Source: an uncultured Dehalococcoidales bacterium
GTDB taxonomy: Bacteria; Chloroflexota; Dehalococcoidia; GIF9; AB-539-J10
Direction: 5' to 3'
Length of the DNA stretch: 64,000 nucleotides
Assembly (NCBI GenBank): GCA_964394145.1
Contig: CAYMVL010000033.1
Coordinates: forward strand, 711-64,710
Of the stretch, positions 1 through 64,000 are shown one piece after another. Below the pieces are notes generated by a model. The model saw only the letters and a program-made list of their open reading frames with translations. It had not been told where the DNA came from and did no database searches. Position 1 is the stretch's first letter; each line of letters begins with the position of its first letter. Both the position numbers and the translations under genes were made by a program.

Positions 1-1167
1 GTCCCTATGCCTTTCTCTTGGCGCTCTTGTTCAGTCATCTCAAAGACATTTCTCTCCAAAGGTGGTGGTGGTTCATATTCTCTTTCCATACCTTCCAGTC
101 CCGCAGTCAGCATAACGCTGAAAGCCAAATATGGGTTACAAGCAGGGTCAGGAGACCTGAACTCAATCCGGGTGGCATCTTCCTTTCCTGGTTGATATTC
201 AGGTATCCTGATTAAGTCCGCACGGTTTCTCCTTGCCCAGGTGATATATACTGGTGCTTCATAGCCGGGCAGGAGTCGCTTATAAGAATTCACCCATTGG
301 TTAGTAACCGAGGTGATTTCAGGCGCGTATTTCAGTAGACCGGCAGCAAAATGTCTAGCCATCTTGGATAGATGGTAAGGCTCCTTTTCGTCAAAGAAAG
401 CGTTCCTGCCATCTCTAAACAAGGACATATGGACGTGCATTCCGCTGCCAGTTACGCCAAACACAGGTTTAGGCATAAAAGTCGCGTAGACACCATGGTT
501 TTGCGCTATTTGTTTGACTATTAACTTATAGGTCATTACATTATCAGCCATGGTCAAGGCGTCCGCGTAACGCAAGTCTATTTCGTGCTGGCTGGGAGCG
601 ACTTCATGATGGCTATATTCAACACTGATCCCCATCTCTTCCAGAGCGAGAATCGTTTCTCTTCTCAAATCAGTAGCTATGTCGGGTGGAGTTAAATCGA
701 AGTAGCCGCCCTGGTCCAAAAACTGTGGTGACTGGGAATTCTGAAAGTAGAAATATTCCAGTTCAGGGCCGACGTAGAAAGTATAGCCCAAGTCAGCAGC
801 TCTTTTTAAGTTTCTCTTCAGCACATACCTGGGGTCGCCATCAAAAGGCCGTTTTCCCGGCCAGTGGATGTCGCAAAACATCCTAGCAGTTGGCTGTTCC
901 TTCGCTTGGCCCGGGAGTATTTGAAAGGTGCTAGGGTCGGGCAAAGCTATCATGTCGCTCTCATCGATTCTTGCAAAGCCTTGAATGGACGAACCATCGA
1001 AACCATTGCCTGATTCCAAAGCGATCTCCAATTGGTCTATGGTGATAGTAAAGCTTTTCAGAAATCCCAATATGTCCGTGAACCATAGCATTACAAACTT
1101 AACGCCATGCTCTTTGGCTACCGTCAGCACATACTCCTTAGTCCCAGCTTTATCTTCAGTATTCATT
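1..1167 (-). CDS. glnA: Glutamine synthetase type I, partial (N-terminal ~390 aa; 3' end runs off window start)
   Basis: The minus-strand frame is open from an ATG at 1167-1165 to the window edge. It translates as MNTEDKAGTKEYVLTVAKEHGVKFV...GSGMHVHMSLF...NPYLAFSVMLTAGLEGM, which matches the GS-I beta-grasp and catalytic domains. It is not in the ORF track because it has no in-window stop. Confidence 0.85.
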
Positions 1168-1380
1168 TAGTCACGCTTTCCTTTACAGTATTTGAGTGTC
1201 ATCAAACCACAGATTAGAACCAAAATCAAACAAAAGATGCCAGCAATCTGGGCAGATACTGACTACCCGGAATAAGTAGCACGAATCCACTATCTTGTCA
1301 TGATAATAAAACCTGTTTATTCAACATCGATACATTTGTAGATCATGCGCCTGCTTCATGTCGGAGAATTATCCTTCTCT

Positions 1381-1986
1381 CTAATGAATAGCTCTTTGGG
1401 ACACGATATCCAAAAAATATGCGTGGAATCTCAAGTCCGAATTCAGTTCGGGATGGAAAGCCGAAACCAATAGGTTTTCTTGTCTAGCTGCCACATGAGT
1501 GCCGTCGGCAAGACTAGCTAGGATTTCAACTCCAGGTTTAACCCGCACGATACTAGGCGCTCTGATAAATACGGCGGGGAAGGGAGCAGGGCCCAAGACC
1601 GGCACCGATAGTAATGTCTCAAAACTATTAAGCTGTCTGCCAAAAGCGTTGCGTGTTATTTCTATATCCATCACTGCAATGGCCTCTGTATCTAAACCGG
1701 GGGCACTTTTTGCCAACAGAATCAGGCCAGCGCAAGTCCCAAACATGGGAAAGGCGTTCTGACCGAGTTTCCTGAGCTCTTTGGTAAAACCATAGGACAG
1801 CATCAGGCGCCCAATGGTAGTGGATTCCCCGCCGGGGATGATAAGTCCGTCTAAGCCTCTCAAATCTCGGGGCAGACGTACTGGCAATGCATTTGCCCCC
1901 AATCTTTCTAAACTGGCTATATGCTCGGCGAAAGCTCCCTGCAGAGCAAGAACCCCAATATTTTTCTTGATACTCAACTTGGGCAT
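1381..1986 (-). CDS. pdxT: Pyridoxal 5'-phosphate synthase glutaminase subunit PdxT
   Basis: The 201-aa product contains IGVLALQGAFAEHI...LIIPGGESTT...FGTCAGLILLAK...VFIRAP. These are the PdxT class-I glutamine amidotransferase signatures. Confidence 0.85.
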   Translation of the reverse strand: MPKLSIKKNIGVLALQGAFAEHIASLERLGANALPVRLPRDLRGLDGLIIPGGESTTIGRLMLSYGFTKELRKLGQNAFPMFGTCAGLILLAKSAPGLDTEAIAVMDIEITRNAFGRQLNSFETLLSVPVLGPAPFPAVFIRAPSIVRVKPGVEILASLADGTHVAARQENLLVSAFHPELNSDLRFHAYFLDIVSQRAIH

Positions 1987-2144
1987 TGAAAGACAGCGCT
2001 ACAGCTCAGCGGATGTTTCCTGCAGGATAATGAATAGCTACCCAGACATAGTACTTGTACAACGCTCATTGTTGTTCCGTATGCTATCACTGGAGGACTG
2101 AAAAATCCCACTCACCTGACTCAGTCTCTTTAACTTCGTATAAC

Positions 2145-3878
2145 TCATTGCCTAAACTGGTTGGTTATGGGCAGTCTTCTGTCCCTGCCAAAGTCTCTAG
2201 GAGTCACTTTTATACCAGGGGCAGCTTGGCGGCGCTTGTATTCATTTCTATCTACCAAGCGAGCCACTTTGATGACTGCCTCGCGGTCAAAACCCATCGC
2301 TACAATTTGCTCAATTGTCATATCATCTTCTACGTATGCTTTTAGAATGGGATCTGCTAATTCGTATGGCGGCAAGGTATCCGTGTCTTTCTGGCCAGGT
2401 CTTAGCTCGGCTGACGGCGCTTTGGTTAAGACATCGGACGGTATAATATCTTTCCCTGCCGCGAGATTCTTATACTTGGCCAGTTTGAAAACCGTCGTTT
2501 TGAGCACATCCTTTAGCGGGATGAATCCTCCTGCCATATCTCCATAAATGGTAGTATAGCCCATGGCTGTCTCACTTTTGTTGCTGCAAGCCAGTACCAA
2601 CCAGCCAAACTTGTTAGATAAGGCGAAGAGCAAATTGCCTCTTATGCGTGCTTGAATATTCTCCTCTGTTACATCTGGGCTTGTATCTTTGAAAGACTCC
2701 GCTAGTGTCTCGAGATATGAATTGAACGTCTCCTCAATAGATATTATTTTTAGTTCTATACCCAGATTCTTCGCTAGTGCTTGAGCGTCTGATATGCTGC
2801 TCGGTGATGTGTAGCGAGAGGGCATGGAAACACCTATCACATTATCAGCCCCCAGGGCATCAACCCCTATGGCAGCTACCAGGGATGAATCAACTCCGCC
2901 AGATAAACCGATAACGACCTTACTGAAGCCGTTCTTTCTCACGTAGTCTCTGGTGCCGAGGACGAGGGCTCTGTATATTTCGGTGAGTTCGTCTAGCTGT
3001 TCAATTTGCCTTGGGGGCAAAGACGGTCTGCTGGTCTTGGGATCTCCATCTGATACCTCCACTCTGGTAGCCTGCTCCAGTTCCTTTCTAAGCCGTGTAG
3101 AATTCTTCCTCCGGCGAGGGTCGTGTAAATGTGAACGAAACACAGACTCTATATCCAAATCAGCCAATACGAGGTCTTCTTCAAACTGTCGCCCACGGGC
3201 AATGATCTCGCCTGTTTCATTGATAATCAGGCTATTGCCGTCAAAAATAAGCTCGTCTTGTCCACCAATCAGATTGTTATATGCTACAAGGGCTAAGTTG
3301 TCGGCTGCTCTGGTAGCCAGCATCCTTTCTCTCGAGCGCTCTTTCCCGACATGGTACGGTGAAGCGCTTATATTAACCAATAGTGTTGCTCCAGCATGGG
3401 CTTGAACCGTTGCCGGTCCGGTTTCATACCACATGTCCTCGCAGATAGTGACGCCTATGCCAATACCGTAAATGATGAACACAGGGCATTGAGTTCCCGC
3501 TTGAAAATACCTGTTTTCATCAAACACGCCATAATTTGGCAGATAAGTCTTATGATAGACGCCGGCTAACCTAGTATCGTAGATCACTGCTGCTGCATTA
3601 AATATATCGTTGTTGCTATCAACGAAGCCAAGTATCAACGCTATGTCCGATGAGTACCCTATTATTTCCTCAAGGCATTCCCTGTTTTGCTTGACAAAGT
3701 GTGGCTTGAGCAACAAGTCTTCCGGAGGATATCCAGTAATAGCTAATTCAGGGAAGGTCAGCAGGTCAACCCCTAGTGCCCTTGCTTCGTCAATGGATTG
3801 CTTTATTTTCTTGGTATTGCCATGCAAATCACCCACGGTGGAGTTGATCTGGGCCATTCCAATTCTGATTGTACGCAA
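2145..3878 (-). CDS. nadE: Glutamine-dependent NAD+ synthetase (nitrilase/CN-hydrolase domain plus NAD synthetase domain)
   Basis: The 577-aa product has an N-terminal CN-hydrolase domain (MRTIRIGMAQIN...FPELAITGYPPEDL...ICEDMWY). Its C-terminal part has the NAD synthetase PP-loop (VVIGLSGGVDSSLVAAI). Confidence 0.85.
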   Translation of the reverse strand: MRTIRIGMAQINSTVGDLHGNTKKIKQSIDEARALGVDLLTFPELAITGYPPEDLLLKPHFVKQNRECLEEIIGYSSDIALILGFVDSNNDIFNAAAVIYDTRLAGVYHKTYLPNYGVFDENRYFQAGTQCPVFIIYGIGIGVTICEDMWYETGPATVQAHAGATLLVNISASPYHVGKERSRERMLATRAADNLALVAYNNLIGGQDELIFDGNSLIINETGEIIARGRQFEEDLVLADLDIESVFRSHLHDPRRRKNSTRLRKELEQATRVEVSDGDPKTSRPSLPPRQIEQLDELTEIYRALVLGTRDYVRKNGFSKVVIGLSGGVDSSLVAAIGVDALGADNVIGVSMPSRYTSPSSISDAQALAKNLGIELKIISIEETFNSYLETLAESFKDTSPDVTEENIQARIRGNLLFALSNKFGWLVLACSNKSETAMGYTTIYGDMAGGFIPLKDVLKTTVFKLAKYKNLAAGKDIIPSDVLTKAPSAELRPGQKDTDTLPPYELADPILKAYVEDDMTIEQIVAMGFDREAVIKVARLVDRNEYKRRQAAPGIKVTPRDFGRDRRLPITNQFRQ

Positions 3879-4049
3879 TTCTTACTCCTCAGGTTGCCGC
3901 AACTTATACTATACCAGGCCGATAGTAGACATTTCCCCAATTTGAGTTGCTTCTAGTGCCTTGATACGGTAGAATGGCAGGTCTAAATTGTCGGATTGGA
4001 GTTACCATAATAACATATTAGGCTCAGGTTGGATTGGGGGAATTGTAAC

Positions 4050-4829
4050 ATGGAAACTGTAAGAATCATACCTTGCCTTGATGTGAAGGATGGGAGAGTG
4101 GTCAAGGGCGTAAACTTTGTGGACCTGAAAGATGCCCGAGACCCAATAGAGGCGGCAGAGGCTTATTGCCAAGAGGGAGCTGATGAACTTGTTTTTCTAG
4201 ATATCTCCGCTACTGTAGAGAATAGAGGAACAAGGCTGGAATGGGTCAAGAAGGTGGCGGAAAAGGTTACCATCCCCTTTGCCGTAGGAGGAGGAATTAG
4301 AAATGTTGAAGACATGAAGGCTCTACTTGATCTCGGGGTGGATAAGGTCTCAATAAATACCGCTGCAGTGAGAAATGCCGAGCTTATAAGCGGAGCTTCA
4401 AAGATGTTTGGAAAAGAGAAACTCGTTATCGCTATTGATGGGCGAAAGAACTCTGCTGGAAGCGGACTTCCCCGATTAGAGGTAGTGGTCAAGAGTGGCA
4501 GCGAGGCTACCGGCATAGATATTTGCAATTGGGCAAGGAGGGTGGAGAAACTAGGTGCTGGCGAGATTTTACTTACCAGCAAGGATGCTGATGGGACAAG
4601 GGAGGGGTACGATTTAGAGATGACCAGAGCTGTAGCTGAAGCTGTTGACATTCCGGTGATTGCTTCCGGAGGCGCGGGTAAGCTTGAGCATCTATACCAG
4701 GCGGTGACTATAGGTAAAGCATCAGCAGTCTTGGCTGCTTCAATATTCCACTTCGGGGAGCTCTCGATAGCAGAAGCCAAGACTTACCTTAAGGAGAAGG
4801 GAATACCTGTTAGTAACTCACTCCACTGA
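4050..4829 (+). CDS. hisF: Imidazole glycerol phosphate synthase cyclase subunit HisF
   Basis: The product reads [20 protein letters not shown]...[11 protein letters not shown]...VSINTAAV...IASGGAG, a HisF TIM-barrel. The ATG at 4050 is preferred over the track's TTG at 4029 because homologs start about 5 aa before IIPCLDV. Confidence 0.85.
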
Positions 4830-4935
4830 GCTCTTTCGCTATGGTCTAAGTTGACCTTCTCTCAAGTGCTGTCAAGTGATACAGGCTAGATGATTAAGAT
4901 TATGCTAACATACAATTTCAGGAGGAGAAAAGAAC

Positions 4936-6183
4936 TTGCAGAGGATTAATCCGTTTGATGTTGTAAAACAACAGGTAGATAAGTGTGCCGAGATTTTGGG
5001 CCTTTCACCAGGCGTGGCGGCAATGCTTAAGGTCCCAATGCGAGAACTTCATGTATCGCTACCAATACGGATGGACGATGGCCACACCAGGGTGTTCCAA
5101 GCGTTTAGGGTTCAATATAATGATGCTAGGGGCATTACAAAGGGTGGTATCAGGTTCCATCCAGATGAGACAATTGATACTGTTCGAGCACTGGCTGCTT
5201 GGATGACATGGAAGTGCGCGCTGCTCGACTTGCCTCTAGGGGGAGCTAAAGGGGGTGTTATCTGTAACCCAAAGGAGATGTCTCCAGCCGAGTTGGAACG
5301 TCTAAGCCGTGCATACGTGCGGGGAGTATTCCAGTTTATTGGGCCAGACAAAGACGTACCAGCACCTGATGTTTATACTACGCCGCAGATTATGGCTTGG
5401 ATGATGGATGAGTATTCAGCAATTGTGGGAAAGCCACAATTCGGTGTGATCACAGGAAAGCCTCTGGCTATTGGAGGTTCTCCCGGACGGGCTGACGCCA
5501 CGGCTCGTGGTGGCATGTATGCCATCCGTGAAGCTGCCAAGTCACTTGGCATTGATTTAGGCAAGGCTACAGTAGCTATACAAGGTTATGGAAATGCCGG
5601 CTATTATGCAGCTCGGTTATGCAGCGAGCTTTTTGGGTCTAAAATAGTAGGCGTATGTGACAGCAAAGGTGGAGTATACTGCAGAAATGGGCTTGATGCA
5701 GAGGCCTGTCATATGTGTAAGTCACAGTCTTCCTCGGTATCCAACTTGCCAGGCGTGGAACATATCTCCGACCAGGAACTCTTGGAACTAGATGTGGATA
5801 TACTTATCCCGGCAGCTATAGAGAATGTGATAACAGAGAAGAATGCTCCAAATATCAAGGCTAAGATCGTTGCCGAGTTAGCTAACGGCCCGACCACGCC
5901 AGAAGCGGATTATATTCTGTATGAAAAGGGGATTCATGTCATACCCGACTTCCTGTGCAACGCTGGTGGTGTTACTGTCTCCTACTTTGAGATGGTTCAA
6001 GATTTCTATCTCTACTTCTGGGATGAAACGGAGATTCGCAAACAGCTGGACAAGAAGATGACCGCAGCCTATCATTCCGTGTTGACTACTAGTCGAGAAT
6101 ATAATATAGACATGCGGCAGGCGGCGTATGTAAAGGCTGTGGAACGTGTGGTAGAAGCTATGAAGGTGCGGGGTTGGGTTTAG
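4936..6183 (+). CDS. gdhA: Glu/Leu/Phe/Val dehydrogenase family protein, probably NAD(P)-glutamate dehydrogenase
   Basis: The 415-aa product contains [20 protein letters not shown]...[13 protein letters not shown]...[10 protein letters not shown] (Rossmann). The TTG start at 4936 follows GGAGGAG 8 nt upstream. Confidence 0.8.
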
Positions 6184-6528
6184 CTACCTAATTAAACGAG
6201 CTACTACAGAGGAGATATTACCCTTGAAGAACCGGAGAGTTCTTTGTTGAGAGAATGGTCTTCTTAAGAGTGGCTGAAGCATTTCGCAGCCGTTGCAAGA
6301 AGATGATGGATGCCCACAATGGCTATGGGTACATCGAATTATTAACTGCCAGGGCCTAAACGGGTGGGATATAAAAGGCGTGTGGAATCTGTACTCGTGT
6401 TGTAAATGCGCAATAATCACATTTACAGTGACAGTACTGAAGAAGTATATCCCACACAGGATGAAGAATTACGTTTTTCAGATGTGAATTCTGGATGAGA
6501 GAAAACTGGGTTCAGGAGGTGAGTACAG

Positions 6529-6714
6529 ATGTGGAGTAGAAGGCCCTGGAGATTCTATTTTGGTTTTCCTCCCTTTGGTCCTTACTGGCATGGACTAAAG
6601 CCTTTTCCCAGCAAGGAAGAGTACCTGAGTATGCTAGAGGAGTACAAAGACGGACTAGAGGAGGAATTAAAGGAGCTTAAAGAAGAAATTGAAGAAATCA
6701 AGAAGAGCCTCTAA
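6529..6714 (+). CDS. Small hypothetical protein with a Gly/Pro/aromatic-rich N-terminus and a charged coiled-coil C-terminus (DUF5320-like pattern)
   Basis: The 61-aa ORF has a strong RBS, AGGAGGTG, 7 nt upstream. The sequence PWRFYFGFPPFGPYWHG followed by EEYKDGLEEELKELKEEIEEIKKSL resembles the DUF5320 small-protein architecture. This assignment is from memory only. Confidence 0.4.
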   Translation: MWSRRPWRFYFGFPPFGPYWHGLKPFPSKEEYLSMLEEYKDGLEEELKELKEEIEEIKKSL

Positions 6715-6757
6715 ACCTGCGCCCTTCTTGTATTCCCCCTGACTTGTAGGCGAGGTC

Positions 6758-7807
6758 ATGTCAAGTGATTCTGGACCAGCACGTGTTTTGCCTGGATTCT
6801 TCATATCTTACAGGGAAGCAGTTGAAGCTGAGCTGAGGGAGATAATCAAGGAAAATCCGTCAGCGCTCAACAACTTAATACGATACCATATGGGCTGGCA
6901 GGACGAGAATGGTCAGCCCCATAAGCGGAAAGGGGGAAAATTCATTCGCTCAACGCTTTCCCTCCTTGGTTGCCAGTCTGTCGGAGGAGAGGTATCCCAG
7001 GCGCTCCCGGCTGCCGCAGCCTTAGAGCTCATTCATAACTTCTCCTTAATCCACGATGATATTGAAGATGCCAGCTATGAACGCCATCAGCAGCCAACTG
7101 TATGGAAGCTGTGGGGTCAGTCCCAAGCTATGAATGCTGGAGATGCTACTTTTACTCTGGCCTACCTGGCGTTGCTCAGATTGAGGGAGCAGGGGATAGC
7201 CTATGAGAAAATTATGCATTGCATTCGTGTTATAACTGAAGCCTGTGTAGACCTTTGTGAGGGGCAATACCTGGATATCGAATTCGAAAGGCAGCTTGAT
7301 GTCCCTGTTGATGATTATCTCCATATGATAAGGAAGAAAACAGCGGCATTGATGGCAACTTCGGTCTATCTGGGAGCATACTTGGGTACGGAGGATAAGA
7401 AACTGCTGAACTCTCTATATCGCTTTGGTGAACAGTTGGGTATGGCTTACCAAATTCGTGATGACATATTAGGCATTTGGGGTAAGAAGGAAAACACGGG
7501 TAAGCGGATAGCAGAGGATATTTTGCAGAGAAAGAAGACCTTGCCGGTAATTTACGGATTAAAGCATTCCAGAGTGGAAGAGGTGAAGAAGCTCAAAAAT
7601 CTCTATTCGCAAGAACACATCCAGCACGATGATGTGGCCGAAATAGTGGAGATTCTGGACCGGCTTGGCGCTAGAGATTATGCCCAGCGTCTATCAGAGC
7701 AATATCATGAGCAGGCATCCGCTCAACTTGAGGCCACAGCACTCGATCATGGCAGGCTAGCTCTTTTGAGACAAGCAGCAAGCTTTTTTCTGGAGCGTGA
7801 CTACTAG
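6758..7807 (+). CDS. Polyprenyl (trans-isoprenyl) diphosphate synthase
   Basis: The 349-aa product has a first aspartate-rich motif LIHDDIED and a second motif IRDDILG. These are typical of IspA/IdsA/heptaprenyl synthase family enzymes. Chain length is not assignable from the sequence. Confidence 0.8.
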   Translation: MSSDSGPARVLPGFFISYREAVEAELREIIKENPSALNNLIRYHMGWQDENGQPHKRKGGKFIRSTLSLLGCQSVGGEVSQALPAAAALELIHNFSLIHDDIEDASYERHQQPTVWKLWGQSQAMNAGDATFTLAYLALLRLREQGIAYEKIMHCIRVITEACVDLCEGQYLDIEFERQLDVPVDDYLHMIRKKTAALMATSVYLGAYLGTEDKKLLNSLYRFGEQLGMAYQIRDDILGIWGKKENTGKRIAEDILQRKKTLPVIYGLKHSRVEEVKKLKNLYSQEHIQHDDVAEIVEILDRLGARDYAQRLSEQYHEQASAQLEATALDHGRLALLRQAASFFLERDY

Positions 7808-8018
7808 GGATACTCGAAGAAAAGCGAGCGGCCGACAAGATGTGCCACATGTCCGCAGGAGATAATGCCAGTGTAAGCTGCTTTCTTTAGAGGCGGCTGT
7901 CTCGCTGGCGCTAGGGCCTTGCAGGATAGAGCTAATTGGGGATTACATATCGGAGGCCTTTAGGACTTTGACTAGAGTAGTCTTTTAGTGTTTAGATATT
8001 AGTTGAGGTTTTTGACAA

Positions 8019-8786
8019 ATGAGAGTTCCGTTGGTTGTTGCTAACTGGAAAATGAACACTACGGTCGGCGAAGCTGAAGAGCTTGTGCGTTGCATGCTGA
8101 CCATGCTGGATAAGATAAGTGGAGTGGAAAAAGTGCTCTGCCCGCCATTTGTGTCACTTACTGCGATAAATAGGATGCTTCAAGGTTCGTCTATTAAGCT
8201 GGGCGCTCAGAACATGCATTTTGAGGCTAAAGGAGCTTACACAGGTGAAGTGTCACCATTGATGCTTAGAGAATTGTGTGAATTCGTCATCCTGGGACAT
8301 TCTGAGAGGCGGTGGTACTTCCATGAAACGGGCGAGATGATTAATAAGAAAGTTAAGGCAGCTTTAAGTAACGGACTTAAGCCCATCTTATGTGTTGGAG
8401 AAAGGCTCGAGGAACAGGAAACTGGGAGGACAGAGGAGGTGGTCAGGGAACAGCTGACAACAGCTTTAAATGGCATAAAGCTTAACCGAGACCTAGCGGT
8501 TGCCTATGAACCAGTGTGGGCTATAGGAACAGGCAAGGCCGCCAGCAGTGAGCAAGCAGCAGCCACTACAGAGCTTATCCGTAGTGTCCTGGCTAATCTA
8601 TGGAACGAAGATGTAGCTCAAGACTTACGAATCCTCTATGGAGGCAGCGTTACCAGAGATAATGTTGCTGAGTTCGTTTCCGTGCCAGAAATTGATGGTG
8701 CTCTAGTTGGTGGTGCCAGCCTCAAGGTTGAAGAATTCTTCAGTATTGTGAACCAGGCCTCTGAAATCAAGAATAGGTCTATTTGA
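8019..8786 (+). CDS. tpiA: Triose-phosphate isomerase
   Basis: The product contains VVANWKMN...ILGHSERR...AYEPVWAIGTGK...YGGSV, which are canonical TIM motifs. Confidence 0.9.
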   Translation: MRVPLVVANWKMNTTVGEAEELVRCMLTMLDKISGVEKVLCPPFVSLTAINRMLQGSSIKLGAQNMHFEAKGAYTGEVSPLMLRELCEFVILGHSERRWYFHETGEMINKKVKAALSNGLKPILCVGERLEEQETGRTEEVVREQLTTALNGIKLNRDLAVAYEPVWAIGTGKAASSEQAAATTELIRSVLANLWNEDVAQDLRILYGGSVTRDNVAEFVSVPEIDGALVGGASLKVEEFFSIVNQASEIKNRSI

Positions 8787-8797
8787 CAAGAGTGTAG

Positions 8798-9763
8798 TTG
8801 AGAACGCGCCTGTCATCATCAGAAATGGAGCGTAGCAATCTCAGACACTCCCTTGTCGCCATCGTTGGTCCCACAGCGGTGGGCAAAAGTGAACTGGCGC
8901 TGAGCATAGCAAGGGATCTCAAGGCTGAGATAGTAACTGCAGATAGTCGACAAGTCTATCGCCATATGGATATTGGCACCAATAAGCCTACTTTGGCTGA
9001 GAGAGCATCAGTTCCTCATCACCTCATTGATGTGGTGGATCCGGACAGTGACTTTAGTTTAGCTTTGTATTGTAGATTAGCTACTGAAGCTATCAAGTCT
9101 ATTCGCCTTAGGGGTAAATTGGCGTTATTGGTTGGGGGCAGTGGCCTTTCTATTTGGTCCCTGATAGAAGGATGGAAGATACCGCCAGTGCCAGCTAATG
9201 TTGAGCTAAGAGCTCATATGGAGGCTAGAGCAGAGCGGGAAGGCAGTCATATTCTGTATCAAGAACTGCAAGATGTTGATCCATTAGCAGCAGCGAAGAT
9301 TCATCCCAGTAATGCCCGCCGTATTATAAGAGGCTTGGAAATTTACCATGAGACAGGGCAGCTTCCATCCCGATTGAGGCGAAAAGAAGCTCCAGACTTC
9401 CATAGCCTCATAATCGGTTTGACTATGGCAAGAAGCGAACTCTATAACAGAATTGATAATCGTGTTGATAATATGATAGACAGAGGATTCATTGACGAGG
9501 TAAAGGGGCTTCTGGGAATGGGCTATAATCTCTCCCTGCCTTCTATGTCAGGTATAGGCTATAGGCAAATAGGCCAGTTCCTTAAAGGTGAAATGTTTTT
9601 GCCTGCGGCTATCGATAAGATGAAGTCTGAGACACATCGCTTGGCTCGTCATCAATATGCTTGGTTCCGCCTGAATGATAAGAGAATCCACTGGCTCAAT
9701 GTTGATAATTCAACCGCAGAAGCCAGCAACTTAATAGGAAACTTCTGCGACGAACTTGTGTAA
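8798..9763 (+). CDS. miaA: tRNA dimethylallyltransferase (IPP transferase)
   Basis: The product has a P-loop LVAIVGPTAVGKS and the motif DSRQVYRHMDIGTNKPT. An alternative ATG start at 8825 (MERSNLRH...) is equally plausible. Confidence 0.85.
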   Translation: MRTRLSSSEMERSNLRHSLVAIVGPTAVGKSELALSIARDLKAEIVTADSRQVYRHMDIGTNKPTLAERASVPHHLIDVVDPDSDFSLALYCRLATEAIKSIRLRGKLALLVGGSGLSIWSLIEGWKIPPVPANVELRAHMEARAEREGSHILYQELQDVDPLAAAKIHPSNARRIIRGLEIYHETGQLPSRLRRKEAPDFHSLIIGLTMARSELYNRIDNRVDNMIDRGFIDEVKGLLGMGYNLSLPSMSGIGYRQIGQFLKGEMFLPAAIDKMKSETHRLARHQYAWFRLNDKRIHWLNVDNSTAEASNLIGNFCDELV

Positions 9764-10091
9764 ACCGCAGGTAGAAGGTAATGATTTCATAATGGTGCAT
9801 GCCAGGGCAATGTAGAGGTGTTGGCACTCTATAAATTCTAATCAAACTTTCTCAGGTTCTATACTAGATTTTGTTATCCAGTAGACTTATCATTAATATA
9901 GTGCATCTTATTCTCCATAGAAGGGAAGGATGATGTTATGTGGATTTCTCTGTGAAGATCGCTGATGAGAGCCTGGAGCGAGGCTGAAATCGTCTGTTAG
10001 ACTGGGGGTGGAATCTCCAGGCGAGCTGAATTAGGAGGAGAAAATAAGGGAAAGATTCTTTCTCACTGAGACCGCGACGGAGCAAGTATTT

Positions 10092-11183
10092 TTGGTAGGG
10101 CTGGAGACTAAGGTGTCTGATAGTTACTGGTCAGCTGCTGATTCGCTGCAAGAGCTGTCTTATCTAGTCAAGACAGCTCATGCTGAAGTCGTGGGCATGC
10201 TTTCGCAAAAAATGGATGCTCCTTCGCCCACTTATTATATAGGTAAAGGCAAAATTGCTGAACTCATTAGCCTCAGAGAGCAGACTCACTATACCACGGT
10301 GATCTTTGATGACGAGCTATCTCCACGGCAGCAGAGAAACCTTGAAGAGGTACTAGAGGCCAAAGTGATTGATCGCACCGCCCTGATTCTAGATATATTT
10401 GCCAGGAAAGCCCGCACCCGTGAAGGGCAACTCCAGGTTGAGCTGGCGCAGCACCAATACCTTTTGCCAAGACTTGTGGGTCAGTGGAGCCATCTGGAGC
10501 GGCTCGGCGGTGGTATCGGCACCAGAGGTCCTGGTGAGTCGCAATTGGAAACGGACCGCCGTTTCATACGCAAACGTATCAATCGCCTTACACGTGAGAT
10601 AGAAAATGTATCCCGGCATCGAGCTCTTTACAGGGGGAGACGTAAGGAAAGAGGTATCCCAATCATAGCTATTGTTGGCTATACCAATGCCGGTAAGAGC
10701 ACTCTATTTAATGTCCTGAGCAAGGCGGGCGTTGTTGTAGAGGACAAGCTCTTTTCTACTCTAGATCCTGTGACGCGTCGCGTAGTCTTACCTGATAAGC
10801 GACAGTGCCTGATTACCGATACCGTGGGCTTCATTCACAAAATACCACCATCTATTATCGATGCTTTTCGAGCTACGCTAGAGGAACTCAATGAAGCCGA
10901 TTTGCTGCTGCACATAGTTGACATAACACATAAGAATGCAGCTAGTCAGTGCCTGGCGGTAGAGAAGATACTCAATGAATTGAACCTTGAGAACAAACCT
11001 AGAATCACTGTGTTCAACAAATTAGATTTGGTTCTCAGGAGCGAAGGGGAGTTGGAAACTCTACCATTTACTCCTGGTGTGAAAGAACAAATTATGTTCC
11101 TAAACAGTAACATGATTCTCATCTCCGCCGCTCAGGGTTGGGGGATGGATGAACTCTTGAACAAGGTGACATGCTATATTTGA
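10092..11183 (+). CDS. hflX: GTPase HflX
   Basis: The HflX N-domain contains ILDIFARKARTREGQLQVELAQHQYLLPRL...GPGESQLE. The G-domain contains IVGYTNAGKSTLFN...DTVGFI...NKLD. The TTG start is the first start codon after an in-frame stop at 10032. Confidence 0.85.
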   Translation: MVGLETKVSDSYWSAADSLQELSYLVKTAHAEVVGMLSQKMDAPSPTYYIGKGKIAELISLREQTHYTTVIFDDELSPRQQRNLEEVLEAKVIDRTALILDIFARKARTREGQLQVELAQHQYLLPRLVGQWSHLERLGGGIGTRGPGESQLETDRRFIRKRINRLTREIENVSRHRALYRGRRKERGIPIIAIVGYTNAGKSTLFNVLSKAGVVVEDKLFSTLDPVTRRVVLPDKRQCLITDTVGFIHKIPPSIIDAFRATLEELNEADLLLHIVDITHKNAASQCLAVEKILNELNLENKPRITVFNKLDLVLRSEGELETLPFTPGVKEQIMFLNSNMILISAAQGWGMDELLNKVTCYI

Positions 11184-11749
11184 GTAGAAAGGTGAAGAAG
11201 TATAGATATGGCGCACCACATAATTTGAAGGCAACCTATCTGTTCAACACGGTCCTAGTTATCACTCTGATGATACTGTGCGGTTGTACTCAGCCAATAA
11301 TCTTGCCGTCACCGATTGGCGCGGAAGCCAGACAAATCATATATATCCAGGCGGAAGCAGAGATCCTGCATTATAGCAGGCAGTCTTTTTGGACCGATGA
11401 GGAATTTTCTAAGATATTGGAGTCAAAAGGAAAGTTTGAGTCTGAATATGTAGCTTCTTTTCAGCACGACTTGGAAAACTATGATAAACAAGTCTTTAAT
11501 GGTGAGGTTATATTCGACAAGTCAAGGAAGTCAACCACACTGGTATGCGATATAGAGGGGGCGATGTACAGTGCTGATTCATATGACTTTGATTGGCTCT
11601 TAGGAGACTTACCCTTCGATTTATACCAGTTCGAGCAGTCTGAAAGAGAACTTGACTATGAAGGCGAGGTAAACGCAACTGATACCAGGATCCGACTTAT
11701 TTTTCCCTACCCCATAGCTCATTGCCATGAGCATGTCTGGCCAGCATAA
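11171..11749 (+). CDS. Putative secreted protein or lipoprotein, hypothetical
   Basis: The 192-aa product has an N-terminal positively charged segment followed by a hydrophobic stretch and a Cys (LVITLMILCGC), which looks like a signal peptide or lipobox. The rest is acidic and aromatic with no recognisable domain. It overlaps the hflX 3' end by 13 nt. Confidence 0.4.
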   Translation: MLYLSRKVKKYRYGAPHNLKATYLFNTVLVITLMILCGCTQPIILPSPIGAEARQIIYIQAEAEILHYSRQSFWTDEEFSKILESKGKFESEYVASFQHDLENYDKQVFNGEVIFDKSRKSTTLVCDIEGAMYSADSYDFDWLLGDLPFDLYQFEQSERELDYEGEVNATDTRIRLIFPYPIAHCHEHVWPA

Positions 11750-11922
11750 TAGGACCTAGTGCAACAGGCATGTAAGACGAGAGCCACAATTGATCAGGAG
11801 AAGGGAATTCTCCGTATGAATCCAATACATGCACTGACGATTCTAGGTGCGAGACATTTCTCGGGGCAAAGCCACCGGAGAGATGAAGCATAATGAGGCG
11901 CGGGTTCCGATGCGAGCCATTG

Positions 11923-12597
11923 CTAGACGATGGGCTCCTGCTTATCCCGTTGCCCGAACACTTTGGTGCCTATCCTGATTACGTTCGCATTCTCCTGTAG
12001 AGCAATCTTGTAGGAATTTGACATTCCCATGGAAAGATATCTCATATTCACATTAGGCAAACTAAGCCTTTTAACCCTTTCGAATATCCTTCTTGTTTCC
12101 ACGAAATAGGGCCTTGAGTCTTCCGGATTCCCGAAGCGCGGCCCCATAGTCATTAGTCCTTCTACCTTAAGATTCCTGAGGCTGGAAATATCCCTTATCA
12201 ACTGTTCAGCATCCTCTGGGAACACCCCGGATTTGTTTAGTTCTCTCCCGCTATTTATCTCGATTAATACTGGCATCGTCTTACCAATCTGAGCACATTT
12301 CTTATTAATCTCTTTTGCTATCTCTAGTGTATGAACAGTCTCTATCATATCAAACATCTGCAGAGTCCTTATCCTGATGTTGTGTTTCTGCAGAGTCCCA
12401 ATAAAATGCCATAGTGCTTTGCTGCCCACTACTTCGTAAGCTGGTTTCGCGTCTCTAATATAGTTCTCACCGATAATTCTTACCCCGGCTTGAACAGCTT
12501 CAAGGACTTCTCTAGGAGTTCTCATCTTTGCTGCTGCCACTAACTCAACACCATCGGGTAGTTCTGCTAATATTCGGGCAACATTTTCTCTGATCAT
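11923..12597 (-). CDS. YggS-family pyridoxal-phosphate-binding protein (PLP homeostasis)
   Basis: The product begins MIRENVARILAEL...VELVAAAKMRTPREV...GVRIIGENYIRDA..., which matches the YggS/alanine-racemase-N-terminal fold with the conserved Lys in AAAK. The start was moved from the track position to the internal ATG, giving a length of about 225 aa. Confidence 0.75.
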   Translation of the reverse strand: MIRENVARILAELPDGVELVAAAKMRTPREVLEAVQAGVRIIGENYIRDAKPAYEVVGSKALWHFIGTLQKHNIRIRTLQMFDMIETVHTLEIAKEINKKCAQIGKTMPVLIEINSGRELNKSGVFPEDAEQLIRDISSLRNLKVEGLMTMGPRFGNPEDSRPYFVETRRIFERVKRLSLPNVNMRYLSMGMSNSYKIALQENANVIRIGTKVFGQRDKQEPIV

Positions 12598-12873
12598 GCC
12601 GCTTGCCCCCCGGTTAAGCTCCGGTTTCGCTTTGATTGTAACCTTGTGATCTCGCCGATTGCAAGAAAGCACACGATAGAGAGGGCCTAATAATCTACTC
12701 GTCTACCAAGTATCCCTGTGCTGTCAAGATAAGCAGACAGAGGCAAAGCACGGATAGAACTGTTTGGATTAGGTGGCCAGCTTCCGTCTGAACGGGCGGA
12801 CTGGCTTTATATTGGGATTAAAATAAGGTAAGATTGTCTCCTCGATATGAACACCAAAATAAAGGCCGGGCTT

Positions 12874-13647
12874 ATGAAAGAATTTAAGATACTATGCTGG
12901 AATGTCAACGGTATTAGAGCGGTAGAGAAGAAAGGGTTTGTGGAATGGCTGAAAAACGAGTCCCCTGATATTCTTTGCCTGCAGGAAACAAAGGTGCAGC
13001 CTGACCAGATTAGTCCTGAGCTTGCACAGCCGGCCGGATATTATGCTTACTGGGACTTTCCAGAAAGAAAAGGTTACAGCGGGGTTGCTACCTTAGTAAA
13101 AGAGAAACCAATCGACATCGAGAGTGGCTTTGGTATTAAGAAGTTTGACGTGGAGGGGAGGGTTCTTAACGCTAAATATCCTCAGTTCACACTTCTTAAT
13201 GTCTATTTTCCAAATGGGAAGATGAGCGAAGAGCGCCTGAAGTATAAGATGGACTTCTATGACGCCTTCCTCGATTTCGCAGAGGGTCTAAGGGCAAAAG
13301 GAGAAAAACTTGTCATTTGTGGAGATTTCAACACCGCTCACAAAGAAATAGACCTGGCTCGGCCAAAAGAGAATGAAGATGTATCAGGATTCTTGCCGGT
13401 AGAAAGGGAATGGATGGATAGATTTGTCGCCCATGGCTTTGTGGACACTTTTCGCTACTTCAATCGAGAGCCCAATCATTACACCTGGTGGAGTTTGAGG
13501 ACGAGGGCTAGAGAGCGAAACGTAGGATGGAGACTGGATTACTTCTTTGTGAGTGAAGACTTGATAGGATCCTTGACAGAAGCCAGTATCTTGCCAGACG
13601 TAATGGGCTCAGACCACTGCCCTGTGGGACTCAGATTATCACTCTGA
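12874..13647 (+). CDS. xth: Exodeoxyribonuclease III (AP endonuclease)
   Basis: The product contains [16 protein letters not shown]...LCLQETK...GDFNTAH...SDHCPV, which are the EEP-family Xth motifs. The start at 12874 is chosen by homology to the typical MK.ISWNVNG N-terminus. Confidence 0.85.
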
Positions 13648-13780
13648 GGTCATTATGCCGTTTCGAGGGTTAAGACAAATGGATGGCCTCTGTGTGAAAT
13701 GAAAAGATGGGCCTAAGCCTACTGAGAATTACAAGAGAGTGAGTCTAGGCATGATTAAAGAGACCGTAGGTGTTCCGGGT

Positions 13781-14446
13781 ATGAAGACTCTGGTGCAATG
13801 CGATTTCGACGGCACGATTACTGAAGAAGATGCCAGCTTCTTCATTCTGGATGTCTTTGCTCAGGGAGACTGGCGCACATTGCTGCATAAGTATAGGCAG
13901 CATAGAATATCGGTAGGGGAATTCAACACCAGAGCCTTTGCCATGGTGAAGGCTGATAAAGCTGCATTGCTGGCGGCAATAAAGGGCAGCGGCTTGCTCT
14001 CAAATCTCAACTCTCATGCTATCAAGATACGGTATGGGTTCCGAGAGCTGGTGGGTTACTGCTCGAAAAGAGGCTTCAGACTGGTAATTGTGAGCAACGG
14101 GCTCGATTTTTACATAACCGAAATATTGAAACAGATTGGCCTGGAAAATATCGAGGTACATGCTGCACGAACGCGGTTCTTGCCTTCAGGAATAGAAGTC
14201 CGATATATAGGTCCGGACGAAAATGAATTAGAGGATGGCTTGAAAGAGGCATACGTTAAGCTATTTCTGGAGCAGGGTTACCGGGTAGTATATGTTGGCA
14301 ACGGTGACTCCGATGTCGCCGCGGCAAAATGTGCTCAACAAATCTTTGCCACGGGAGAGCTCTTAGGCTACTGCAGAAAGAATAATCTCGAGTGTAAGCC
14401 CTTCAATGACCTCACCGATGTCATTAGCGGATTGGAGCTTTTATAG
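13781..14446 (+). CDS. HAD-IB family phosphatase, MtnX-like (2-hydroxy-3-keto-5-methylthiopentenyl-1-phosphate phosphatase-like)
   Basis: The product contains CDFDGTIT (the HAD motif I with a D-x-D nucleophile), VIVSNGLDFYI and GNGDSDVAAAK (motif III). The overall order parallels B. subtilis MtnX. Alternative starts exist at 13751 and 13739. Confidence 0.6.
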   Translation: MKTLVQCDFDGTITEEDASFFILDVFAQGDWRTLLHKYRQHRISVGEFNTRAFAMVKADKAALLAAIKGSGLLSNLNSHAIKIRYGFRELVGYCSKRGFRLVIVSNGLDFYITEILKQIGLENIEVHAARTRFLPSGIEVRYIGPDENELEDGLKEAYVKLFLEQGYRVVYVGNGDSDVAAAKCAQQIFATGELLGYCRKNNLECKPFNDLTDVISGLELL

Positions 14447-14559
14447 CTAATGGCGTCATCTGCTACGGTCTCAAGGAGCCTTGTGAAAAAAAGACGGGGT
14501 TCTAGGACAAGCCAGCTTTTGGTGAGACAATGGCCGGTTAACCAGTCCAGTGAGGAGCA

Positions 14560-15519
14560 CTAGGAGCGCCTACCGGGGAGTTTTCTCATGTAAAATTTCT
14601 TCCCTTGGTAGTCCGTCTCAATCAGCTTATTCTGCTTAACTAAGTTTTCAACAGTAGCCCATTGTGCATTGGCGTTTTTGAGCAGTGCTTTAACGGCCTC
14701 CTCCCTCATCGGGTGGACTGATGTAATGCCGAGTAAGTCATCTTCAACTTTGCCAGTAGACGCAAAGGCATTCCCCTCATAGCCGATTAAATATTCAACA
14801 TATTTCAATTTCTCGCCGAGTAGCTGATATGCCATGTTGATAGCCGCCTCACTGGCTGCTTTAACGCCCTTTTGCGCCGGGGGCCTTGTTGGGACAGCCA
14901 GGTAGGCTTTTCTTGGCGCTAGCTCCACCAAGAAATCCGCAATTCTCTCAATTTCCTCGCGATTGTCATTGATACCGCGAATAAGCATGGTCTCCGTTGT
15001 CAGTTCCCCTGCAAATGTACTGGCAAATTGGAGCATACCGTCCATAATGCTTCTAAGTTTCAATGACCCGTGAGGTCTGTCGACCTTGCGCCAGATCTCG
15101 CTGCTCAATGCATCTAACTTCAGTGAAACCCAGTCTGCCTTTCTTAGATCCTCCCTGACATCTTCACGCCAAACAAGGGATGCATTCGTAATCACTGCGA
15201 TTTTGATATTCAACATTCTCAGCAGCTCAATTTCCGTGCCGAGATTGATATCCAGAGTGGGCTCTCCATCAGCGACAAAAGTCAGATAGTCTATTGCTTC
15301 TCCTTTTCCCTCAGCTTCTCTGACCTTTTCCTTTACTTCTTGTACCAGCTCTTGTACTTCATAAAACTCTTGCCTTTCAACTTGCATGTTCATGGTGTTT
15401 CCAAGTTGGCAATAAACACAAGAATAGCTACATATCTTGGGGGGGATATTGTTTATTCCCAAGCTGTGTCCCAATCTTCTGGATGGGACTGGTCCAAAAG
15501 CCTTCATTAGTTCAATCAT
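14560..15519 (-). CDS. Radical SAM domain protein (family undetermined)
   Basis: The 319-aa product has the motif CSYSCVYC (CX3CX2C) close to the N-terminus, after GPVPSRRLGHSLGIN. This placement is typical of small radical-SAM maturases. Confidence 0.7.
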   Translation of the reverse strand: MIELMKAFGPVPSRRLGHSLGINNIPPKICSYSCVYCQLGNTMNMQVERQEFYEVQELVQEVKEKVREAEGKGEAIDYLTFVADGEPTLDINLGTEIELLRMLNIKIAVITNASLVWREDVREDLRKADWVSLKLDALSSEIWRKVDRPHGSLKLRSIMDGMLQFASTFAGELTTETMLIRGINDNREEIERIADFLVELAPRKAYLAVPTRPPAQKGVKAASEAAINMAYQLLGEKLKYVEYLIGYEGNAFASTGKVEDDLLGITSVHPMREEAVKALLKNANAQWATVENLVKQNKLIETDYQGKKFYMRKLPGRRS

Positions 15520-15685
15520 ATTCGTTAGTCTAGCTGAGATTATGGATTATCAGGTAAATTTAAGGATAATCCGTCAAACGAACTAATATACCGACTTTGA
15601 CTCGGGCAAGCCAACCTGTTAAGTAACATTTGCCATAGCATCTTAATATGACCTTTGCCTTGCTATACTTCTTTGAAGCCGGAGA

Positions 15686-18613
15686 TCATGCAAAGGCCTC
15701 CTGTTTGATCAACTTACTGGACAAAAATTGCCCGGTAGAAGAGTAATTATTTCGTGCCACCTCTTCAGGAGTGCCTGTAGCTACAATATAGCCTCCTTCG
15801 TCGCCAGCTCCCGGGCCAAGGTCAATAACCCAATCAGCATTCTTAATTACATCGAGCTGATGCTCAATAACGATCACCGTGTTTCCGCGGTCTACCAAGC
15901 GCTGCAGCACCCGCAAGAGACAACCGATATCCGAGAATGACAGGCCTGTAGTTGGCTCGTCGAGGATATAGAGAGATTTACCTGTAGGGCGGCGTGATAG
16001 CTCCGCAGCCAACTTAACACGCTGTGCCTCGCCTCCCGAAAGGGTGGGTGCTGGCTGCCCTAGGCAGATGTACCCCAAACCGACATCTCGAATGGTCTCT
16101 AGCTTTCTTTTGATTTTGGTAAAATGGTCGAAGAAAAGTACCGCTTCATCCACAGTCATAGCAAGAATTTCGGCAATATTCTTGCCTTTAAAGTGTATTT
16201 CCAACGCTTCACGATTGTACCTTTTCCCCTTGCATACCTCGCAAGGGACTGTAACACTGGGCAAGAATTGCATCTCTATTTGTACGTAACCAGCCCCCTG
16301 GCAGGCTTCACACCTCCCGCCTTTTACATTGAAGGAAAAGCGCCCGGGAGAATAACCACGCATTCTGGCTTCGGGAACCTGTGAAAACAACTCCCGAATA
16401 GGAGTGAATGTTCCCGTATACGTAGCGGGATTACTTCGGGGCGTGCGGCCGATTGGCGACTGGTCAATGTTAATCACCTTGTCAATATGCTCGATGCCGA
16501 TAATCGCATCACATTGGCCTGGTTTGTCCTTGGCCCGGTAGAATGAGCGAGCCAACCTCTTATACAGGACTTCGTTAATGAGAGAACTCTTACCACTGCC
16601 AGAAACGCCAGTTATACAGACAAACTTGCCCAAAGGAATATGGACATCGATATTCTTTAGATTGTTCTCTCTGGCCCTTTTGATAACTAGTTCTTGCCCC
16701 GAACCGCTTCGCCGCTCTCGGGGTAATGGGATTTGCTTCGCACCGCTGAGATACTGTCCCGTTACCGACAGAGGGCAATGCATTATGTCCTGAAGTGTTC
16801 CTGTGGCTACAACTTCTCCTCCCTGTTTACCAGCGCCTGGACCCATGTCAATAATATAATCGGCAGCTCTCATCATAGCTTCATCATGCTCTACAATTAG
16901 AACAGTGTTATCTAAGTCTCTTAGCCGTTTCAATGTGGTTATAAGCTTGGAACCATCAGCAGGGTGTAGGCCTACCGTTGGCTCATCGCAAATATAGAGT
17001 ACTCCTGTGAGCCCACCTCCGATCTGGGTCGCCAGGTGGATTCTTTGCGCCTCACCACCACTCAACGTGGCCGAGGGGCGGTCTAACGTCAGATACCCCA
17101 GACCTACATCTCTAAGAAAACCCAGACGCGCATGAATCTCCTTAATAATCTGGTTGGCTATGGCAAACTCGCGAGGGCTAATTTGATTTCCCAGTTGCTC
17201 TACCCACTTTAGAGCCTCAGTGACGGACAAGCCAGCGATATCCATAATGTTTTTGCCCACAATAGTGACGGCTAGAGACTCTGGCTTCAGCCTTTTGCCT
17301 TGGCAAATCGGGCAAGGGCTGGAGGACATATATCTCTCGATGTCACTTCTAACATTGTCGGAATCCGTTTCCCTGTAACGGCGCTCCATGTAAGGAATAA
17401 CACCTTCAAAATTCGTGTAATACTGGCGCATCCTGCCATAACGGTCTTCATATACAGCGGGGATTTCCTCTGCCCCGTTACCATAAAGAATCAGGCGTAG
17501 CTGCTCTTCAGTCAGATCCTTGACCGGCGTGGACAGGGAGAAGCCATGGCGATGGGCCAGAGATTGAAGTATGCTGCTATACCAAGTGCTCATGGCACCA
17601 TTTCTGGCCCAAGGTTGAATTGCTCCTTCAGATAAGCTTAGTTCTTTATCAGGGATAAGCAGATTGGGGTCAATATCAAATTTGTAGCCCAGTCCAGTAC
17701 AGGCTGGGCAAGCTCCATGAGGACTGTTGAAGCTGAATGTCCTGGGAGCAATTTCCTCCAAACTGATGCCACAATAAACGCAGGCAAAGTGCTCTGAGAA
17801 AAGTAACTCCTGTCCGTTGATAATGGAAATGACAACAACGCCCGACCCTAGTTTCAATGCCGTCTCAATAGAATCAGCGAGTCGAGCGTCATTTTCGCTA
17901 ATCTCCTTGTGGAGACTGCCCTGAGAGGGCTGAGCCCCTTGGCTCTGCTCGGCATCATAAGCAACCTGTGACTCAGGACGACCTATCTGCAATCGGTCGA
18001 CCACCGCTTCTATGACATGCTTCTTATTCTGATCCAGTTGAAAGTCCTCCGAAAGGTCACGAATTTCCCCATCAACCCGGACTCTGACAAACCCGGCCTT
18101 CTGCAAATCTTGGAGTATTGCTCGATGTTCACCTTTGCGGTCTCTGATCAATGGCGCCAGTACCATGATGCGACTTCCCTCACGTATCTCTTTAACTGCA
18201 TCCACGATTTGCTGCACCGTCTGGCGGGAAATCTCACGTCCGCACTTGGGGCAATGCGGGTGACCAATGCGGGCAAAAAGTAGACGCAAATAGTCATATA
18301 TCTCAGTGATAGTGCCTACGATAGATCTCGGGTTATGAGGAGGCCCCTTTTGGTCAATCGATATCGCTGGGCTAAGGCCTTCGATGTAATCAACATCAGG
18401 TTTTTCCATTTGACCAAGGAACTGGCGGGCATAGGCAGAAAGAGACTCCACATATCTTCGTTGACCTTCAGCATATATAGTATCGAAGGCTAATGAGCTC
18501 TTACCTGAGCCGGAAACGCCAGTAATAACCACAAGTTTGTTTCTGGGAATAACGACATCTATGGCCTTGAGGTTATGTTCTCTAGCACCTTTAACCAGTA
18601 TGCTGTCCGGCAT
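15686..18613 (-). CDS. uvrA: Excinuclease ABC subunit A
   Basis: About 975 aa are present. The product has two ABC ATPase modules ([14 protein letters not shown] and [14 protein letters not shown]), zinc-finger Cys pairs and LSGGEAQR signatures. The start is probably the internal ATG ([16 protein letters not shown]), by homology. Confidence 0.9.
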
Positions 18614-19488
18614 GGATTTTATTGTAACATCGAGTGTCACTTCTTCTCAAAGGAAAGATTACTGCGACTAAATCGGGTTAGCAGAACCAGTATGTCACCC
18701 CATCCTCAGAACCTGTTTCCCATATTTGAAAACATCATATTGTCTGGTTGGTGGATACACACTCAAGAAGTGTGGAAGAGATTACTGGCAGCAAGTATCC
18801 TTTCCGTTAGTAAAGAAATAGCAATAATGAGGTAGTCACTCACATTGAAAAGACAAAAATGGCAAGGAATCACGGGCCAAGAGTTGTGCGTGATAACCTG
18901 GAGTAATAGGTACGGAGAAAAGTTCAGCAGTTCATACAGTATGTTCTGGAGGAAGAAAGTGCTGAGCTACTTGGGAGCCAGGAATGGGATCGGTGGGCAA
19001 TTGATAGCTCTCCGCCGCAATGCAATGGCTCACGGAAAAAGACCAACGATGTCTGGTTGTGGTGGTCTCATGCTATAACGGCTCAGGCTAAGGGGACTGG
19101 ACGAAGCTTTTTGGGGTTGCGTACTGCCACTGTTCTAAAGAAGAGGCAGAGGCCAATCAACACGACTTTCTGGTGGAATCACCATTTGCGGGCCTCCGGC
19201 TGAGTACGGATCGGGGCAAAGCGCATAAGAAGATCAAGGATGCCACAGCCGTAAGCTGGAAGATACTGCGGCTGACCAAGCAAAGGTCTTACCGGTTAGA
19301 TGCTCCGGATAAGCCGACCCCAGTCTAACTAGAACTTGGCTTACAGGATAGGAATGAACAAGATAAGGCTAGTCAGCAATAAACGGTCGTCATGGCTTGG
19401 CATTTACACAGTTCTGGATAAGGCCCGACGTTCCTCAAGTGCCGGTAAAACTACTTATGGGGTGCTTTATGGATATAGCAGGCAGGGC

Positions 19489-20082
19489 TCATAAGTCCTC
19501 AAATACCTTGGGGGCCATCTCTTTTGCTATCCTTCGTATCTCGCTAGCTACAGCCCTAAATTCGGGAAGAGCTCGTTTGGAACTTCTTAACTCGATAATG
19601 TGGCGAATTTCGCGGAAATTCCAGGTGCAGATTATTTGACTCTCGCAGGCGTTAGGTAAAACATAGCGGGCTGTCTCGGGCTTTATCCCTTTGGCCAGCA
19701 AGTCACGATAGGTGTCCCAGGAATACTTCATGGCCTGTTCAAACTGCTGGTGGGCGCGTTCGTCGCCTTCCTTGATTTCAGGAGGTTCAATGTATCTCGG
19801 CTCGTTCTCTTTCACATACCTCTGGCTTCTCTGGCTATAACTCGCTAGCCTGTGCCTGATGAGTTCATGTGTCAGAACACGGCTGGCCCGGATATAAAAA
19901 GTAGCGTAAGCATGCTCAATCATTGACTCGTGACCTACCTGTAGCCATTTTTGAATTCGGTCAGGTGTTGTCCCTGTCTTATCCTGTGTACTCCAGCACA
20001 ATCTTCCCGCTGTTTCTATTAGCCTCTCAGCGTCAGGAGTGACTGTAAGCAGCTTAACTTCTATATCATACCCGTTTACCAT
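19489..20082 (-). CDS. thyX: FAD-dependent thymidylate synthase ThyX
   Basis: The product contains the ThyX motif RHRLASYSQRSQRY (RHR...S.RY) and the sequence ATFYIRASRVLTHELIRHR. The start is trimmed to the internal ATG (MVNGYDIEV...). Confidence 0.8.
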   Translation of the reverse strand: MVNGYDIEVKLLTVTPDAERLIETAGRLCWSTQDKTGTTPDRIQKWLQVGHESMIEHAYATFYIRASRVLTHELIRHRLASYSQRSQRYVKENEPRYIEPPEIKEGDERAHQQFEQAMKYSWDTYRDLLAKGIKPETARYVLPNACESQIICTWNFREIRHIIELRSSKRALPEFRAVASEIRRIAKEMAPKVFEDL

Positions 20083-20761
20083 TGTACGTCTCGTTATAGC
20101 AGCCTGTCTGCATCGGATGCAATTCTGGAATGATGCGATTCCAAATCTATTACAGAAAGCATAGGAGCTTAAATAAAGGAAGCACCTATACAATATCACA
20201 CTAAATGAGTCTTCTGCCAGCAGCTCAACATAAGCCTGTCTGTGTTGAGATCTGTCGATGCATTATATAAATAAGGATAACATGCTTTCCTGCTACCCGC
20301 TTGCATAGCAGCACAGCGCAAAAAATCAGCTGCCCCAACTATCTATCCGGTTAGAGAAGCAGGGAGAATCAGACGTTTGAAGAAGTTGACTCGTAAAGAA
20401 GATACCACTGCCTACTTGAAACCTCATTATCATAACTTCTTACTACCGATATCTTGTTTTCGTCTTCTCTAATGGATTATTTTGGGATGCATATAGGCAT
20501 AGTAGTGATGGAGTGTGATAGTGCCAGCCAGTTGAGATAACATGGTAGCTATATTGTTGCATTAATGTGCTGATGCGTCCCTTCAAGCTAGCACAGAATA
20601 TCGCAAGATGTTTAGTTCGTCTTGCTGCTGGGGCTGCGGCTGGCGAAGTCAAGTACCTGGTTTCGCGCAGATAGAGGCCAAGGAACTAAGACAGCCCCTG
20701 GAACAATTTTGACTCATGGGGTCAAAGCTGATAAGCTAGTGAACTTGGAATAGGAGTGTGA

Positions 20762-22108
20762 ATGTCTGACAAAGTAGATATGGAGAAAATAGTCTCCCTG
20801 TGTAAGAGGAGAGGCATTATTTTCCCCAGTAGCGAAATCTATGGAGGTCTGGGTAGCTGCTGGGATTATGGCCCCATAGGAGTCGAACTCAAGCGCAATC
20901 TTAAAGATGCCTGGTGGAAGACAATGGTCCAGGAGCGAGATGATGTAGTGGGCTTAGATGCCAGCATTATGATGCATCCCGCCGTATGGAAAGCCAGCGG
21001 GCATGTTGACAGCTTTACAGACCCTTTGGTCGAGTGTAAGAATTGCCATCTGAGGTGGCGAGCTACCGAGGTAGAGGACAATAAATGTCCCAAGTGTGGC
21101 GGTGATCTCGCCGAGGCCCGTATGTTCAACTTAATGTTTAAGACGTTTATGGGTGCGGTAGAGGAGGAGGCAAGCATTGTTTATCTTCGCCCTGAAACAG
21201 CTCAGGGAATGTTCATAAATTTTGAAAACGTCGTTACGACTTCCAGGAAAAGGTTGCCTTTGGGTATCGCTCAAATAGGGAAGTCCTTCCGTAACGAAAT
21301 CACACCTGGCAACTTCATCTTCAGGACGAGGGAGTTCGAGCATATGGAGTTGGAGTATTTTGTGAAGCCCGGGACTGACGAGAGCTGGTTTAATTACTGG
21401 GTCAAGACGCGGTTTGACTGGTATGTAAAACTGGGGATAAAGGAGGAGAACCTGCGTCTCCGCCAGCACGGCAAAGATGAGCTAGCCCATTATGCTAAGG
21501 ATTGCTACGATGTTGAATATCTATTCCCTATGGGCTGGTCGGAGTTGGAGGGGATAGCTAATCGGGGCAACTATGACTTAACCCAGCATGCCAAGCATAG
21601 CGGGAAGGATCTCAGCTATTACGATGGGGAGACTAGAGAAAGGTATATCCCCTATGTTATTGAGCCTTCCGCTGGTGTTGACCGCTCGGTGCTGGCTTTG
21701 CTCGTTGATGCCTATCAGGAAGAAGTGGTGGAGGGAGAAGCGAGGACGGTCTTGCGTCTGCCGCCTTCTTTAGCTCCTGTCAAGGTGGCCGTCTTGCCCT
21801 TATCCAGGAATGAAAAATTGACGCCGCTTGCTAAGGAGGTTTATAAGCAGCTCTGCGGGAGCTTTATGACTTATTATGATGACTCTCAAAGCATTGGGCG
21901 GAGATATAGGCGGCAGGACGAGATTGGCACTCCTTTCTGCGTTACTATAGATTTTGAGTCTCTGGAGGATAAGCAGGTTACTGTCAGGGACAGAGATAGT
22001 CTGGCGCAAATCCGGGTGCCAATAGACAAATTAGAGCAGATTCTGCAGGCCAAACTTGCTGGCGAGCCTTTTGATGTTTCTCCGTTGTGGGCGACTAGGC
22101 AGAAGTGA
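20762..22108 (+). CDS. glyQS: Glycine--tRNA ligase (dimeric class II, GlyQS type)
   Basis: The 448-aa product contains [23 protein letters not shown]. It has class II aaRS motifs and a C-terminal anticodon-binding domain. Confidence 0.9.
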
Positions 22109-22320
22109 GGTCAGCTAGTATACCTAGAGCCATTTCTATTTCAATTCTTTCACTAATAGTGGCAGAATCATTTGCAAGTTTCCCGGAATACGTGCACCAG
22201 CTATCTCAAGGATAACTGCTTTCGCATTCGGGTCGACAGGAAGTATAACTTCAGGTGTCTCAAGTCACGTGGTGGATTGAGATACACTCTGATGTAAGAA
22301 GACAATATCCAGGATCTTAA

Positions 22321-23454
22321 CTATGCCATAAGACTCCTACCGATAGTAGCTTTCATAATCTCTTGAGTACCAGATGCTGAAAAGAGCTGCAGGGCATCTC
22401 TCAGGCGGCGAACAACATGATATTCTTCGCTCGCTCCATAGCCACCCATTATTTGTACTGCCTTAAGGGCCACTTTATTGGCCAGGTCACAGCTAAGTAG
22501 TTTGGCCCGGGCTATATCCACACCTATCTTCTTGATTTCCCGGCCCTGGTCAATTTGCCACGCGGAATAGTAAGAAAGCCATCTAGTGGCTTCGATTTTA
22601 ACATTCATATCAACCAGGGCAAACTGTATTGCTTGAAGCTCTCCTATAGGTTTTCCGTATAGCTTCCTTTGCCTAACGAATTCTAATGCAGTCTCGTAGC
22701 ACCCTGTGGCGATTCCTAGACCGGTTGCAGCAACCCCTGTTCGACCAATGGTGCTCACCCCCGAAAGGGCTACTGCTAATCCCTTTCCCTCCTGGCCTAG
22801 CAGATTAGATTTCGGGACTCGGCAATTGGTGAAAGCCATTTCGTTGACCGGAATAGTGCGAAATCCGGCAATTCGCTCTCTCCCAGTAATTTCAAATCCG
22901 GGGGTTCCTTTCTCCACCAGAATCTCATTGAAGCTGTCACCGGTCCGGGTAAGGATGCAGGCAAGATCAGCCACTTCGCCCAAAGTTATATAAACCTTTC
23001 TGCCGTTGATTATGAATTCGTTTTCTACAATTTCGGCTGTAGTCTGACTGCTTGTGGGGTCAGAGCCTCCCGAAGGCTCGGTGATGGCAGCGCACATTAG
23101 TATCTCACCTTTGCATGAAGGGGGAAGATATTTTCTCTTCTGTTCCTCGGTGCCATAGGTTTGCAGAGACCATTGCATCAGATGTGCTGCCTCGAAGAAA
23201 AACCCCAACGGTGGATAAACTCGAGATATCTCTTCTATCGCTATCATCCTAGCCAGATGTCCCATCTCTGTCCCGCCATATTCCTTTGGTGTCAAAAGAC
23301 CCAACAGTCCCAGCTTGGCGGCCTTCCTTACAATGTCGAAAGGTAGTTCCCCCTTATCATCGAGTTCTAAAGCTCTTGGAGCTAATTCAGCGTCAGCAAA
23401 CTCACGCACTGCGTATTTCAGCGTCTGTTGCCCTTTAGTAAGATTAAAGTCCAT
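22321..23454 (-). CDS. Acyl-CoA dehydrogenase
   Basis: The product begins MDFNLTKGQ... and contains the ACAD N, middle and C domains (GGSDP, GQEGKGL, QIMGGYG). The catalytic Glu lies near the C-terminus. Confidence 0.8.
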   Translation of the reverse strand: MDFNLTKGQQTLKYAVREFADAELAPRALELDDKGELPFDIVRKAAKLGLLGLLTPKEYGGTEMGHLARMIAIEEISRVYPPLGFFFEAAHLMQWSLQTYGTEEQKRKYLPPSCKGEILMCAAITEPSGGSDPTSSQTTAEIVENEFIINGRKVYITLGEVADLACILTRTGDSFNEILVEKGTPGFEITGRERIAGFRTIPVNEMAFTNCRVPKSNLLGQEGKGLAVALSGVSTIGRTGVAATGLGIATGCYETALEFVRQRKLYGKPIGELQAIQFALVDMNVKIEATRWLSYYSAWQIDQGREIKKIGVDIARAKLLSCDLANKVALKAVQIMGGYGASEEYHVVRRLRDALQLFSASGTQEIMKATIGRSLMA

Positions 23455-23586
23455 ACTACCTCCTCGCCGGTACACTAGTGTAGGGTCGTACTCCCTTGGG
23501 AACTTCCGTCATATGTAGCTCGTCGCCCACATTTCTTGCGTTAACTCTTCTTGTCCTCCCATTCTCACAGCAAAACCATGTGAGTC

Positions 23587-25302
23587 TTAACCGATTAGCC
23601 TAAATGCTGTTACATCGACCATTCCCAAATCAGTCAACCTTAGCTCTGGAATCACAGGCAGGGCCAGGAAAGAAAGAATGGAAAATGGCGCTGGAGGCAA
23701 GTTACCCAGGCCAGCTGCAATTCTTTCTAGTTCCTCAAACTGGGCGATAACGACCTCGGCAGGCTCCGGTGAGAGTAAGCCGGCGATGGGCAGTGGCAGA
23801 GAACTAAGAATATCGTGGTTGGCGCAGACGACGAGGCCGCCTTGCAATCTTTGTATTTCCTCGATTGCCCCAAGAATATCCCGGTCATTGGTGCCTACAG
23901 CTACTATGTTGTGCGAGTCATGCGCTATCGATGAAGCTAGTGCCCCTGCTCTTAGTCCAAACCCCTTAACCAGGCCCAAGCCAATATTACCTGTAGCTTT
24001 ATGCCTCTCTACCACTACGAGTTTTAGAATATCACTTTCCACATCGGGCATCACTATGCCATCCACAACTTTTACCTTTTCCATCTTCTTTTTGGTGACT
24101 ATCTGTCCCGGTATTATTTCAATGACCGGCCGAGTTTCATGGGAAACGCCAGCCCCCTGTTTGCTTCTTAGGAACAGCGATTCTACCGTTAGTGGCTTGA
24201 TATGCACCGTATCCGCTAGCTCTAGAGGAACATCAGGCAACGGGAATAGCGATTTGCCCTGTTTTGCCACCAGCTGCCCTCTATAGAATACTCTATCTAT
24301 TTCCAGCGTATTAAGATTCGACAGAGTTATAAGGTTAGCCAGGTAACCTGGAGCAATGGCCCCACGGTCGTAAAGCCTGAAATACTGGGCAGCATTAATC
24401 GTTGCCATCTGAATTGCCCTGACTGGTTCTAAACCCCTGCTCATGGCTTTTCTAACTACAGCATCGATATCGCCTTGGTGAAGCAAATCAGAGCAACTGG
24501 AGTCATCCACCACAAAGAGGCACCTGTTATAAGTATTGTCGGTAACCAGAGGTAGCAGGGTATCCAGGTTCTTCTCCGAAGAACCTTCGCGAATCATCAA
24601 GTACATGCCTCGCTCTAATTTATCTCTTCCCTCTTCCAGTGTGGTACACTCGTGGTCAGAAAGTATGCCGGCGGCCATATAGGCATTCAGGTCCTTGCCA
24701 CTGAGCCCCGGGCTATGCCCGTCGATAACCCTGTTTTTTGAGGCAGCAATCTTGTTCAAAACCTCCTCATTACCGTTAATCACGCCGGGAAAATTCATCA
24801 TTTCCCCCAAACCGATTACGTTTGGAACAGTCAGAAGCCTCTTTATCTCCTCACTATCGATTTTGGCTGCTGATGTTTCTAGATCGGTTGCTGGCACGCA
24901 AGACGGAAGCATAAATAATATGTCCAGCGGTAGGGTCTCCGCCCAACCCATGACGAACTCGATGCCTTCTACTCCACACACATTGGCGATTTCGTGCAAA
25001 TCAGTTACCAAGGTGGAAGTACCATGAGGGACTGCCAGCTGCGCATATCTGGCGGGATGAAGCATAGAGCTTTCTATATGTATATGGCCGTTAATCAGTC
25101 CCGGCGCCAGATGACTGCCCTTTAAATCAATAACTTCCTTGCCATTATCGTAATCTCCCACTCCGGCTATCCTGTCTCCATAAATGGCGACGTCACCGCT
25201 GTCCACAGTCCCGACAAACGTATTTATTATGCGAGCATTCTTTAGCACCAAGTCCGCCGGCGATTGTCCTCTGGCTACCGAGATAAGCTCTTTTAGACCC
25301 AT
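23587..25302 (-). CDS. ade: Adenine deaminase
   Basis: The 571-aa amidohydrolase has metal-binding HxH (INGHIHIESS). It also has the characteristic adenine deaminase C-terminal domain. Confidence 0.8.
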   Translation of the reverse strand: MGLKELISVARGQSPADLVLKNARIINTFVGTVDSGDVAIYGDRIAGVGDYDNGKEVIDLKGSHLAPGLINGHIHIESSMLHPARYAQLAVPHGTSTLVTDLHEIANVCGVEGIEFVMGWAETLPLDILFMLPSCVPATDLETSAAKIDSEEIKRLLTVPNVIGLGEMMNFPGVINGNEEVLNKIAASKNRVIDGHSPGLSGKDLNAYMAAGILSDHECTTLEEGRDKLERGMYLMIREGSSEKNLDTLLPLVTDNTYNRCLFVVDDSSCSDLLHQGDIDAVVRKAMSRGLEPVRAIQMATINAAQYFRLYDRGAIAPGYLANLITLSNLNTLEIDRVFYRGQLVAKQGKSLFPLPDVPLELADTVHIKPLTVESLFLRSKQGAGVSHETRPVIEIIPGQIVTKKKMEKVKVVDGIVMPDVESDILKLVVVERHKATGNIGLGLVKGFGLRAGALASSIAHDSHNIVAVGTNDRDILGAIEEIQRLQGGLVVCANHDILSSLPLPIAGLLSPEPAEVVIAQFEELERIAAGLGNLPPAPFSILSFLALPVIPELRLTDLGMVDVTAFRLIG

Positions 25303-25304
25303 GA

Positions 25305-25832
25305 CTAATCCTCCATAAGATAGATATCTGGCAAATAGCGGAATTTTTCATTCCAATCTATACCATAGCCAACGATGAACTTATCGGGCACGGTAAACCC
25401 GAGGTAATCAATAGATACAGGAATCCTGCGCCGGGATGGCTTGTCTGCCAAGGCGCAGAGTTTCAAGGAAGCTGGTTTCTTCTTATTAAGATAGTCAAGT
25501 AAGAAAGAGATTGTGATGCCAGTATCCACTATGTCTTCGATTACTACAACACTTCTACCTCTTACCGGTGTGTTGAGTCCTTGGACTACCCTGACCTTCC
25601 CTGAGCTTTCTTTGCCGGCCGCGTAACTGGAGAGCTTGACGAAGTCTACCTCCAGCGAGAAATCCAGCTGGCGGATGAGGTCAGCCATAAATATGCAAGA
25701 GCCCTTAAGAACTCCAATGAGCAAAGGTTGTCTCCCCAGATAGTCTCTTCTGATTTCAGAGGCTAGCCTTGTTACGGTTCTGGCTATCTCTTCATGGTCG
25801 ATAAAGAGCTTGGTTTGCGGCTGAGAGACCAT
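25305..25832 (-). CDS. hpt: Hypoxanthine(-guanine) phosphoribosyltransferase
   Basis: The product has the PRPP-binding motif VVVIEDIVDTGIT and the sequence LLIGVLKGSCIFMADL. Its stop codon lies 2 nt from the ade start, with GGAGG inside the hpt 3' end, which indicates a coupled hpt-ade operon. Confidence 0.85.
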   Translation of the reverse strand: MVSQPQTKLFIDHEEIARTVTRLASEIRRDYLGRQPLLIGVLKGSCIFMADLIRQLDFSLEVDFVKLSSYAAGKESSGKVRVVQGLNTPVRGRSVVVIEDIVDTGITISFLLDYLNKKKPASLKLCALADKPSRRRIPVSIDYLGFTVPDKFIVGYGIDWNEKFRYLPDIYLMED

Positions 25833-25931
25833 ATTAGTCAATACTATAGTAACACACATTCTCTCAATTATGAACACAGTGCTTGTTTGGGCGGCAGGCG
25901 ACCGCATGCAATAATGTAATATGCTCTAGAC

Positions 25932-26762
25932 TCACCTGGATAGACGGCGTCTGCGAAGCAGGGAGAGAAGCCACATTATCCCGATTACAACAAAGAACGG
26001 GTGTATGTTGATGCTACTATTGCCGCTTCGCTTGATGACGGTAATGGGGGCCTTATCAATCGGTTCTACTTCGACGAGAGCTTCGTCTAAGACCTCATAA
26101 ACTCCTATAGTCTCGCCTATGAACCGCTCTGGCATCCAACCTAAGGGGTTATTTTCTCCTGTAGCCTCAGCCCAAATCCAGCCAGGTTCGCCATTTACGG
26201 AAAAAATCTGGTTTGCACTGTCATATCCTGGTAGATACACTAGAGTAGCAGCATGGCTGGAGACCAGTACTATAGCTGAGCGAATGCCTGCTGCTTTATA
26301 TATAACAGCAAGTAAAACAGCATAATCCTCACAGTCGCCATAAGCTATGCTCTCAGCCTCGATAGTAGCTGCCAGCTCATCGGCGTTCTGAGCAAATTCC
26401 GGGAAGATGAACTGGTCTTCATCAGGGGTATATCTGACTTTCTCACGTACAAAGGTGAAAATGGCCTCTGCTCTTTGATGAATATCCGGGTAATCCTGAG
26501 CTAATTGCTCACCGATGCGGTAAGCCTTGTCGCTATTTTCACCTAAGCTCTCCCCCAGGATGATAGGATGGAAGTCCCCTGCAGGGGAGAGTTGAAAGAA
26601 ACCATCGTGGCCGGCAGCATTGGTGCGGCAGATATCCCAATCATCAAAGGCCTCTCCGCGCTCTTCATAGAAATTTGTTGAGGACGTCGCCAGGGCCAGA
26701 GCTGGTACTGCCGCCAGAAGTATGGCCATTGCAAGCAGAGTTGCTCTCAAATGTCTGGGCAT
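25932..26762 (-). CDS. Transglutaminase-like (cysteine protease fold) exported protein with C-terminal membrane anchor
   Basis: The product has a signal peptide (MPRHLRATLLAMAILLAAVPALALA). It carries a transglutaminase core (GDCEDYAVLL) with a catalytic Cys. The C-terminus (FFVVIGIMWLLSLLRRRR) is hydrophobic followed by basic residues. Confidence 0.6.
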   Translation of the reverse strand: MPRHLRATLLAMAILLAAVPALALATSSTNFYEERGEAFDDWDICRTNAAGHDGFFQLSPAGDFHPIILGESLGENSDKAYRIGEQLAQDYPDIHQRAEAIFTFVREKVRYTPDEDQFIFPEFAQNADELAATIEAESIAYGDCEDYAVLLAVIYKAAGIRSAIVLVSSHAATLVYLPGYDSANQIFSVNGEPGWIWAEATGENNPLGWMPERFIGETIGVYEVLDEALVEVEPIDKAPITVIKRSGNSSINIHPFFVVIGIMWLLSLLRRRRLSR

Positions 26763-26768
26763 AGAAAT

Positions 26769-27263
26769 TCACAACAGATACATTGTCAGCGCACTGTGCA
26801 GTATTAGACCAAAGAAAATCAGATAACCGAAAACGTATATTCCCACAGCGACTGGGCTCTGCTCCACGCTAACGAAAGGAATTCTGGGCGTCAACTTATC
26901 CATGATGTGCATTAAGGCTATTCCTAGCAAGAGGCTTACCAGAAAACTTATGGCAACTAATCCTAGCCTCCTGGGATCAATCAGAGTCGCCAATAGGCTA
27001 CCCCCGGCTACCACCGGGCCGGTTATAACCCCGTGGATAACTAGGCCAACCAAAATAAAGAAACCAGCTATGAATAGGCCTACAGAAGTCGGGCTTTCTC
27101 CTATCTTTTGCCGCTCTTCGATATGCGAAGTAAGGGCGTCCAGAACTCTGATCCCTAGCCATGCCAGTAAAGCACAGATGAATGTCCAGATTATGACCCT
27201 AGCTATCCAAAGTAGCACGACAACATAAAAAGCAGTGTGTGGCCCTATTTCGTTCACAGGCAT
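26769..27263 (-). CDS. Hypothetical polytopic membrane protein
   Basis: The 164-aa product has about four predicted TM helices and no recognisable catalytic motif. It lies 6 nt downstream of the transglutaminase-like gene start. Confidence 0.45.
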   Translation of the reverse strand: MPVNEIGPHTAFYVVVLLWIARVIIWTFICALLAWLGIRVLDALTSHIEERQKIGESPTSVGLFIAGFFILVGLVIHGVITGPVVAGGSLLATLIDPRRLGLVAISFLVSLLLGIALMHIMDKLTPRIPFVSVEQSPVAVGIYVFGYLIFFGLILHSALTMYLL

Positions 27264-27350
27264 ATCTCCTCCGCAGAATAAATTGCATATTAATCATGAT
27301 GTGGAATAAGCCTACCGTAAGCTCATACCTATTTGCAAGCCCCTTAGAGC

Positions 27351-27980
27351 ATGGTGTGGGGGGAACAAGCATTACTGCTGTCACAATCCTGTTGTCACTT
27401 TGACATCCCCCCTCGGACTGTCTATCGCTGGAAGGAGTGCAATAACCCCCGGCACCCAGAGAGTCTGGAGGGCCGCTCTCACAGCTCCAGGCACTTAAGA
27501 CAGCCTGCTTTTCTAGCAAAGTTGATTAACAGGGCAAGTACAACGGCCTTATGCAGTAAGGAAGCCCGGAGAATATGAGGCTAAAGAACTGGGGGGTATT
27601 GTGGCAGTGGACACAGGGGACGGAAGGCTTTACCAGATATAATATTCAAGCACTTTGCTGCCAGGGATATCATTTCCATACGGGATGTTCTGGAAGTCCG
27701 CATCAGGGTAAGCTCTCGCAGTGCCTCCGGGTTCACCGATACCCTGTTATAGCGAGTGCCATTTCCCGTTGAAAGAGCGTAAAGAACATACACCGAGGAG
27801 TTCTGTGAGGTAACGGATGCCAGCTTCGATCTGCCAGAGCTAAATCGAGCTCTGTTGGACTGGGAAGTGGTGTATGAAGCTGTTCGTCCTAGCCGGGCAC
27901 CGAACTATATTAGCCCATTGGAACATCTGGAACAATATTGGCGAAATAAAAGAAAGGACAAAGTCTCACCAATCATTTGA
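27351..27980 (+). pseudogene. Degraded DDE (rve-type) transposase relic, IS481/IS3-like; frameshifted and internally truncated
   Basis: A frame at 27351-27578 encodes an HTH-like segment PPRTVYRWKE followed by SLEGRSHSSRHLRQPA (compare IS481 LxDRSRRPHxSPxxT). A separate frame at 27783-27980 encodes ELNRALLDWEVVYEAVRPSRAPNYISPLEHLEQYW, which matches the integrase-core C-terminal consensus YN..RPHS.LGY.SP.EF. No single intact ORF spans the region. Confidence 0.4.
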
Positions 27981-28143
27981 ACCAGTACACACTGTTGACG
28001 CGTGTTGTTCGTGAATGTATAATGACAGGTAGGTCGCAGAGCGATGTACTGGCCAGACAACTGACTATTACGCGGAACGAGACTACTGTACCCGACGGGT
28101 GAATCGAGGAGATCTTCCGAATATGATTTGTGCATAGCAGTCA

Positions 28144-29541
28144 ATGGACAAGCTGAACACGCTGCGCCGTTTAGGAGATCTAGCCCGCGCTATCCTTAAT
28201 TATGGGATCTTAACCAGTCACGAGCATTGGTCACGGGATAGACTTGAGGACTTGCAGGGCCGCCTGCTAACCAATCTTATTGATTGGGTGACCACGCGGT
28301 CCCCGTTTTACCGAGAGCTGTGCAGCACTCTCCATCTCAGTGCACCCTATACTCTTCAAGACTTGCCAATCATGGACAAGAGAACCCACATGGCGCACTT
28401 TGACGAGATGGTCACGGACCCTCGGTTGAAACTCTCCGAACTGCAGGAGTACATGGCCGACGTTTCGGGGGATGATTACTATCTGGGTAAGTATCGCGTG
28501 CTTACCACGGCGGGTAGCTCCGGGGAAAGGGCAGTGTTCGTGTACAGCCGGAAAGAATGGAGTATGCAACAGGCGGCAAGTATGCGCATCGCAGCTATGA
28601 TGGGAGTACTTCCCTTCTCAGTACCACGCCTAAAGATTGTCACCATTGGGTCTTCCAGCCCCCTGCACGATAGTCACCGCCTTCCGCTGAGTATGCTTAT
28701 TGGGCCATACCGTTATGATATGCTACCTGCCACTGCTCCCGTTGAAGAGCTAGTGCAGCAATTAAATGCCATTCAGCCTGATCTGCTTCGGGGTTTTCCG
28801 TCCATCCTGGGTTTGCTTGTCATTGAACAACTTCAAGGCCATTTGCATATCAGTCCCCGCATTATCGCCGGTGGTGGGGAACCATTGACTGAAGAATTGA
28901 GGCAGAAACTCCAGACAGTATGGCAAAGTAAGGTCTTTGATATCTACGGGACACAGGAGGGACTCCGCTCTGTCGAGTGTAGCTTTAGTCAGGGTATGCA
29001 TCTCTTTGAAGACCTCGGCATTGTCGAGGTGGTGAATGAGAATAATCGCTCTGTGCCAGAAGGGATCATGGGACATAAGATTCTCTTTACGAATCTGTTC
29101 AGCTTCACCCTACCTATCATCCGCTACGGAATATCTGATATGGTTATGCTGGACCCAGAGCCATGTCCCTGTAAGCGCCCACTACGACGAGTTCGTGCCA
29201 TCGACGGAAGGAATGACGATGTTATTTACCTAAAGGGTCGAGCAGGAGAGCAGATTGCGGTTCATCCCGTGCATTTCTGGGACGCTTTGGAAAGCTTCGA
29301 GGGAATACGGCAGTATCAGGTCGTACATGAAGCAGATGGCATCCGCCTGCGCTTGGTGCTCGAGCAAGCTAATGAAGACCTACCTTTCGGCGTCAGGGAA
29401 CAAATAGCTAAGAAGTTGGATGCCCTGGGCGTTTATTCCCCGTCTATCAGCGTCGAGATGGTGAGCTCTTTGGAATTCCGTTCTCAGTATATGGGGAAAT
29501 GGAAGAATATCGTATCTAATTTAGACAGGCTAAATAGGTAG
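28144..29541 (+). CDS. Adenylate-forming enzyme of the PaaK / coenzyme F390 synthetase-like family (COG1541-like)
   Basis: The 465-aa N-terminal region ...RLEDLQGRLLTNLIDWVTTRSPFYRELC... and a degenerate P-loop VLTTAGSSGERAVFVYSRKEW parallel PaaK (..SPFYRE.. and SSGTTGKPTV..YT..D..W). The substrate is unknown. Confidence 0.5.
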   Translation: MDKLNTLRRLGDLARAILNYGILTSHEHWSRDRLEDLQGRLLTNLIDWVTTRSPFYRELCSTLHLSAPYTLQDLPIMDKRTHMAHFDEMVTDPRLKLSELQEYMADVSGDDYYLGKYRVLTTAGSSGERAVFVYSRKEWSMQQAASMRIAAMMGVLPFSVPRLKIVTIGSSSPLHDSHRLPLSMLIGPYRYDMLPATAPVEELVQQLNAIQPDLLRGFPSILGLLVIEQLQGHLHISPRIIAGGGEPLTEELRQKLQTVWQSKVFDIYGTQEGLRSVECSFSQGMHLFEDLGIVEVVNENNRSVPEGIMGHKILFTNLFSFTLPIIRYGISDMVMLDPEPCPCKRPLRRVRAIDGRNDDVIYLKGRAGEQIAVHPVHFWDALESFEGIRQYQVVHEADGIRLRLVLEQANEDLPFGVREQIAKKLDALGVYSPSISVEMVSSLEFRSQYMGKWKNIVSNLDRLNR

Positions 29542-29639
29542 CCAGTTATCAGTGGCGACCAGTTTGCTGAGCGTAGTAACAATTTGTACCTACCGATGCT
29601 GCGTGATCCGTTTGCAGAAAAGAGTCTCGAAGGAGATAC

Positions 29640-30218
29640 ATGGAATCTCTCTTTCTAAGTGCCATTGCACGAGTTGCGCTGGCCACCACCGACAAGGTTC
29701 ACTTAATATTCCTGAGAGTTAAGCCACTGGGCAGAGGCAGCATTATCAGCATTGAGCTGAGGCGTCACAAGGGCTGTTCCGTTAAGCTATTGGATGGCTG
29801 TGAGGTGAGGCCAGGTGACAATGTGATCAAACTGCATTTCAACAATGCCTGGATTGCACAGAAGTTGCAGTTAAACTCGGGAACACGGACAATAGGCTTC
29901 CCACGGGGAATCGTCCACTACGTCAAGGACGGTTTGCAGGTGCTTGCTTCGGAGGTAGCCGATGGTAAGTACGGTAACATAAGCGCGGTGTACGGCTGGA
30001 CTGTGTTTCATGCCCCTGCCAGTGAGTTGGGATTCCAGGTCATCGAATTGCCGAGGAATTTAAGGACAAGGATGGCCCAATTTTATATCACCGGGTTGAT
30101 GCACGTAAATCATGTCGTCTGGCTGAAGCGGCACAGAGCTGCTCGTAAATCTCTGATTGTTAAGGCAGTCTGGCTCTCCCGGGCGGGACTGTTGAGAATG
30201 TACCACTTTCACTCATGA
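29640..30218 (+). CDS. Hypothetical protein (no recognisable domain)
   Basis: The 192-aa ORF is co-directional with the PaaK-like gene and 98 nt downstream of it. Its composition is basic. No motif could be assigned by eye. Confidence 0.35.
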   Translation: MESLFLSAIARVALATTDKVHLIFLRVKPLGRGSIISIELRRHKGCSVKLLDGCEVRPGDNVIKLHFNNAWIAQKLQLNSGTRTIGFPRGIVHYVKDGLQVLASEVADGKYGNISAVYGWTVFHAPASELGFQVIELPRNLRTRMAQFYITGLMHVNHVVWLKRHRAARKSLIVKAVWLSRAGLLRMYHFHS

Positions 30219-30415
30219 TTCTGTCTACAGGTGCTCCCAACTCATCACAATACAGTGCGAGTGTTCCGTCACACTAAATTGTGTTCATCCAGTTGTTTTT
30301 GAGAGTTGGACATATTTCTTCAGTTGCTCCAACTTCGCCTCTCTATAGTGTGAGTGTCATGCCTTGCGTACAGTTTAGCAAAGAAGAATGAGCATACGAA
30401 TCCAGCTCGGGTTGC

Positions 30416-30979
30416 TTATCTTTCCTCGATAGTTATTCGTATTATGGTATCGCCCTGTTCAATTTTCTGCAGGACATCCATGCCCTGTATCAATTGGCCA
30501 AAAACTGAGTGTTTCCCGTCAAGCTGAGGTTGGGCATCATAGGTAATGAAGAATTGACAGCCATTGGTATCGGCACCAGAGTTAGCCATTGATAGGGCGC
30601 CGGTAACATGGATGTGCTCGGTGAATTCGTCAGCAAAGCGATAGCCGGGAGTACCTTTTCCTGTCCCTGTAGGGTCTCCCCCCTGAGCCATGAAGCCAGC
30701 TATTACACGATGGAACGTGGTGCCGTCGTAGAAGCCCTCTCGGGCAAGGAATACGAAGTTATTGACAGTCATGGGAACATCACTGGCGAATAACTGCAGC
30801 ATGAGATTTCCCTTTTCTGTCTCAATAGTGGCTATGTATTGTTTGCTGGTATCAATTGTCATTGGCGGTGGTGCTGAATAAATCCTGGGGTTCGCTTCGT
30901 CATCGGCACACGACTGCGAAAGAGCTCCCGCAAGAACCACGATGCTTAAACATATTCCCAACAAACGATGGGTGATCAT
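30416..30979 (-). CDS. Peptidyl-prolyl cis-trans isomerase, cyclophilin type, with signal peptide
   Basis: The product contains FHRVIAGFMAQGGDP and GTGKGTPGYRFADEF, which are cyclophilin signatures. It has an N-terminal hydrophobic signal (MITHRLLGICLSIVVLAGALSQSCA). Confidence 0.85.
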   Translation of the reverse strand: MITHRLLGICLSIVVLAGALSQSCADDEANPRIYSAPPPMTIDTSKQYIATIETEKGNLMLQLFASDVPMTVNNFVFLAREGFYDGTTFHRVIAGFMAQGGDPTGTGKGTPGYRFADEFTEHIHVTGALSMANSGADTNGCQFFITYDAQPQLDGKHSVFGQLIQGMDVLQKIEQGDTIIRITIEER

Positions 30980-31822
30980 AAGTCCCCTCCTCCTTTTCTA
31001 TTAAACATCTCTCGCCTGGCGACACTAGACTAGACTTCGTTTCTCATTGTCCCTTGATCCAACTAGCCAGGGGAGAAAAAGTACATGGAACCTCATGTTT
31101 GGATATGTATTATAACACCTAACCAGACCAAAGGAGTGAGTAGCCTTGCTCCGGCAGTCTATGCATGTCAGTAAGGTACAGGAACTAATTTAGCTCTACC
31201 ATGGCATGAGGAGTTGGGCGATCTTTACTCGGTCTTGTCCATGAGGTTGGGGTGAAAGGTGGCCGAGTTCCTGCTCATTCACGGGCTAAGCATTGTAGTG
31301 GCTAATGAAAGTCTTTTGCTAAATCGCGCAGATGAGCCACATTCGCTGAGCTATTAGATCTGGATTAAATTCAGCGTTAATATCTACATTAAGGAAGCGA
31401 GCTTGATGAGTAATTGGGTTGCAGTGGCTAGGAGAAAAGAAACTGCCGGGGGAATTATGAAAGAGGTATTGGTTCAGCGACGTAGAGGCCTTCTAAACGG
31501 AGTCGAAGATAAGTACCATGTCGCAAGCAATCACTGCATTTATATTGTGGGTGAGTTGCCGGAGGGCTAGTCGGTAGTACTGTAGTCATCTGTCATCTGC
31601 ACTGCCAGCCCTATGGTCTCATTGATGGACGGGCAGTTCGCTGGTTAGAGGGTACTGTCTCTATCTCTGCTGTGAGCAAGACAATCATGCGAGCTGAATC
31701 GTTTGCCGTAGATGATTTGAAGGTCGAAGCTGGCGGAACCATATTCTTCGCAGACTAGTTCACGCTCCTTCTGGCTTGTTACATATGGTCGTTATGTGCT
31801 AAGCTCTGGTGCAACACGGAAG

Positions 31823-32824
31823 ATGAAGCGCGTTTTCTCAGGGTTTCGTCCCACAGGCAAACAGCATCTCGGTAATTATTTGGGAACTATTCAGAATTGT
31901 GTCGCCCTTCAGGATGAGTATGACTGTATATATTGTGTAGTGGATATACATGCTCTTACCACGCTTCAAAGTACAGAAACGCTTCAGAATGACGTCTGTG
32001 ATATGGTTCTGGATTGGCTGGCGGCTGGCATTGATCCTCAGAAGAGCATCATCTTCGTCCAGTCTCATGTTCCCGAGGTAGCGGAGCTTCATACTCTGTT
32101 CAGCATGCTGACTCCATTAAGTTGGTTATTGCGTGTTCCCACGTTTAAGGAAAAAGTTAAGATGCAGCCAGACAATGTCAATTATGGATTGGTAGGTTAC
32201 CCCGTGCTTATGACCGCCGACATCGCTCTTTATAAAGGAGAAATTGTTCCTGTAGGTGAAGATCAACTTCCCCACCTTGAGCTGGCTCGTGAAATAGTGC
32301 GGCGCTTTAACACCCTTTACGGATTTGTATTTCCTGAGCCGCAGGCGAAACTCACTTCTTTTCCTTTGGTTGTAGGCCTGGATGGGGTGCAGAAGATGAG
32401 CAAGAGCTACAACAATCATATCGAAATAGCGGCCAGTCCCGAGGAAATCATGCAGCGGGTGATGGCTGGGTTTACGGACCCAGCCCGGCGGTACCGATCC
32501 GACCCGGGACATCCTGAGGCCTGTAATATTTTTGCTCTGCACAAGTTTTTCACCCCTGCTCGGGCGGAGGAGATTGCTTCAGAATGTCGGCGTGCTGCCA
32601 TTGGCTGTGTGGATTGTAAGAGACTTTTGGCTCTAAGCATCAGCTCGGCGCTTGAACCTTTTCGGGAGAAACGCGCCTTTTTCCAAGCTAAACCTAATTA
32701 TGTCACTGAGGTTCTTGCTGAAGGTGCCGACCGAGCCCGAGAGGTAGCTGAGGAGACGATCAGAGAAGTCAAGGAGAAAATGAAGCTTCCTCGACGTGCT
32801 AGTTTAGGGGATATGTGTCCGTGA
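31823..32824 (+). CDS. trpS: Tryptophan--tRNA ligase
   Basis: The product begins MKRVFSGFRPTGKQHLGNYLG (a HIGH-like motif) and contains KMSKS. It is a class I aaRS of about 333 aa. Confidence 0.9.
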   Translation: MKRVFSGFRPTGKQHLGNYLGTIQNCVALQDEYDCIYCVVDIHALTTLQSTETLQNDVCDMVLDWLAAGIDPQKSIIFVQSHVPEVAELHTLFSMLTPLSWLLRVPTFKEKVKMQPDNVNYGLVGYPVLMTADIALYKGEIVPVGEDQLPHLELAREIVRRFNTLYGFVFPEPQAKLTSFPLVVGLDGVQKMSKSYNNHIEIAASPEEIMQRVMAGFTDPARRYRSDPGHPEACNIFALHKFFTPARAEEIASECRRAAIGCVDCKRLLALSISSALEPFREKRAFFQAKPNYVTEVLAEGADRAREVAEETIREVKEKMKLPRRASLGDMCP

Positions 32825-32833
32825 CTTACTGCG

Positions 32834-34027
32834 TCAATGGTTCTTCTTGATGAATCTGCTCATTCTACTGAGAGCTTCTTCGATATTGGTTAGAGAAGTT
32901 GCATAACAGCAACGAATAAAACCCTCGCCGTGTTTTCCGAAGGCAGTGCCAGGCACTACTGCAACCTTCTCCTCTATTAGTAACTTCTCACTAAACTCTT
33001 CTGACGACATTCCCGTACTTCTTATCGAAGGGAACGCATAGAAGGCACCTTTGGGTTCAAAGCAGTGCAGGCCGATTTCATTTAATCTCTTGACTATGAT
33101 TCGACGGCGTCCATCATACTCTTGAACCATCCTCTTAGTGTCTTTTTCACCATTCTTGAGTGCTTCTATAGCTGCCATTTGGGCTATCGTGGGGGCACTG
33201 AGCATGGTATACTGGTGAATCTTGGTTGCAGCTCCGATAAGTTCTTGATTGCCTGCTATATAGCCTATACGCCAGCCTGTCATAGCATAGGATTTAGAAA
33301 ATCCCCCAAGTAATATGGTTTGCTCTTTCATTCCAGGCAAGCTGGAGAAACAGGTGTGGCCTACACCGTAAACTAGGCGAGCATAGATCTCATCGGATAT
33401 TACCAATAAGTTATATTTTCGAGCTAGTTCGGCAATTTCAATCAACTCTTCCCTGGTGCTGACCGCCCCGGTGGGATTTGCGGGATATCCGATCAAAATG
33501 ACTTTCGTCTGCTTTGTAATCTGAGCTTCTATGTCTTCAGCCCTGATAACGAAGTTATTCTCTTCATAAGTAGGAACTGAGATCGCTGTGCCGCCGGCCA
33601 AGATAATATCTGAACGGTAGGCAACATAGCATGGGTCTGGGATAATCACTTCATCTCCTGTATTGAGTACGGCTCTCAAAATAAGGTCAAGCCCTTCACT
33701 AACACCTACGGTTATGAGAATTTCAGATTCAGGATTATAAATGACCCCGTAGTTGAGCTCTAGATATTCGGCTAATCGCTGGCGCAATTCAGGCAACCCG
33801 TAGTTCGAAGTGTACATTGTGTAGCCTCTTTCCAGCGAATTCATGGCTGCATCTCGTATATGCCATGGCGTAACAAAATCAGGTTCGCCTATGCTCAGGG
33901 AAATCACGCCTTCCATGGAGGAAAGCAGATCAAAAAATTTTCTGATGCCGGATGGCGCAATAGCATTTACTCTCTGGGATAGAAAGCTAGCCGGAGACTT
34001 AACTGAACCGGAATTTATCCTTGGCAT
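32834..34027 (-). CDS. Pyridoxal-phosphate-dependent aminotransferase, class I/II (aspartate/alanine aminotransferase family)
   Basis: The product contains IRKFFDLLS...LSIGEPDF...NPTGAV...SFSKSYAMTGWRIGY (the PLP-Lys region). The start is set at MPRINSG, 1 nt after the lrp stop, which indicates a coupled operon. Confidence 0.8.
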   Translation of the reverse strand: MPRINSGSVKSPASFLSQRVNAIAPSGIRKFFDLLSSMEGVISLSIGEPDFVTPWHIRDAAMNSLERGYTMYTSNYGLPELRQRLAEYLELNYGVIYNPESEILITVGVSEGLDLILRAVLNTGDEVIIPDPCYVAYRSDIILAGGTAISVPTYEENNFVIRAEDIEAQITKQTKVILIGYPANPTGAVSTREELIEIAELARKYNLLVISDEIYARLVYGVGHTCFSSLPGMKEQTILLGGFSKSYAMTGWRIGYIAGNQELIGAATKIHQYTMLSAPTIAQMAAIEALKNGEKDTKRMVQEYDGRRRIIVKRLNEIGLHCFEPKGAFYAFPSIRSTGMSSEEFSEKLLIEEKVAVVPGTAFGKHGEGFIRCCYATSLTNIEEALSRMSRFIKKNH

Positions 34028-34028
34028 A

Positions 34029-34508
34029 TTATAGAGTAATGGGCAATCGTTTGACTTCCTCGATAGGCGCCAGTACTTTCCCGCTGTCCTTATATCGTTT
34101 GAGAAGGAAGTGAGTGACCGTACTTTGCACCTCATTTAAGGGGGCCAGCTTTTCCGTCACAAAGCTGGAAATTTCCTGCATGTCTTTACCTTTCACCAAT
34201 ACAGCGAGGTCATAGGTGCCTGAAACCAGGAAAGCGGAATAAACGTGAGGAAATTGATAGATGTGCTCCGCAATAGCATCGAAACCGGCGTCTCGCTGGG
34301 GTGTTACTCTAACTTCGATTAAAGCCCATACCTCCTTTTCCCCCAACTTAGGCCAGTCTACAATCGCTCTATATTTCAGGATGGTCTTGTCTTCTTCGGC
34401 TTTCCTGATTATCCTTTCTACCTCCTCGACAGGCAAATTTACCATAGTCGAAATCTGCTCTGCGGTCGCTTTAGCGTTATCTTCCAAGATTTCAAAAATG
34501 CGTTTCAT
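34029..34508 (-). CDS. Lrp/AsnC family transcriptional regulator
   Basis: The 159-aa product has an N-terminal HTH (MKRIFEILEDNAKATAEQISTMVNLP). Its C-terminal part is a RAM/AsnC_trans ligand domain. It lies immediately upstream of the aminotransferase gene. Confidence 0.85.
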   Translation of the reverse strand: MKRIFEILEDNAKATAEQISTMVNLPVEEVERIIRKAEEDKTILKYRAIVDWPKLGEKEVWALIEVRVTPQRDAGFDAIAEHIYQFPHVYSAFLVSGTYDLAVLVKGKDMQEISSFVTEKLAPLNEVQSTVTHFLLKRYKDSGKVLAPIEEVKRLPITL

Positions 34509-34730
34509 AATTCCTCCTCAATTACAACTCCCTGGCTGACCACCTGCCAATTAGCTAATTGTAGCATAACTAGAATAGTCTACCTTGTTCAGTGATAATC
34601 TTGCATAGTATCCTGCTTTGTTCTAGCTAGGCTTGTTCTCTTGCCCCTATCTTGATTTCTTCCCGCTGCCAGGCGAAACAACTCTGTTCCCGTGCATAAG
34701 TGCGGCTTCAATAGCATTTCATCTTCAATA

Positions 34731-36203
34731 TCATAATGTGGGCCTCTTCTTGTGCCAGTCGGTAGCTTGCTCATAGGCGAAAGCAATGCGCAACAAAGTC
34801 TCCTCGCTGAAAGGTTTACCCATAATTTGCATCCCAATGGGTAAGCCATGTGCGAAACCAGCAGGAATCGATATCGCCGGAATGCCCGCTATGTTTATGG
34901 GCAGGGTACAGACGTCTGTGAGGTACATTTGCAGCGGGTCGTCCAGCTTCTCGCCGATCCTAAAAGCTGTAGCCGGAGATGTAGGGGTAACTAGAGCGTC
35001 ATATTTCTGGAACGCCTGGTCAAATTCTTTTTTGATTAAGGATCTCACCTTCTGTGCTTTAAGATAGTAAGCATCGTAATAGCCGGCTGATAAAGCATAA
35101 GTTCCCAGCATTATGCGTCTTTTTACCTCTGGGCCAAAGCCGAATTGTCGTGTCTTTTCTGTCGCCTCTATTACATTGCTGGCGTTCTGTTCACGGAAGC
35201 CATATTTCACTCCATCATAGCGGGCCAGATTGGCTGATGCTTCCGACGGGGCAAGTATGTAGTAGGCAGCCAAAGCATACTTGGTATGTGGCAGTGAGAC
35301 CTCCCAGTCTATTTCTGCACCCAAATCGCCTAGTTTTTCAACTGCTTTCTCCAAAGCTAATCTTACTTCATTCTGCATGCCCTCTACGAAGTATTCCCTG
35401 GGGATACCGATACGCAGCCCTCTGAGGTCGGCAATCAGTGCAAGGGTATAATCTGGCACAGGGTGTGAGACCGAAGTTGAATCTCTGGCATCGTATCCTG
35501 CAATAGCATTCATCACAAGGGCGCAGTCAGAGACGTCTTTAGTTAGCGGTCCGATTTGGTCTAGGGAGCTGGCAAAGGCAACCAGGCCGAAGCGGCTCAC
35601 CCGTCCATAGGTGGGCTTAAGGCCTATCACATTGCAGAACCCTGCTGGTTGACGTATGCTTCCCCCTGTGTCTGAGCCAAGTGCATACAAAACCTCGTCA
35701 GCAGCCACAGCAGCCGCTGAGCCGCCACTGCTACCACCAGGCACACGGCTTAAATCCCAGGGATTATACGTGGGGGAAAAGGCAGAATATTCTGTGGAAG
35801 AGCCCATGGCAAACTCATCCATATTAGCCTTTCCTATGATTACGGCATCTTGTGCCTTCAGCTTCTGTATCACAGTGGCATCGTAGGGAGGAATAAAACT
35901 CTCAAGCATCTTTGAACCGCATGTGGTTCGGATCCCTTTGGTACAAATGATATCCTTGATCAGCGCGGGTATGCCTGTTAGAGGTGCAATATCACCATTG
36001 GCTATACGATTATCCGCCTCCTTTGCTTGCCTCAAAGCTATATCCTCTGTGATGGTCACACAAGCGTGAACCTTTCTTTCCATATCATAAATTCGATTCA
36101 ATGCTAATGCTGTCAATTCGACAGAGGTGACCTTCCCTTGCTTGAGGAGTTGATGCGCCTCATGAATAGTCAACTGATGTAATGTACTTGGCTGCATTGT
36201 CAA
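34731..36203 (-). CDS. gatA: Glu-tRNA(Gln)/Asp-tRNA(Asn) amidotransferase subunit A
   Basis: The product carries the amidase signature [13 protein letters not shown] and is 490 aa long. Confidence 0.9.
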
Positions 36204-36838
36204 AATCTTTCTTTAAAGCTGTGACGCTTAATGATTCTACGCCAGTCACCGGTAGTCTTCGTATGCATCTCTCTAAGCCTCGGGACATAGTTTATGAGCA
36301 CAAATACTGGTAACCCTATGGAAAAATAAACCAAAGGCATAGAATGATAGATGAATCTGGCTGCAAAGGGAAAGGCGATGAAAGCTATGGAATAGCAGAA
36401 GGTGAAGTTATGAGTGATAGCTAGAGCGATTGCGGCAACAGCGACAAAAAACGGAATCGCTTTGGGCATCAAAAATGCGAGAATACCCACAGCGGTAGCC
36501 CCACCTTTCCCACCACGAAATTTAAGGAAAACGGGAAAGATATGGCCTAGCACCGCCGCTACAGCAGTGATTCCAGTAGTCAGATCAAATGTCGAAATTA
36601 AAGGTATACCTAGCAGATACCGTACTAGCAGTATTGCCCCCACACCCTTACAGACGTCAATCAGGAGCACTAGGATTCCTTCTATCGGCCCCACCTCATA
36701 GTAGACGTTCAGCGTTCCCATGTTCTTGCTTCCCACGGTACGAATATCGATCCCCTTTCTCAGGCGGCCAGCGATATAGGCTGCAGGGATGGAGCCAAGC
36801 AGGTAACCACAGACTACGGCGATGAGGATGTTAACCAT
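36200..36838 (-). CDS. plsY: Glycerol-3-phosphate acyltransferase PlsY
   Basis: The 212-aa membrane protein contains [15 protein letters not shown]...[10 protein letters not shown]...FKGGKGGAT, which are the PlsY motifs. It sits between gatC and gatA and overlaps the gatA start by 4 nt. Confidence 0.85.
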
Positions 36839-36851
36839 TTGACAAGTACAT

Positions 36852-37151
36852 CTATTCTAGTATGGCCTGTACCTTGAAGCAATTATCCTCTTCAGCAGGT
36901 GCGTTAGCAAGAATCTCACTGCGAGGATATGAGTTAGCCACTTCATCTTCACGGAAGACATTCTTGAGAGGAATAGTCTGAGTAGCTGGTGGGACATTTG
37001 TTGTGTCTACTTCCTTAAGAATCTCAAAGTTGTCTAAGATATCGGATAGTTGCAGGCTGAACTTTTCGATTTCAGCTTCGCTTAAACCCAAACGGGCTAG
37101 CCAGGCAATATGTCTTACTTGATCATGGGTCAATTTCATCTCACTCGCCAT
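36852..37151 (-). CDS. gatC: Glu-tRNA(Gln) amidotransferase subunit C
   Basis: The 99-aa product begins MASEMKLTHDQVRHIAWLARLGLSEAEIEKFSLQLSDIL, which is a typical GatC sequence. Confidence 0.8.
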   Translation of the reverse strand: MASEMKLTHDQVRHIAWLARLGLSEAEIEKFSLQLSDILDNFEILKEVDTTNVPPATQTIPLKNVFREDEVANSYPRSEILANAPAEEDNCFKVQAILE

Positions 37152-37682
37152 TATAGCATGCTGACTAGCGCCATAACAGTATATGTACTGGATGACGACA
37201 TAGCTAACACTGGGCCAATCTTGGTAAGTCTATTCTGAATATCCTCTATAGAAGAAGGATAAGCAGGCGAGTGGTGGGGATGTTGAATATAGGTCGTCCC
37301 CGTCACTAGGCTGGCCCCGGTCCTGATTTTTCATGGTGCTGAGCAAAAGCGGGAAGGCCAGAGTAAGACAAGGGGGGAAGCAATTCTGGGAGACCTGCTT
37401 GAGATGCAAAGCCTGCCTCACGCGCTATTGGCGACTGGGTGATAATAAGGAGAGAAAAACCCTATGCTGCAGCCATAACAGGTCATAGATTACTAAGAGA
37501 GGTATTACTGAGAGATAAGCGAAAGATTGCACCCTCTACGCTGATCACTCAGCAATAGAATTGGAGAAGGAAGAAACGAAAGTCAGCTACAAAGCGAATA
37601 AGTGTTACCAGCTTCAGATGGGTTTCTCTTTGAAGTCGGGTTAGTAGTTGAGTATGACTTGATAGAAAGGAATATCCTTGTG

Positions 37683-37784
37683 ATGAAAGTTATTCTACTG
37701 CTTCTTTTCACAATTGGACTCATTAGCGTCGGCCTGTTGACACTCATCATTAATGTGCAATATAATGTCGTCTTTGTACTATGA
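37683..37784 (+). CDS. Possible small hydrophobic peptide (33 aa; single TM) translationally coupled to cooC
   Basis: The ORF MKVILLLLFTIGLISVGLLTLIINVQYNVVFVL ends in an ATGA overlap with the cooC ATG at 37781. The RBS is weak. The track shows a longer GTG-initiated version from 37602. Confidence 0.2.
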   Translation: MKVILLLLFTIGLISVGLLTLIINVQYNVVFVL

Positions 37785-38545
37785 AAATCGCCGTTAGCGG
37801 TAAAGGAGGGACAGGCAAGACTATGCTAGTGTCCTTCCTTTCTGTTGTATTCGCCAAATCTGGCTATTCCGTTATTGCAATAGATGCCGATCCGAATGTA
37901 AATCTAGCGGATAGTTTTGGTTTTCCCGATTCCGAGAAGATAATACCAATATCCAAAATGGATGACCTTATAGAAGAAAGGACAGGGGCGAGGCCCGGTC
38001 AGATGGCGCCCTATTTCAAACTAAATCCGAAAGTTGATGACCTGCCTGATAAGTGCTCTCTCAGATATGACGGAATCAGGATAATGGTGATGGGACCAAT
38101 TAAGGCGGCTGGAAGCGGCTGTTACTGTCCTGAAGGCGCTTTGCTTGAAGCCTTAGTTGCCCATTTGCTACTCAGAATTGACGAAATGGTTATTCTGGAT
38201 ATGGAGGCCGGGATAGAGCATCTGACGCGTGGCACTGCTAAGGGAGTGGATAAGTTAATTATAGTGGTCGAACCGACCAAGAAGAGCATTCTCACAGGCT
38301 ATAGAGTTAGAGATTTAGCTCTGGAGATAGGATTAAATAGCATCGGAGTAGTGGGCAATAAGATTCGGAACGAGAAAGAGAAGGATTTCCTTATTTCGAA
38401 TATGGCTGGTTTCGAATTCCTCGGATTCATTCCTTATGACGAAGGCATCGCAGAAGCGGACATTTCAGGTTTGCCTCTTATCGATTCCAGCGAAAAAGTT
38501 ATGACTGAAGTCAAAAACATTGCTGCCCGGCTTATTAATGGGTGA
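37781..38545 (+). CDS. cooC: CooC/AcsF-family Ni-insertion ATPase (MinD/ParA fold), copy 1
   Basis: The product contains MKIAVSGKGGTGKT (a deviant Walker A) and a CxC motif (GSGCYCPE) typical of CooC. It is the first gene of the CODH/ACS cluster. Confidence 0.8.
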   Translation: MKIAVSGKGGTGKTMLVSFLSVVFAKSGYSVIAIDADPNVNLADSFGFPDSEKIIPISKMDDLIEERTGARPGQMAPYFKLNPKVDDLPDKCSLRYDGIRIMVMGPIKAAGSGCYCPEGALLEALVAHLLLRIDEMVILDMEAGIEHLTRGTAKGVDKLIIVVEPTKKSILTGYRVRDLALEIGLNSIGVVGNKIRNEKEKDFLISNMAGFEFLGFIPYDEGIAEADISGLPLIDSSEKVMTEVKNIAARLING

Positions 38546-38577
38546 GCTAGTAAGTAAATAAAAGGAAGGTGAACATT

Positions 38578-40341
38578 ATGGCGTACGATGCGACTAAGAT
38601 GAAGGACTGGCAGATTTCAGAAGCGGCCGAAGAGACAATGCCAACTCCTGACGAGTGGCGAGAGAAGCTAGACTTACAGAAGGATGAGATTATTCCTTTT
38701 GGAAGGCTAAGTCGGCTTGATTTCATGAAGATAATTGAGCGCCTCAAAGACAGGCCAGATGGCAAATATATTGAGGTAACTGCCATAACCCCGACACCAT
38801 TGGGGGAAGGCAAAACGACGACTTTGATGGGAATCCTGGAAGGTTTAGGCAAGCGAGGTGTCAATGTGGGCGGTGCCATTCGCCAACCATCGGGTGGCCC
38901 CACCATGAATATTAAAGGAACTGCTGCGGGTGGGGGCAATGCTCTTCTGATTCCTATGACCGAATTCTCGATGGGTCTAACTGGCGACATCAACGATATC
39001 GCCAATGCCCATAACCTGGCTATGGTAGCGCTTACTGCTAGAATGCAGCATGAGCGGAACTACGATGACGATGAGTTAGCCAAGCGTACGAAGATGCGAC
39101 GGCTGGGCATCGACCCCACTCGAGTGGAGATGGGCTGGGTCATGGATTTCTGCGCCCAGAGCCTGAGGAATATTATTATAGGGCTTGGTAGTCGCATGGA
39201 CGGCTATGCGATGCAGTCCAGATTCGGTATCACTGTGAGCTCGGAGATCATGGCGATGCTGTCCATCGTGAGCGACCTGGCAGACTTGCGCAAGAGGATG
39301 GATGAAATTACTGTAGCTTTTGACAAGAAAGGTAACCCTGTTACTACACGTGACTTGGAGGTCGGGGGCGCCATGACTGCCTGGGTGCGTAATACTATTA
39401 ATCCTACATTGATGTGTACAGTTGAACATCAGCCATGCATGGTACATGCGGGTCCGTTTGCCAATATTGCTGTGGGCCAGTCCTCTATTATAGCCGACCG
39501 CATCGGGCTAAAGATGTTCGATTATCATGTCACGGAGAGCGGCTTCGCCGCAGACATTGGTTTCGAGAAGTTCTGGAATGTGAAATGCCGCTACAGCGGC
39601 CTCAAGCCGCACGTATCGGTACTTACTGCCACTATCAGGGCGTTGAAGATGCATGGTGGTGGGCCTAAGGTGGTAGCCGGCCTGCCGCTGCCCGAGTCTT
39701 ATACGAAGGAGGACCTGGGTCTCCTGGAGAAAGGTATTCCTAATATGCTGCATCACATCAACACCATCAGGACATCAGGCATCAATCCTGTAGTATGCAT
39801 TAATAGCTTCCCTACAGATACTAAGGAAGAGATTGCCATGGTTCGAAAGGCAGCTGAGGCAGCTGGAGCGAGATGCGCTGTTTCCTCCCATTGGGCTGAT
39901 GGCGGCGATGGTGCCCTGGAGTTGGCTGATGCGATTAAGGATGCTGCAGAAAGCAAGACTGATTTCAAATTCCTCTATCCTATGGAAATGAAACTGCGGG
40001 AACGTGTGGATAGGATTGCCAAGGTAGTCTATGGGGCTGACGGAGTGACATGGAGCCCTGAGGCTGAAGCCAAGGCCAAGTCATTCGAGGCTGATTCCAA
40101 ATATGATGAGTACGCCACCATGATGGTGAAAACACACCTGAGTCTGACACATGATCCGACCATAAAGGGCACCCCAAAGGGATGGTTACTGCCGATTCGT
40201 GACGTGCTGATTTATTCCGGAGCGAAGTTCCTCTGTCCATGTGCTGGTAGCATAAGCCTGATGCCGGGAACCAGCTCTGATCCAGCCTTTCGAAGGGTGG
40301 ATGTCGATACGAAAACGGGCAAGGTTAGCGGGCTTTTCTAA
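38578..40341 (+). CDS. fhs: Formate--tetrahydrofolate ligase
   Basis: The product contains [16 protein letters not shown] (the FTHFS signature), followed by ...[10 protein letters not shown]...DIANAHNLA.... The ATG at 38578 is preferred because AAGGAAGGTG lies 7 nt upstream. Confidence 0.9.
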
Positions 40342-40417
40342 AAGGCAATAGACATGGCTGGGCCTCACCTAGGAATGTATTACCTGGGCGTTACAGCGAA
40401 CCCTCCCTTTAAGGAAG

Positions 40418-41092
40418 ATGCTGACGGTGAGGATATTGGAAGAAACAGAGATTGTCTCTCTAACTATTGATGGAAAGCAAGTAAGGGCTGCTAAGGATGA
40501 GAAGATATTATGGGCAGCTTTAGATAATGGTATCTATATTCCCAACCTCTGTGGCATTCGCGACAGGAATCAGCCTTCTGCTTCCTGTCGCCTGTGCTTT
40601 GTGGAGCTAGAAGGGAAGCGTGCTCCGGTTACAGCCTGCACCACTACCGTAGCCGATGGCATGGTAGTCAATACCAAGGGGGAGAGAGCTTCAAGGCTAG
40701 CTCGGGGCTCTTTCGAGTTATTGTTGTCCAACTTGCCTTTGGACTGTGCTCATTGCCCCAAAAGTGGTTCCTGCGAGATTCAGAAGATTGCCAAGCACTT
40801 ACGCGTGAGGCTGAACTCAAAGCGGTTCAGAAAGACGCCGCGCGACTTACCGATAGACTCCAGCAGCCCTGTATTCATCTATGACCCTAATAAATGCGTG
40901 CTGTGTGGCAGGTGCGTTTGGGTATGTGAGGAAAAACTGGGGATAGGAGCAATTGGTTTCGCTCATCGCGGCTTCGAGCGCATGGTTACGACATTTGGAG
41001 GTGAGCCAATCGGCCAGTCCAGTTGTAAAGGTTGTGGCGATTGCGTAAATGTGTGTCCCTCTGGTGCCTTGCTATTCAAGGAGAAGAATTGA
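40418..41092 (+). CDS. Standalone NuoG/HndD/FdhA N-terminal-like iron-sulfur protein (2Fe-2S plus atypical 4Fe-4S plus two ferredoxin-type 4Fe-4S clusters; no catalytic domain)
   Basis: The 224-aa product has C-x12-C-x2-C-x13-C (CGIRDRNQPSASCRLCFVELEGKRAPVTAC), a plant-type 2Fe-2S pattern. It has PLDCAHCPKSGSCEIQ (the NuoG-type HxxxCxxCxxxxxC cluster, with N in place of H). It also has CVLCGRCVWVCEE and CKGCGDCVNVCP, and ends after the ferredoxin domain. Confidence 0.7.
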   Translation: MLTVRILEETEIVSLTIDGKQVRAAKDEKILWAALDNGIYIPNLCGIRDRNQPSASCRLCFVELEGKRAPVTACTTTVADGMVVNTKGERASRLARGSFELLLSNLPLDCAHCPKSGSCEIQKIAKHLRVRLNSKRFRKTPRDLPIDSSSPVFIYDPNKCVLCGRCVWVCEEKLGIGAIGFAHRGFERMVTTFGGEPIGQSSCKGCGDCVNVCPSGALLFKEKN

Positions 41093-41146
41093 CAGGCAGT
41101 CTGTTTTTCCTGTAGACTATTGGACTTTGATTTAAGGGAGTGAAAG

Positions 41147-42028
41147 ATGGTTGTAATAGGAGAGAACATACACATCATTGCCAAGGCGGTAAATGATGCA
41201 GTAAAAGCCCGAAACCCGAGGCCGATTCAGGATTTAGCTGTGGCTCAGGCTGAACATGGAGCTGATTACATAGACTTGAATCTGGGCTACTGCAGGAAGG
41301 ATCCGTCCATCATGGCATGGGCAGTTAATATAGTTCAAGAAGTTGTTGATCTGCCCTTGTCCATAGATACTATGAACCCAGTAGCTATGGAGGAGGGTCT
41401 TAAGGCTTGCCAGAGGAGGCCTTTACTTAATTCTGCCTCAGGGAAGAGCGATTCAAAGGAAGAAATGCTTCCACTGGCTAAGAAATACGATTGCGATGTG
41501 GTCATTTCCTGCATTAACGATAAAGGCATGCCGGCTGAGGGTTATTCAAAGCTAGATAGTATTATGGATACCGTAGCCTATGCCAATGAACTGGGAATCC
41601 CAAACGAGAGGATATGGGCTGATCCCATAGTCCTTCCTGCAAGCACGGCTGGAGAGGGACAAAAGAATGCCATAGCAACTTATGAGTTTATAGAGATGCT
41701 GCCCCAGGCTTTACCAGAGACCCATTCACTGGTGGGCCTTTCCAATATATCTAATGGAGCACCTGAGGTAAATAGGCCGTATCTCAACCGTGTTTACCTT
41801 GTTATGATGGGCAGGAAGGGATTGGGCGCTTCGATCCACGATGCTCTCGACGAAAACATAATGAAGCTTGCAAAAGGTGAGGATCAGGCTCTAATTGACC
41901 TTATCTACAGGACGATGGATGGAGATGAGGGAGATTTGATGGCGCTCACCGAGGAAGAAATAAACTACATCAAGACGGTAAAGGTCCTTACGGGTGAGGT
42001 CCTTTATTCGGATGCTTGGCTTGAGTAG
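41147..42028 (+). CDS. acsE: Methyltetrahydrofolate:corrinoid/iron-sulfur protein methyltransferase (MeTr), pterin-binding DHPS-like barrel
   Basis: The product begins MVVIGENIHIIAK (compare the AcsE xxIGERIN motif) and contains ...ADYIDLNLG... as a pterin-binding TIM barrel. It is 293 aa and lies directly upstream of the CFeSP small subunit gene. Confidence 0.75.
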   Translation: MVVIGENIHIIAKAVNDAVKARNPRPIQDLAVAQAEHGADYIDLNLGYCRKDPSIMAWAVNIVQEVVDLPLSIDTMNPVAMEEGLKACQRRPLLNSASGKSDSKEEMLPLAKKYDCDVVISCINDKGMPAEGYSKLDSIMDTVAYANELGIPNERIWADPIVLPASTAGEGQKNAIATYEFIEMLPQALPETHSLVGLSNISNGAPEVNRPYLNRVYLVMMGRKGLGASIHDALDENIMKLAKGEDQALIDLIYRTMDGDEGDLMALTEEEINYIKTVKVLTGEVLYSDAWLE

Positions 42029-42042
42029 GAGGTAAAGTAAAG

Positions 42043-42975
42043 ATGGAATATAGACCGCCTGTCGAATCTAATACCGGGGTAGTCAATGAGGTAACCCTGG
42101 GCAAGCCAGGGGGGAAAACAATAAGAGTTGGAGGGGAAAATATCATGCCCTTCCATTTTTTTGATGAAGGTTCGTGGCCAAACCCTCCGGTGTTTGCACT
42201 ACAGATATTAGATAGGGAGCCGCCTCAGGATTTGCCTGGCTTTCTTTATGAGCCCTTCAAGGATGTGGTTCAGGACCCAGCCCAGTGGGCTAAGAAGGTG
42301 GAGGGATTAGACTATGTAGATGCGATCGAACTTTATCTTATGTCTACTGACCCCGCCGACCTTGATACAGGTCCTGAAAGAGCAGCTGAAGTGTCAAGAA
42401 AGGTGGCAGAGGCAACAAGCCTGCCTTTGATTATTTACGGCTGCGGCGATCCTGATAAGGACGCCAAGACTCTTCCCGCAGTCTGTGAAGCAGTTCATGG
42501 CATGCATTACTTGATAGGTCCGGTGCAGAAGGAGAACTATGAACCTTTGGGGAAGGCAATTCTAGACCATGATTTGTATCTCAGTGCTCAAACCCCAATG
42601 GATATTAATTTGCTAAAGGAATTGAATGTTAAGCTGGGACATTTTACTCCCCTGGAAAGGATAATCATTGACCCGATATCACCGGCTTTAGGGTATGGAA
42701 TAGAATACACTTATAGTCTGATGGAGCGTGTCAAGCAGCTTGGCGAGATTACTAAGGATAAGACGACCATGATGCCTATGATTGCTGATTTTGCTACCGA
42801 GGTTTGGAGGACTAAGCAGGCCAGGGAAAGTGAACAGCAGGGTTTGGTCTGGGAGGCTATGACCTCGTTTATGCTTCTTCAAGCCGGGGCGAATATTGTC
42901 ACACATCGATATTACAAGTCGATAAAGTTGGTAAAAGAAATGTATGAAAGCGAGGTGCAACAATGGCAGAAGTAG
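42043..42975 (+). CDS. cdhD: Corrinoid iron-sulfur protein small subunit (ACDS delta subunit)
   Basis: The 310-aa TIM-barrel protein lies in the conserved position before cdhA. Its size and composition match AcsD/CdhD. It has no Fe-S motif, as expected for this subunit. Confidence 0.7.
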   Translation: MEYRPPVESNTGVVNEVTLGKPGGKTIRVGGENIMPFHFFDEGSWPNPPVFALQILDREPPQDLPGFLYEPFKDVVQDPAQWAKKVEGLDYVDAIELYLMSTDPADLDTGPERAAEVSRKVAEATSLPLIIYGCGDPDKDAKTLPAVCEAVHGMHYLIGPVQKENYEPLGKAILDHDLYLSAQTPMDINLLKELNVKLGHFTPLERIIIDPISPALGYGIEYTYSLMERVKQLGEITKDKTTMMPMIADFATEVWRTKQARESEQQGLVWEAMTSFMLLQAGANIVTHRYYKSIKLVKEMYESEVQQWQK

Positions 42976-45272
42976 TTAAGGAACTCACCAGAAAGGAAGA
43001 AGAAGTCCGCCATCTGATCAGGGCGGAAATTCCCTGGGAGCCTGTCGGTCCCACTCCGATGCCCGAGATTCCTACTCTGAGATCTTGGGATATGAGGTTG
43101 CTTAAGACGTATAGCCCGTGGTACGCCCCATTCTGTGACCTCTGTTGCTTTTGCACCTATGGTAAATGTGACCTCTCTCAGGGAAGGAGAGGAGCCTGCG
43201 GGCTGGATATAGCCACTCAACAGGCAAGATTTATTCTTATCGCCTGTCTCATGGGATGCTCAGCTCATGCTGGCCATGCTGGCCATATTGTCGAGTATTT
43301 GATTGATAAGTATGGGCCTGATAAGAAAATTGATCTGGGTACATATATCGAGCTTACAGCACCAAATATTATGACGGTGACTGGCTTGAAACCCGAGACC
43401 CTGGGTGATCTTAAGACTGTCATAGAGTATGTATACAAGGAAGTCACCCACCTTCTGGATTCTACACATTTTGGGCAGGAAGGAAGTTACCTGGATTATG
43501 AGTCTAAAGCGTTGCACGCTAGTATGCTGGACCACGTTGGTATGGAGGTTGCCGACATCGCTCAGATTGTGGGGTTCAATTTCCCCACTTCTGTAGCTGA
43601 TACGCCTCTGGTAGATATGGGATGGGCCTCAGTTGATGAGTCTAAACCGGTGATATTGCTTGTCGGGCATAATCCAGCGACTTCAACTACTATTGTGGAT
43701 TACTTGAGGGAGAATGACTTTTATGACAAGGTCGAGATAGCCGGCATCTGCTGCACGGCACTTGAAACCACAAGATATTCTGACAGGGCAAAGGTCATAG
43801 GTCCTTTGTCCAGGCAGCTTTTCTACGTCAGGACAGGAATTGCCGATGTTATCGTAACTGACGAACAGTGTATCAGAACTGATATGCCTATACAGGCAGA
43901 TGCTGTCGGATCAAGGGTTATTGCCACTCTGGATAAAGCCATGTATGGCCTTGAGGATGCTACCGAATGGGATACAGAAGAAATCGTGAAACAGATGGTG
44001 GAGGATAAGAAACATTTCGCTATCTTAGATACTAGGAAGGCGGCGGAGGTGGCGACGAAGGTAGCTATGGCAATTGCTCCCCAGAGGACAAAGAAGTGGC
44101 TAACTAAAGATGAAGCAATAGAGCTTTCAAAGAAATGTACCAATTGTGGAGTGTGCGAGTGGGTATGCCCCAACCTTATTAAGATAGGCGATGGTATAAC
44201 TGAACTTGCGAAAGGCAATGTTGAATTGCTGGCAAAGCAGTTCAATGAATGTATTGGTTGTGGTAAATGTGACCAAGAATGCCCCTTGAAAGTTCCCATC
44301 TTTAAGATAATGCAGGCAGCAGCCAGCATGGAGACGTGGAAGATAAGAGCTGGGCGTGGCGCAGTAATGGACACCGAAATAAGAAAGGTGGGAGCACCTA
44401 TAACTCTTGGCACAATCCCTGGCGTTCTGGCCTTCGTTGGCTGTAGCAACTATCCTGATATCGATGATGTTGCCGATATGGTGTATGAATTTGCCAAGAG
44501 GAAATATATTGTGACTCTAACTGGATGCGCGGCTATGGTCGCCGGAATGAAGAAATTTGAGGACGGCAAGACTGTATACGAGCTATTTCCTCCCGATTTT
44601 GATGCTGGAGGGGTAGTCAACATTGGCTCCTGTGTATCTAATGCTCATATTAGTGGGGCTGCAATAAAGATAGCCAATATCTTTGCTGCGTTACCGTTGC
44701 GCGCTAATTACGAGGTGATGGCGGATTATGTCCTTAACCGAGTAGGTGCCTGTGGCGTAGCCTGGGGAGCTATGTCTCAGAAGGCGGCTTCCATCGGCAC
44801 AGGTTTTAACAGGTTGGGTATCCCGGTGCTACTGGGACCGCACTCCTCCAAGTATAGAAGACTGTTCCTTTCCAGAAAGGAAGAAGACGACTGGAGCGTC
44901 ATGGACGCCAGGAAAAGGGAAATTGTTGACAGCGGGGAGCCCTCTCCCGAACACCTGGCTTATGTGGCAGAGACGAAAGAGAAGGCAATGGTGATGATAC
45001 CCAAGCTATGTATAAGAAAGAACGATACCCCGCAAGGCAGGTCGATAAAGCTCAATCACTATATCTCTTTATACAAGAAATATATGGGCCCTGGGCTTCC
45101 TGAAGATATCCACCTGTTTATCAGGAGGGATGCTGATATTCCTCTGGTTTATAAGAAAGAAGTAAGAGAATACCTGAAGCAAATTGACTGGCAGCCTAAG
45201 GATCCTGTGGGACTTCCAACGTTAATCGGGACTTATCCCACTAAGGTTCCTTTAGATGCTGTTATACATTAA
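42963..45272 (+). CDS. cdhA: Ni-CO dehydrogenase catalytic subunit, archaeal ACDS alpha type (with inserted 2x[4Fe-4S] ferredoxin domain)
   Basis: The 769-aa product has the N-terminal motif PFCDLCCFCTYGKCDL (the B/D-cluster Cys motif shared with CdhA). The VLLVGHNP region follows. An internal ferredoxin insert (CTNCGVCEWVCP...CIGCGKCDQECP) is characteristic of archaeal CdhA and absent from bacterial CooS/AcsA, which are about 630 aa. Confidence 0.8.
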   Translation: MAEVVKELTRKEEEVRHLIRAEIPWEPVGPTPMPEIPTLRSWDMRLLKTYSPWYAPFCDLCCFCTYGKCDLSQGRRGACGLDIATQQARFILIACLMGCSAHAGHAGHIVEYLIDKYGPDKKIDLGTYIELTAPNIMTVTGLKPETLGDLKTVIEYVYKEVTHLLDSTHFGQEGSYLDYESKALHASMLDHVGMEVADIAQIVGFNFPTSVADTPLVDMGWASVDESKPVILLVGHNPATSTTIVDYLRENDFYDKVEIAGICCTALETTRYSDRAKVIGPLSRQLFYVRTGIADVIVTDEQCIRTDMPIQADAVGSRVIATLDKAMYGLEDATEWDTEEIVKQMVEDKKHFAILDTRKAAEVATKVAMAIAPQRTKKWLTKDEAIELSKKCTNCGVCEWVCPNLIKIGDGITELAKGNVELLAKQFNECIGCGKCDQECPLKVPIFKIMQAAASMETWKIRAGRGAVMDTEIRKVGAPITLGTIPGVLAFVGCSNYPDIDDVADMVYEFAKRKYIVTLTGCAAMVAGMKKFEDGKTVYELFPPDFDAGGVVNIGSCVSNAHISGAAIKIANIFAALPLRANYEVMADYVLNRVGACGVAWGAMSQKAASIGTGFNRLGIPVLLGPHSSKYRRLFLSRKEEDDWSVMDARKREIVDSGEPSPEHLAYVAETKEKAMVMIPKLCIRKNDTPQGRSIKLNHYISLYKKYMGPGLPEDIHLFIRRDADIPLVYKKEVREYLKQIDWQPKDPVGLPTLIGTYPTKVPLDAVIH

Positions 45273-45372
45273 TCTTGCTGCTTTGGAGCAAAAGGGAGAG
45301 GGAAAGAGGTAGCAAAAATTGAATACGATTTTATTTGGTTTTCAGGCTTAAGTCTGAAAAAGGAGGATAAAG

Positions 45373-45930
45373 ATGGCGATGATACCGACTCATAGGGTAA
45401 ACGTCCTGACAGGGATAAAGTCAGCGAGGATCGTAGAGGATGCCTCTCAGTACGCTGGCTACATCCGAACGGCAAGAAGGCCTCTTCTTGTGATTGGGCC
45501 CATGCTCGAAAAATGGTCGCTTGATGGAAAGTTCGCAATCGAATATGCGCTTGAGATAGCTAAGTCGGGCAATATTCCTGTATGTGCTACGGCGACTACC
45601 AGAAAGAAGGTCATGGAACTGGGTGTGGAGCCTGATAGCGCGCTTGACGCCGTGGAAGTAGTGAACCACCTCAAAGACCCTGGATGGCAAGGGGTCAAGA
45701 AACAGGGAAATCACGATTTGGTTATCTTCTTTGGCATCAGGAGCGACATGGAAGAGCAGATGCTTTCTGTGCTGAAACATTTCGCTTATAAACATTTAAA
45801 GACCATGACTCTGGACAAGTATTATTTCCCCCATGCCAATTATTCCCTTCCCAATATGCCCAAAACTGAAAAGTGGCAGGCATTCTTAGAGGATTTGATA
45901 GCTAATTTGCAGGCAAAGTCTAAAAAATAA
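45373..45930 (+). CDS. cdhB: ACDS epsilon subunit (CdhB-like)
   Basis: The 185-aa ORF sits between cdhA and cdhC, exactly where archaeal cdhB sits. Its size matches. It has no Fe-S motifs, as expected. The assignment is by synteny and size only. Confidence 0.55.
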   Translation: MAMIPTHRVNVLTGIKSARIVEDASQYAGYIRTARRPLLVIGPMLEKWSLDGKFAIEYALEIAKSGNIPVCATATTRKKVMELGVEPDSALDAVEVVNHLKDPGWQGVKKQGNHDLVIFFGIRSDMEEQMLSVLKHFAYKHLKTMTLDKYYFPHANYSLPNMPKTEKWQAFLEDLIANLQAKSKK

Positions 45931-45944
45931 GGAGGCATAAATAT

Positions 45945-47180
45945 ATGGAATGGCATTCAGATGTTGGACCACAATATGAGGGTGAGGTTATCAGGAAGGC
46001 GGATATGTGGATTGAGTTTGGCGGTCCTAAGGTGCCCGCAGGGAGCAAACTGGAGTTTTGTCGCTTACGGAAGCCGGAGCAAATTGAGCACGAAAAGGTT
46101 GAGCTTATAGGTCCCGATATAGATACAATGGAGGAAGGGGGAAGCTACCCTCTCGGTATCTTAGTTGAAATCTATGGAGAGCAACTTGATGAGGATGCAG
46201 TACCAATCCTTGAGCGAAGAATTCACATGTTCTCAAGCTATATCGAGGGCTGGTACCATATGAATCAGAGAGGGGATATATGGATAAGGTTGAACAAGGA
46301 CTGTGGGAAGAGGGGATGGAAGTCATTAAAGGAGTATGGCGAAATACTCAATTTCCTCTACACCTCTGAGATGGATATAATACAGAAGATTCAAGTTACG
46401 CTTATTACTGATCCGGAAGCAATACAGAAGCTGTATCCTGAGGCTAAAGCAGCCTACGAAGCTAGAGATGCCAGGGCGTTAACCCTGAATGATGAAGATG
46501 TGGATACGTTTTATGGCTGTGTGCTTTGCCAGAGCTTCGCACCCACGCATATTTCCATCATAACCCCTAATAGAATCGCCAATTGTGGGGCCATAAATTG
46601 GTTCGACGGCAGGGCAGCAGCTAAGATCGATCCCGAGGGACCGATATTTGCCGTGCCCAAGGGTAAACTGATTGACCCCATAAGGGGTGAATATGAGGGG
46701 GCAAATAAGACAGAGTATGAGAGGTCTTTAGGGACTTATGATAGGGTTTATCTCTATAGCGCCTTCGAGCATCCTCATACTTCCTGTGGCTGCTTTGAAG
46801 CTATTGTCTTCTATATTCCTGAAGTTGACGGCTTTGGGATAGTGGATAGAGAATTCAAAGGTCCAACTGTAACCGGAGAGACTTTTTCGCACATGGCCGG
46901 TGACACATCGGGCGGAAGGCAGGTGGAGGGTAGATTGGGCACTGGCCTGGAGCAAATGCGATCTCCAAAATTTATCCAGGCAGACGGAGGAAGAAGGAGG
47001 GTGGTCTGGATGCCTAAGGTAATAAAGGAAAGATACAGGGAACCATTTGAAAAAGACGGGGTATACGATAAGATACCCACAGAAGAAGATGTTAAGAACA
47101 CAGATGAACTACTGGCTTATCTGGAGGAGCATCAGCATCCGTGGATAAAGGGCGAAGTTGAGCTTCCGGAGTTGCCTTAG
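45945..47180 (+). CDS. cdhC: Acetyl-CoA synthase catalytic subunit, short archaeal-type (ACDS beta, A-cluster)
   Basis: The product contains YGCVLCQSF...ANCG (Cys ligands of the [4Fe-4S] part) and HTSCGCFE (the Cys-Gly-Cys motif that binds the proximal and distal Ni). It is 411 aa and lacks the long N-terminal domains of the bacterial AcsB, which is about 730 aa. Confidence 0.8.
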   Translation: MEWHSDVGPQYEGEVIRKADMWIEFGGPKVPAGSKLEFCRLRKPEQIEHEKVELIGPDIDTMEEGGSYPLGILVEIYGEQLDEDAVPILERRIHMFSSYIEGWYHMNQRGDIWIRLNKDCGKRGWKSLKEYGEILNFLYTSEMDIIQKIQVTLITDPEAIQKLYPEAKAAYEARDARALTLNDEDVDTFYGCVLCQSFAPTHISIITPNRIANCGAINWFDGRAAAKIDPEGPIFAVPKGKLIDPIRGEYEGANKTEYERSLGTYDRVYLYSAFEHPHTSCGCFEAIVFYIPEVDGFGIVDREFKGPTVTGETFSHMAGDTSGGRQVEGRLGTGLEQMRSPKFIQADGGRRRVVWMPKVIKERYREPFEKDGVYDKIPTEEDVKNTDELLAYLEEHQHPWIKGEVELPELP

Positions 47181-47225
47181 TCTTGTTTTTTGGAAATAAA
47201 GTTTAAGTAGTAAGGAAGGTTTGTT

Positions 47226-48635
47226 ATGCCAGTTTCAGGAACCGCGTTGATAAAGATGCTTCCTAACAGGAAGGGGTGTAAGGATTGTGGTTTTCCTACC
47301 TGCTTTGCATTTGCTATGAAGTTAGCTTCTGGAGGGACTACTGTAGATAAATGTCCTTATCTTGACGAAGATACCAAAGCTAAAATAAATGACCTTCTAG
47401 CACCTCCGCAAAAGCTTGTAACCGTAGGCTCAGGAGATAATAAGTACGAAATTGGGAACGAAGAGGTAGTCTATCGCCATGACAAGACTTTCGTGCATGA
47501 GCCTGCCATTGCTTTGCTTGTGTCGGATAAGGAGAATGACGAGGAAATAGAGAGAAAGATAAAGAAGATACAGGAAGTGCACTATCCTTGGGTGGGCTTG
47601 ACTCTGCATGCAGACCTTCTAGCTCCTCACTTTGAATCGGGGGACAAAACGAAATTTTTGGCTTTGGTAAAGAGACTCTGCGATTCTACAAATGCAGGTA
47701 TGGTTCTTATCTCGGAAGACACGGACGTTCTATTTGCGGCCAGGGATATCTGCGGCGATAGAAATCCTTTGATTTATCCCATAACAAAGGAGAATATAGA
47801 TATTGCGATACCGAAACTCAAGGAGAAACCCACCGCAATAGGGATTCGTGCAGAGGGCGTAGAACAACTCATACCTTTGACTACTAAGCTGAAGGATGCT
47901 GGGCTTGACCATCTTGTTATGGACCCTGGCTCCAAGGGTATAATTGAGGCACTTAGGGATCAAACGTTTATTAGGAGGGCAGCTTTAAAAACCGGCTTCA
48001 AAGCTCTCGGTTATCCAACCATAGCTTTCCCGTGTTTCATAAACAAAGATGGGCTAAAGGAAATGCTGGCTGCCTCTATGTTTGTAGATAAGTATGCCGG
48101 TATCATCGTCCTTTCCGATCTCAATCCTAATTACATGTTGCCCTTGCTGGTGCAACGGCTCAATATTTATACCGACCCACGCTTCCCCATGTCTGTGGAG
48201 CAGAAATATTATGAGATAGGACAGCCTACTGAGGAGTCCCCTGTTCTCATGACTTCGAATTGGTCTTTGACGTATTTCGTCGTGGCATCAGCCATTGAGG
48301 CTACTAAAGTGCCTTGTTTCCTTCTGGTGCAAGATGCGGAGGGGCTTGGTGTTCTCACTGGTTGGGCTGCGGGTAAGATAAGCGGAGATACTGTGGGCAA
48401 GCTTGTTAGGACCTGTGGTATTGAAGAGAGAGTGAAGCACAGGCAGCTGGTGATTCCAGGAAGAATAGCTCGAATTTCGGGTGAGACTATGGACGCTCTG
48501 GATTGGAAATGGGAAGTGACAGTTGGGCCCAGGGAATCAACCGCAATAGGAGCTTTCCTCCCTAAATATGCCAAAGAACTTAAGGAAAAGATAGCTGCCG
48601 GCAAGGGAATTCCAGCAGAAGTGGAAAATGAGTGA
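47226..48635 (+). CDS. cdhE: Corrinoid iron-sulfur protein large subunit (ACDS gamma)
   Basis: The N-terminal motif CKDCGFPTCFAFAMKLASGGTTVDKCPY (C-x2-C-x4-C-x16-C, a [4Fe-4S] site) is typical of AcsC/CdhE. The product is 469 aa. A TIM barrel plus a B12-binding-like region follow. Confidence 0.8.
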   Translation: MPVSGTALIKMLPNRKGCKDCGFPTCFAFAMKLASGGTTVDKCPYLDEDTKAKINDLLAPPQKLVTVGSGDNKYEIGNEEVVYRHDKTFVHEPAIALLVSDKENDEEIERKIKKIQEVHYPWVGLTLHADLLAPHFESGDKTKFLALVKRLCDSTNAGMVLISEDTDVLFAARDICGDRNPLIYPITKENIDIAIPKLKEKPTAIGIRAEGVEQLIPLTTKLKDAGLDHLVMDPGSKGIIEALRDQTFIRRAALKTGFKALGYPTIAFPCFINKDGLKEMLAASMFVDKYAGIIVLSDLNPNYMLPLLVQRLNIYTDPRFPMSVEQKYYEIGQPTEESPVLMTSNWSLTYFVVASAIEATKVPCFLLVQDAEGLGVLTGWAAGKISGDTVGKLVRTCGIEERVKHRQLVIPGRIARISGETMDALDWKWEVTVGPRESTAIGAFLPKYAKELKEKIAAGKGIPAEVENE

Positions 48636-49182
48636 CCAGCAATCTATTGGAGAGCAAATAGATGATATCTTAACACCAAATAAAAGGGAGAGGAAGAATC
48701 TCATTTCCCTGCTGCAGCAAGTCCAGGACAGACTGGGTTATCTTCCCCGCGAAGCAATGCTAGAGGTAAGCAAGTTCCTCGGCGTAGCAGAAGTTCAAGT
48801 ATTTTCAGTAGCCACTTTTTATAACCAATTCAGAATGAAACCTGTAGGCAGGTATCCTGTCGAGGTCTGCATGGGTACTGCCTGCCATTTGAAAGGCGGG
48901 CAATTCATTCTAGAGGAATTTGAGAGGCAGCTGGGAATCAAGGTGGAGGAGACCACAACGGATGGCAATTTCAGCCTGCATAGGGTTGCCTGTATGGGTT
49001 GTTGTATGCTGGCTCCTGTGGTGAAGATGGGTGATAGGGCCCCGGTGATAAGAATTGGCAATAAACTCTATCCCAAGATGACACCTTTTAAGGTGGAAGA
49101 GGTTTTAATACCTTATAGAGCGGAAATTCGGCAAAAGCCAGGAGAAGAGCAAGTCGGAGCCGGGAAGCAAGAGAAACGTTGA
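48628..49182 (+). CDS. NuoE/HoxE/HndA-like thioredoxin-fold [2Fe-2S] protein
   Basis: The product contains CMGTACHLKGG and ACMGCCMLAPVV (the C-x4-C...C-x3-C pattern of the 24-kDa subunit). It is 184 aa and overlaps the downstream NuoF-like gene by 4 nt. Confidence 0.8.
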   Translation: MSDQQSIGEQIDDILTPNKRERKNLISLLQQVQDRLGYLPREAMLEVSKFLGVAEVQVFSVATFYNQFRMKPVGRYPVEVCMGTACHLKGGQFILEEFERQLGIKVEETTTDGNFSLHRVACMGCCMLAPVVKMGDRAPVIRIGNKLYPKMTPFKVEEVLIPYRAEIRQKPGEEQVGAGKQEKR

Positions 49183-51101
49183 CTTTAGCTGAGATCAAGG
49201 AAAAAGCCAGGGTGGAATGGGACGATTTACGGAGGGGTACTTATGTTACTATTGGCACAGCCACTTGTGGTCAGGCAGCAGGTGCCCTGGATACTGTCGC
49301 AGCTTTTGAGCAAGAGCTAAAGAAGCGTAATGCGGAGGCTAAGGTGGTTGAAGTTGGTTGCCTGGGATTATGTTATGCTGAGCCTCTAGTTACCATATTT
49401 AAGCCTGAATCTTTCGCTGTCGTGTATTGTAACGTCACGCCGCAGCTTGTCCCTCGGCTTATTGATGGTTACGTCCTAGGTGATGACCCCTGCCTTGAGC
49501 TTGCTTTAGGAACGCTTGATGGCGGAGAAGAAGGGGAAGCCCCTTATATCCCGGAATTGGCTAGATTTGAGAAGGAGTTGCGCATTGTAATGCGTCACTG
49601 TGGCTACATTGACCCGAAAAATATAAACCATTATATAGCTAATGGTGGTTATAGTGTCCTGGACAAGGCTCTTCATATGGAGCCTGAGGAGATAATTGGA
49701 GAAATTAAGCAGTCGGGTCTTCGGGGGCGGGGGGGGGCCGGGTTTCCTACGGGGCTGAAATGGGAGATAACTCGCGGTCAGTTGGCCGCACCTAAATATG
49801 TGGTATGCAATGGAGACGAAGGTGATCCCGGTGCTTTTATGGATCGCATTGTTTTGGAATCTGACCCGCATCAAGTTCTCGAGGGAATGATAATCGCGGG
49901 CTATGCCATAGGTGCTAAGGAGGGTTATATATATATTCGTGCTGAATATCCTCTGGCTATTGAGCGGGTGCAAATTGCCTTGAATCAAGCTAGGGAATTA
50001 GGTTTGCTTGGTAAACATATTCTGGGCACTGATTTTAGCTTCGATATTAATATAGCAGCAGGCGCCGGAGCTTTCGTTTCTGGTGAGGAAACAGGTCTGA
50101 TGGCAGCTATCGAAGGAAGGGAAAGCACCCCAAGGCCAAGGCCGCCTTACCCGGCCGAATCTGGATTGTGGGGCAAACCTACTGTTCTCAACAATGTAAA
50201 GAGTTTTTCGAATGCCACAGTGATAATGGATAAGGGAGCGAGCTGGTTTTCGTCTATTGGCACTGAACGAAGCACAGGGACGGCGTTATTTAGCCTAGCA
50301 GGTAAGATCAAGCGGCCAGGGCTTTGCGAAGTGCCTATGGGAACAACAATACATGATATTGTTTTCGATATTGGAGGCGGGATCCTCGATGATAGAGAAT
50401 TCAAGGCGGTGCAAATTGGGGGGCCGTCTGGAGGAATGATACCGGCAAGCCTGCAAGATACGCCAGTAGATTTCGATTCGTTGAAGTCAGTTGGCTCGAT
50501 GATGGGCTCAGGCGGATTCATTGTCATGAGCGAGGATGACTGCGTTGTTGATGCCGCTCGTTTCTTCCTTGATTTCACGACAAAGGAATCCTGTGGGCAA
50601 TGTACGCCATGTCGCCTCGGGACTTTGCAAATGCTTAGAACGCTTGAGGACATCACTGCCGGTAAGGGCAAAATTGAGGATATTGATTTTCTTCTTGAGC
50701 TAGCCGAGGATGTCAGAGACAGCGCCCTTTGCGCCCTGGGACAGACGGCTCCTAATCCCGTCCTTACCACAATTCGCTATTTCAGGGACGAATATGAAGA
50801 GCATATTCTACAAAAGAAATGCCGGGCAAAAGTCTGTACTAACCTTACTGCATACTATATTCTGCCTGACAAATGCGAGAGGTCTTGTGAGCATTGTGTG
50901 CTTACATGCCCAACTGAGGCGATTAAAGGAGGTACAGGAGAAGTTAAGCACATTGAGCAGGATAAGTGTGTTAACTGTGGCACTTGCCTGGACGTGTGCC
51001 CTCCTGAATATGACGCTGTAGTAAAATTGTCGCCTATTACCGAACTTCCGCCAGAAGATAAAGAAGCTAAGGAACGAGGCATAGCAGAACAGGTGGTATA
51101 A
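49179..51101 (+). CDS. NuoF/HndC/HydB-like NAD(P)H-binding flavoprotein with N-terminal thioredoxin-like [2Fe-2S] domain and C-terminal 2x[4Fe-4S] ferredoxin domain
   Basis: The product has GLRGRGGAGFPTGLKW (the FMN site). It has CGQCTPCRLGT (a NuoF-type N3-like cluster motif), CERSCEHCVLTCP and CVNCGTCLDVCP. The N-terminal part contains CGQAAGALD...CLGLCYAEP. The product is 640 aa. Confidence 0.85.
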   Translation: MTLAEIKEKARVEWDDLRRGTYVTIGTATCGQAAGALDTVAAFEQELKKRNAEAKVVEVGCLGLCYAEPLVTIFKPESFAVVYCNVTPQLVPRLIDGYVLGDDPCLELALGTLDGGEEGEAPYIPELARFEKELRIVMRHCGYIDPKNINHYIANGGYSVLDKALHMEPEEIIGEIKQSGLRGRGGAGFPTGLKWEITRGQLAAPKYVVCNGDEGDPGAFMDRIVLESDPHQVLEGMIIAGYAIGAKEGYIYIRAEYPLAIERVQIALNQARELGLLGKHILGTDFSFDINIAAGAGAFVSGEETGLMAAIEGRESTPRPRPPYPAESGLWGKPTVLNNVKSFSNATVIMDKGASWFSSIGTERSTGTALFSLAGKIKRPGLCEVPMGTTIHDIVFDIGGGILDDREFKAVQIGGPSGGMIPASLQDTPVDFDSLKSVGSMMGSGGFIVMSEDDCVVDAARFFLDFTTKESCGQCTPCRLGTLQMLRTLEDITAGKGKIEDIDFLLELAEDVRDSALCALGQTAPNPVLTTIRYFRDEYEEHILQKKCRAKVCTNLTAYYILPDKCERSCEHCVLTCPTEAIKGGTGEVKHIEQDKCVNCGTCLDVCPPEYDAVVKLSPITELPPEDKEAKERGIAEQVV

Positions 51102-51862
51102 TGGCTAGGAAAATCGTTTCTACTGGAAGAGGAGGATCAGGGAAATCAACTTTTGTCGCCTTGATTAGCAAGTACTTGAAACCACCAACGTTGCTTATTG
51201 ACCTCGACCCTGACCTTAGCCTTGCTGATATGCTCGGCATGGATTTTCGTAAGGAAGGGAAAAGGACGGTTTGCGAGGCACTTTATGATGTTGTTGAAAA
51301 AAGAAAAAGCAATGTAAGCCCAACAATCACAACGCACGAGATGATGGAAGGCATGCTATGGAGCGATTGCTTGTACGAAGGGGAAAAAACGGACATCATT
51401 AGCCTTGGAACAAAGTTAACTGAAGGCTGTCTTTGCGCTCCGGACGAGATACTCAGGAGAGCAATTCCCAAGCTCGCTAAGAATTACGCCAACCTTGTAA
51501 TAGACTCTCCAGCTGGAGTGGAACATCTGAATCGGAATGTAGTGTCGGACGTAAATGACCTTTTCGTTATATGCGACCCCTCTGATAAATCTCTGAAGCA
51601 CATACCGAGGATAAAAGAGATTATAAAGCAGGTGGGGATTAAGTATGGCCATCTGTATCTTGTGGCGAACTATGAGTGTAATGGAGAGGCAGAAAATTAT
51701 CTGCAGCAGGTAGGTGAAGTCTATTTGGGCAAGGTAGAGTATGATGCCGAACTGGCACAGTATAATCTGGAAGGCAAGTCGCTTCTGGATTTGCCGGAGG
51801 ATTCAGTCGCTTCTTTGTCAGTAAAAAGAATTTTAATTAAAGCCGGTTATGAGATTAGGTAG
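51101..51862 (+). CDS. cooC: CooC/AcsF-family ATPase, copy 2
   Basis: The product begins MARKIVSTGRGGSGKSTF and contains ...GCLCAPDE (CxC). It is 253 aa and is a paralog of copy 3. Its start is shared with the NuoF-like stop region. Confidence 0.75.
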   Translation: MARKIVSTGRGGSGKSTFVALISKYLKPPTLLIDLDPDLSLADMLGMDFRKEGKRTVCEALYDVVEKRKSNVSPTITTHEMMEGMLWSDCLYEGEKTDIISLGTKLTEGCLCAPDEILRRAIPKLAKNYANLVIDSPAGVEHLNRNVVSDVNDLFVICDPSDKSLKHIPRIKEIIKQVGIKYGHLYLVANYECNGEAENYLQQVGEVYLGKVEYDAELAQYNLEGKSLLDLPEDSVASLSVKRILIKAGYEIR

Positions 51863-52122
51863 AGCGTACAGGAGTCAGGATCAATACAGGTAAGGTAGCC
51901 AAGAGTAACGTTAATGTCAAATAACAGTATGATTCACCAGCAGGAGGTATGATAAGGTCTTATGCCTATGCTACTGAATGCTGTGATGCTTCCCGGGACA
52001 AAGAGAAGCTATGAGCTTGGTCATAACGGCGAATCGCAGGTCTCTATGAGCAAGGTAATTCATATGCTCAGGCGTAAGCCTATGGAGATAGCCATGGGAC
52101 TAAGCTGGATCAGGTCAGGGGA

Positions 52123-52293
52123 ATGAGAGAGAAGCGACTATATTGGTGCCCTTTTTGCGAGCGTAACGTTTCCTTATGGAGGACAAAAGATAATAAACTA
52201 ATTTGTCCACGGTGTGGTAGAGAGGTGGTTTACATAACAAACGACGGTCGTATCGGGGCTATCAGAGGGAAGGAGGGGATTGCAAATAAATAG
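52123..52293 (+). CDS. Tiny zinc-ribbon protein (56 aa, two CxxC pairs)
   Basis: The product is MREKRLYWCPFCERNVSLWRTKDNKLICPRCGREVVYITNDGRIGAIRGKEGIANK. It is below the 60-aa ORF-track cut-off. It lies between two cooC paralogs, and its 3' end overlaps the start region of cooC copy 3. Confidence 0.4.
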   Translation: MREKRLYWCPFCERNVSLWRTKDNKLICPRCGREVVYITNDGRIGAIRGKEGIANK

Positions 52294-52297
52294 TAAG

Positions 52298-53077
52298 ATG
52301 ACTAGAGTAATTGTCTCTACCGGAAGGGGTGGAGTAGGCAAATCGACTTTCGCGGCTTTGGCTGGCAAGTACCTGGATCCTCCAAAGCTTTTGATAGATC
52401 TCGACCCCGACGAGAGCCTAGCTGATATGCTCGGGATAGAGCCGAAAGTGAGAGAGAAGACTATTTCGGGTGTACTATACGACGTTATAGAAGGAAATAG
52501 GGGCGCAGGGCGCACAGGCTACGGTCTCTTATCTGAAGTGATGCAATCTGTGGTATACAAAGGGGAAGGCTTTGATTTCATTGGTCTGGGCACAAAGTTC
52601 ACCGTGGGCTGTTATTGTGCCCCGGATGCAGTGCTGAAGGACTTGATCCCTAGTATAGCCAAGAATTACAGGGAGGTGGTAATAGACTCACCTGCCGGGC
52701 TTGAGCACTTTAATAGGAAAGTGGTGGTGGATATAGATGATCTATTCATAATTCTGGATCCATCGGACAAATCGATAAAGCATATAGAAAGAGTCAAGGA
52801 TATTGTTAGAGAAGTGAAAGTCAGCTATAATCATCTCTACCTCATAGGGAACTACAGGTTCACCGAGGAGACTGAAGAATATTTGAAGGACACTCGTGAA
52901 GTGTATTTAGGCAAAATAGACTACGATGCGGATGTAAAGCGATATAATTTAGAAGGGAGGTCTCTTATAGAATTGCCTGATGATTCTCCTGCCGCCCTTT
53001 GCGTAAGGAGGATTCTGGAGAAGGCAGGCTATACAATTACGTACGAAGATTTGAGATCAACCCGGATAATAGAGTAG
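52298..53077 (+). CDS. cooC: CooC/AcsF-family ATPase, copy 3
   Basis: The product begins MTRVIVSTGRGGVGKSTFAALAGKYL and contains ...GCYCAPDA. It is co-linear with copy 2 (compare LIDLDPDLSLADMLG with LIDLDPDESLADMLG). The ATG at 52298 is preferred over the track's TTG at 52280. Confidence 0.75.
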   Translation: MTRVIVSTGRGGVGKSTFAALAGKYLDPPKLLIDLDPDESLADMLGIEPKVREKTISGVLYDVIEGNRGAGRTGYGLLSEVMQSVVYKGEGFDFIGLGTKFTVGCYCAPDAVLKDLIPSIAKNYREVVIDSPAGLEHFNRKVVVDIDDLFIILDPSDKSIKHIERVKDIVREVKVSYNHLYLIGNYRFTEETEEYLKDTREVYLGKIDYDADVKRYNLEGRSLIELPDDSPAALCVRRILEKAGYTITYEDLRSTRIIE

Positions 53078-53117
53078 CCAGTGATTTATTCTTATAAAAA
53101 GCCAGGAGGTATGGTCA

Positions 53118-53849
53118 ATGAATGCACAAGTGCGAAAACCTTTTGAAGATGTCTTGGGATATCTTGAGGGGAAGAAGAAGATAGTGGTTATGGGATGTGG
53201 AGGATGCGCTACAATCTTCCATACTGGTGGTATACGAGATGTTGATGAGATGGCAGAGAAGCTTACGGAGGCGGGGAAGGAGGTAATAGGTAAAATCGGG
53301 CTACCTTTTGGGGTATTTACGTGCTATCTTCCCATGTCTTCTATGTTCCTGAATGAACACAGAAAGGAAATAGAGGAGTGCGATGCGATACTAATGCAGG
53401 CTTGTGGCGACGGGGCGCAGGCGGTGCGGGGCTATTTGGAGGATGAGTGGGGTATCGTCAAGCCGATATACCCATCTAACGATGCCCTTGGGTTTTCCAG
53501 TGGAGGTCCCAGTGATTTCAAGGAGGAATGTGGGGCATGTGGGGAGTGTGAGCTTGGGAAGACTTTTGGTATTTGTCCTTTCATACAGTGCCCTAAGGGG
53601 TTGCTTAATGGTCCCTGCGGTGGAACGACTGAAGAGGGTAAGTGCGAGGTGGATCCTACGCGAGACTGCGCTTGGGCTATGATTTATAAGAGGGCAGTAG
53701 AGCTTGGTGAGCTTGATCAGCTTCTGGACATAATTGAGCCGCATCATTGGAGTAAAAAAGTCCACCCAAGATCATTAACGGTTGAACCTATTGACCTTAT
53801 GGAGGAACTGAAGGGAACGAAGAGAGTCATAGAGGCACTAGGGCTATGA
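53118..53849 (+). CDS. metV: MetV-like Cys-rich protein (methylene-THF reductase C-terminal-domain family partner subunit)
   Basis: The 243-aa product contains GCGGCAT, CGACGECELGKTFGICPFIQCPKGLLNGPCGG and GKCEVDPTRDCAWAMIY. These resemble the Zn/Fe-S-binding MTHFR_C small subunit found next to metF in acetogens. AGGAGG lies 9 nt upstream. Confidence 0.6.
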   Translation: MNAQVRKPFEDVLGYLEGKKKIVVMGCGGCATIFHTGGIRDVDEMAEKLTEAGKEVIGKIGLPFGVFTCYLPMSSMFLNEHRKEIEECDAILMQACGDGAQAVRGYLEDEWGIVKPIYPSNDALGFSSGGPSDFKEECGACGECELGKTFGICPFIQCPKGLLNGPCGGTTEEGKCEVDPTRDCAWAMIYKRAVELGELDQLLDIIEPHHWSKKVHPRSLTVEPIDLMEELKGTKRVIEALGL

Positions 53850-53912
53850 TTTGAGGCCCTGTTGTGACTCCGGCCATAAGGCGGTGAGGGGAGTAGCAAG
53901 CAGAAGGAAAGC

Positions 53913-54782
53913 ATGAGCAGATTCAGCGAAGCGTTACAATCGCACAAGTTTGTGGTAACAGGTGAAATCGGCCCACCCAAGGGAGTTGATATTGGCGAGA
54001 TGCTAGAAGCAGCCAAGCTATACAAAGGAAGAGTTGTGGCAGTAAACGTTACTGACCAGCAAAGTGCTGTTATGAGGTTAGGTTCACTGGCAGTTTCACA
54101 TCTTCTTAAACAAATGGAGCTGGAGCCTATTTTCCAGATAACTTGCCGTGACCGTAATCGTATTGCAATACAATCAGATTTGCTCAGTGCCCATGTCTTG
54201 GGAATTGAGAATGTGCTTTGTCTGACCGGCGACTATGTCACTTTAGGTGATCATCCTCAGGCTAAGCCTGTTTTTGATCTTGATTCAGTGTCATTGCTTC
54301 AAACTGCCGTCCAATTGCAGCAGGGTAAGGATTTAGCCGGTAAGGAACTTCAGGGTTCCCCTAAATTCTTCCTGGGTGCTATAGTAACTCCGGGGGCTAA
54401 TCCTCTAGAGCCACAGATTATCAAAATGGAGAAGAAGGTCAAGGCCGGCGCTCAGTTTTTGCAGACTCAGGCTGTCTATGAGCCGAAGAAGTTCGAGGAA
54501 TTCATACAACAGGTGAAACATATCGGTGTACCGGTGCTGGCGGGGATCATCCTTTTGAAGTCGGCCGGTATGGCTCGCTTCATGAATAGAAATGTTGCTG
54601 GGGTGCATGTCCCCGATAATCTTATCGAGGAGATGGAAAAGGCAGAGAATAAGGCAGATAAGAGCATTGAGATTGCCGCTCGGTTGATTAGTGAGCTCAG
54701 AGGGCTTTGCCAGGGGGTGCACATTATGCCCATCGGCTGGGAGAAAAGGGTTCCTGCAGTCTTAGATGCTGCTAAATTGTAG
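53913..54782 (+). CDS. metF: Methylenetetrahydrofolate reductase (acetogen-type MetF, no C-terminal regulatory domain), copy 1
   Basis: The 289-aa TIM barrel begins ...KFVVTGEIGPPKG and contains ...VNVTDQQSAVMRL...CRDRNRIAIQS...LCLTGDY. It is a paralog of copy 2. Confidence 0.75.
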   Translation: MSRFSEALQSHKFVVTGEIGPPKGVDIGEMLEAAKLYKGRVVAVNVTDQQSAVMRLGSLAVSHLLKQMELEPIFQITCRDRNRIAIQSDLLSAHVLGIENVLCLTGDYVTLGDHPQAKPVFDLDSVSLLQTAVQLQQGKDLAGKELQGSPKFFLGAIVTPGANPLEPQIIKMEKKVKAGAQFLQTQAVYEPKKFEEFIQQVKHIGVPVLAGIILLKSAGMARFMNRNVAGVHVPDNLIEEMEKAENKADKSIEIAARLISELRGLCQGVHIMPIGWEKRVPAVLDAAKL

Positions 54783-54812
54783 ATGCTATGATGGTATAAT
54801 AATAGGAATAAT

Positions 54813-55973
54813 GTGATGAGCGATAAACAAGTTATTAATCCTGATTCGTTAGATAGAGAAGCGCTATTGCAGGTCCTGAGAAAGTCCAGCCTATTTCAAG
54901 GGGCGGAGGAAGAGGAATTATCGAGGATAGCCGGTTTTTCTCATGAAGAAAGGTTCGAGCCAGGAGAAGTCATAGTTGCTGAAGGTGAAGTTGCCGAGAA
55001 AGTGTATATTGTGGAGGAGGGAGAGGTAGGGCTTGAGGCTAGTCTATCTGCGCGGCCTGGCTCAGAGAGACGGGGTACCATAGGACTTGTTGTTCAAGGA
55101 GAAGCTTTTGGTTGGTCAGCCATCTTAGAAGGCCGACTGACAATGACTGCTCGAGCTATCTCAGCTGTTAGGGCCATTGTCATTGATAGCCATGCCTTGA
55201 ACGCTCTCCTTGTTACGGACACGAGGCTCTGCTCCACTGTGATGAGGGGAATAGTAGAGATTGTTTCTCTTCGGCTTACGAACACCATAACCATGCTGGC
55301 ACATATTCTGTCGGTTGCATCTCACGATCTTAAGTCACCTCTGGCTGCTGTGCAGAGCTATCTTCAGGTAATTCTTGGTGGTTTTGTTGGTGAGCTAAAT
55401 GAGAAGCAAAGGGAGATGCTCTCTCGGAGCTGCACGAGAATTGCGGAATTCCTTGAGATGATTGATAACATCTTGGATGTTTCTCGCTTTGAATCTGGGC
55501 AGATGGAAATGGCCGAGCTGTCTCTGAATGATATAGTGCGTGATAGCACCGAGATACTTCGTCCTCTGGCTGATGAGAAGCAGTTGAGTCTTAATCTGGA
55601 CCTACCTGATGAAACGCAGAAAGCTAAAGGCTCAGCGACACGACTCAAGCAAGTAGTCTCTAACTTGGTAGGAAATGCCATCAAGTTCACTCCCAGCGGA
55701 GGCAAAATTTCTGTTAAGTTAACGGAAGATGATGCCTACCACAGGGTAGAAGTGGCTGATACGGGCGTGGGCGTTTCTCCTGAGGACCTACCCAGGATAT
55801 TTGATGATTTTTATCGTGGGGTAGCTGGAGACACCGAAGCTAAAGGGAGTGGTTTGGGTCTTTCGATTAGCAAGAAGATTATCGAGGCTCACGGTGGCAG
55901 AATTTGGGTTGAGAGCCCTTGTTCTGAGACGGGTAAGGGTAGCAAATTCATTTTTGTCCTGCGCAAGGGCTAA
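54813..55973 (+). CDS. Soluble sensor histidine kinase with N-terminal cyclic-nucleotide-binding (Crp-like effector) domain
   Basis: The cNMP-binding domain contains LFQGAEEEELSRIAGFSHEERFEPGEVIVAEGE...ERRGTIGLVVQGEAFGWSAI. The HisKA H-box is SHDLKSPLAAVQSYLQ. The HATPase_c domain contains GLGLSISKKIIEAHGGRIWVES. No TM helices are present. Confidence 0.8.
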   Translation: MMSDKQVINPDSLDREALLQVLRKSSLFQGAEEEELSRIAGFSHEERFEPGEVIVAEGEVAEKVYIVEEGEVGLEASLSARPGSERRGTIGLVVQGEAFGWSAILEGRLTMTARAISAVRAIVIDSHALNALLVTDTRLCSTVMRGIVEIVSLRLTNTITMLAHILSVASHDLKSPLAAVQSYLQVILGGFVGELNEKQREMLSRSCTRIAEFLEMIDNILDVSRFESGQMEMAELSLNDIVRDSTEILRPLADEKQLSLNLDLPDETQKAKGSATRLKQVVSNLVGNAIKFTPSGGKISVKLTEDDAYHRVEVADTGVGVSPEDLPRIFDDFYRGVAGDTEAKGSGLGLSISKKIIEAHGGRIWVESPCSETGKGSKFIFVLRKG

Positions 55974-55995
55974 GATTAATAAGCGAAAGGAATTT

Positions 55996-56919
55996 ATGGT
56001 GATGAAAGCAGGAACTAATCTGGAAAGAGTCTTAGAAAGCGGCGCTTTCGCGGTCACTGCTGAAGCGGCTCCAGCTAAGGGAGCTATCAGCAGCGTTATT
56101 GAGAGGAAGGGGGAGATGCTTAAGCTCTATTGTGACGCCGTGAATGTCACCGACAACCAATCAGCGGTGGTTAGAATGTCGAGCTGGAGCAGTTGTGTTC
56201 TGCTAAAAAGCTTTGGCATCGACCCGGTAATGCAAATTGTTGTGCGGGATAGGAACCGGCTAGCCATCCAAAGCGACGTTTTGGGTGCTGTATCTTTGGG
56301 CATCCAGAATATCTTATGCTTATCGGGAGACCATCAATCTCTTGGCAACCATCCCGACGCCAAAGGAGTCTATGATATCGATTCTATCCAGTTGATTCAA
56401 ATGTTGAAGGCTATGCGGGATGAAAAGAAGTTTCAGAATGGTGAAGAAATATCAGGGGATGTGCCTGTCTTCATCGGTGCTGCATGTAATCCCTTCGCTG
56501 CGCCGTTTGAGTATAGAGTCCTGCGGTTAGTTAAGAAGGTGAAGGCTGGAGCTGATTTTATTCAGAGTCAGGCTATTTTTGATGTGTCAAAGTTTGCTAA
56601 ATGGATGGAGATGGTTAGAGATCGGGGCTTGGATAAGCAGGTACATATCCTCGCCGGGCTTGTTCCTGTAAAATCACTGGGTATGGCCCGATACATGAGG
56701 GACTATGTCTCCGGCATTTATGTGCCGGACGAAGTTATCAGTCGTTTGGAAGACGCCAAAAACGCTAAAGAGGAAGGAATCAAGATATGTCTCGAGACAA
56801 TTGAGCAGCTGAAAGAGATCGAAGGGGTCCACGGGATACATATTATGGCTGTTGCCTGGGAAGAGGTTGTTCCTCGCATTGTAGAGGAAGCTAAGCTCCT
56901 TCCCAGACCGGTGGTATAA
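55996..56919 (+). CDS. metF: Methylenetetrahydrofolate reductase (MetF), copy 2
   Basis: The product begins MVMKAGTNLERVLESGAFAVTAEAAPAKG and contains ...VNVTDNQSAVVRM...VRDRNRLAIQS...LCLSGDH. It is co-linear with copy 1. The start is the ATG at 55996, because the track ORF from 55849 overlaps the kinase gene. Confidence 0.75.
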   Translation: MVMKAGTNLERVLESGAFAVTAEAAPAKGAISSVIERKGEMLKLYCDAVNVTDNQSAVVRMSSWSSCVLLKSFGIDPVMQIVVRDRNRLAIQSDVLGAVSLGIQNILCLSGDHQSLGNHPDAKGVYDIDSIQLIQMLKAMRDEKKFQNGEEISGDVPVFIGAACNPFAAPFEYRVLRLVKKVKAGADFIQSQAIFDVSKFAKWMEMVRDRGLDKQVHILAGLVPVKSLGMARYMRDYVSGIYVPDEVISRLEDAKNAKEEGIKICLETIEQLKEIEGVHGIHIMAVAWEEVVPRIVEEAKLLPRPVV

Positions 56920-56941
56920 GTCTTGGAAAAAAGGAGGCATA

Positions 56942-57346
56942 ATGGCGGACCAGCAGAAGATATTGATTGTCGATGATGACCCGGATATTCTAGTAGCAAT
57001 TGGGGCTGTCTTGGAGGCACGAAACTACCAGGTAGTCACTGCGAATGACGGAGAAGAAGGTCTGAGTAAACTCAAGGAGGAAAGGCCTGACTTGATGATT
57101 TTGGATCTCCTGATGCCTCGAAAGGATGGCTTTGCGGTTTGCAAGGAATTGCGAGACCCTAGGTGGTCAAAGTATAGCAGTATTCCAATCCTGATTCTCA
57201 CTTCGGTGAGGGAAGAGGTGAGCCGAAGGCGATATGAACTCGAGACCGGTTTGAGCCTCGATGTTGACGACTATGTTGAAAAGCCCATTGACCCATTTGT
57301 GCTGGCTGAACGAGTGGAAAAGCTTCTGAAAAGGGCGAAGTCGTAG
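56942..57346 (+). CDS. Receiver-only response regulator (CheY-like, no output domain), copy 1
   Basis: The 134-aa product contains KILIVDDDPDIL...LMILDLLMPRKDGF...VEKP. It is a REC domain with the phospho-acceptor Asp in ILDLLMP. AGGAGG lies upstream. Confidence 0.8.
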   Translation: MADQQKILIVDDDPDILVAIGAVLEARNYQVVTANDGEEGLSKLKEERPDLMILDLLMPRKDGFAVCKELRDPRWSKYSSIPILILTSVREEVSRRRYELETGLSLDVDDYVEKPIDPFVLAERVEKLLKRAKS

Positions 57347-57429
57347 TGGTCAGACGTTTGCTTAGCCAAGAAGATGAAAGGCAAAGATCCTCGGTGCGGC
57401 CTGAGGATAGGAATAGCTGAGGTAAGAGA

Positions 57430-57819
57430 ATGGGGCAACCTTCTAAGATTCTTCTAATCGACGATGACCCTGATTTTGTCGAGGCAACTAGGGTTGTACT
57501 GGAGAGCCAGCCCTTTACGGTGATCACTGCTCTAGGCGGCGAGGAGGGTTTAAGGAAGGCGCGTGACGAAAAGCCTGATTTAGTACTGCTGGATATAATT
57601 ATGCCCGGAGTGGACGGCTTTCAGGTCTGCCAGCAACTGAAAAAGGATCCTGAATTGGCCCAGATTCCAGTGATCATGATTACATCGTTCTCGCAGCATT
57701 ATATGGATACTTCGTTAGGGATTGGCCAAGGGCTCAGTTTGGAAGCTGAAGATTTTGTTGATAAGCCCGTTGCCCCGGCTGAGCTTCTCATACGAGTTAA
57801 TAAGTGGTTGCCGAAGTAG
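57430..57819 (+). CDS. Receiver-only response regulator (CheY-like, no output domain), copy 2
   Basis: The 129-aa product contains KILLIDDDPDFV...LVLLDIIMPGVDGF...VDKP. It is a paralog of copy 1. Confidence 0.8.
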   Translation: MGQPSKILLIDDDPDFVEATRVVLESQPFTVITALGGEEGLRKARDEKPDLVLLDIIMPGVDGFQVCQQLKKDPELAQIPVIMITSFSQHYMDTSLGIGQGLSLEAEDFVDKPVAPAELLIRVNKWLPK

Positions 57820-57885
57820 ACAACATTTGTGAGACTGACCCGGAGAAGGCTTTTCTTCAAGGTCTATTGAGGAGTTGGAATTCAA

Positions 57886-58449
57886 ATGGTTGGTCAGCTA
57901 ATTCGAGTGTCGGAGCTTGATGCCAGCTTCAAACAGGAAGTTGTCTTTCGTGAACCTTCCTGTGCTTTGAGTGCTTGTTACTACTGTGGAACTTGCACGG
58001 GCGGATGCCCTACCCATGCACTACATCCTGAGCATGACCCGAGAAAGATAGTGAGGATGATAAATCTTGGGATGAAGGGAGATGTGTTAAGCAGTGTCTA
58101 TATCTGGTATTGCTCTGAAAAATGTTTTCTCTGTGAGAAATTCTGCCCCCAGAGTGTGATGTTCTCTAGTATATGGAACGTTCTAAGGCATATGGTGGTG
58201 GAAGGGGGATACCCGCTTCCCATTTCAATTAATGAGGATGGCTGCTCTGGATGCGGCATCTGTGTTGCTTCATGTCCCAATACAGCTATGGAACTCTACA
58301 CACAGAACGGCAATAGAATTGCCCATGTGGTCGCTAACTTATGCAAGGGCTGCGGAGCATGCAGTGCAGCCTGTCCGTCTGGAGCAATCTCAATAAAGCT
58401 CTTTGAAGACGAGAATATTTCTGCTCAAATAGAAGCGCTTGCGGCATAA
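57886..58449 (+). CDS. hdrC: HdrC-like iron-sulfur protein with additional C-terminal 2x[4Fe-4S] ferredoxin domain
   Basis: The product contains CYYCGTCTGGCP and CSEKCFLCEKFCPQ (an HdrC-type double C-x2-C-x2-C-x3-CP). It also contains CSGCGICVASCP and CKGCGACSAACP. The product is 187 aa. Confidence 0.7.
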   Translation: MVGQLIRVSELDASFKQEVVFREPSCALSACYYCGTCTGGCPTHALHPEHDPRKIVRMINLGMKGDVLSSVYIWYCSEKCFLCEKFCPQSVMFSSIWNVLRHMVVEGGYPLPISINEDGCSGCGICVASCPNTAMELYTQNGNRIAHVVANLCKGCGACSAACPSGAISIKLFEDENISAQIEALAA

Positions 58450-58458
58450 GGTATAGAA

Positions 58459-58971
58459 TTGCGGAGTGAATCAGTTAGAGCAACAGAACTCGATCCGGAT
58501 TTTAAGCGCGAGGTGATGGCTCATGAGGGTGCTCGCAACATAACCGCCTGTTTTTACTGCGGAACCTGCACGGCAGCATGTCCTGTCCATGAAGTGCTCC
58601 CTGAGTTTGATCCGAGAAAGATGGCCAGGATGGTAAATCTGGGCCTGAAGAACAATCTCTTGAGCAGCCCTTATATTTGGGACTGCACCACTTGCCTTGA
58701 GTGTGTGGAAAGTTGCCCTCAGAATGTAAATTTTTTCGAAGTGCTGAACGTGCTAAAGAACATGGCGGCACAGGAAGGATATGCACCTCCTGCTTGGGTT
58801 AACCAGACAAAGCAGGTTATGCAATCGGGCCTGGTGTTCCCCACTGAGGAAGCGTGGGTAAATAGAAGAGAAGAACTTGGCCTTCGTCCACTAAAATCTG
58901 AAGGGAAAGGGGCAGCGAAGTTAATCCAATCGACTGGTGCTGATAAGATCAGAGAGAAGAAGCAGTCATGA
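58459..58971 (+). CDS. hdrC: HdrC-like iron-sulfur protein, copy 2
   Basis: The product contains CFYCGTCTAACP and CTTCLECVESCPQ. Its N-terminus is co-linear with copy 1 (compare VRATELDPDFKREV with IRVSELDASFKQEV). It has a TTG start and is 170 aa. Confidence 0.65.
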   Translation: MRSESVRATELDPDFKREVMAHEGARNITACFYCGTCTAACPVHEVLPEFDPRKMARMVNLGLKNNLLSSPYIWDCTTCLECVESCPQNVNFFEVLNVLKNMAAQEGYAPPAWVNQTKQVMQSGLVFPTEEAWVNRREELGLRPLKSEGKGAAKLIQSTGADKIREKKQS

Positions 58972-59852
58972 GCAAGTATGCCCTGTTCTTAGGTTGCACC
59001 ACTCCCATAAGAGTCCCTCAGTACGAACTATCTACCAGATGGCTTTGTGAGCATTTTGGGGTCGAGCTAATCGACGTTCAAGATTTCGTGTGTTGCGGTG
59101 CTAATCAGATTAACATAAGTATGGAAAGCGGCCTTCTATTGTCCGCAATGAACCTGGCTCTTGCTGAAGCTGAGAATCTGGATATCGTTACTCTTTGCCC
59201 CTGGTGTTTCACTGCTTTAGCAGCGGGAGTGGAGGAGCTCAAGAAGGAAGAGGTGAAAGCCGAGGTAAATAGGGAGCTATCAACAATAGGCCTGCGCTAT
59301 AGCGGGAGAACGAGAGTAAAGCACATATCAAGAGTTCTTTATGAGGACATAGGTCTGGAAAGGATTAAGCAAGAGGTGAGGAGAGACTTGTCCAAGATTA
59401 GAGTGGCGCCGCATTATGGCTGTCGCTATCTAAGGCCAAGATGGGCCTCCAAAGGATTTGATGAACCCAATGATCCTAAGACTCTTCACCAGCTTGTCTC
59501 TGCTACCGGTGCCGTTCCTGTCGATTATGAGACTATTCATTTGTGCTGTGGAGGCAAAGTCTTCCCTGTTTCAGAGAACCTGGCTCATTCCTTGATAAGG
59601 AAGAAGCTTGATAATCTGGATAGTAAAGAGGTGGATTGTATGGTTGTTCTGTGTCAGACATGCTACCTCATGTATGCCACCCAACAGGGAAAGGTGTCGG
59701 AGAAGTCTAATGGTCAGTATAAGCTACCCATTATTCTTTACCCTCAACTTCTTGGTCTTGCCATAGGGGCAGATCCAGTATCTGACCTTGGCCTTAACTT
59801 GAATGTGCCTGCTGTCGACGCAGTAATAGCAAAGGTCGGGAACGGTTTATAA
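58968..59852 (+). CDS. hdrB: HdrB-like protein with two CCG (Cys-rich) domains
   Basis: The first CCG domain contains FLGCTTP...FVCCGANQ...LCPWCF. The second contains HYGCRYL...HLCCGGK...LCQTCY. The product is 294 aa and overlaps the hdrC stop by 4 nt. Confidence 0.75.
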   Translation: MSKYALFLGCTTPIRVPQYELSTRWLCEHFGVELIDVQDFVCCGANQINISMESGLLLSAMNLALAEAENLDIVTLCPWCFTALAAGVEELKKEEVKAEVNRELSTIGLRYSGRTRVKHISRVLYEDIGLERIKQEVRRDLSKIRVAPHYGCRYLRPRWASKGFDEPNDPKTLHQLVSATGAVPVDYETIHLCCGGKVFPVSENLAHSLIRKKLDNLDSKEVDCMVVLCQTCYLMYATQQGKVSEKSNGQYKLPIILYPQLLGLAIGADPVSDLGLNLNVPAVDAVIAKVGNGL

Positions 59853-59870
59853 GAAACAGGATCATGAAAA

Positions 59871-62800
59871 ATGGACACCAAGTCAGGAACTAAGAAAACA
59901 GGGGCTGTCTTGGTCCTAGGGGGCGGGATAGGTGGAATACAAGCCTCGCTCGATCTTGCTGAATCCGGGTATAAAGTCTATTTAGTTGAGGAAGCCCCAG
60001 CTATAGGTGGCGTAATGGCCCAACTGGATAAGACTCTTCCTACCAACGATTGTTCCATGTGTATCCTATCGCCTAAGCTGGTGGAGTGCGGACGGCATTT
60101 CAATATTGAGCTTCTGACTTATAGCGAACTTCTTGATGTCGAAGGAGAGGCAGGCAGCTTCACTGCCACCGTGAAGAAGAAGGCGAGGTTTGTAGATGTT
60201 ACACGCTGCACTGCTTGTAACCTGTGTGCCGAAGGGTGCCCGGTGGTAATGAATAACGATTTCGAAGAGGGGTTGGGCCAGCGAAAGGCAATTTATAACC
60301 TCTATCAACAAGCAGTTCCTAATGCTTATGTTATTGATAAGAGGGAAGAAAGGCCCTGCAATGCTGCATGCAAGGATGCTTGCCCCATTCATATGAACGT
60401 TCCCGGTTACATAGCTTTGATCAAGCAGGGCATGTTTATAGAGGCCTATGACCTCATTAGAAAGACTAACCCCCTGCCCGGAGTCTGTGGGCGAGTTTGC
60501 TACGCTCCTTGTGAAGATGCCTGCAATCGGGGAGAGATGGACGCTCCCCTGGCAATCCGTGAACTGAAGAGATTTGTTGCTGACCAAATCGATATTGAGA
60601 GTGTTGCGACTCCTCAAGTTTCCAAGAACGGTAAGAGAGTGGCGATTATTGGCAGTGGTCCAGCAGGTCTGTCGGCAGCCCACGACCTTGCTCTCGAAGG
60701 CTACGATGTCCTTATATTTGAGGCTTTGCCAGAGCCGGGAGGGATGCTTCGATACGGAATTCCAGAATACCGTCTTCCAAAACATATTCTTGGCCAGGAG
60801 ATTGCCTATATCGAGAGACTGGGGGTGGAAATAAGGAGTGGTGTTAAGGTAGGTGATGACATAGGGCTTGAGGAACTGAGGAGTTCTTATGATGCTGTTT
60901 TTATCAGCGTCGGCGCCCAAGAAAGCTTGAAGCTGGGAATTCCCGGGGAAAATACTCCCGGGGTGATCCATGGCATTGATTTCTTGCGCAACATAAACAT
61001 GGGTCAGGGGATTAGCTTAGGGAAGAGAGTAGTGGTGGTCGGCGGCGGTAATGTCGCTATTGACGTTTCCAGAGTGGCAAGGAGATTAGGGGTCGAGGTT
61101 AGCATAATGTATAGGCGTTCTCGGTCCGAGATGCCAGCTACTTCTGAGGAGGTCGAATCTGCAGAGCAAGAGGGGGTTAAGATTGATTTCTTGGTCAGCC
61201 CTGTCAGGATAATTGCTGAAAATGGCAGAGTCTCTAAAATTGAATGTATTAGAATGGAGTTAGGAGCTCCAGATGAAAGCGGTCGCCGTCGCCCTGTAGC
61301 CATAGAAGGTTCCGAGTTCACTATCAGTGTTGATAGCATAATTCCGGCTTTGGGGCAAGCGTCAAATGTTGAGTTTGGTAAGAAGGCAGGCCTAGATATT
61401 GATCGCAATGGAGTTATTTCAGTGGATAAATCCACTTTCGCTACTAATATTGAGGGTATATTCGCAGGTGGGGATGTGGTTACCGGTCCGGCTATGGTTA
61501 TTGATGCCATAGCTGCGGGTAAGAAAGCAGCGTGTTCCATAGATGAGTACATTCGAGGTGAGCCTTTGACTTCTAAGGAAGATGAAAAGGCTCCTGAGAA
61601 GCTCAGCGAAGAGCAGCTTTCTGCGGCGAAACAGCGTTTTGCCTCTCAAAGTAGAGTAAAGGCGAAGGAACTAGAAGCCAGCCTGCGCATCGGAGGGTTT
61701 CTCGAGGTGGAAACAGGTTATTCCATTGCTGAAGCTCAGGCAGAAGCGGGTCGATGTTTAGCTTCGCAAATAGAAGGCTGTATTGGCTGTGGTGAATGTG
61801 AGCAAAGGTGTGGGGCTAAGGCTATTAATTACGACATGCGAGATGAAATTGTAAACTTGGAGGTGGGGTCGGTCATCTTGGCTCCCGGTCTTGATGAATT
61901 TGATCCTAGTCCCTTACTCAAATATGGATATGGTAAATACCCAAATGTTGTGACCAGCATCCAGTTTGAAAGAATTATGAATGCCTCAGGCCCATATCAA
62001 GGAGAAATCATAAGGCCTTCAGATAAGAAGGCGCCCCGCAAGATAGCGTGGATTCAATGTGTGGGCTCGAGAGACGAGAGCATCGGAGCAGGGTATTGCT
62101 CGTCGGTTTGTTGTGCTTATGCCATAAAACAAGCAATTATCGCTAAAGAACATGCGGGGCAGCAATTAGACACCGCGATATTCTTTATGGACATGAGACT
62201 GCATGGCAAGGGATATGAAAATTACTATAATCGGGCGAAAGAGGAGCACGAGGTAAAATTCATCCGTTCTAGGGTATACGGGATTCAGGAAATTGATGGT
62301 ACTGGGAATTTATCCCTCAGGTTCGCAGAGGAGGATGGAAAGTTAAACGAAGAGGAGTTTGATCTCGTAGTTTTATCGGTGGGATTTCGGCCCTCCAGAA
62401 AAGGCGCGGACCTAGCCCAAAGACTTGGTATACAGCTGAACAAATATGGATTTTGCCAGACAGGTGAATTTACGCCGGTGGAGACTTCGCGGCCCGGGAT
62501 ATTTGTCTGTGGAGCTTTTCAAGGACCTAAGGATATTCCGGAAACGGTGATGCAGGCGAGCGCGGCCGCGGCGAATTCCTCAGCTCTCCTTGCCTCGGGA
62601 CGGAATACACTAACTGTATCCAAAGAATACCCTCCTGAGAAGGATGTCACAGGCCAGCCTGCCAGAGTCGGTGCCTTCATTTGCCACTGTGGAATAAATA
62701 TCGGGGCACATGTAGATGTCCCCAGTGTAGTTGAATATGTCAGAACGCTTCCAAATGTTGCGTATGCCGAGCACAATGTCTACACCTGTTCTCAGGATAC

Positions 62801-64000
62801 TCAAGAACGGATAAAAGCAGCAATAAAGGAACACAATCTTAACCGGGTAGTGGTGGCTGCCTGTACTCCCATAACCCATGAGCCTTTGTTCCGAGAGACG
62901 ATAAGAGAGGCAGGTCTTAATCCGTTTCTGTTTGAGATGGCCAGTATCCGTGAACACTGTTCATGGGTTCATATGGACGAGCCTATTAAAGCAACACAGA
63001 AGGCCAAAGACCTTGTTCGGGCCGCAATTGCGCGAGCAGCCTTGCTTCAGCCTTTACACAAAGTAAGCCTCGGACTGAGTCATGACGCGCTCGTGGTCGG
63101 TGGAGGGATAGCGGGGATGACTGCAGCCCTTAACCTGGCTGAGCAAGGGTTCAAGGTATGCCTTGTGGAACAGGAGAAAGAGCTTGGAGGGTGGGTGAGG
63201 AAAGTACATATTCCTCTGGGTGAAACAAGCCCGCAAGATTATTTGCGCTCCCTGATAAAGAGAGTTGAGGGCAATGAACTTGTTGAAGTTCTCACCGAGA
63301 CCAAGGTGGTCAAATTCGAAGGATTTGTGGGCAACTTTAAAACCACAGTTGCTAGCGGGGAGAGGCAGAGGTTAATTGAGCACGGCGTGGTCATTATAGC
63401 TACGGGAGCTAAGGAATACAGGGGTGAGGAGTATTTGTTAGGACAAGACGACCGGGTGCTCACCCTCTCCGATCTTGAGGAGAAAATCATTAAGTCTGCT
63501 GCAGAGATAGCCAAAGTTAGAAATATCGCCATGGTTCTATGTATCCGACCTGAGGAAGGCAATTTCAATTACTGTAGCCGTGTCTGTTGCACGGGAGCGA
63601 TCAAGAATGCCCTGAAAATTAAGGAGATTAACCCGGAAGCAAACATATACATACTGTATAAGGATATCAGGACCTACGGATTTAAGGAGGAGCTCTATAC
63701 CAGGGCTAGGAAGGAAGGCATCATATTTATCCGGTATGATGACGAAAAGCCACCGCGCGTCAGTCCCAACGATGGCCATCTCGAGGTGAACGCGCTCGAC
63801 CCCATCCTGGGTGAGCAGCTTATCCTGACCGCAGATTTACTTGTCCTGGCTGAGCCTATGGTTCCTTCTGAGACTAACGAAGAACTGAGAAATATCATGA
63901 AGCTTACTCTTACCAAGGAAGGGTTCTTCCATGAGGCGCATGTGAAGCTTGCGCCGCTCGATTTCTCCTCAGAGGGAATATTTATGTGTGGCACGGCGCA
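59871..64000 (+). CDS. Giant HdrL-like flavo-iron-sulfur protein: tandem HdrA-like modules with an inserted GltD/NfnB-like NAD(P)H-binding domain (3' end beyond window)
   Basis: The frame is open from the ATG at 59871 to the window end (over 1376 aa). Module 1 is HdrA-like (VLVLGGGIGGIQASLDLAESGYKVYLVEE...LDKTLPTNDCSMC, with an inserted CTACNLCAEGCP). A GltD-like domain follows (KRVAIIGSGPAGLSAAHDLALEGYDV...VVVVGGGNVAIDVSR). The HdrA thiol/FeS tail follows (CIGCGECEQRC...CVGSRDES...YCSSVCCAYAIKQA). Module 2 repeats the pattern (ALVVGGGIAGMTAALNLAEQGFKV...CSRVCCTGAIKNA). Confidence 0.75.
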   Translation, partial: MDTKSGTKKTGAVLVLGGGIGGIQASLDLAESGYKVYLVEEAPAIGGVMAQLDKTLPTNDCSMCILSPKLVECGRHFNIELLTYSELLDVEGEAGSFTATVKKKARFVDVTRCTACNLCAEGCPVVMNNDFEEGLGQRKAIYNLYQQAVPNAYVIDKREERPCNAACKDACPIHMNVPGYIALIKQGMFIEAYDLIRKTNPLPGVCGRVCYAPCEDACNRGEMDAPLAIRELKRFVADQIDIESVATPQVSKNGKRVAIIGSGPAGLSAAHDLALEGYDVLIFEALPEPGGMLRYGIPEYRLPKHILGQEIAYIERLGVEIRSGVKVGDDIGLEELRSSYDAVFISVGAQESLKLGIPGENTPGVIHGIDFLRNINMGQGISLGKRVVVVGGGNVAIDVSRVARRLGVEVSIMYRRSRSEMPATSEEVESAEQEGVKIDFLVSPVRIIAENGRVSKIECIRMELGAPDESGRRRPVAIEGSEFTISVDSIIPALGQASNVEFGKKAGLDIDRNGVISVDKSTFATNIEGIFAGGDVVTGPAMVIDAIAAGKKAACSIDEYIRGEPLTSKEDEKAPEKLSEEQLSAAKQRFASQSRVKAKELEASLRIGGFLEVETGYSIAEAQAEAGRCLASQIEGCIGCGECEQRCGAKAINYDMRDEIVNLEVGSVILAPGLDEFDPSPLLKYGYGKYPNVVTSIQFERIMNASGPYQGEIIRPSDKKAPRKIAWIQCVGSRDESIGAGYCSSVCCAYAIKQAIIAKEHAGQQLDTAIFFMDMRLHGKGYENYYNRAKEEHEVKFIRSRVYGIQEIDGTGNLSLRFAEEDGKLNEEEFDLVVLSVGFRPSRKGADLAQRLGIQLNKYGFCQTGEFTPVETSRPGIFVCGAFQGPKDIPETVMQASAAAANSSALLASGRNTLTVSKEYPPEKDVTGQPARVGAFICHCGINIGAHVDVPSVVEYVRTLPNVAYAEHNVYTCSQDTQERIKAAIKEHNLNRVVVAACTPITHEPLFRETIREAGLNPFLFEMASIREHCSWVHMDEPIKATQKAKDLVRAAIARAALLQPLHKVSLGLSHDALVVGGGIAGMTAALNLAEQGFKVCLVEQEKELGGWVRKVHIPLGETSPQDYLRSLIKRVEGNELVEVLTETKVVKFEGFVGNFKTTVASGERQRLIEHGVVIIATGAKEYRGEEYLLGQDDRVLTLSDLEEKIIKSAAEIAKVRNIAMVLCIRPEEGNFNYCSRVCCTGAIKNALKIKEINPEANIYILYKDIRTYGFKEELYTRARKEGIIFIRYDDEKPPRVSPNDGHLEVNALDPILGEQLILTADLLVLAEPMVPSETNEELRNIMKLTLTKEGFFHEAHVKLAPLDFSSEGIFMCGTA

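Follow-up and report, generated by a model that had tools for sequence, protein, structure and literature searches.

A histidine kinase and two stand-alone receivers are conserved alongside metF in uncultured members of two bacterial phyla

Introduction

Of all the reactions in the Wood-Ljungdahl pathway, the methylene-tetrahydrofolate (methylene-THF) reductase step is the least well understood; debate continues over the physiological electron partner of the MetVF enzymes and over how organisms drive the step in the forward or the backward direction. The metV and metF genes of acetogens are adjacent and are not accompanied by signalling genes (Sewell et al., 2017; PMC5736913). The locus described here resembles the Moorella-type MetVF-HdrABC-MvhD clusters in its neighbourhood of metV, metF, hdrC, hdrB, hdrA and mvhD (PMC7325909, PMC5736913) and differs from them in having a kinase gene and two receiver genes interleaved with the others, two metF paralogs and an hdrA fusion encoding 1486 aa.

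Such signalling genes have been noticed before, as Sewell et al. (2017) devoted one sentence to genes ('phoBR') flanking metF (PMC5736913). Searches of the literature on metF, metV and Dehalococcoidia gave no other mention of a metF-linked kinase or receivers, and nothing on these genes was found in PMC7325909 or PMC2702500. The JGI annotation, like Sewell et al. (2017), uses PhoR/PhoB-WalK/WalR-type names for them.

Organization of the locus

We analysed a 64-kb window (64,000 nucleotides, hereafter the window) from an uncultured Dehalococcoidales bacterium. The genes of interest, all on the + strand, are arranged in the order metV, metF1, HK, metF2, RR1, RR2, hdrC-like, hdrC, hdrB and hdrA. 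The metV gene (53118..53849; PF12225, 100.5 bits) encodes a DUF5981 protein, the small subunit of MetVF-type methylene-THF reductase, and is followed by the first MTHFR paralog, metF1 (53913..54782; PF02219, 132.7 bits). The kinase gene HK (54813/54816..55973) encodes a cytoplasmic protein with a CNB-like domain, a signalling helix, HisKA and HATPase_c. The second paralog, metF2 (55996..56919; PF02219, 137 bits), has the kinase gene on one side and the receiver genes, RR1 (56942..57346; 134 aa) and RR2 (57430..57819; 129 aa), on the other. Next come genes for an hdrC-like polyferredoxin (57886-58449), hdrC (58459-58971) and hdrB (58968-59852), assigned with Pfam and NCBIfam, and the 5' portion of a very large hdrA-gltD-type fusion gene (59866..64000). 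The products of the hdrC-like, hdrC and hdrB genes, encoded directly downstream of RR2, are predicted electron-transfer partners.

An earlier note on this DNA had placed a cytoplasmic kinase with a cNMP-like fold as its sole sensor domain between two metF paralogs, in a row of co-directional genes with short spacers, and the open reading frames and Pfam matches bear this out: the spacers from metF1 to the hdrC-like gene measure 30, 22, 22, 83 and 66 nt, the last two directly following RR1 and RR2. The same note had the two receiver-only proteins follow the kinase; both are present, but they come after metF2 rather than directly after HK.

The two MetF paralogs share 41% identity. MetF2 has the catalytic Asp and Gln of the MTHFR TIM-barrel: they lie in LSGD and QSQ, which in an alignment with the Thermus MTHFR (PDB 1v93) correspond to LRGD and TQ. 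A Glu, in AVTAE, was picked out by inspection of the sequence. The metF2 ATG at 55996 has an AGGA ribosome-binding site ahead of it. Directly 3' of the metF1 stop codon lies an extended -10-like motif, TGGTATAAT (54792..54800, + strand), a consensus match only, which is a possible internal promoter for HK-metF2-RR1-RR2; TGTTATAAT, TGTTAGAAT or TGCTACAAT occupies the equivalent site in nine of ten related genomes. A scan for terminators and promoters drew a blank in the spacers, with no terminator-like site in any of them, and gave fewer promoter-like matches than shuffled sequence did; an Rfam search of the whole window returned no riboswitch or other RNA.

Three JGI metagenome contigs (with record names starting ML8 and MLSed) carry an identical locus, and it is from these that the full length of the hdrA fusion is known. 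They extend ~ 7 kb past the window end and there encode only the rest of hdrA, mvhD, a metV-like gene and DUF3786. The earlier note had allowed that partners of the receivers with output domains might be encoded just past the window; these ~ 7 kb hold none.

The sensor domain

The match of the kinase to PF00027 (cNMP_binding), at 52.9 bits against a cut-off of 27.5, covers residues 46-135 and is the only sensor domain that Pfam finds in the protein. The domain shares with CAP and the PKA and PKG domains the beta-barrel fold to which the HMM responds and a C-helix that connects to the effector part, and the best PDB sequence matches are the PKA and PKG regulatory domains. In such domains the Glu of the phosphate-binding cassette (FGE) contacts the ribose 2'-OH and its Arg (R-[ST]-A) binds the cyclic phosphate. 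In the degenerate cassette of this kinase, FGWSAILEGRLTMTAR (55107..55154, + strand), HMMER alignment to the PKA regulatory subunits, including PKA RII, puts Trp100 (55113-55115) in place of the Glu and Thr109 (55140-55142) in place of the Arg.

These replacements are a family trait. Among the 72 genomes with the domain, the Trp100 position is occupied by Trp in 57, Cys in 8 and His in 3, and never by Glu; the Thr109 position holds Thr in 59 of 73 genomes and never Arg, with variable neighbouring positions. All told, neither Glu nor Arg was found at the ligand-contact positions in 80 genomes, and there is no conserved Arg nearby. A GWS motif is common to all 40 nearest relatives inspected, each with Trp at the Trp100 position, giving the signature GWS...T-x-[ST]-A-R. 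Since the family has kept both replacements as a hallmark, a cyclic nucleotide is not the expected ligand. By its sequence, the sensor is a member of a separate 'GWS' subfamily of the cNMP-binding-like beta-barrel that lacks the cAMP/cGMP contact residues.

In some relatives the sensor is replaced or accompanied by a 6TM domain, and stand-alone GWS proteins are encoded nearby. The sole solved relative of the GWS-type stand-alone proteins is PDB 3mdp, a structural-genomics entry for a free-standing 'cyclic nucleotide-binding domain protein', presumably of Geobacter, which matches the stand-alone CNB-like protein of one cassette genome (L004) with E = 2e-12. It too lacks the Glu and the Arg (FGVSSL...YTSSAR), but it has no kinase fusion and carries Val where the GWS family has Trp.

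The kinase core

Translation of HK starts at GTG 54813 (386 aa) or ATG 54816 (385 aa); the 385-aa form is on record, an exact look-up of the 386-aa form gave no match, and the first ~ 19 residues are not conserved. With a Kyte-Doolittle 19-residue mean that peaks at 1.49, the protein is predicted to have no transmembrane segment. Pfam recognizes in it both HisKA (48.3 bits) and HATPase_c (111 bits). The H-box HDLKS (55323..55337, + strand) comprises the phospho-accepting His170, the acidic Asp171 and, at H+4, Ser174; the His and Asp are conserved in all 80 genomes, and the ATP-binding N, G1, F and G2 boxes of the Bergerat fold are conserved as well (NLxxNAxKFT, DTGxGI, FDDFYR and GxGLGL). The catalytic core thus looks intact and the protein appears to lack a membrane segment. 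HisKA phosphatase activity requires Thr or Asn at H+4 (PMC3510030), a position occupied in the 80 genomes by Ala (70), Ser (6), Thr (2) and Gly (2); with Ser there, the enzyme encoded in the window is predicted to be kinase-biased.

The AlphaFold2 model of HK (pLDDT 82) has a continuous helix, residues 136-187, that runs into His170. Foldseek matched the full model best to the kinases GacS, HK853 (E = 3e-17) and WalK, matches that are driven by the kinase core and are uninformative on the sensor pocket. Among sequence models the core is nearest to PnpS, PhoR and WalK, which likens it to the PhoR/PhoB-WalK/WalR systems, yet unlike PhoR/WalK-type kinases it has no PAS or transmembrane input and no Thr or Asn at H+4. 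Assignment to the PhoR/PhoB system of the phosphate regulon can be rejected: the scores fall far below the NCBIfam equivalog cut-offs (PhoR, 157.9 versus 334.2 bits; PhoB, 86.7 versus 296.2 bits) and the receivers have no DNA-binding domain. The kinase and both receivers score below the cut-off of every NCBIfam model.

The receivers

RR1 and RR2 share 42% identity, and each matches Response_reg (PF00072) only, with 85 and 88 bits, respectively. The phospho-acceptor is Asp55 in both (57104-57106 in RR1 and 57592-57594 in RR2). The catalytic quintet of RR1 (D11, D12, D55, T87 and K114) is conserved in 77 of 77 orthologs; in RR2, Asp11, Asp12, Asp13 and Asp55 are found in all 55 orthologs and Thr85 and Lys112 in 54, the remaining one having an alignment gap there. 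This essentially invariant quintet rules out pseudo-receivers, and the sequences show that both proteins keep every residue needed for phosphorylation and have no output domain. The nearest relatives of both are receivers of the OmpR/PhoB family, such as B. subtilis PhoP (1mvo) and RpaB, from which they differ in lacking the winged-helix DNA-binding domain. RR1 has a signature alpha4 helix, REEVSRRRYELE (residues 91-102), defined by motif analysis and for which an AlphaFold2 model was also made, and the solved receivers that it matches do not have this extended alpha4 (SRRRYELET). Its best 120 homologs are all 132-137 aa long with PF00072 only, and none is fused to MetF; hybrid homologs of the kinase in some lineages have an RR1-type receiver fused to them.

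CheY, DivK and MrrA exert their output through protein-protein interaction, and we know of no single-domain receiver whose target is a folate or Wood-Ljungdahl enzyme. RR1 and RR2 are like these three proteins, and like an exopolysaccharide regulator (PMC12802240), in being receiver-only with the phospho-acceptor site intact. Precedent exists for direct enzyme activation by a single-domain response regulator (PMC12802240).

Conservation of the cassette

Synteny was surveyed in 51 species-level genomes with enough flanking DNA. A receiver-only protein is encoded within 1.1 kb of the kinase gene in all 51 and metF within 700 nt of it in 48; in a 49th (L049) the kinase gene is divergent from an hdrA-metV-metF operon. 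The carriers are uncultured species of two phyla, mostly Dehalococcoidia/Chloroflexota with some Syntrophobacteraceae. The metV gene adjoins the cassette in most related loci, and an hdrC-like gene lies 3' of the receivers in many. Gene order varies, with arrangements such as metV-HK-metF-RR-RR behind a NiFe hydrogenase, metF<>HK-RR-RR-Fer4-metV-metF and metF-HK-RR-RR-hdrCB, and so do the neighbours (hydrogenase, Hdr and Fdh genes), yet metF is kept adjacent even at kinase identities of 40-75%. Translational coupling is indicated in many loci by a 4-nt overlap between the HK stop codon and the metF start.

Recurrence in about 50 other species places the arrangement far beyond chance, and its conservation across two phyla speaks for a functional connection with the reductase. 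In ~ 50 species the kinase and two receivers are genetically locked to metF, usually in the company of metV and of Fe-S, Hdr or hydrogenase genes. This strengthens the original proposal that the MetF/MetV genes have a two-component module without DNA-binding output hard-wired to them. The accompanying statement that this is not a standard feature holds for the classical acetogens; in the present lineage the arrangement is the rule, as Sewell et al. (2017) had noted (PMC5736913). Many of the cassette genomes have a single nearby metF, so that a switch between two MetF isoforms, once suggested for the module, is not supported as its general function.

In a mirror-tree analysis the distance matrices of RR1 and RR2 track that of the kinase (r = 0.89 and 0.88), confirming that the three proteins co-evolve. 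Mean p-distances are 0.34 for RR1, 0.42 for MetF, 0.47 for HK and 0.51 for MetV, making RR1 the slowest-evolving protein of the cassette. The residual co-variation of RR1 and MetF is weak (partial r = 0.39) and too confounded by paralogs and shared phylogeny to prove a contact. From 5 kb upstream to 6 kb downstream of the kinase gene, the surveyed loci contain no conserved Hpt protein or DNA-binding regulator and, apart from hdrA, no recurrent unlabelled gene family; three loci have a full-length OmpR-like regulator within a few kb.

Possible function of the module

Of the readings considered, we favour one in which the kinase and receivers form a conserved MetF-associated two-component module that would serve the MetF reductase complex as a phospho-switch, with protein contact as its mode of action; we put its probability at about 0.5. 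A small ligand other than a canonical cyclic nucleotide, or a partner protein, would act on the GWS domain, and the continuous helix would carry the signal to the DHp domain, where it would set autophosphorylation of His170, from which the phosphate would pass to Asp55 of RR1 and of RR2. Since the kinase is without the Thr or Asn on which the phosphatase activity of HisKA enzymes depends, it would fall to the receivers to let the signal decay, and one of them may serve as a sink. Given the lack of a DNA-binding domain and of a linked Hpt or transcription factor, and with RR1 evolving most slowly and having an invariant alpha4 surface, the output is most likely protein contact. Phosphorylated receivers would contact the MetF-containing reductase complex or its electron-transfer partners and so tune the methylene-/methyl-THF step. 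Several observations count against such contact: the best RR1 homologs include no fusion to MetF and the partial RR1-MetF correlation is low, the tethering of RR1 in hybrid kinases is equally compatible with a relay, a sink or an effector, OmpR-like regulators occur near three loci, and one genome (L028) has no C1 gene near its kinase and receiver. The loci come from MAG fragments, moreover, and an Hpt or DNA-binding partner may be encoded at an unlinked site.

Some of these observations recur in the competing explanations. Control could be transcriptional, with RR1 and RR2 as a relay or sink whose phosphate, either via an unlinked Hpt or after reverse transfer to a different kinase, reaches a DNA-binding regulator elsewhere that sets metF/hdr expression. 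A hybrid HK-REC followed by one free receiver resembles the start of a phosphorelay, single-domain receivers are known as shuttles or hubs (PMC5964349), and both the promoter-like motif conserved ahead of the kinase gene and the three nearby OmpR-type regulators would suit this scheme. It sits poorly with the absence of a conserved Hpt or DNA-binding regulator from the surveyed flanks and with a kinase gene that has enzyme subunit genes on both sides and whose translation is often coupled to that of metF, which is unusual for a purely transcriptional circuit, so that we regard it as possible but somewhat doubtful. It is unlikely that the receivers act only on the kinase, as allosteric feedback or a phosphate sink in the manner of DivK or LovR, with a true output other than MetF, such as the hydrogenase, Hdr or Fdh module or general redox physiology: metF is the sole gene found with the trio in every arrangement, while hydrogenase, Hdr and Fdh genes come and go. 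Still, the H+4 residue predicts a kinase that lacks phosphatase activity (PMC3510030), which would favour a sink, some lineages have RR1 and the kinase in one protein, and in many loci the genes 3' of the receivers are of the Fe-S or Hdr kind.

The earlier note had a cyclic nucleotide or similar small ligand control the phosphorelay through the Crp-type domain, and had itself named loss of the cassette residues as the mark of a degenerate fold. The PF00027 score above the gathering threshold and the resemblance to PKA/PKG regulatory domains agree with a model in which cAMP or cGMP is that ligand, but Trp100 and Thr109 stand where the contact residues should be, Glu and Arg are missing from both positions throughout the 80 genomes, and the GWS motif is common to the nearest relatives. 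No cyclase or further signalling gene was seen among the ORFs scanned in the 64-kb window, a weak argument with most of the genome out of view. Control by cAMP or cGMP is therefore very improbable. A last explanation, that an unrelated two-component operon functionally unconnected to C1 metabolism landed here by accident, would fit the placement of kinase and receiver among housekeeping genes in L028, but metF is adjacent in 48-49 of 51 genomes from two phyla despite 40-75% kinase identity, and the synteny survey effectively refutes it.

Returning to the phospho-switch on the reductase complex, a more specific version can be offered only tentatively: the GWS sensor may read a C1, redox or energy metabolite, and phosphorylated RR1 and RR2 may gate the MetVF-type reductase or select its electron partner (Hdr, hydrogenase or Fdh). 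If this is true, the flux or direction of the methyl branch would be controlled without transcription.

Implications

A widespread GWS-type subfamily of the cNMP fold, whose members automated annotation calls cyclic-nucleotide binding, is now defined. Should the module prove to be only a transcriptional autoregulator, the finding would be a modest annotation point. A signalling module kept at metF across two phyla nevertheless provides a concrete handle on the methylene-THF reductase question, one that consists of three small soluble proteins whose partners and ligand are accessible in vitro and that is valuable because the organisms carrying it are uncultured.

Organization of the locus

The region from 37.7 to 64 kb of the window is a single co-directional Wood–Ljungdahl cluster on the + strand. 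It opens with cooC, fhs, a gene for a NuoG-like Fe-S protein and an acsE-like gene, followed by the archaeal-type cdhD, cdhA, cdhB, cdhC and cdhE and then by nuoE, nuoF and two cooC genes. After this cooC pair come metV (53118–53849), which codes for the small subunit of a MetVF-type methylene-THF reductase, metF1 (53913–54782), the histidine kinase gene (54813 or 54816 to 55973), the second paralog metF2 (55996–56919) and the genes for two receivers, RR1 (56942–57346) and RR2 (57430–57819). An hdrC-like polyferredoxin gene, hdrC, hdrB and a very large hdrA fusion that exits the window complete the + strand series. The five intergenic spacers from metF1 to the hdrC-like gene measure 30, 22, 22, 83 and 66 nt, and a scan found no terminator-like hairpin in any of them. 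Pfam recovers the kinase architecture and matches the receiver domain alone in both small proteins. Therefore, the kinase and two receiver-only proteins that the earlier note described among the metF genes are borne out by the ORFs, the domains and the spacers, with one correction: the kinase does lie between the metF paralogs, but the receivers come after metF2, not straight after the kinase. The identical locus is present in three JGI metagenome contigs (record names beginning ML8 and MLSed).

An extended −10-like motif, TGGTATAAT (54792–54800, +), lies directly 3′ of the metF1 stop codon, 13–16 nt before the kinase start, and a motif of this type is conserved in nine of 10 close relatives. 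The kinase, metF2 and receiver genes may therefore have their own internal promoter and not be solely part of one long transcript. No Rfam RNA was found in the whole window.

The archaeal-type CODH/ACS set of this member of the Dehalococcoidia (42963–48635, +) comprises a 769-aa CdhA with the CdhB epsilon subunit, CdhC, CdhD and CdhE. The HdrA-like fusion (59866–64000, +), 1486 aa long in the identical JGI contigs, carries an inserted GltD-type NAD(P)H/FAD module and is followed, off the window, by mvhD (FlpD), a second metV-like (DUF5981) gene and a DUF3786 gene. The annotation of the same contigs places a small ORF of 52–54 aa (51862–52280) within the cooC pair, with no Pfam hit recorded; Pfam likewise gave nothing at E ≤ 1e-5 for two further ORFs, 28144–29541 (+, 465 aa) and 11171–11749 (+, 192 aa).

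Conservation of the cassette

Homologs of the kinase number in the thousands. Each of the 120 best has the cNMP-HisKA-HATPase architecture; a source is named for few of them, and it is then Dehalococcoidia or Chloroflexota. Homologs that are 67% and 49% identical to the kinase occur in the same cassette with other neighbours, namely a NiFe hydrogenase and HycI upstream and either formate-dehydrogenase-like genes or nothing related downstream. Sampling one genome per species yielded 80 loci, whose ORFs were labelled by BLASTP against the window proteins; synteny was counted in the 51 loci whose sequence extends 1.5 kb or more upstream and 2.5 kb or more downstream of the kinase. A metF gene was found within 700 nt of the kinase in 48 of these 51 loci and a receiver-only protein within 1.1 kb in all 51. 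Among the three exceptions, the kinase is divergent from an operon of hdrA-like, Fer4, metV, metF and hdrC genes in L049, and cooC, fhs and fdhA adjoin the kinase–receiver pair in L057; L028 alone lacks any C1 gene in its vicinity.

The window's order, metV-metF-HK-metF-RR-RR, is one of several, along with metV-HK-metF-RR-RR behind a hydrogenase, metF divergent from HK-RR-RR-Fer4-metV-metF-hdrC, and metF-HK-RR-RR-hdrC-hdrB. A 4-nt overlap of the kinase stop codon with the metF start is seen in many loci. Kinase, RR1 (with or without RR2) and metF are constant, whereas hydrogenase, Hdr, Fdh and CODH/ACS genes change from locus to locus; from 5 kb upstream to 6 kb downstream of the kinase, no further unlabelled gene family recurs in the surveyed loci except hdrA. 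Carriers include Chloroflexota, Syntrophobacteraceae and "delta proteobacterium" MAGs. The cassette is thus conserved and no local oddity.

In some loci, away from CODH/ACS, genes for the small and large NiFe hydrogenase subunits and the HycI protease immediately precede metV-HK-metF-RR-RR (L006, 6372–12898; L017, L018, L025–L027, L032; and, in Syntrophobacteraceae, L055, L060, L068–L076). The arrangement suggests a MetVF reductase module that is tied to a hydrogenase and common to Chloroflexota and Desulfobacterota.

Sensor domain

The N-terminal domain of the kinase scores 52.9 bits against Pfam cNMP_binding. In a HMMER alignment against PKA RII and RI, however, the family motif FGWSA...TM[ST]AR stands opposite FGELAL...PRAA[ST]A, with Trp100 at the position of the ribose-contacting Glu and Thr109 at that of the phosphate-binding Arg. 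Over the 80 genomes the former position holds Trp in 57, Cys in eight, His in three and never Glu; the latter holds Thr in 59 and never Arg, and the residues just before it are variable. The proposal that the kinase senses a cyclic nucleotide thus fails at the contact residues, a check set beforehand, and cAMP or cGMP is an unlikely ligand for such a site. No cyclase was found among the window ORFs scanned. Since the Trp and Thr replacements are conserved, the domain is more than a decayed fold.

An exhaustive HMMER search with residues 1–160 placed stand-alone proteins of 150–170 aa, along with other kinases, among the nearest relatives of the sensor, and Trp occupied the Glu position in all 40 relatives inspected. 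The only solved relative of the stand-alone proteins is 3mdp, a structural-genomics entry. Such stand-alone proteins with the GWS...T-x-S-A-R motif recur in related Wood–Ljungdahl clusters (L004, 2492–2986; L012, L014, L015, L058, L078, L083–L085), particularly beside kinase variants in which a 6TM PilS-like membrane domain stands in place of the cNMP-like sensor. The 6TM domain replaces or joins the cNMP-like domain in L077 (840–2708, which has both), L078 (1850–3397) and L083 (7251–8678), and the genes for these kinases keep metV/metF and two receiver genes as neighbours.

Kinase core and receivers

The kinase matches HisKA (48.3 bits) and HATPase_c (111 bits) and has no predicted transmembrane segment. 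Across the family His170-Asp171 is retained, as are the N, G1, F and G2 boxes. The AF2 model (pLDDT 82), whose Foldseek matches are the kinases GacS, HK853 and WalK, has a continuous helix (136–187) that begins where the sensor barrel ends and extends into the DHp domain. Four positions after the phospho-accepting His, the window's kinase has Ser, and 70 of 80 genomes have Ala; this residue suggests a kinase-biased enzyme. In 49 of 80 genomes the kinase keeps Cys369 (55920–55922), which is part of an ESPCPE motif close to the C-terminal end of the ATPase domain.

Catalytic residues of RR1 are intact in 77 of 77 orthologs; in RR2 the aspartates are present in 55 of 55 and Thr85/Lys112 in 54, the remaining sequence being gapped there in the alignment. 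Kinase and receivers alike look active. About eight genomes encode a hybrid kinase, followed by one free RR2-type receiver, whose C-terminal receiver bears the RR1 signature SAVREESSRRRYELET; this fusion ties RR1 to the kinase. Pairwise-distance matrices of both receivers follow that of the kinase (r = 0.89 for RR1, 0.88 for RR2). RR1 is the slowest-evolving cassette protein (mean p-distance 0.34, versus 0.42 for MetF, 0.47 for the kinase and 0.51 for MetV), its orthologs being 76–90% identical where the kinases are 47–75% identical. It has a conserved insert, an extended alpha4 (residues 91–102, REEVSRRRYELE); the alpha4 face is the surface that receivers normally use for output. The residual distance correlation of RR1 with MetF (partial r = 0.39; MetV, 0.11) gives a weak hint of a link between the two.

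Possible mode of action

The locus holds an intact kinase–receiver–receiver trio with a non-canonical cNMP-fold input and a tight, conserved linkage to metF, and transcriptional output is absent locally. We give roughly even odds (about 50%) to a model in which the phosphorylated receivers would contact either the MetF/MetV reductase complex or its partners in electron transfer. In this model RR1 would present the conserved docking surface, and one receiver may act as a sink that takes up phosphate from a kinase poor in phosphatase activity. There is a precedent for a single-domain regulator that controls an enzyme directly (PMC12802240). The main rival, a relay to an unlinked DNA-binding regulator, would be compatible with the hybrid kinases and with known shuttle receivers (PMC5964349), and we consider it rather improbable; neither an Hpt protein nor a DNA-binding regulator recurs from 5 kb upstream to 6 kb downstream of the kinase in the surveyed loci. 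Both MetF paralogs of the window retain the catalytic Asp and Gln. A switch between two MetF isoforms is rejected as a general role because many carriers have a single metF near the cassette.

Each part is of a known kind (HisKA kinase, CheY-like receivers, cNMP fold), although no curated NCBIfam family claims the kinase or the receivers, as every score falls below cut-off. In a deep-sea Chloroflexi single-cell genome, a putative two-component system, "phoBR", was reported to flank metF_1, unlike in acetogens, where metV and metF are adjacent (Sewell et al., 2017; PMC5736913). In the literature we found this label for metF-flanking genes once, and no analysis of their conservation, sensor or output. 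Judged from its sequence, the cassette is a two-component module linked to a metabolic enzyme, its sensor being of the GWS type and its outputs being receivers alone. The organisms are uncultured and the mechanism proposed here is a genomic prediction; the linkage to metF, which bears on a debated enzyme step, is strong.
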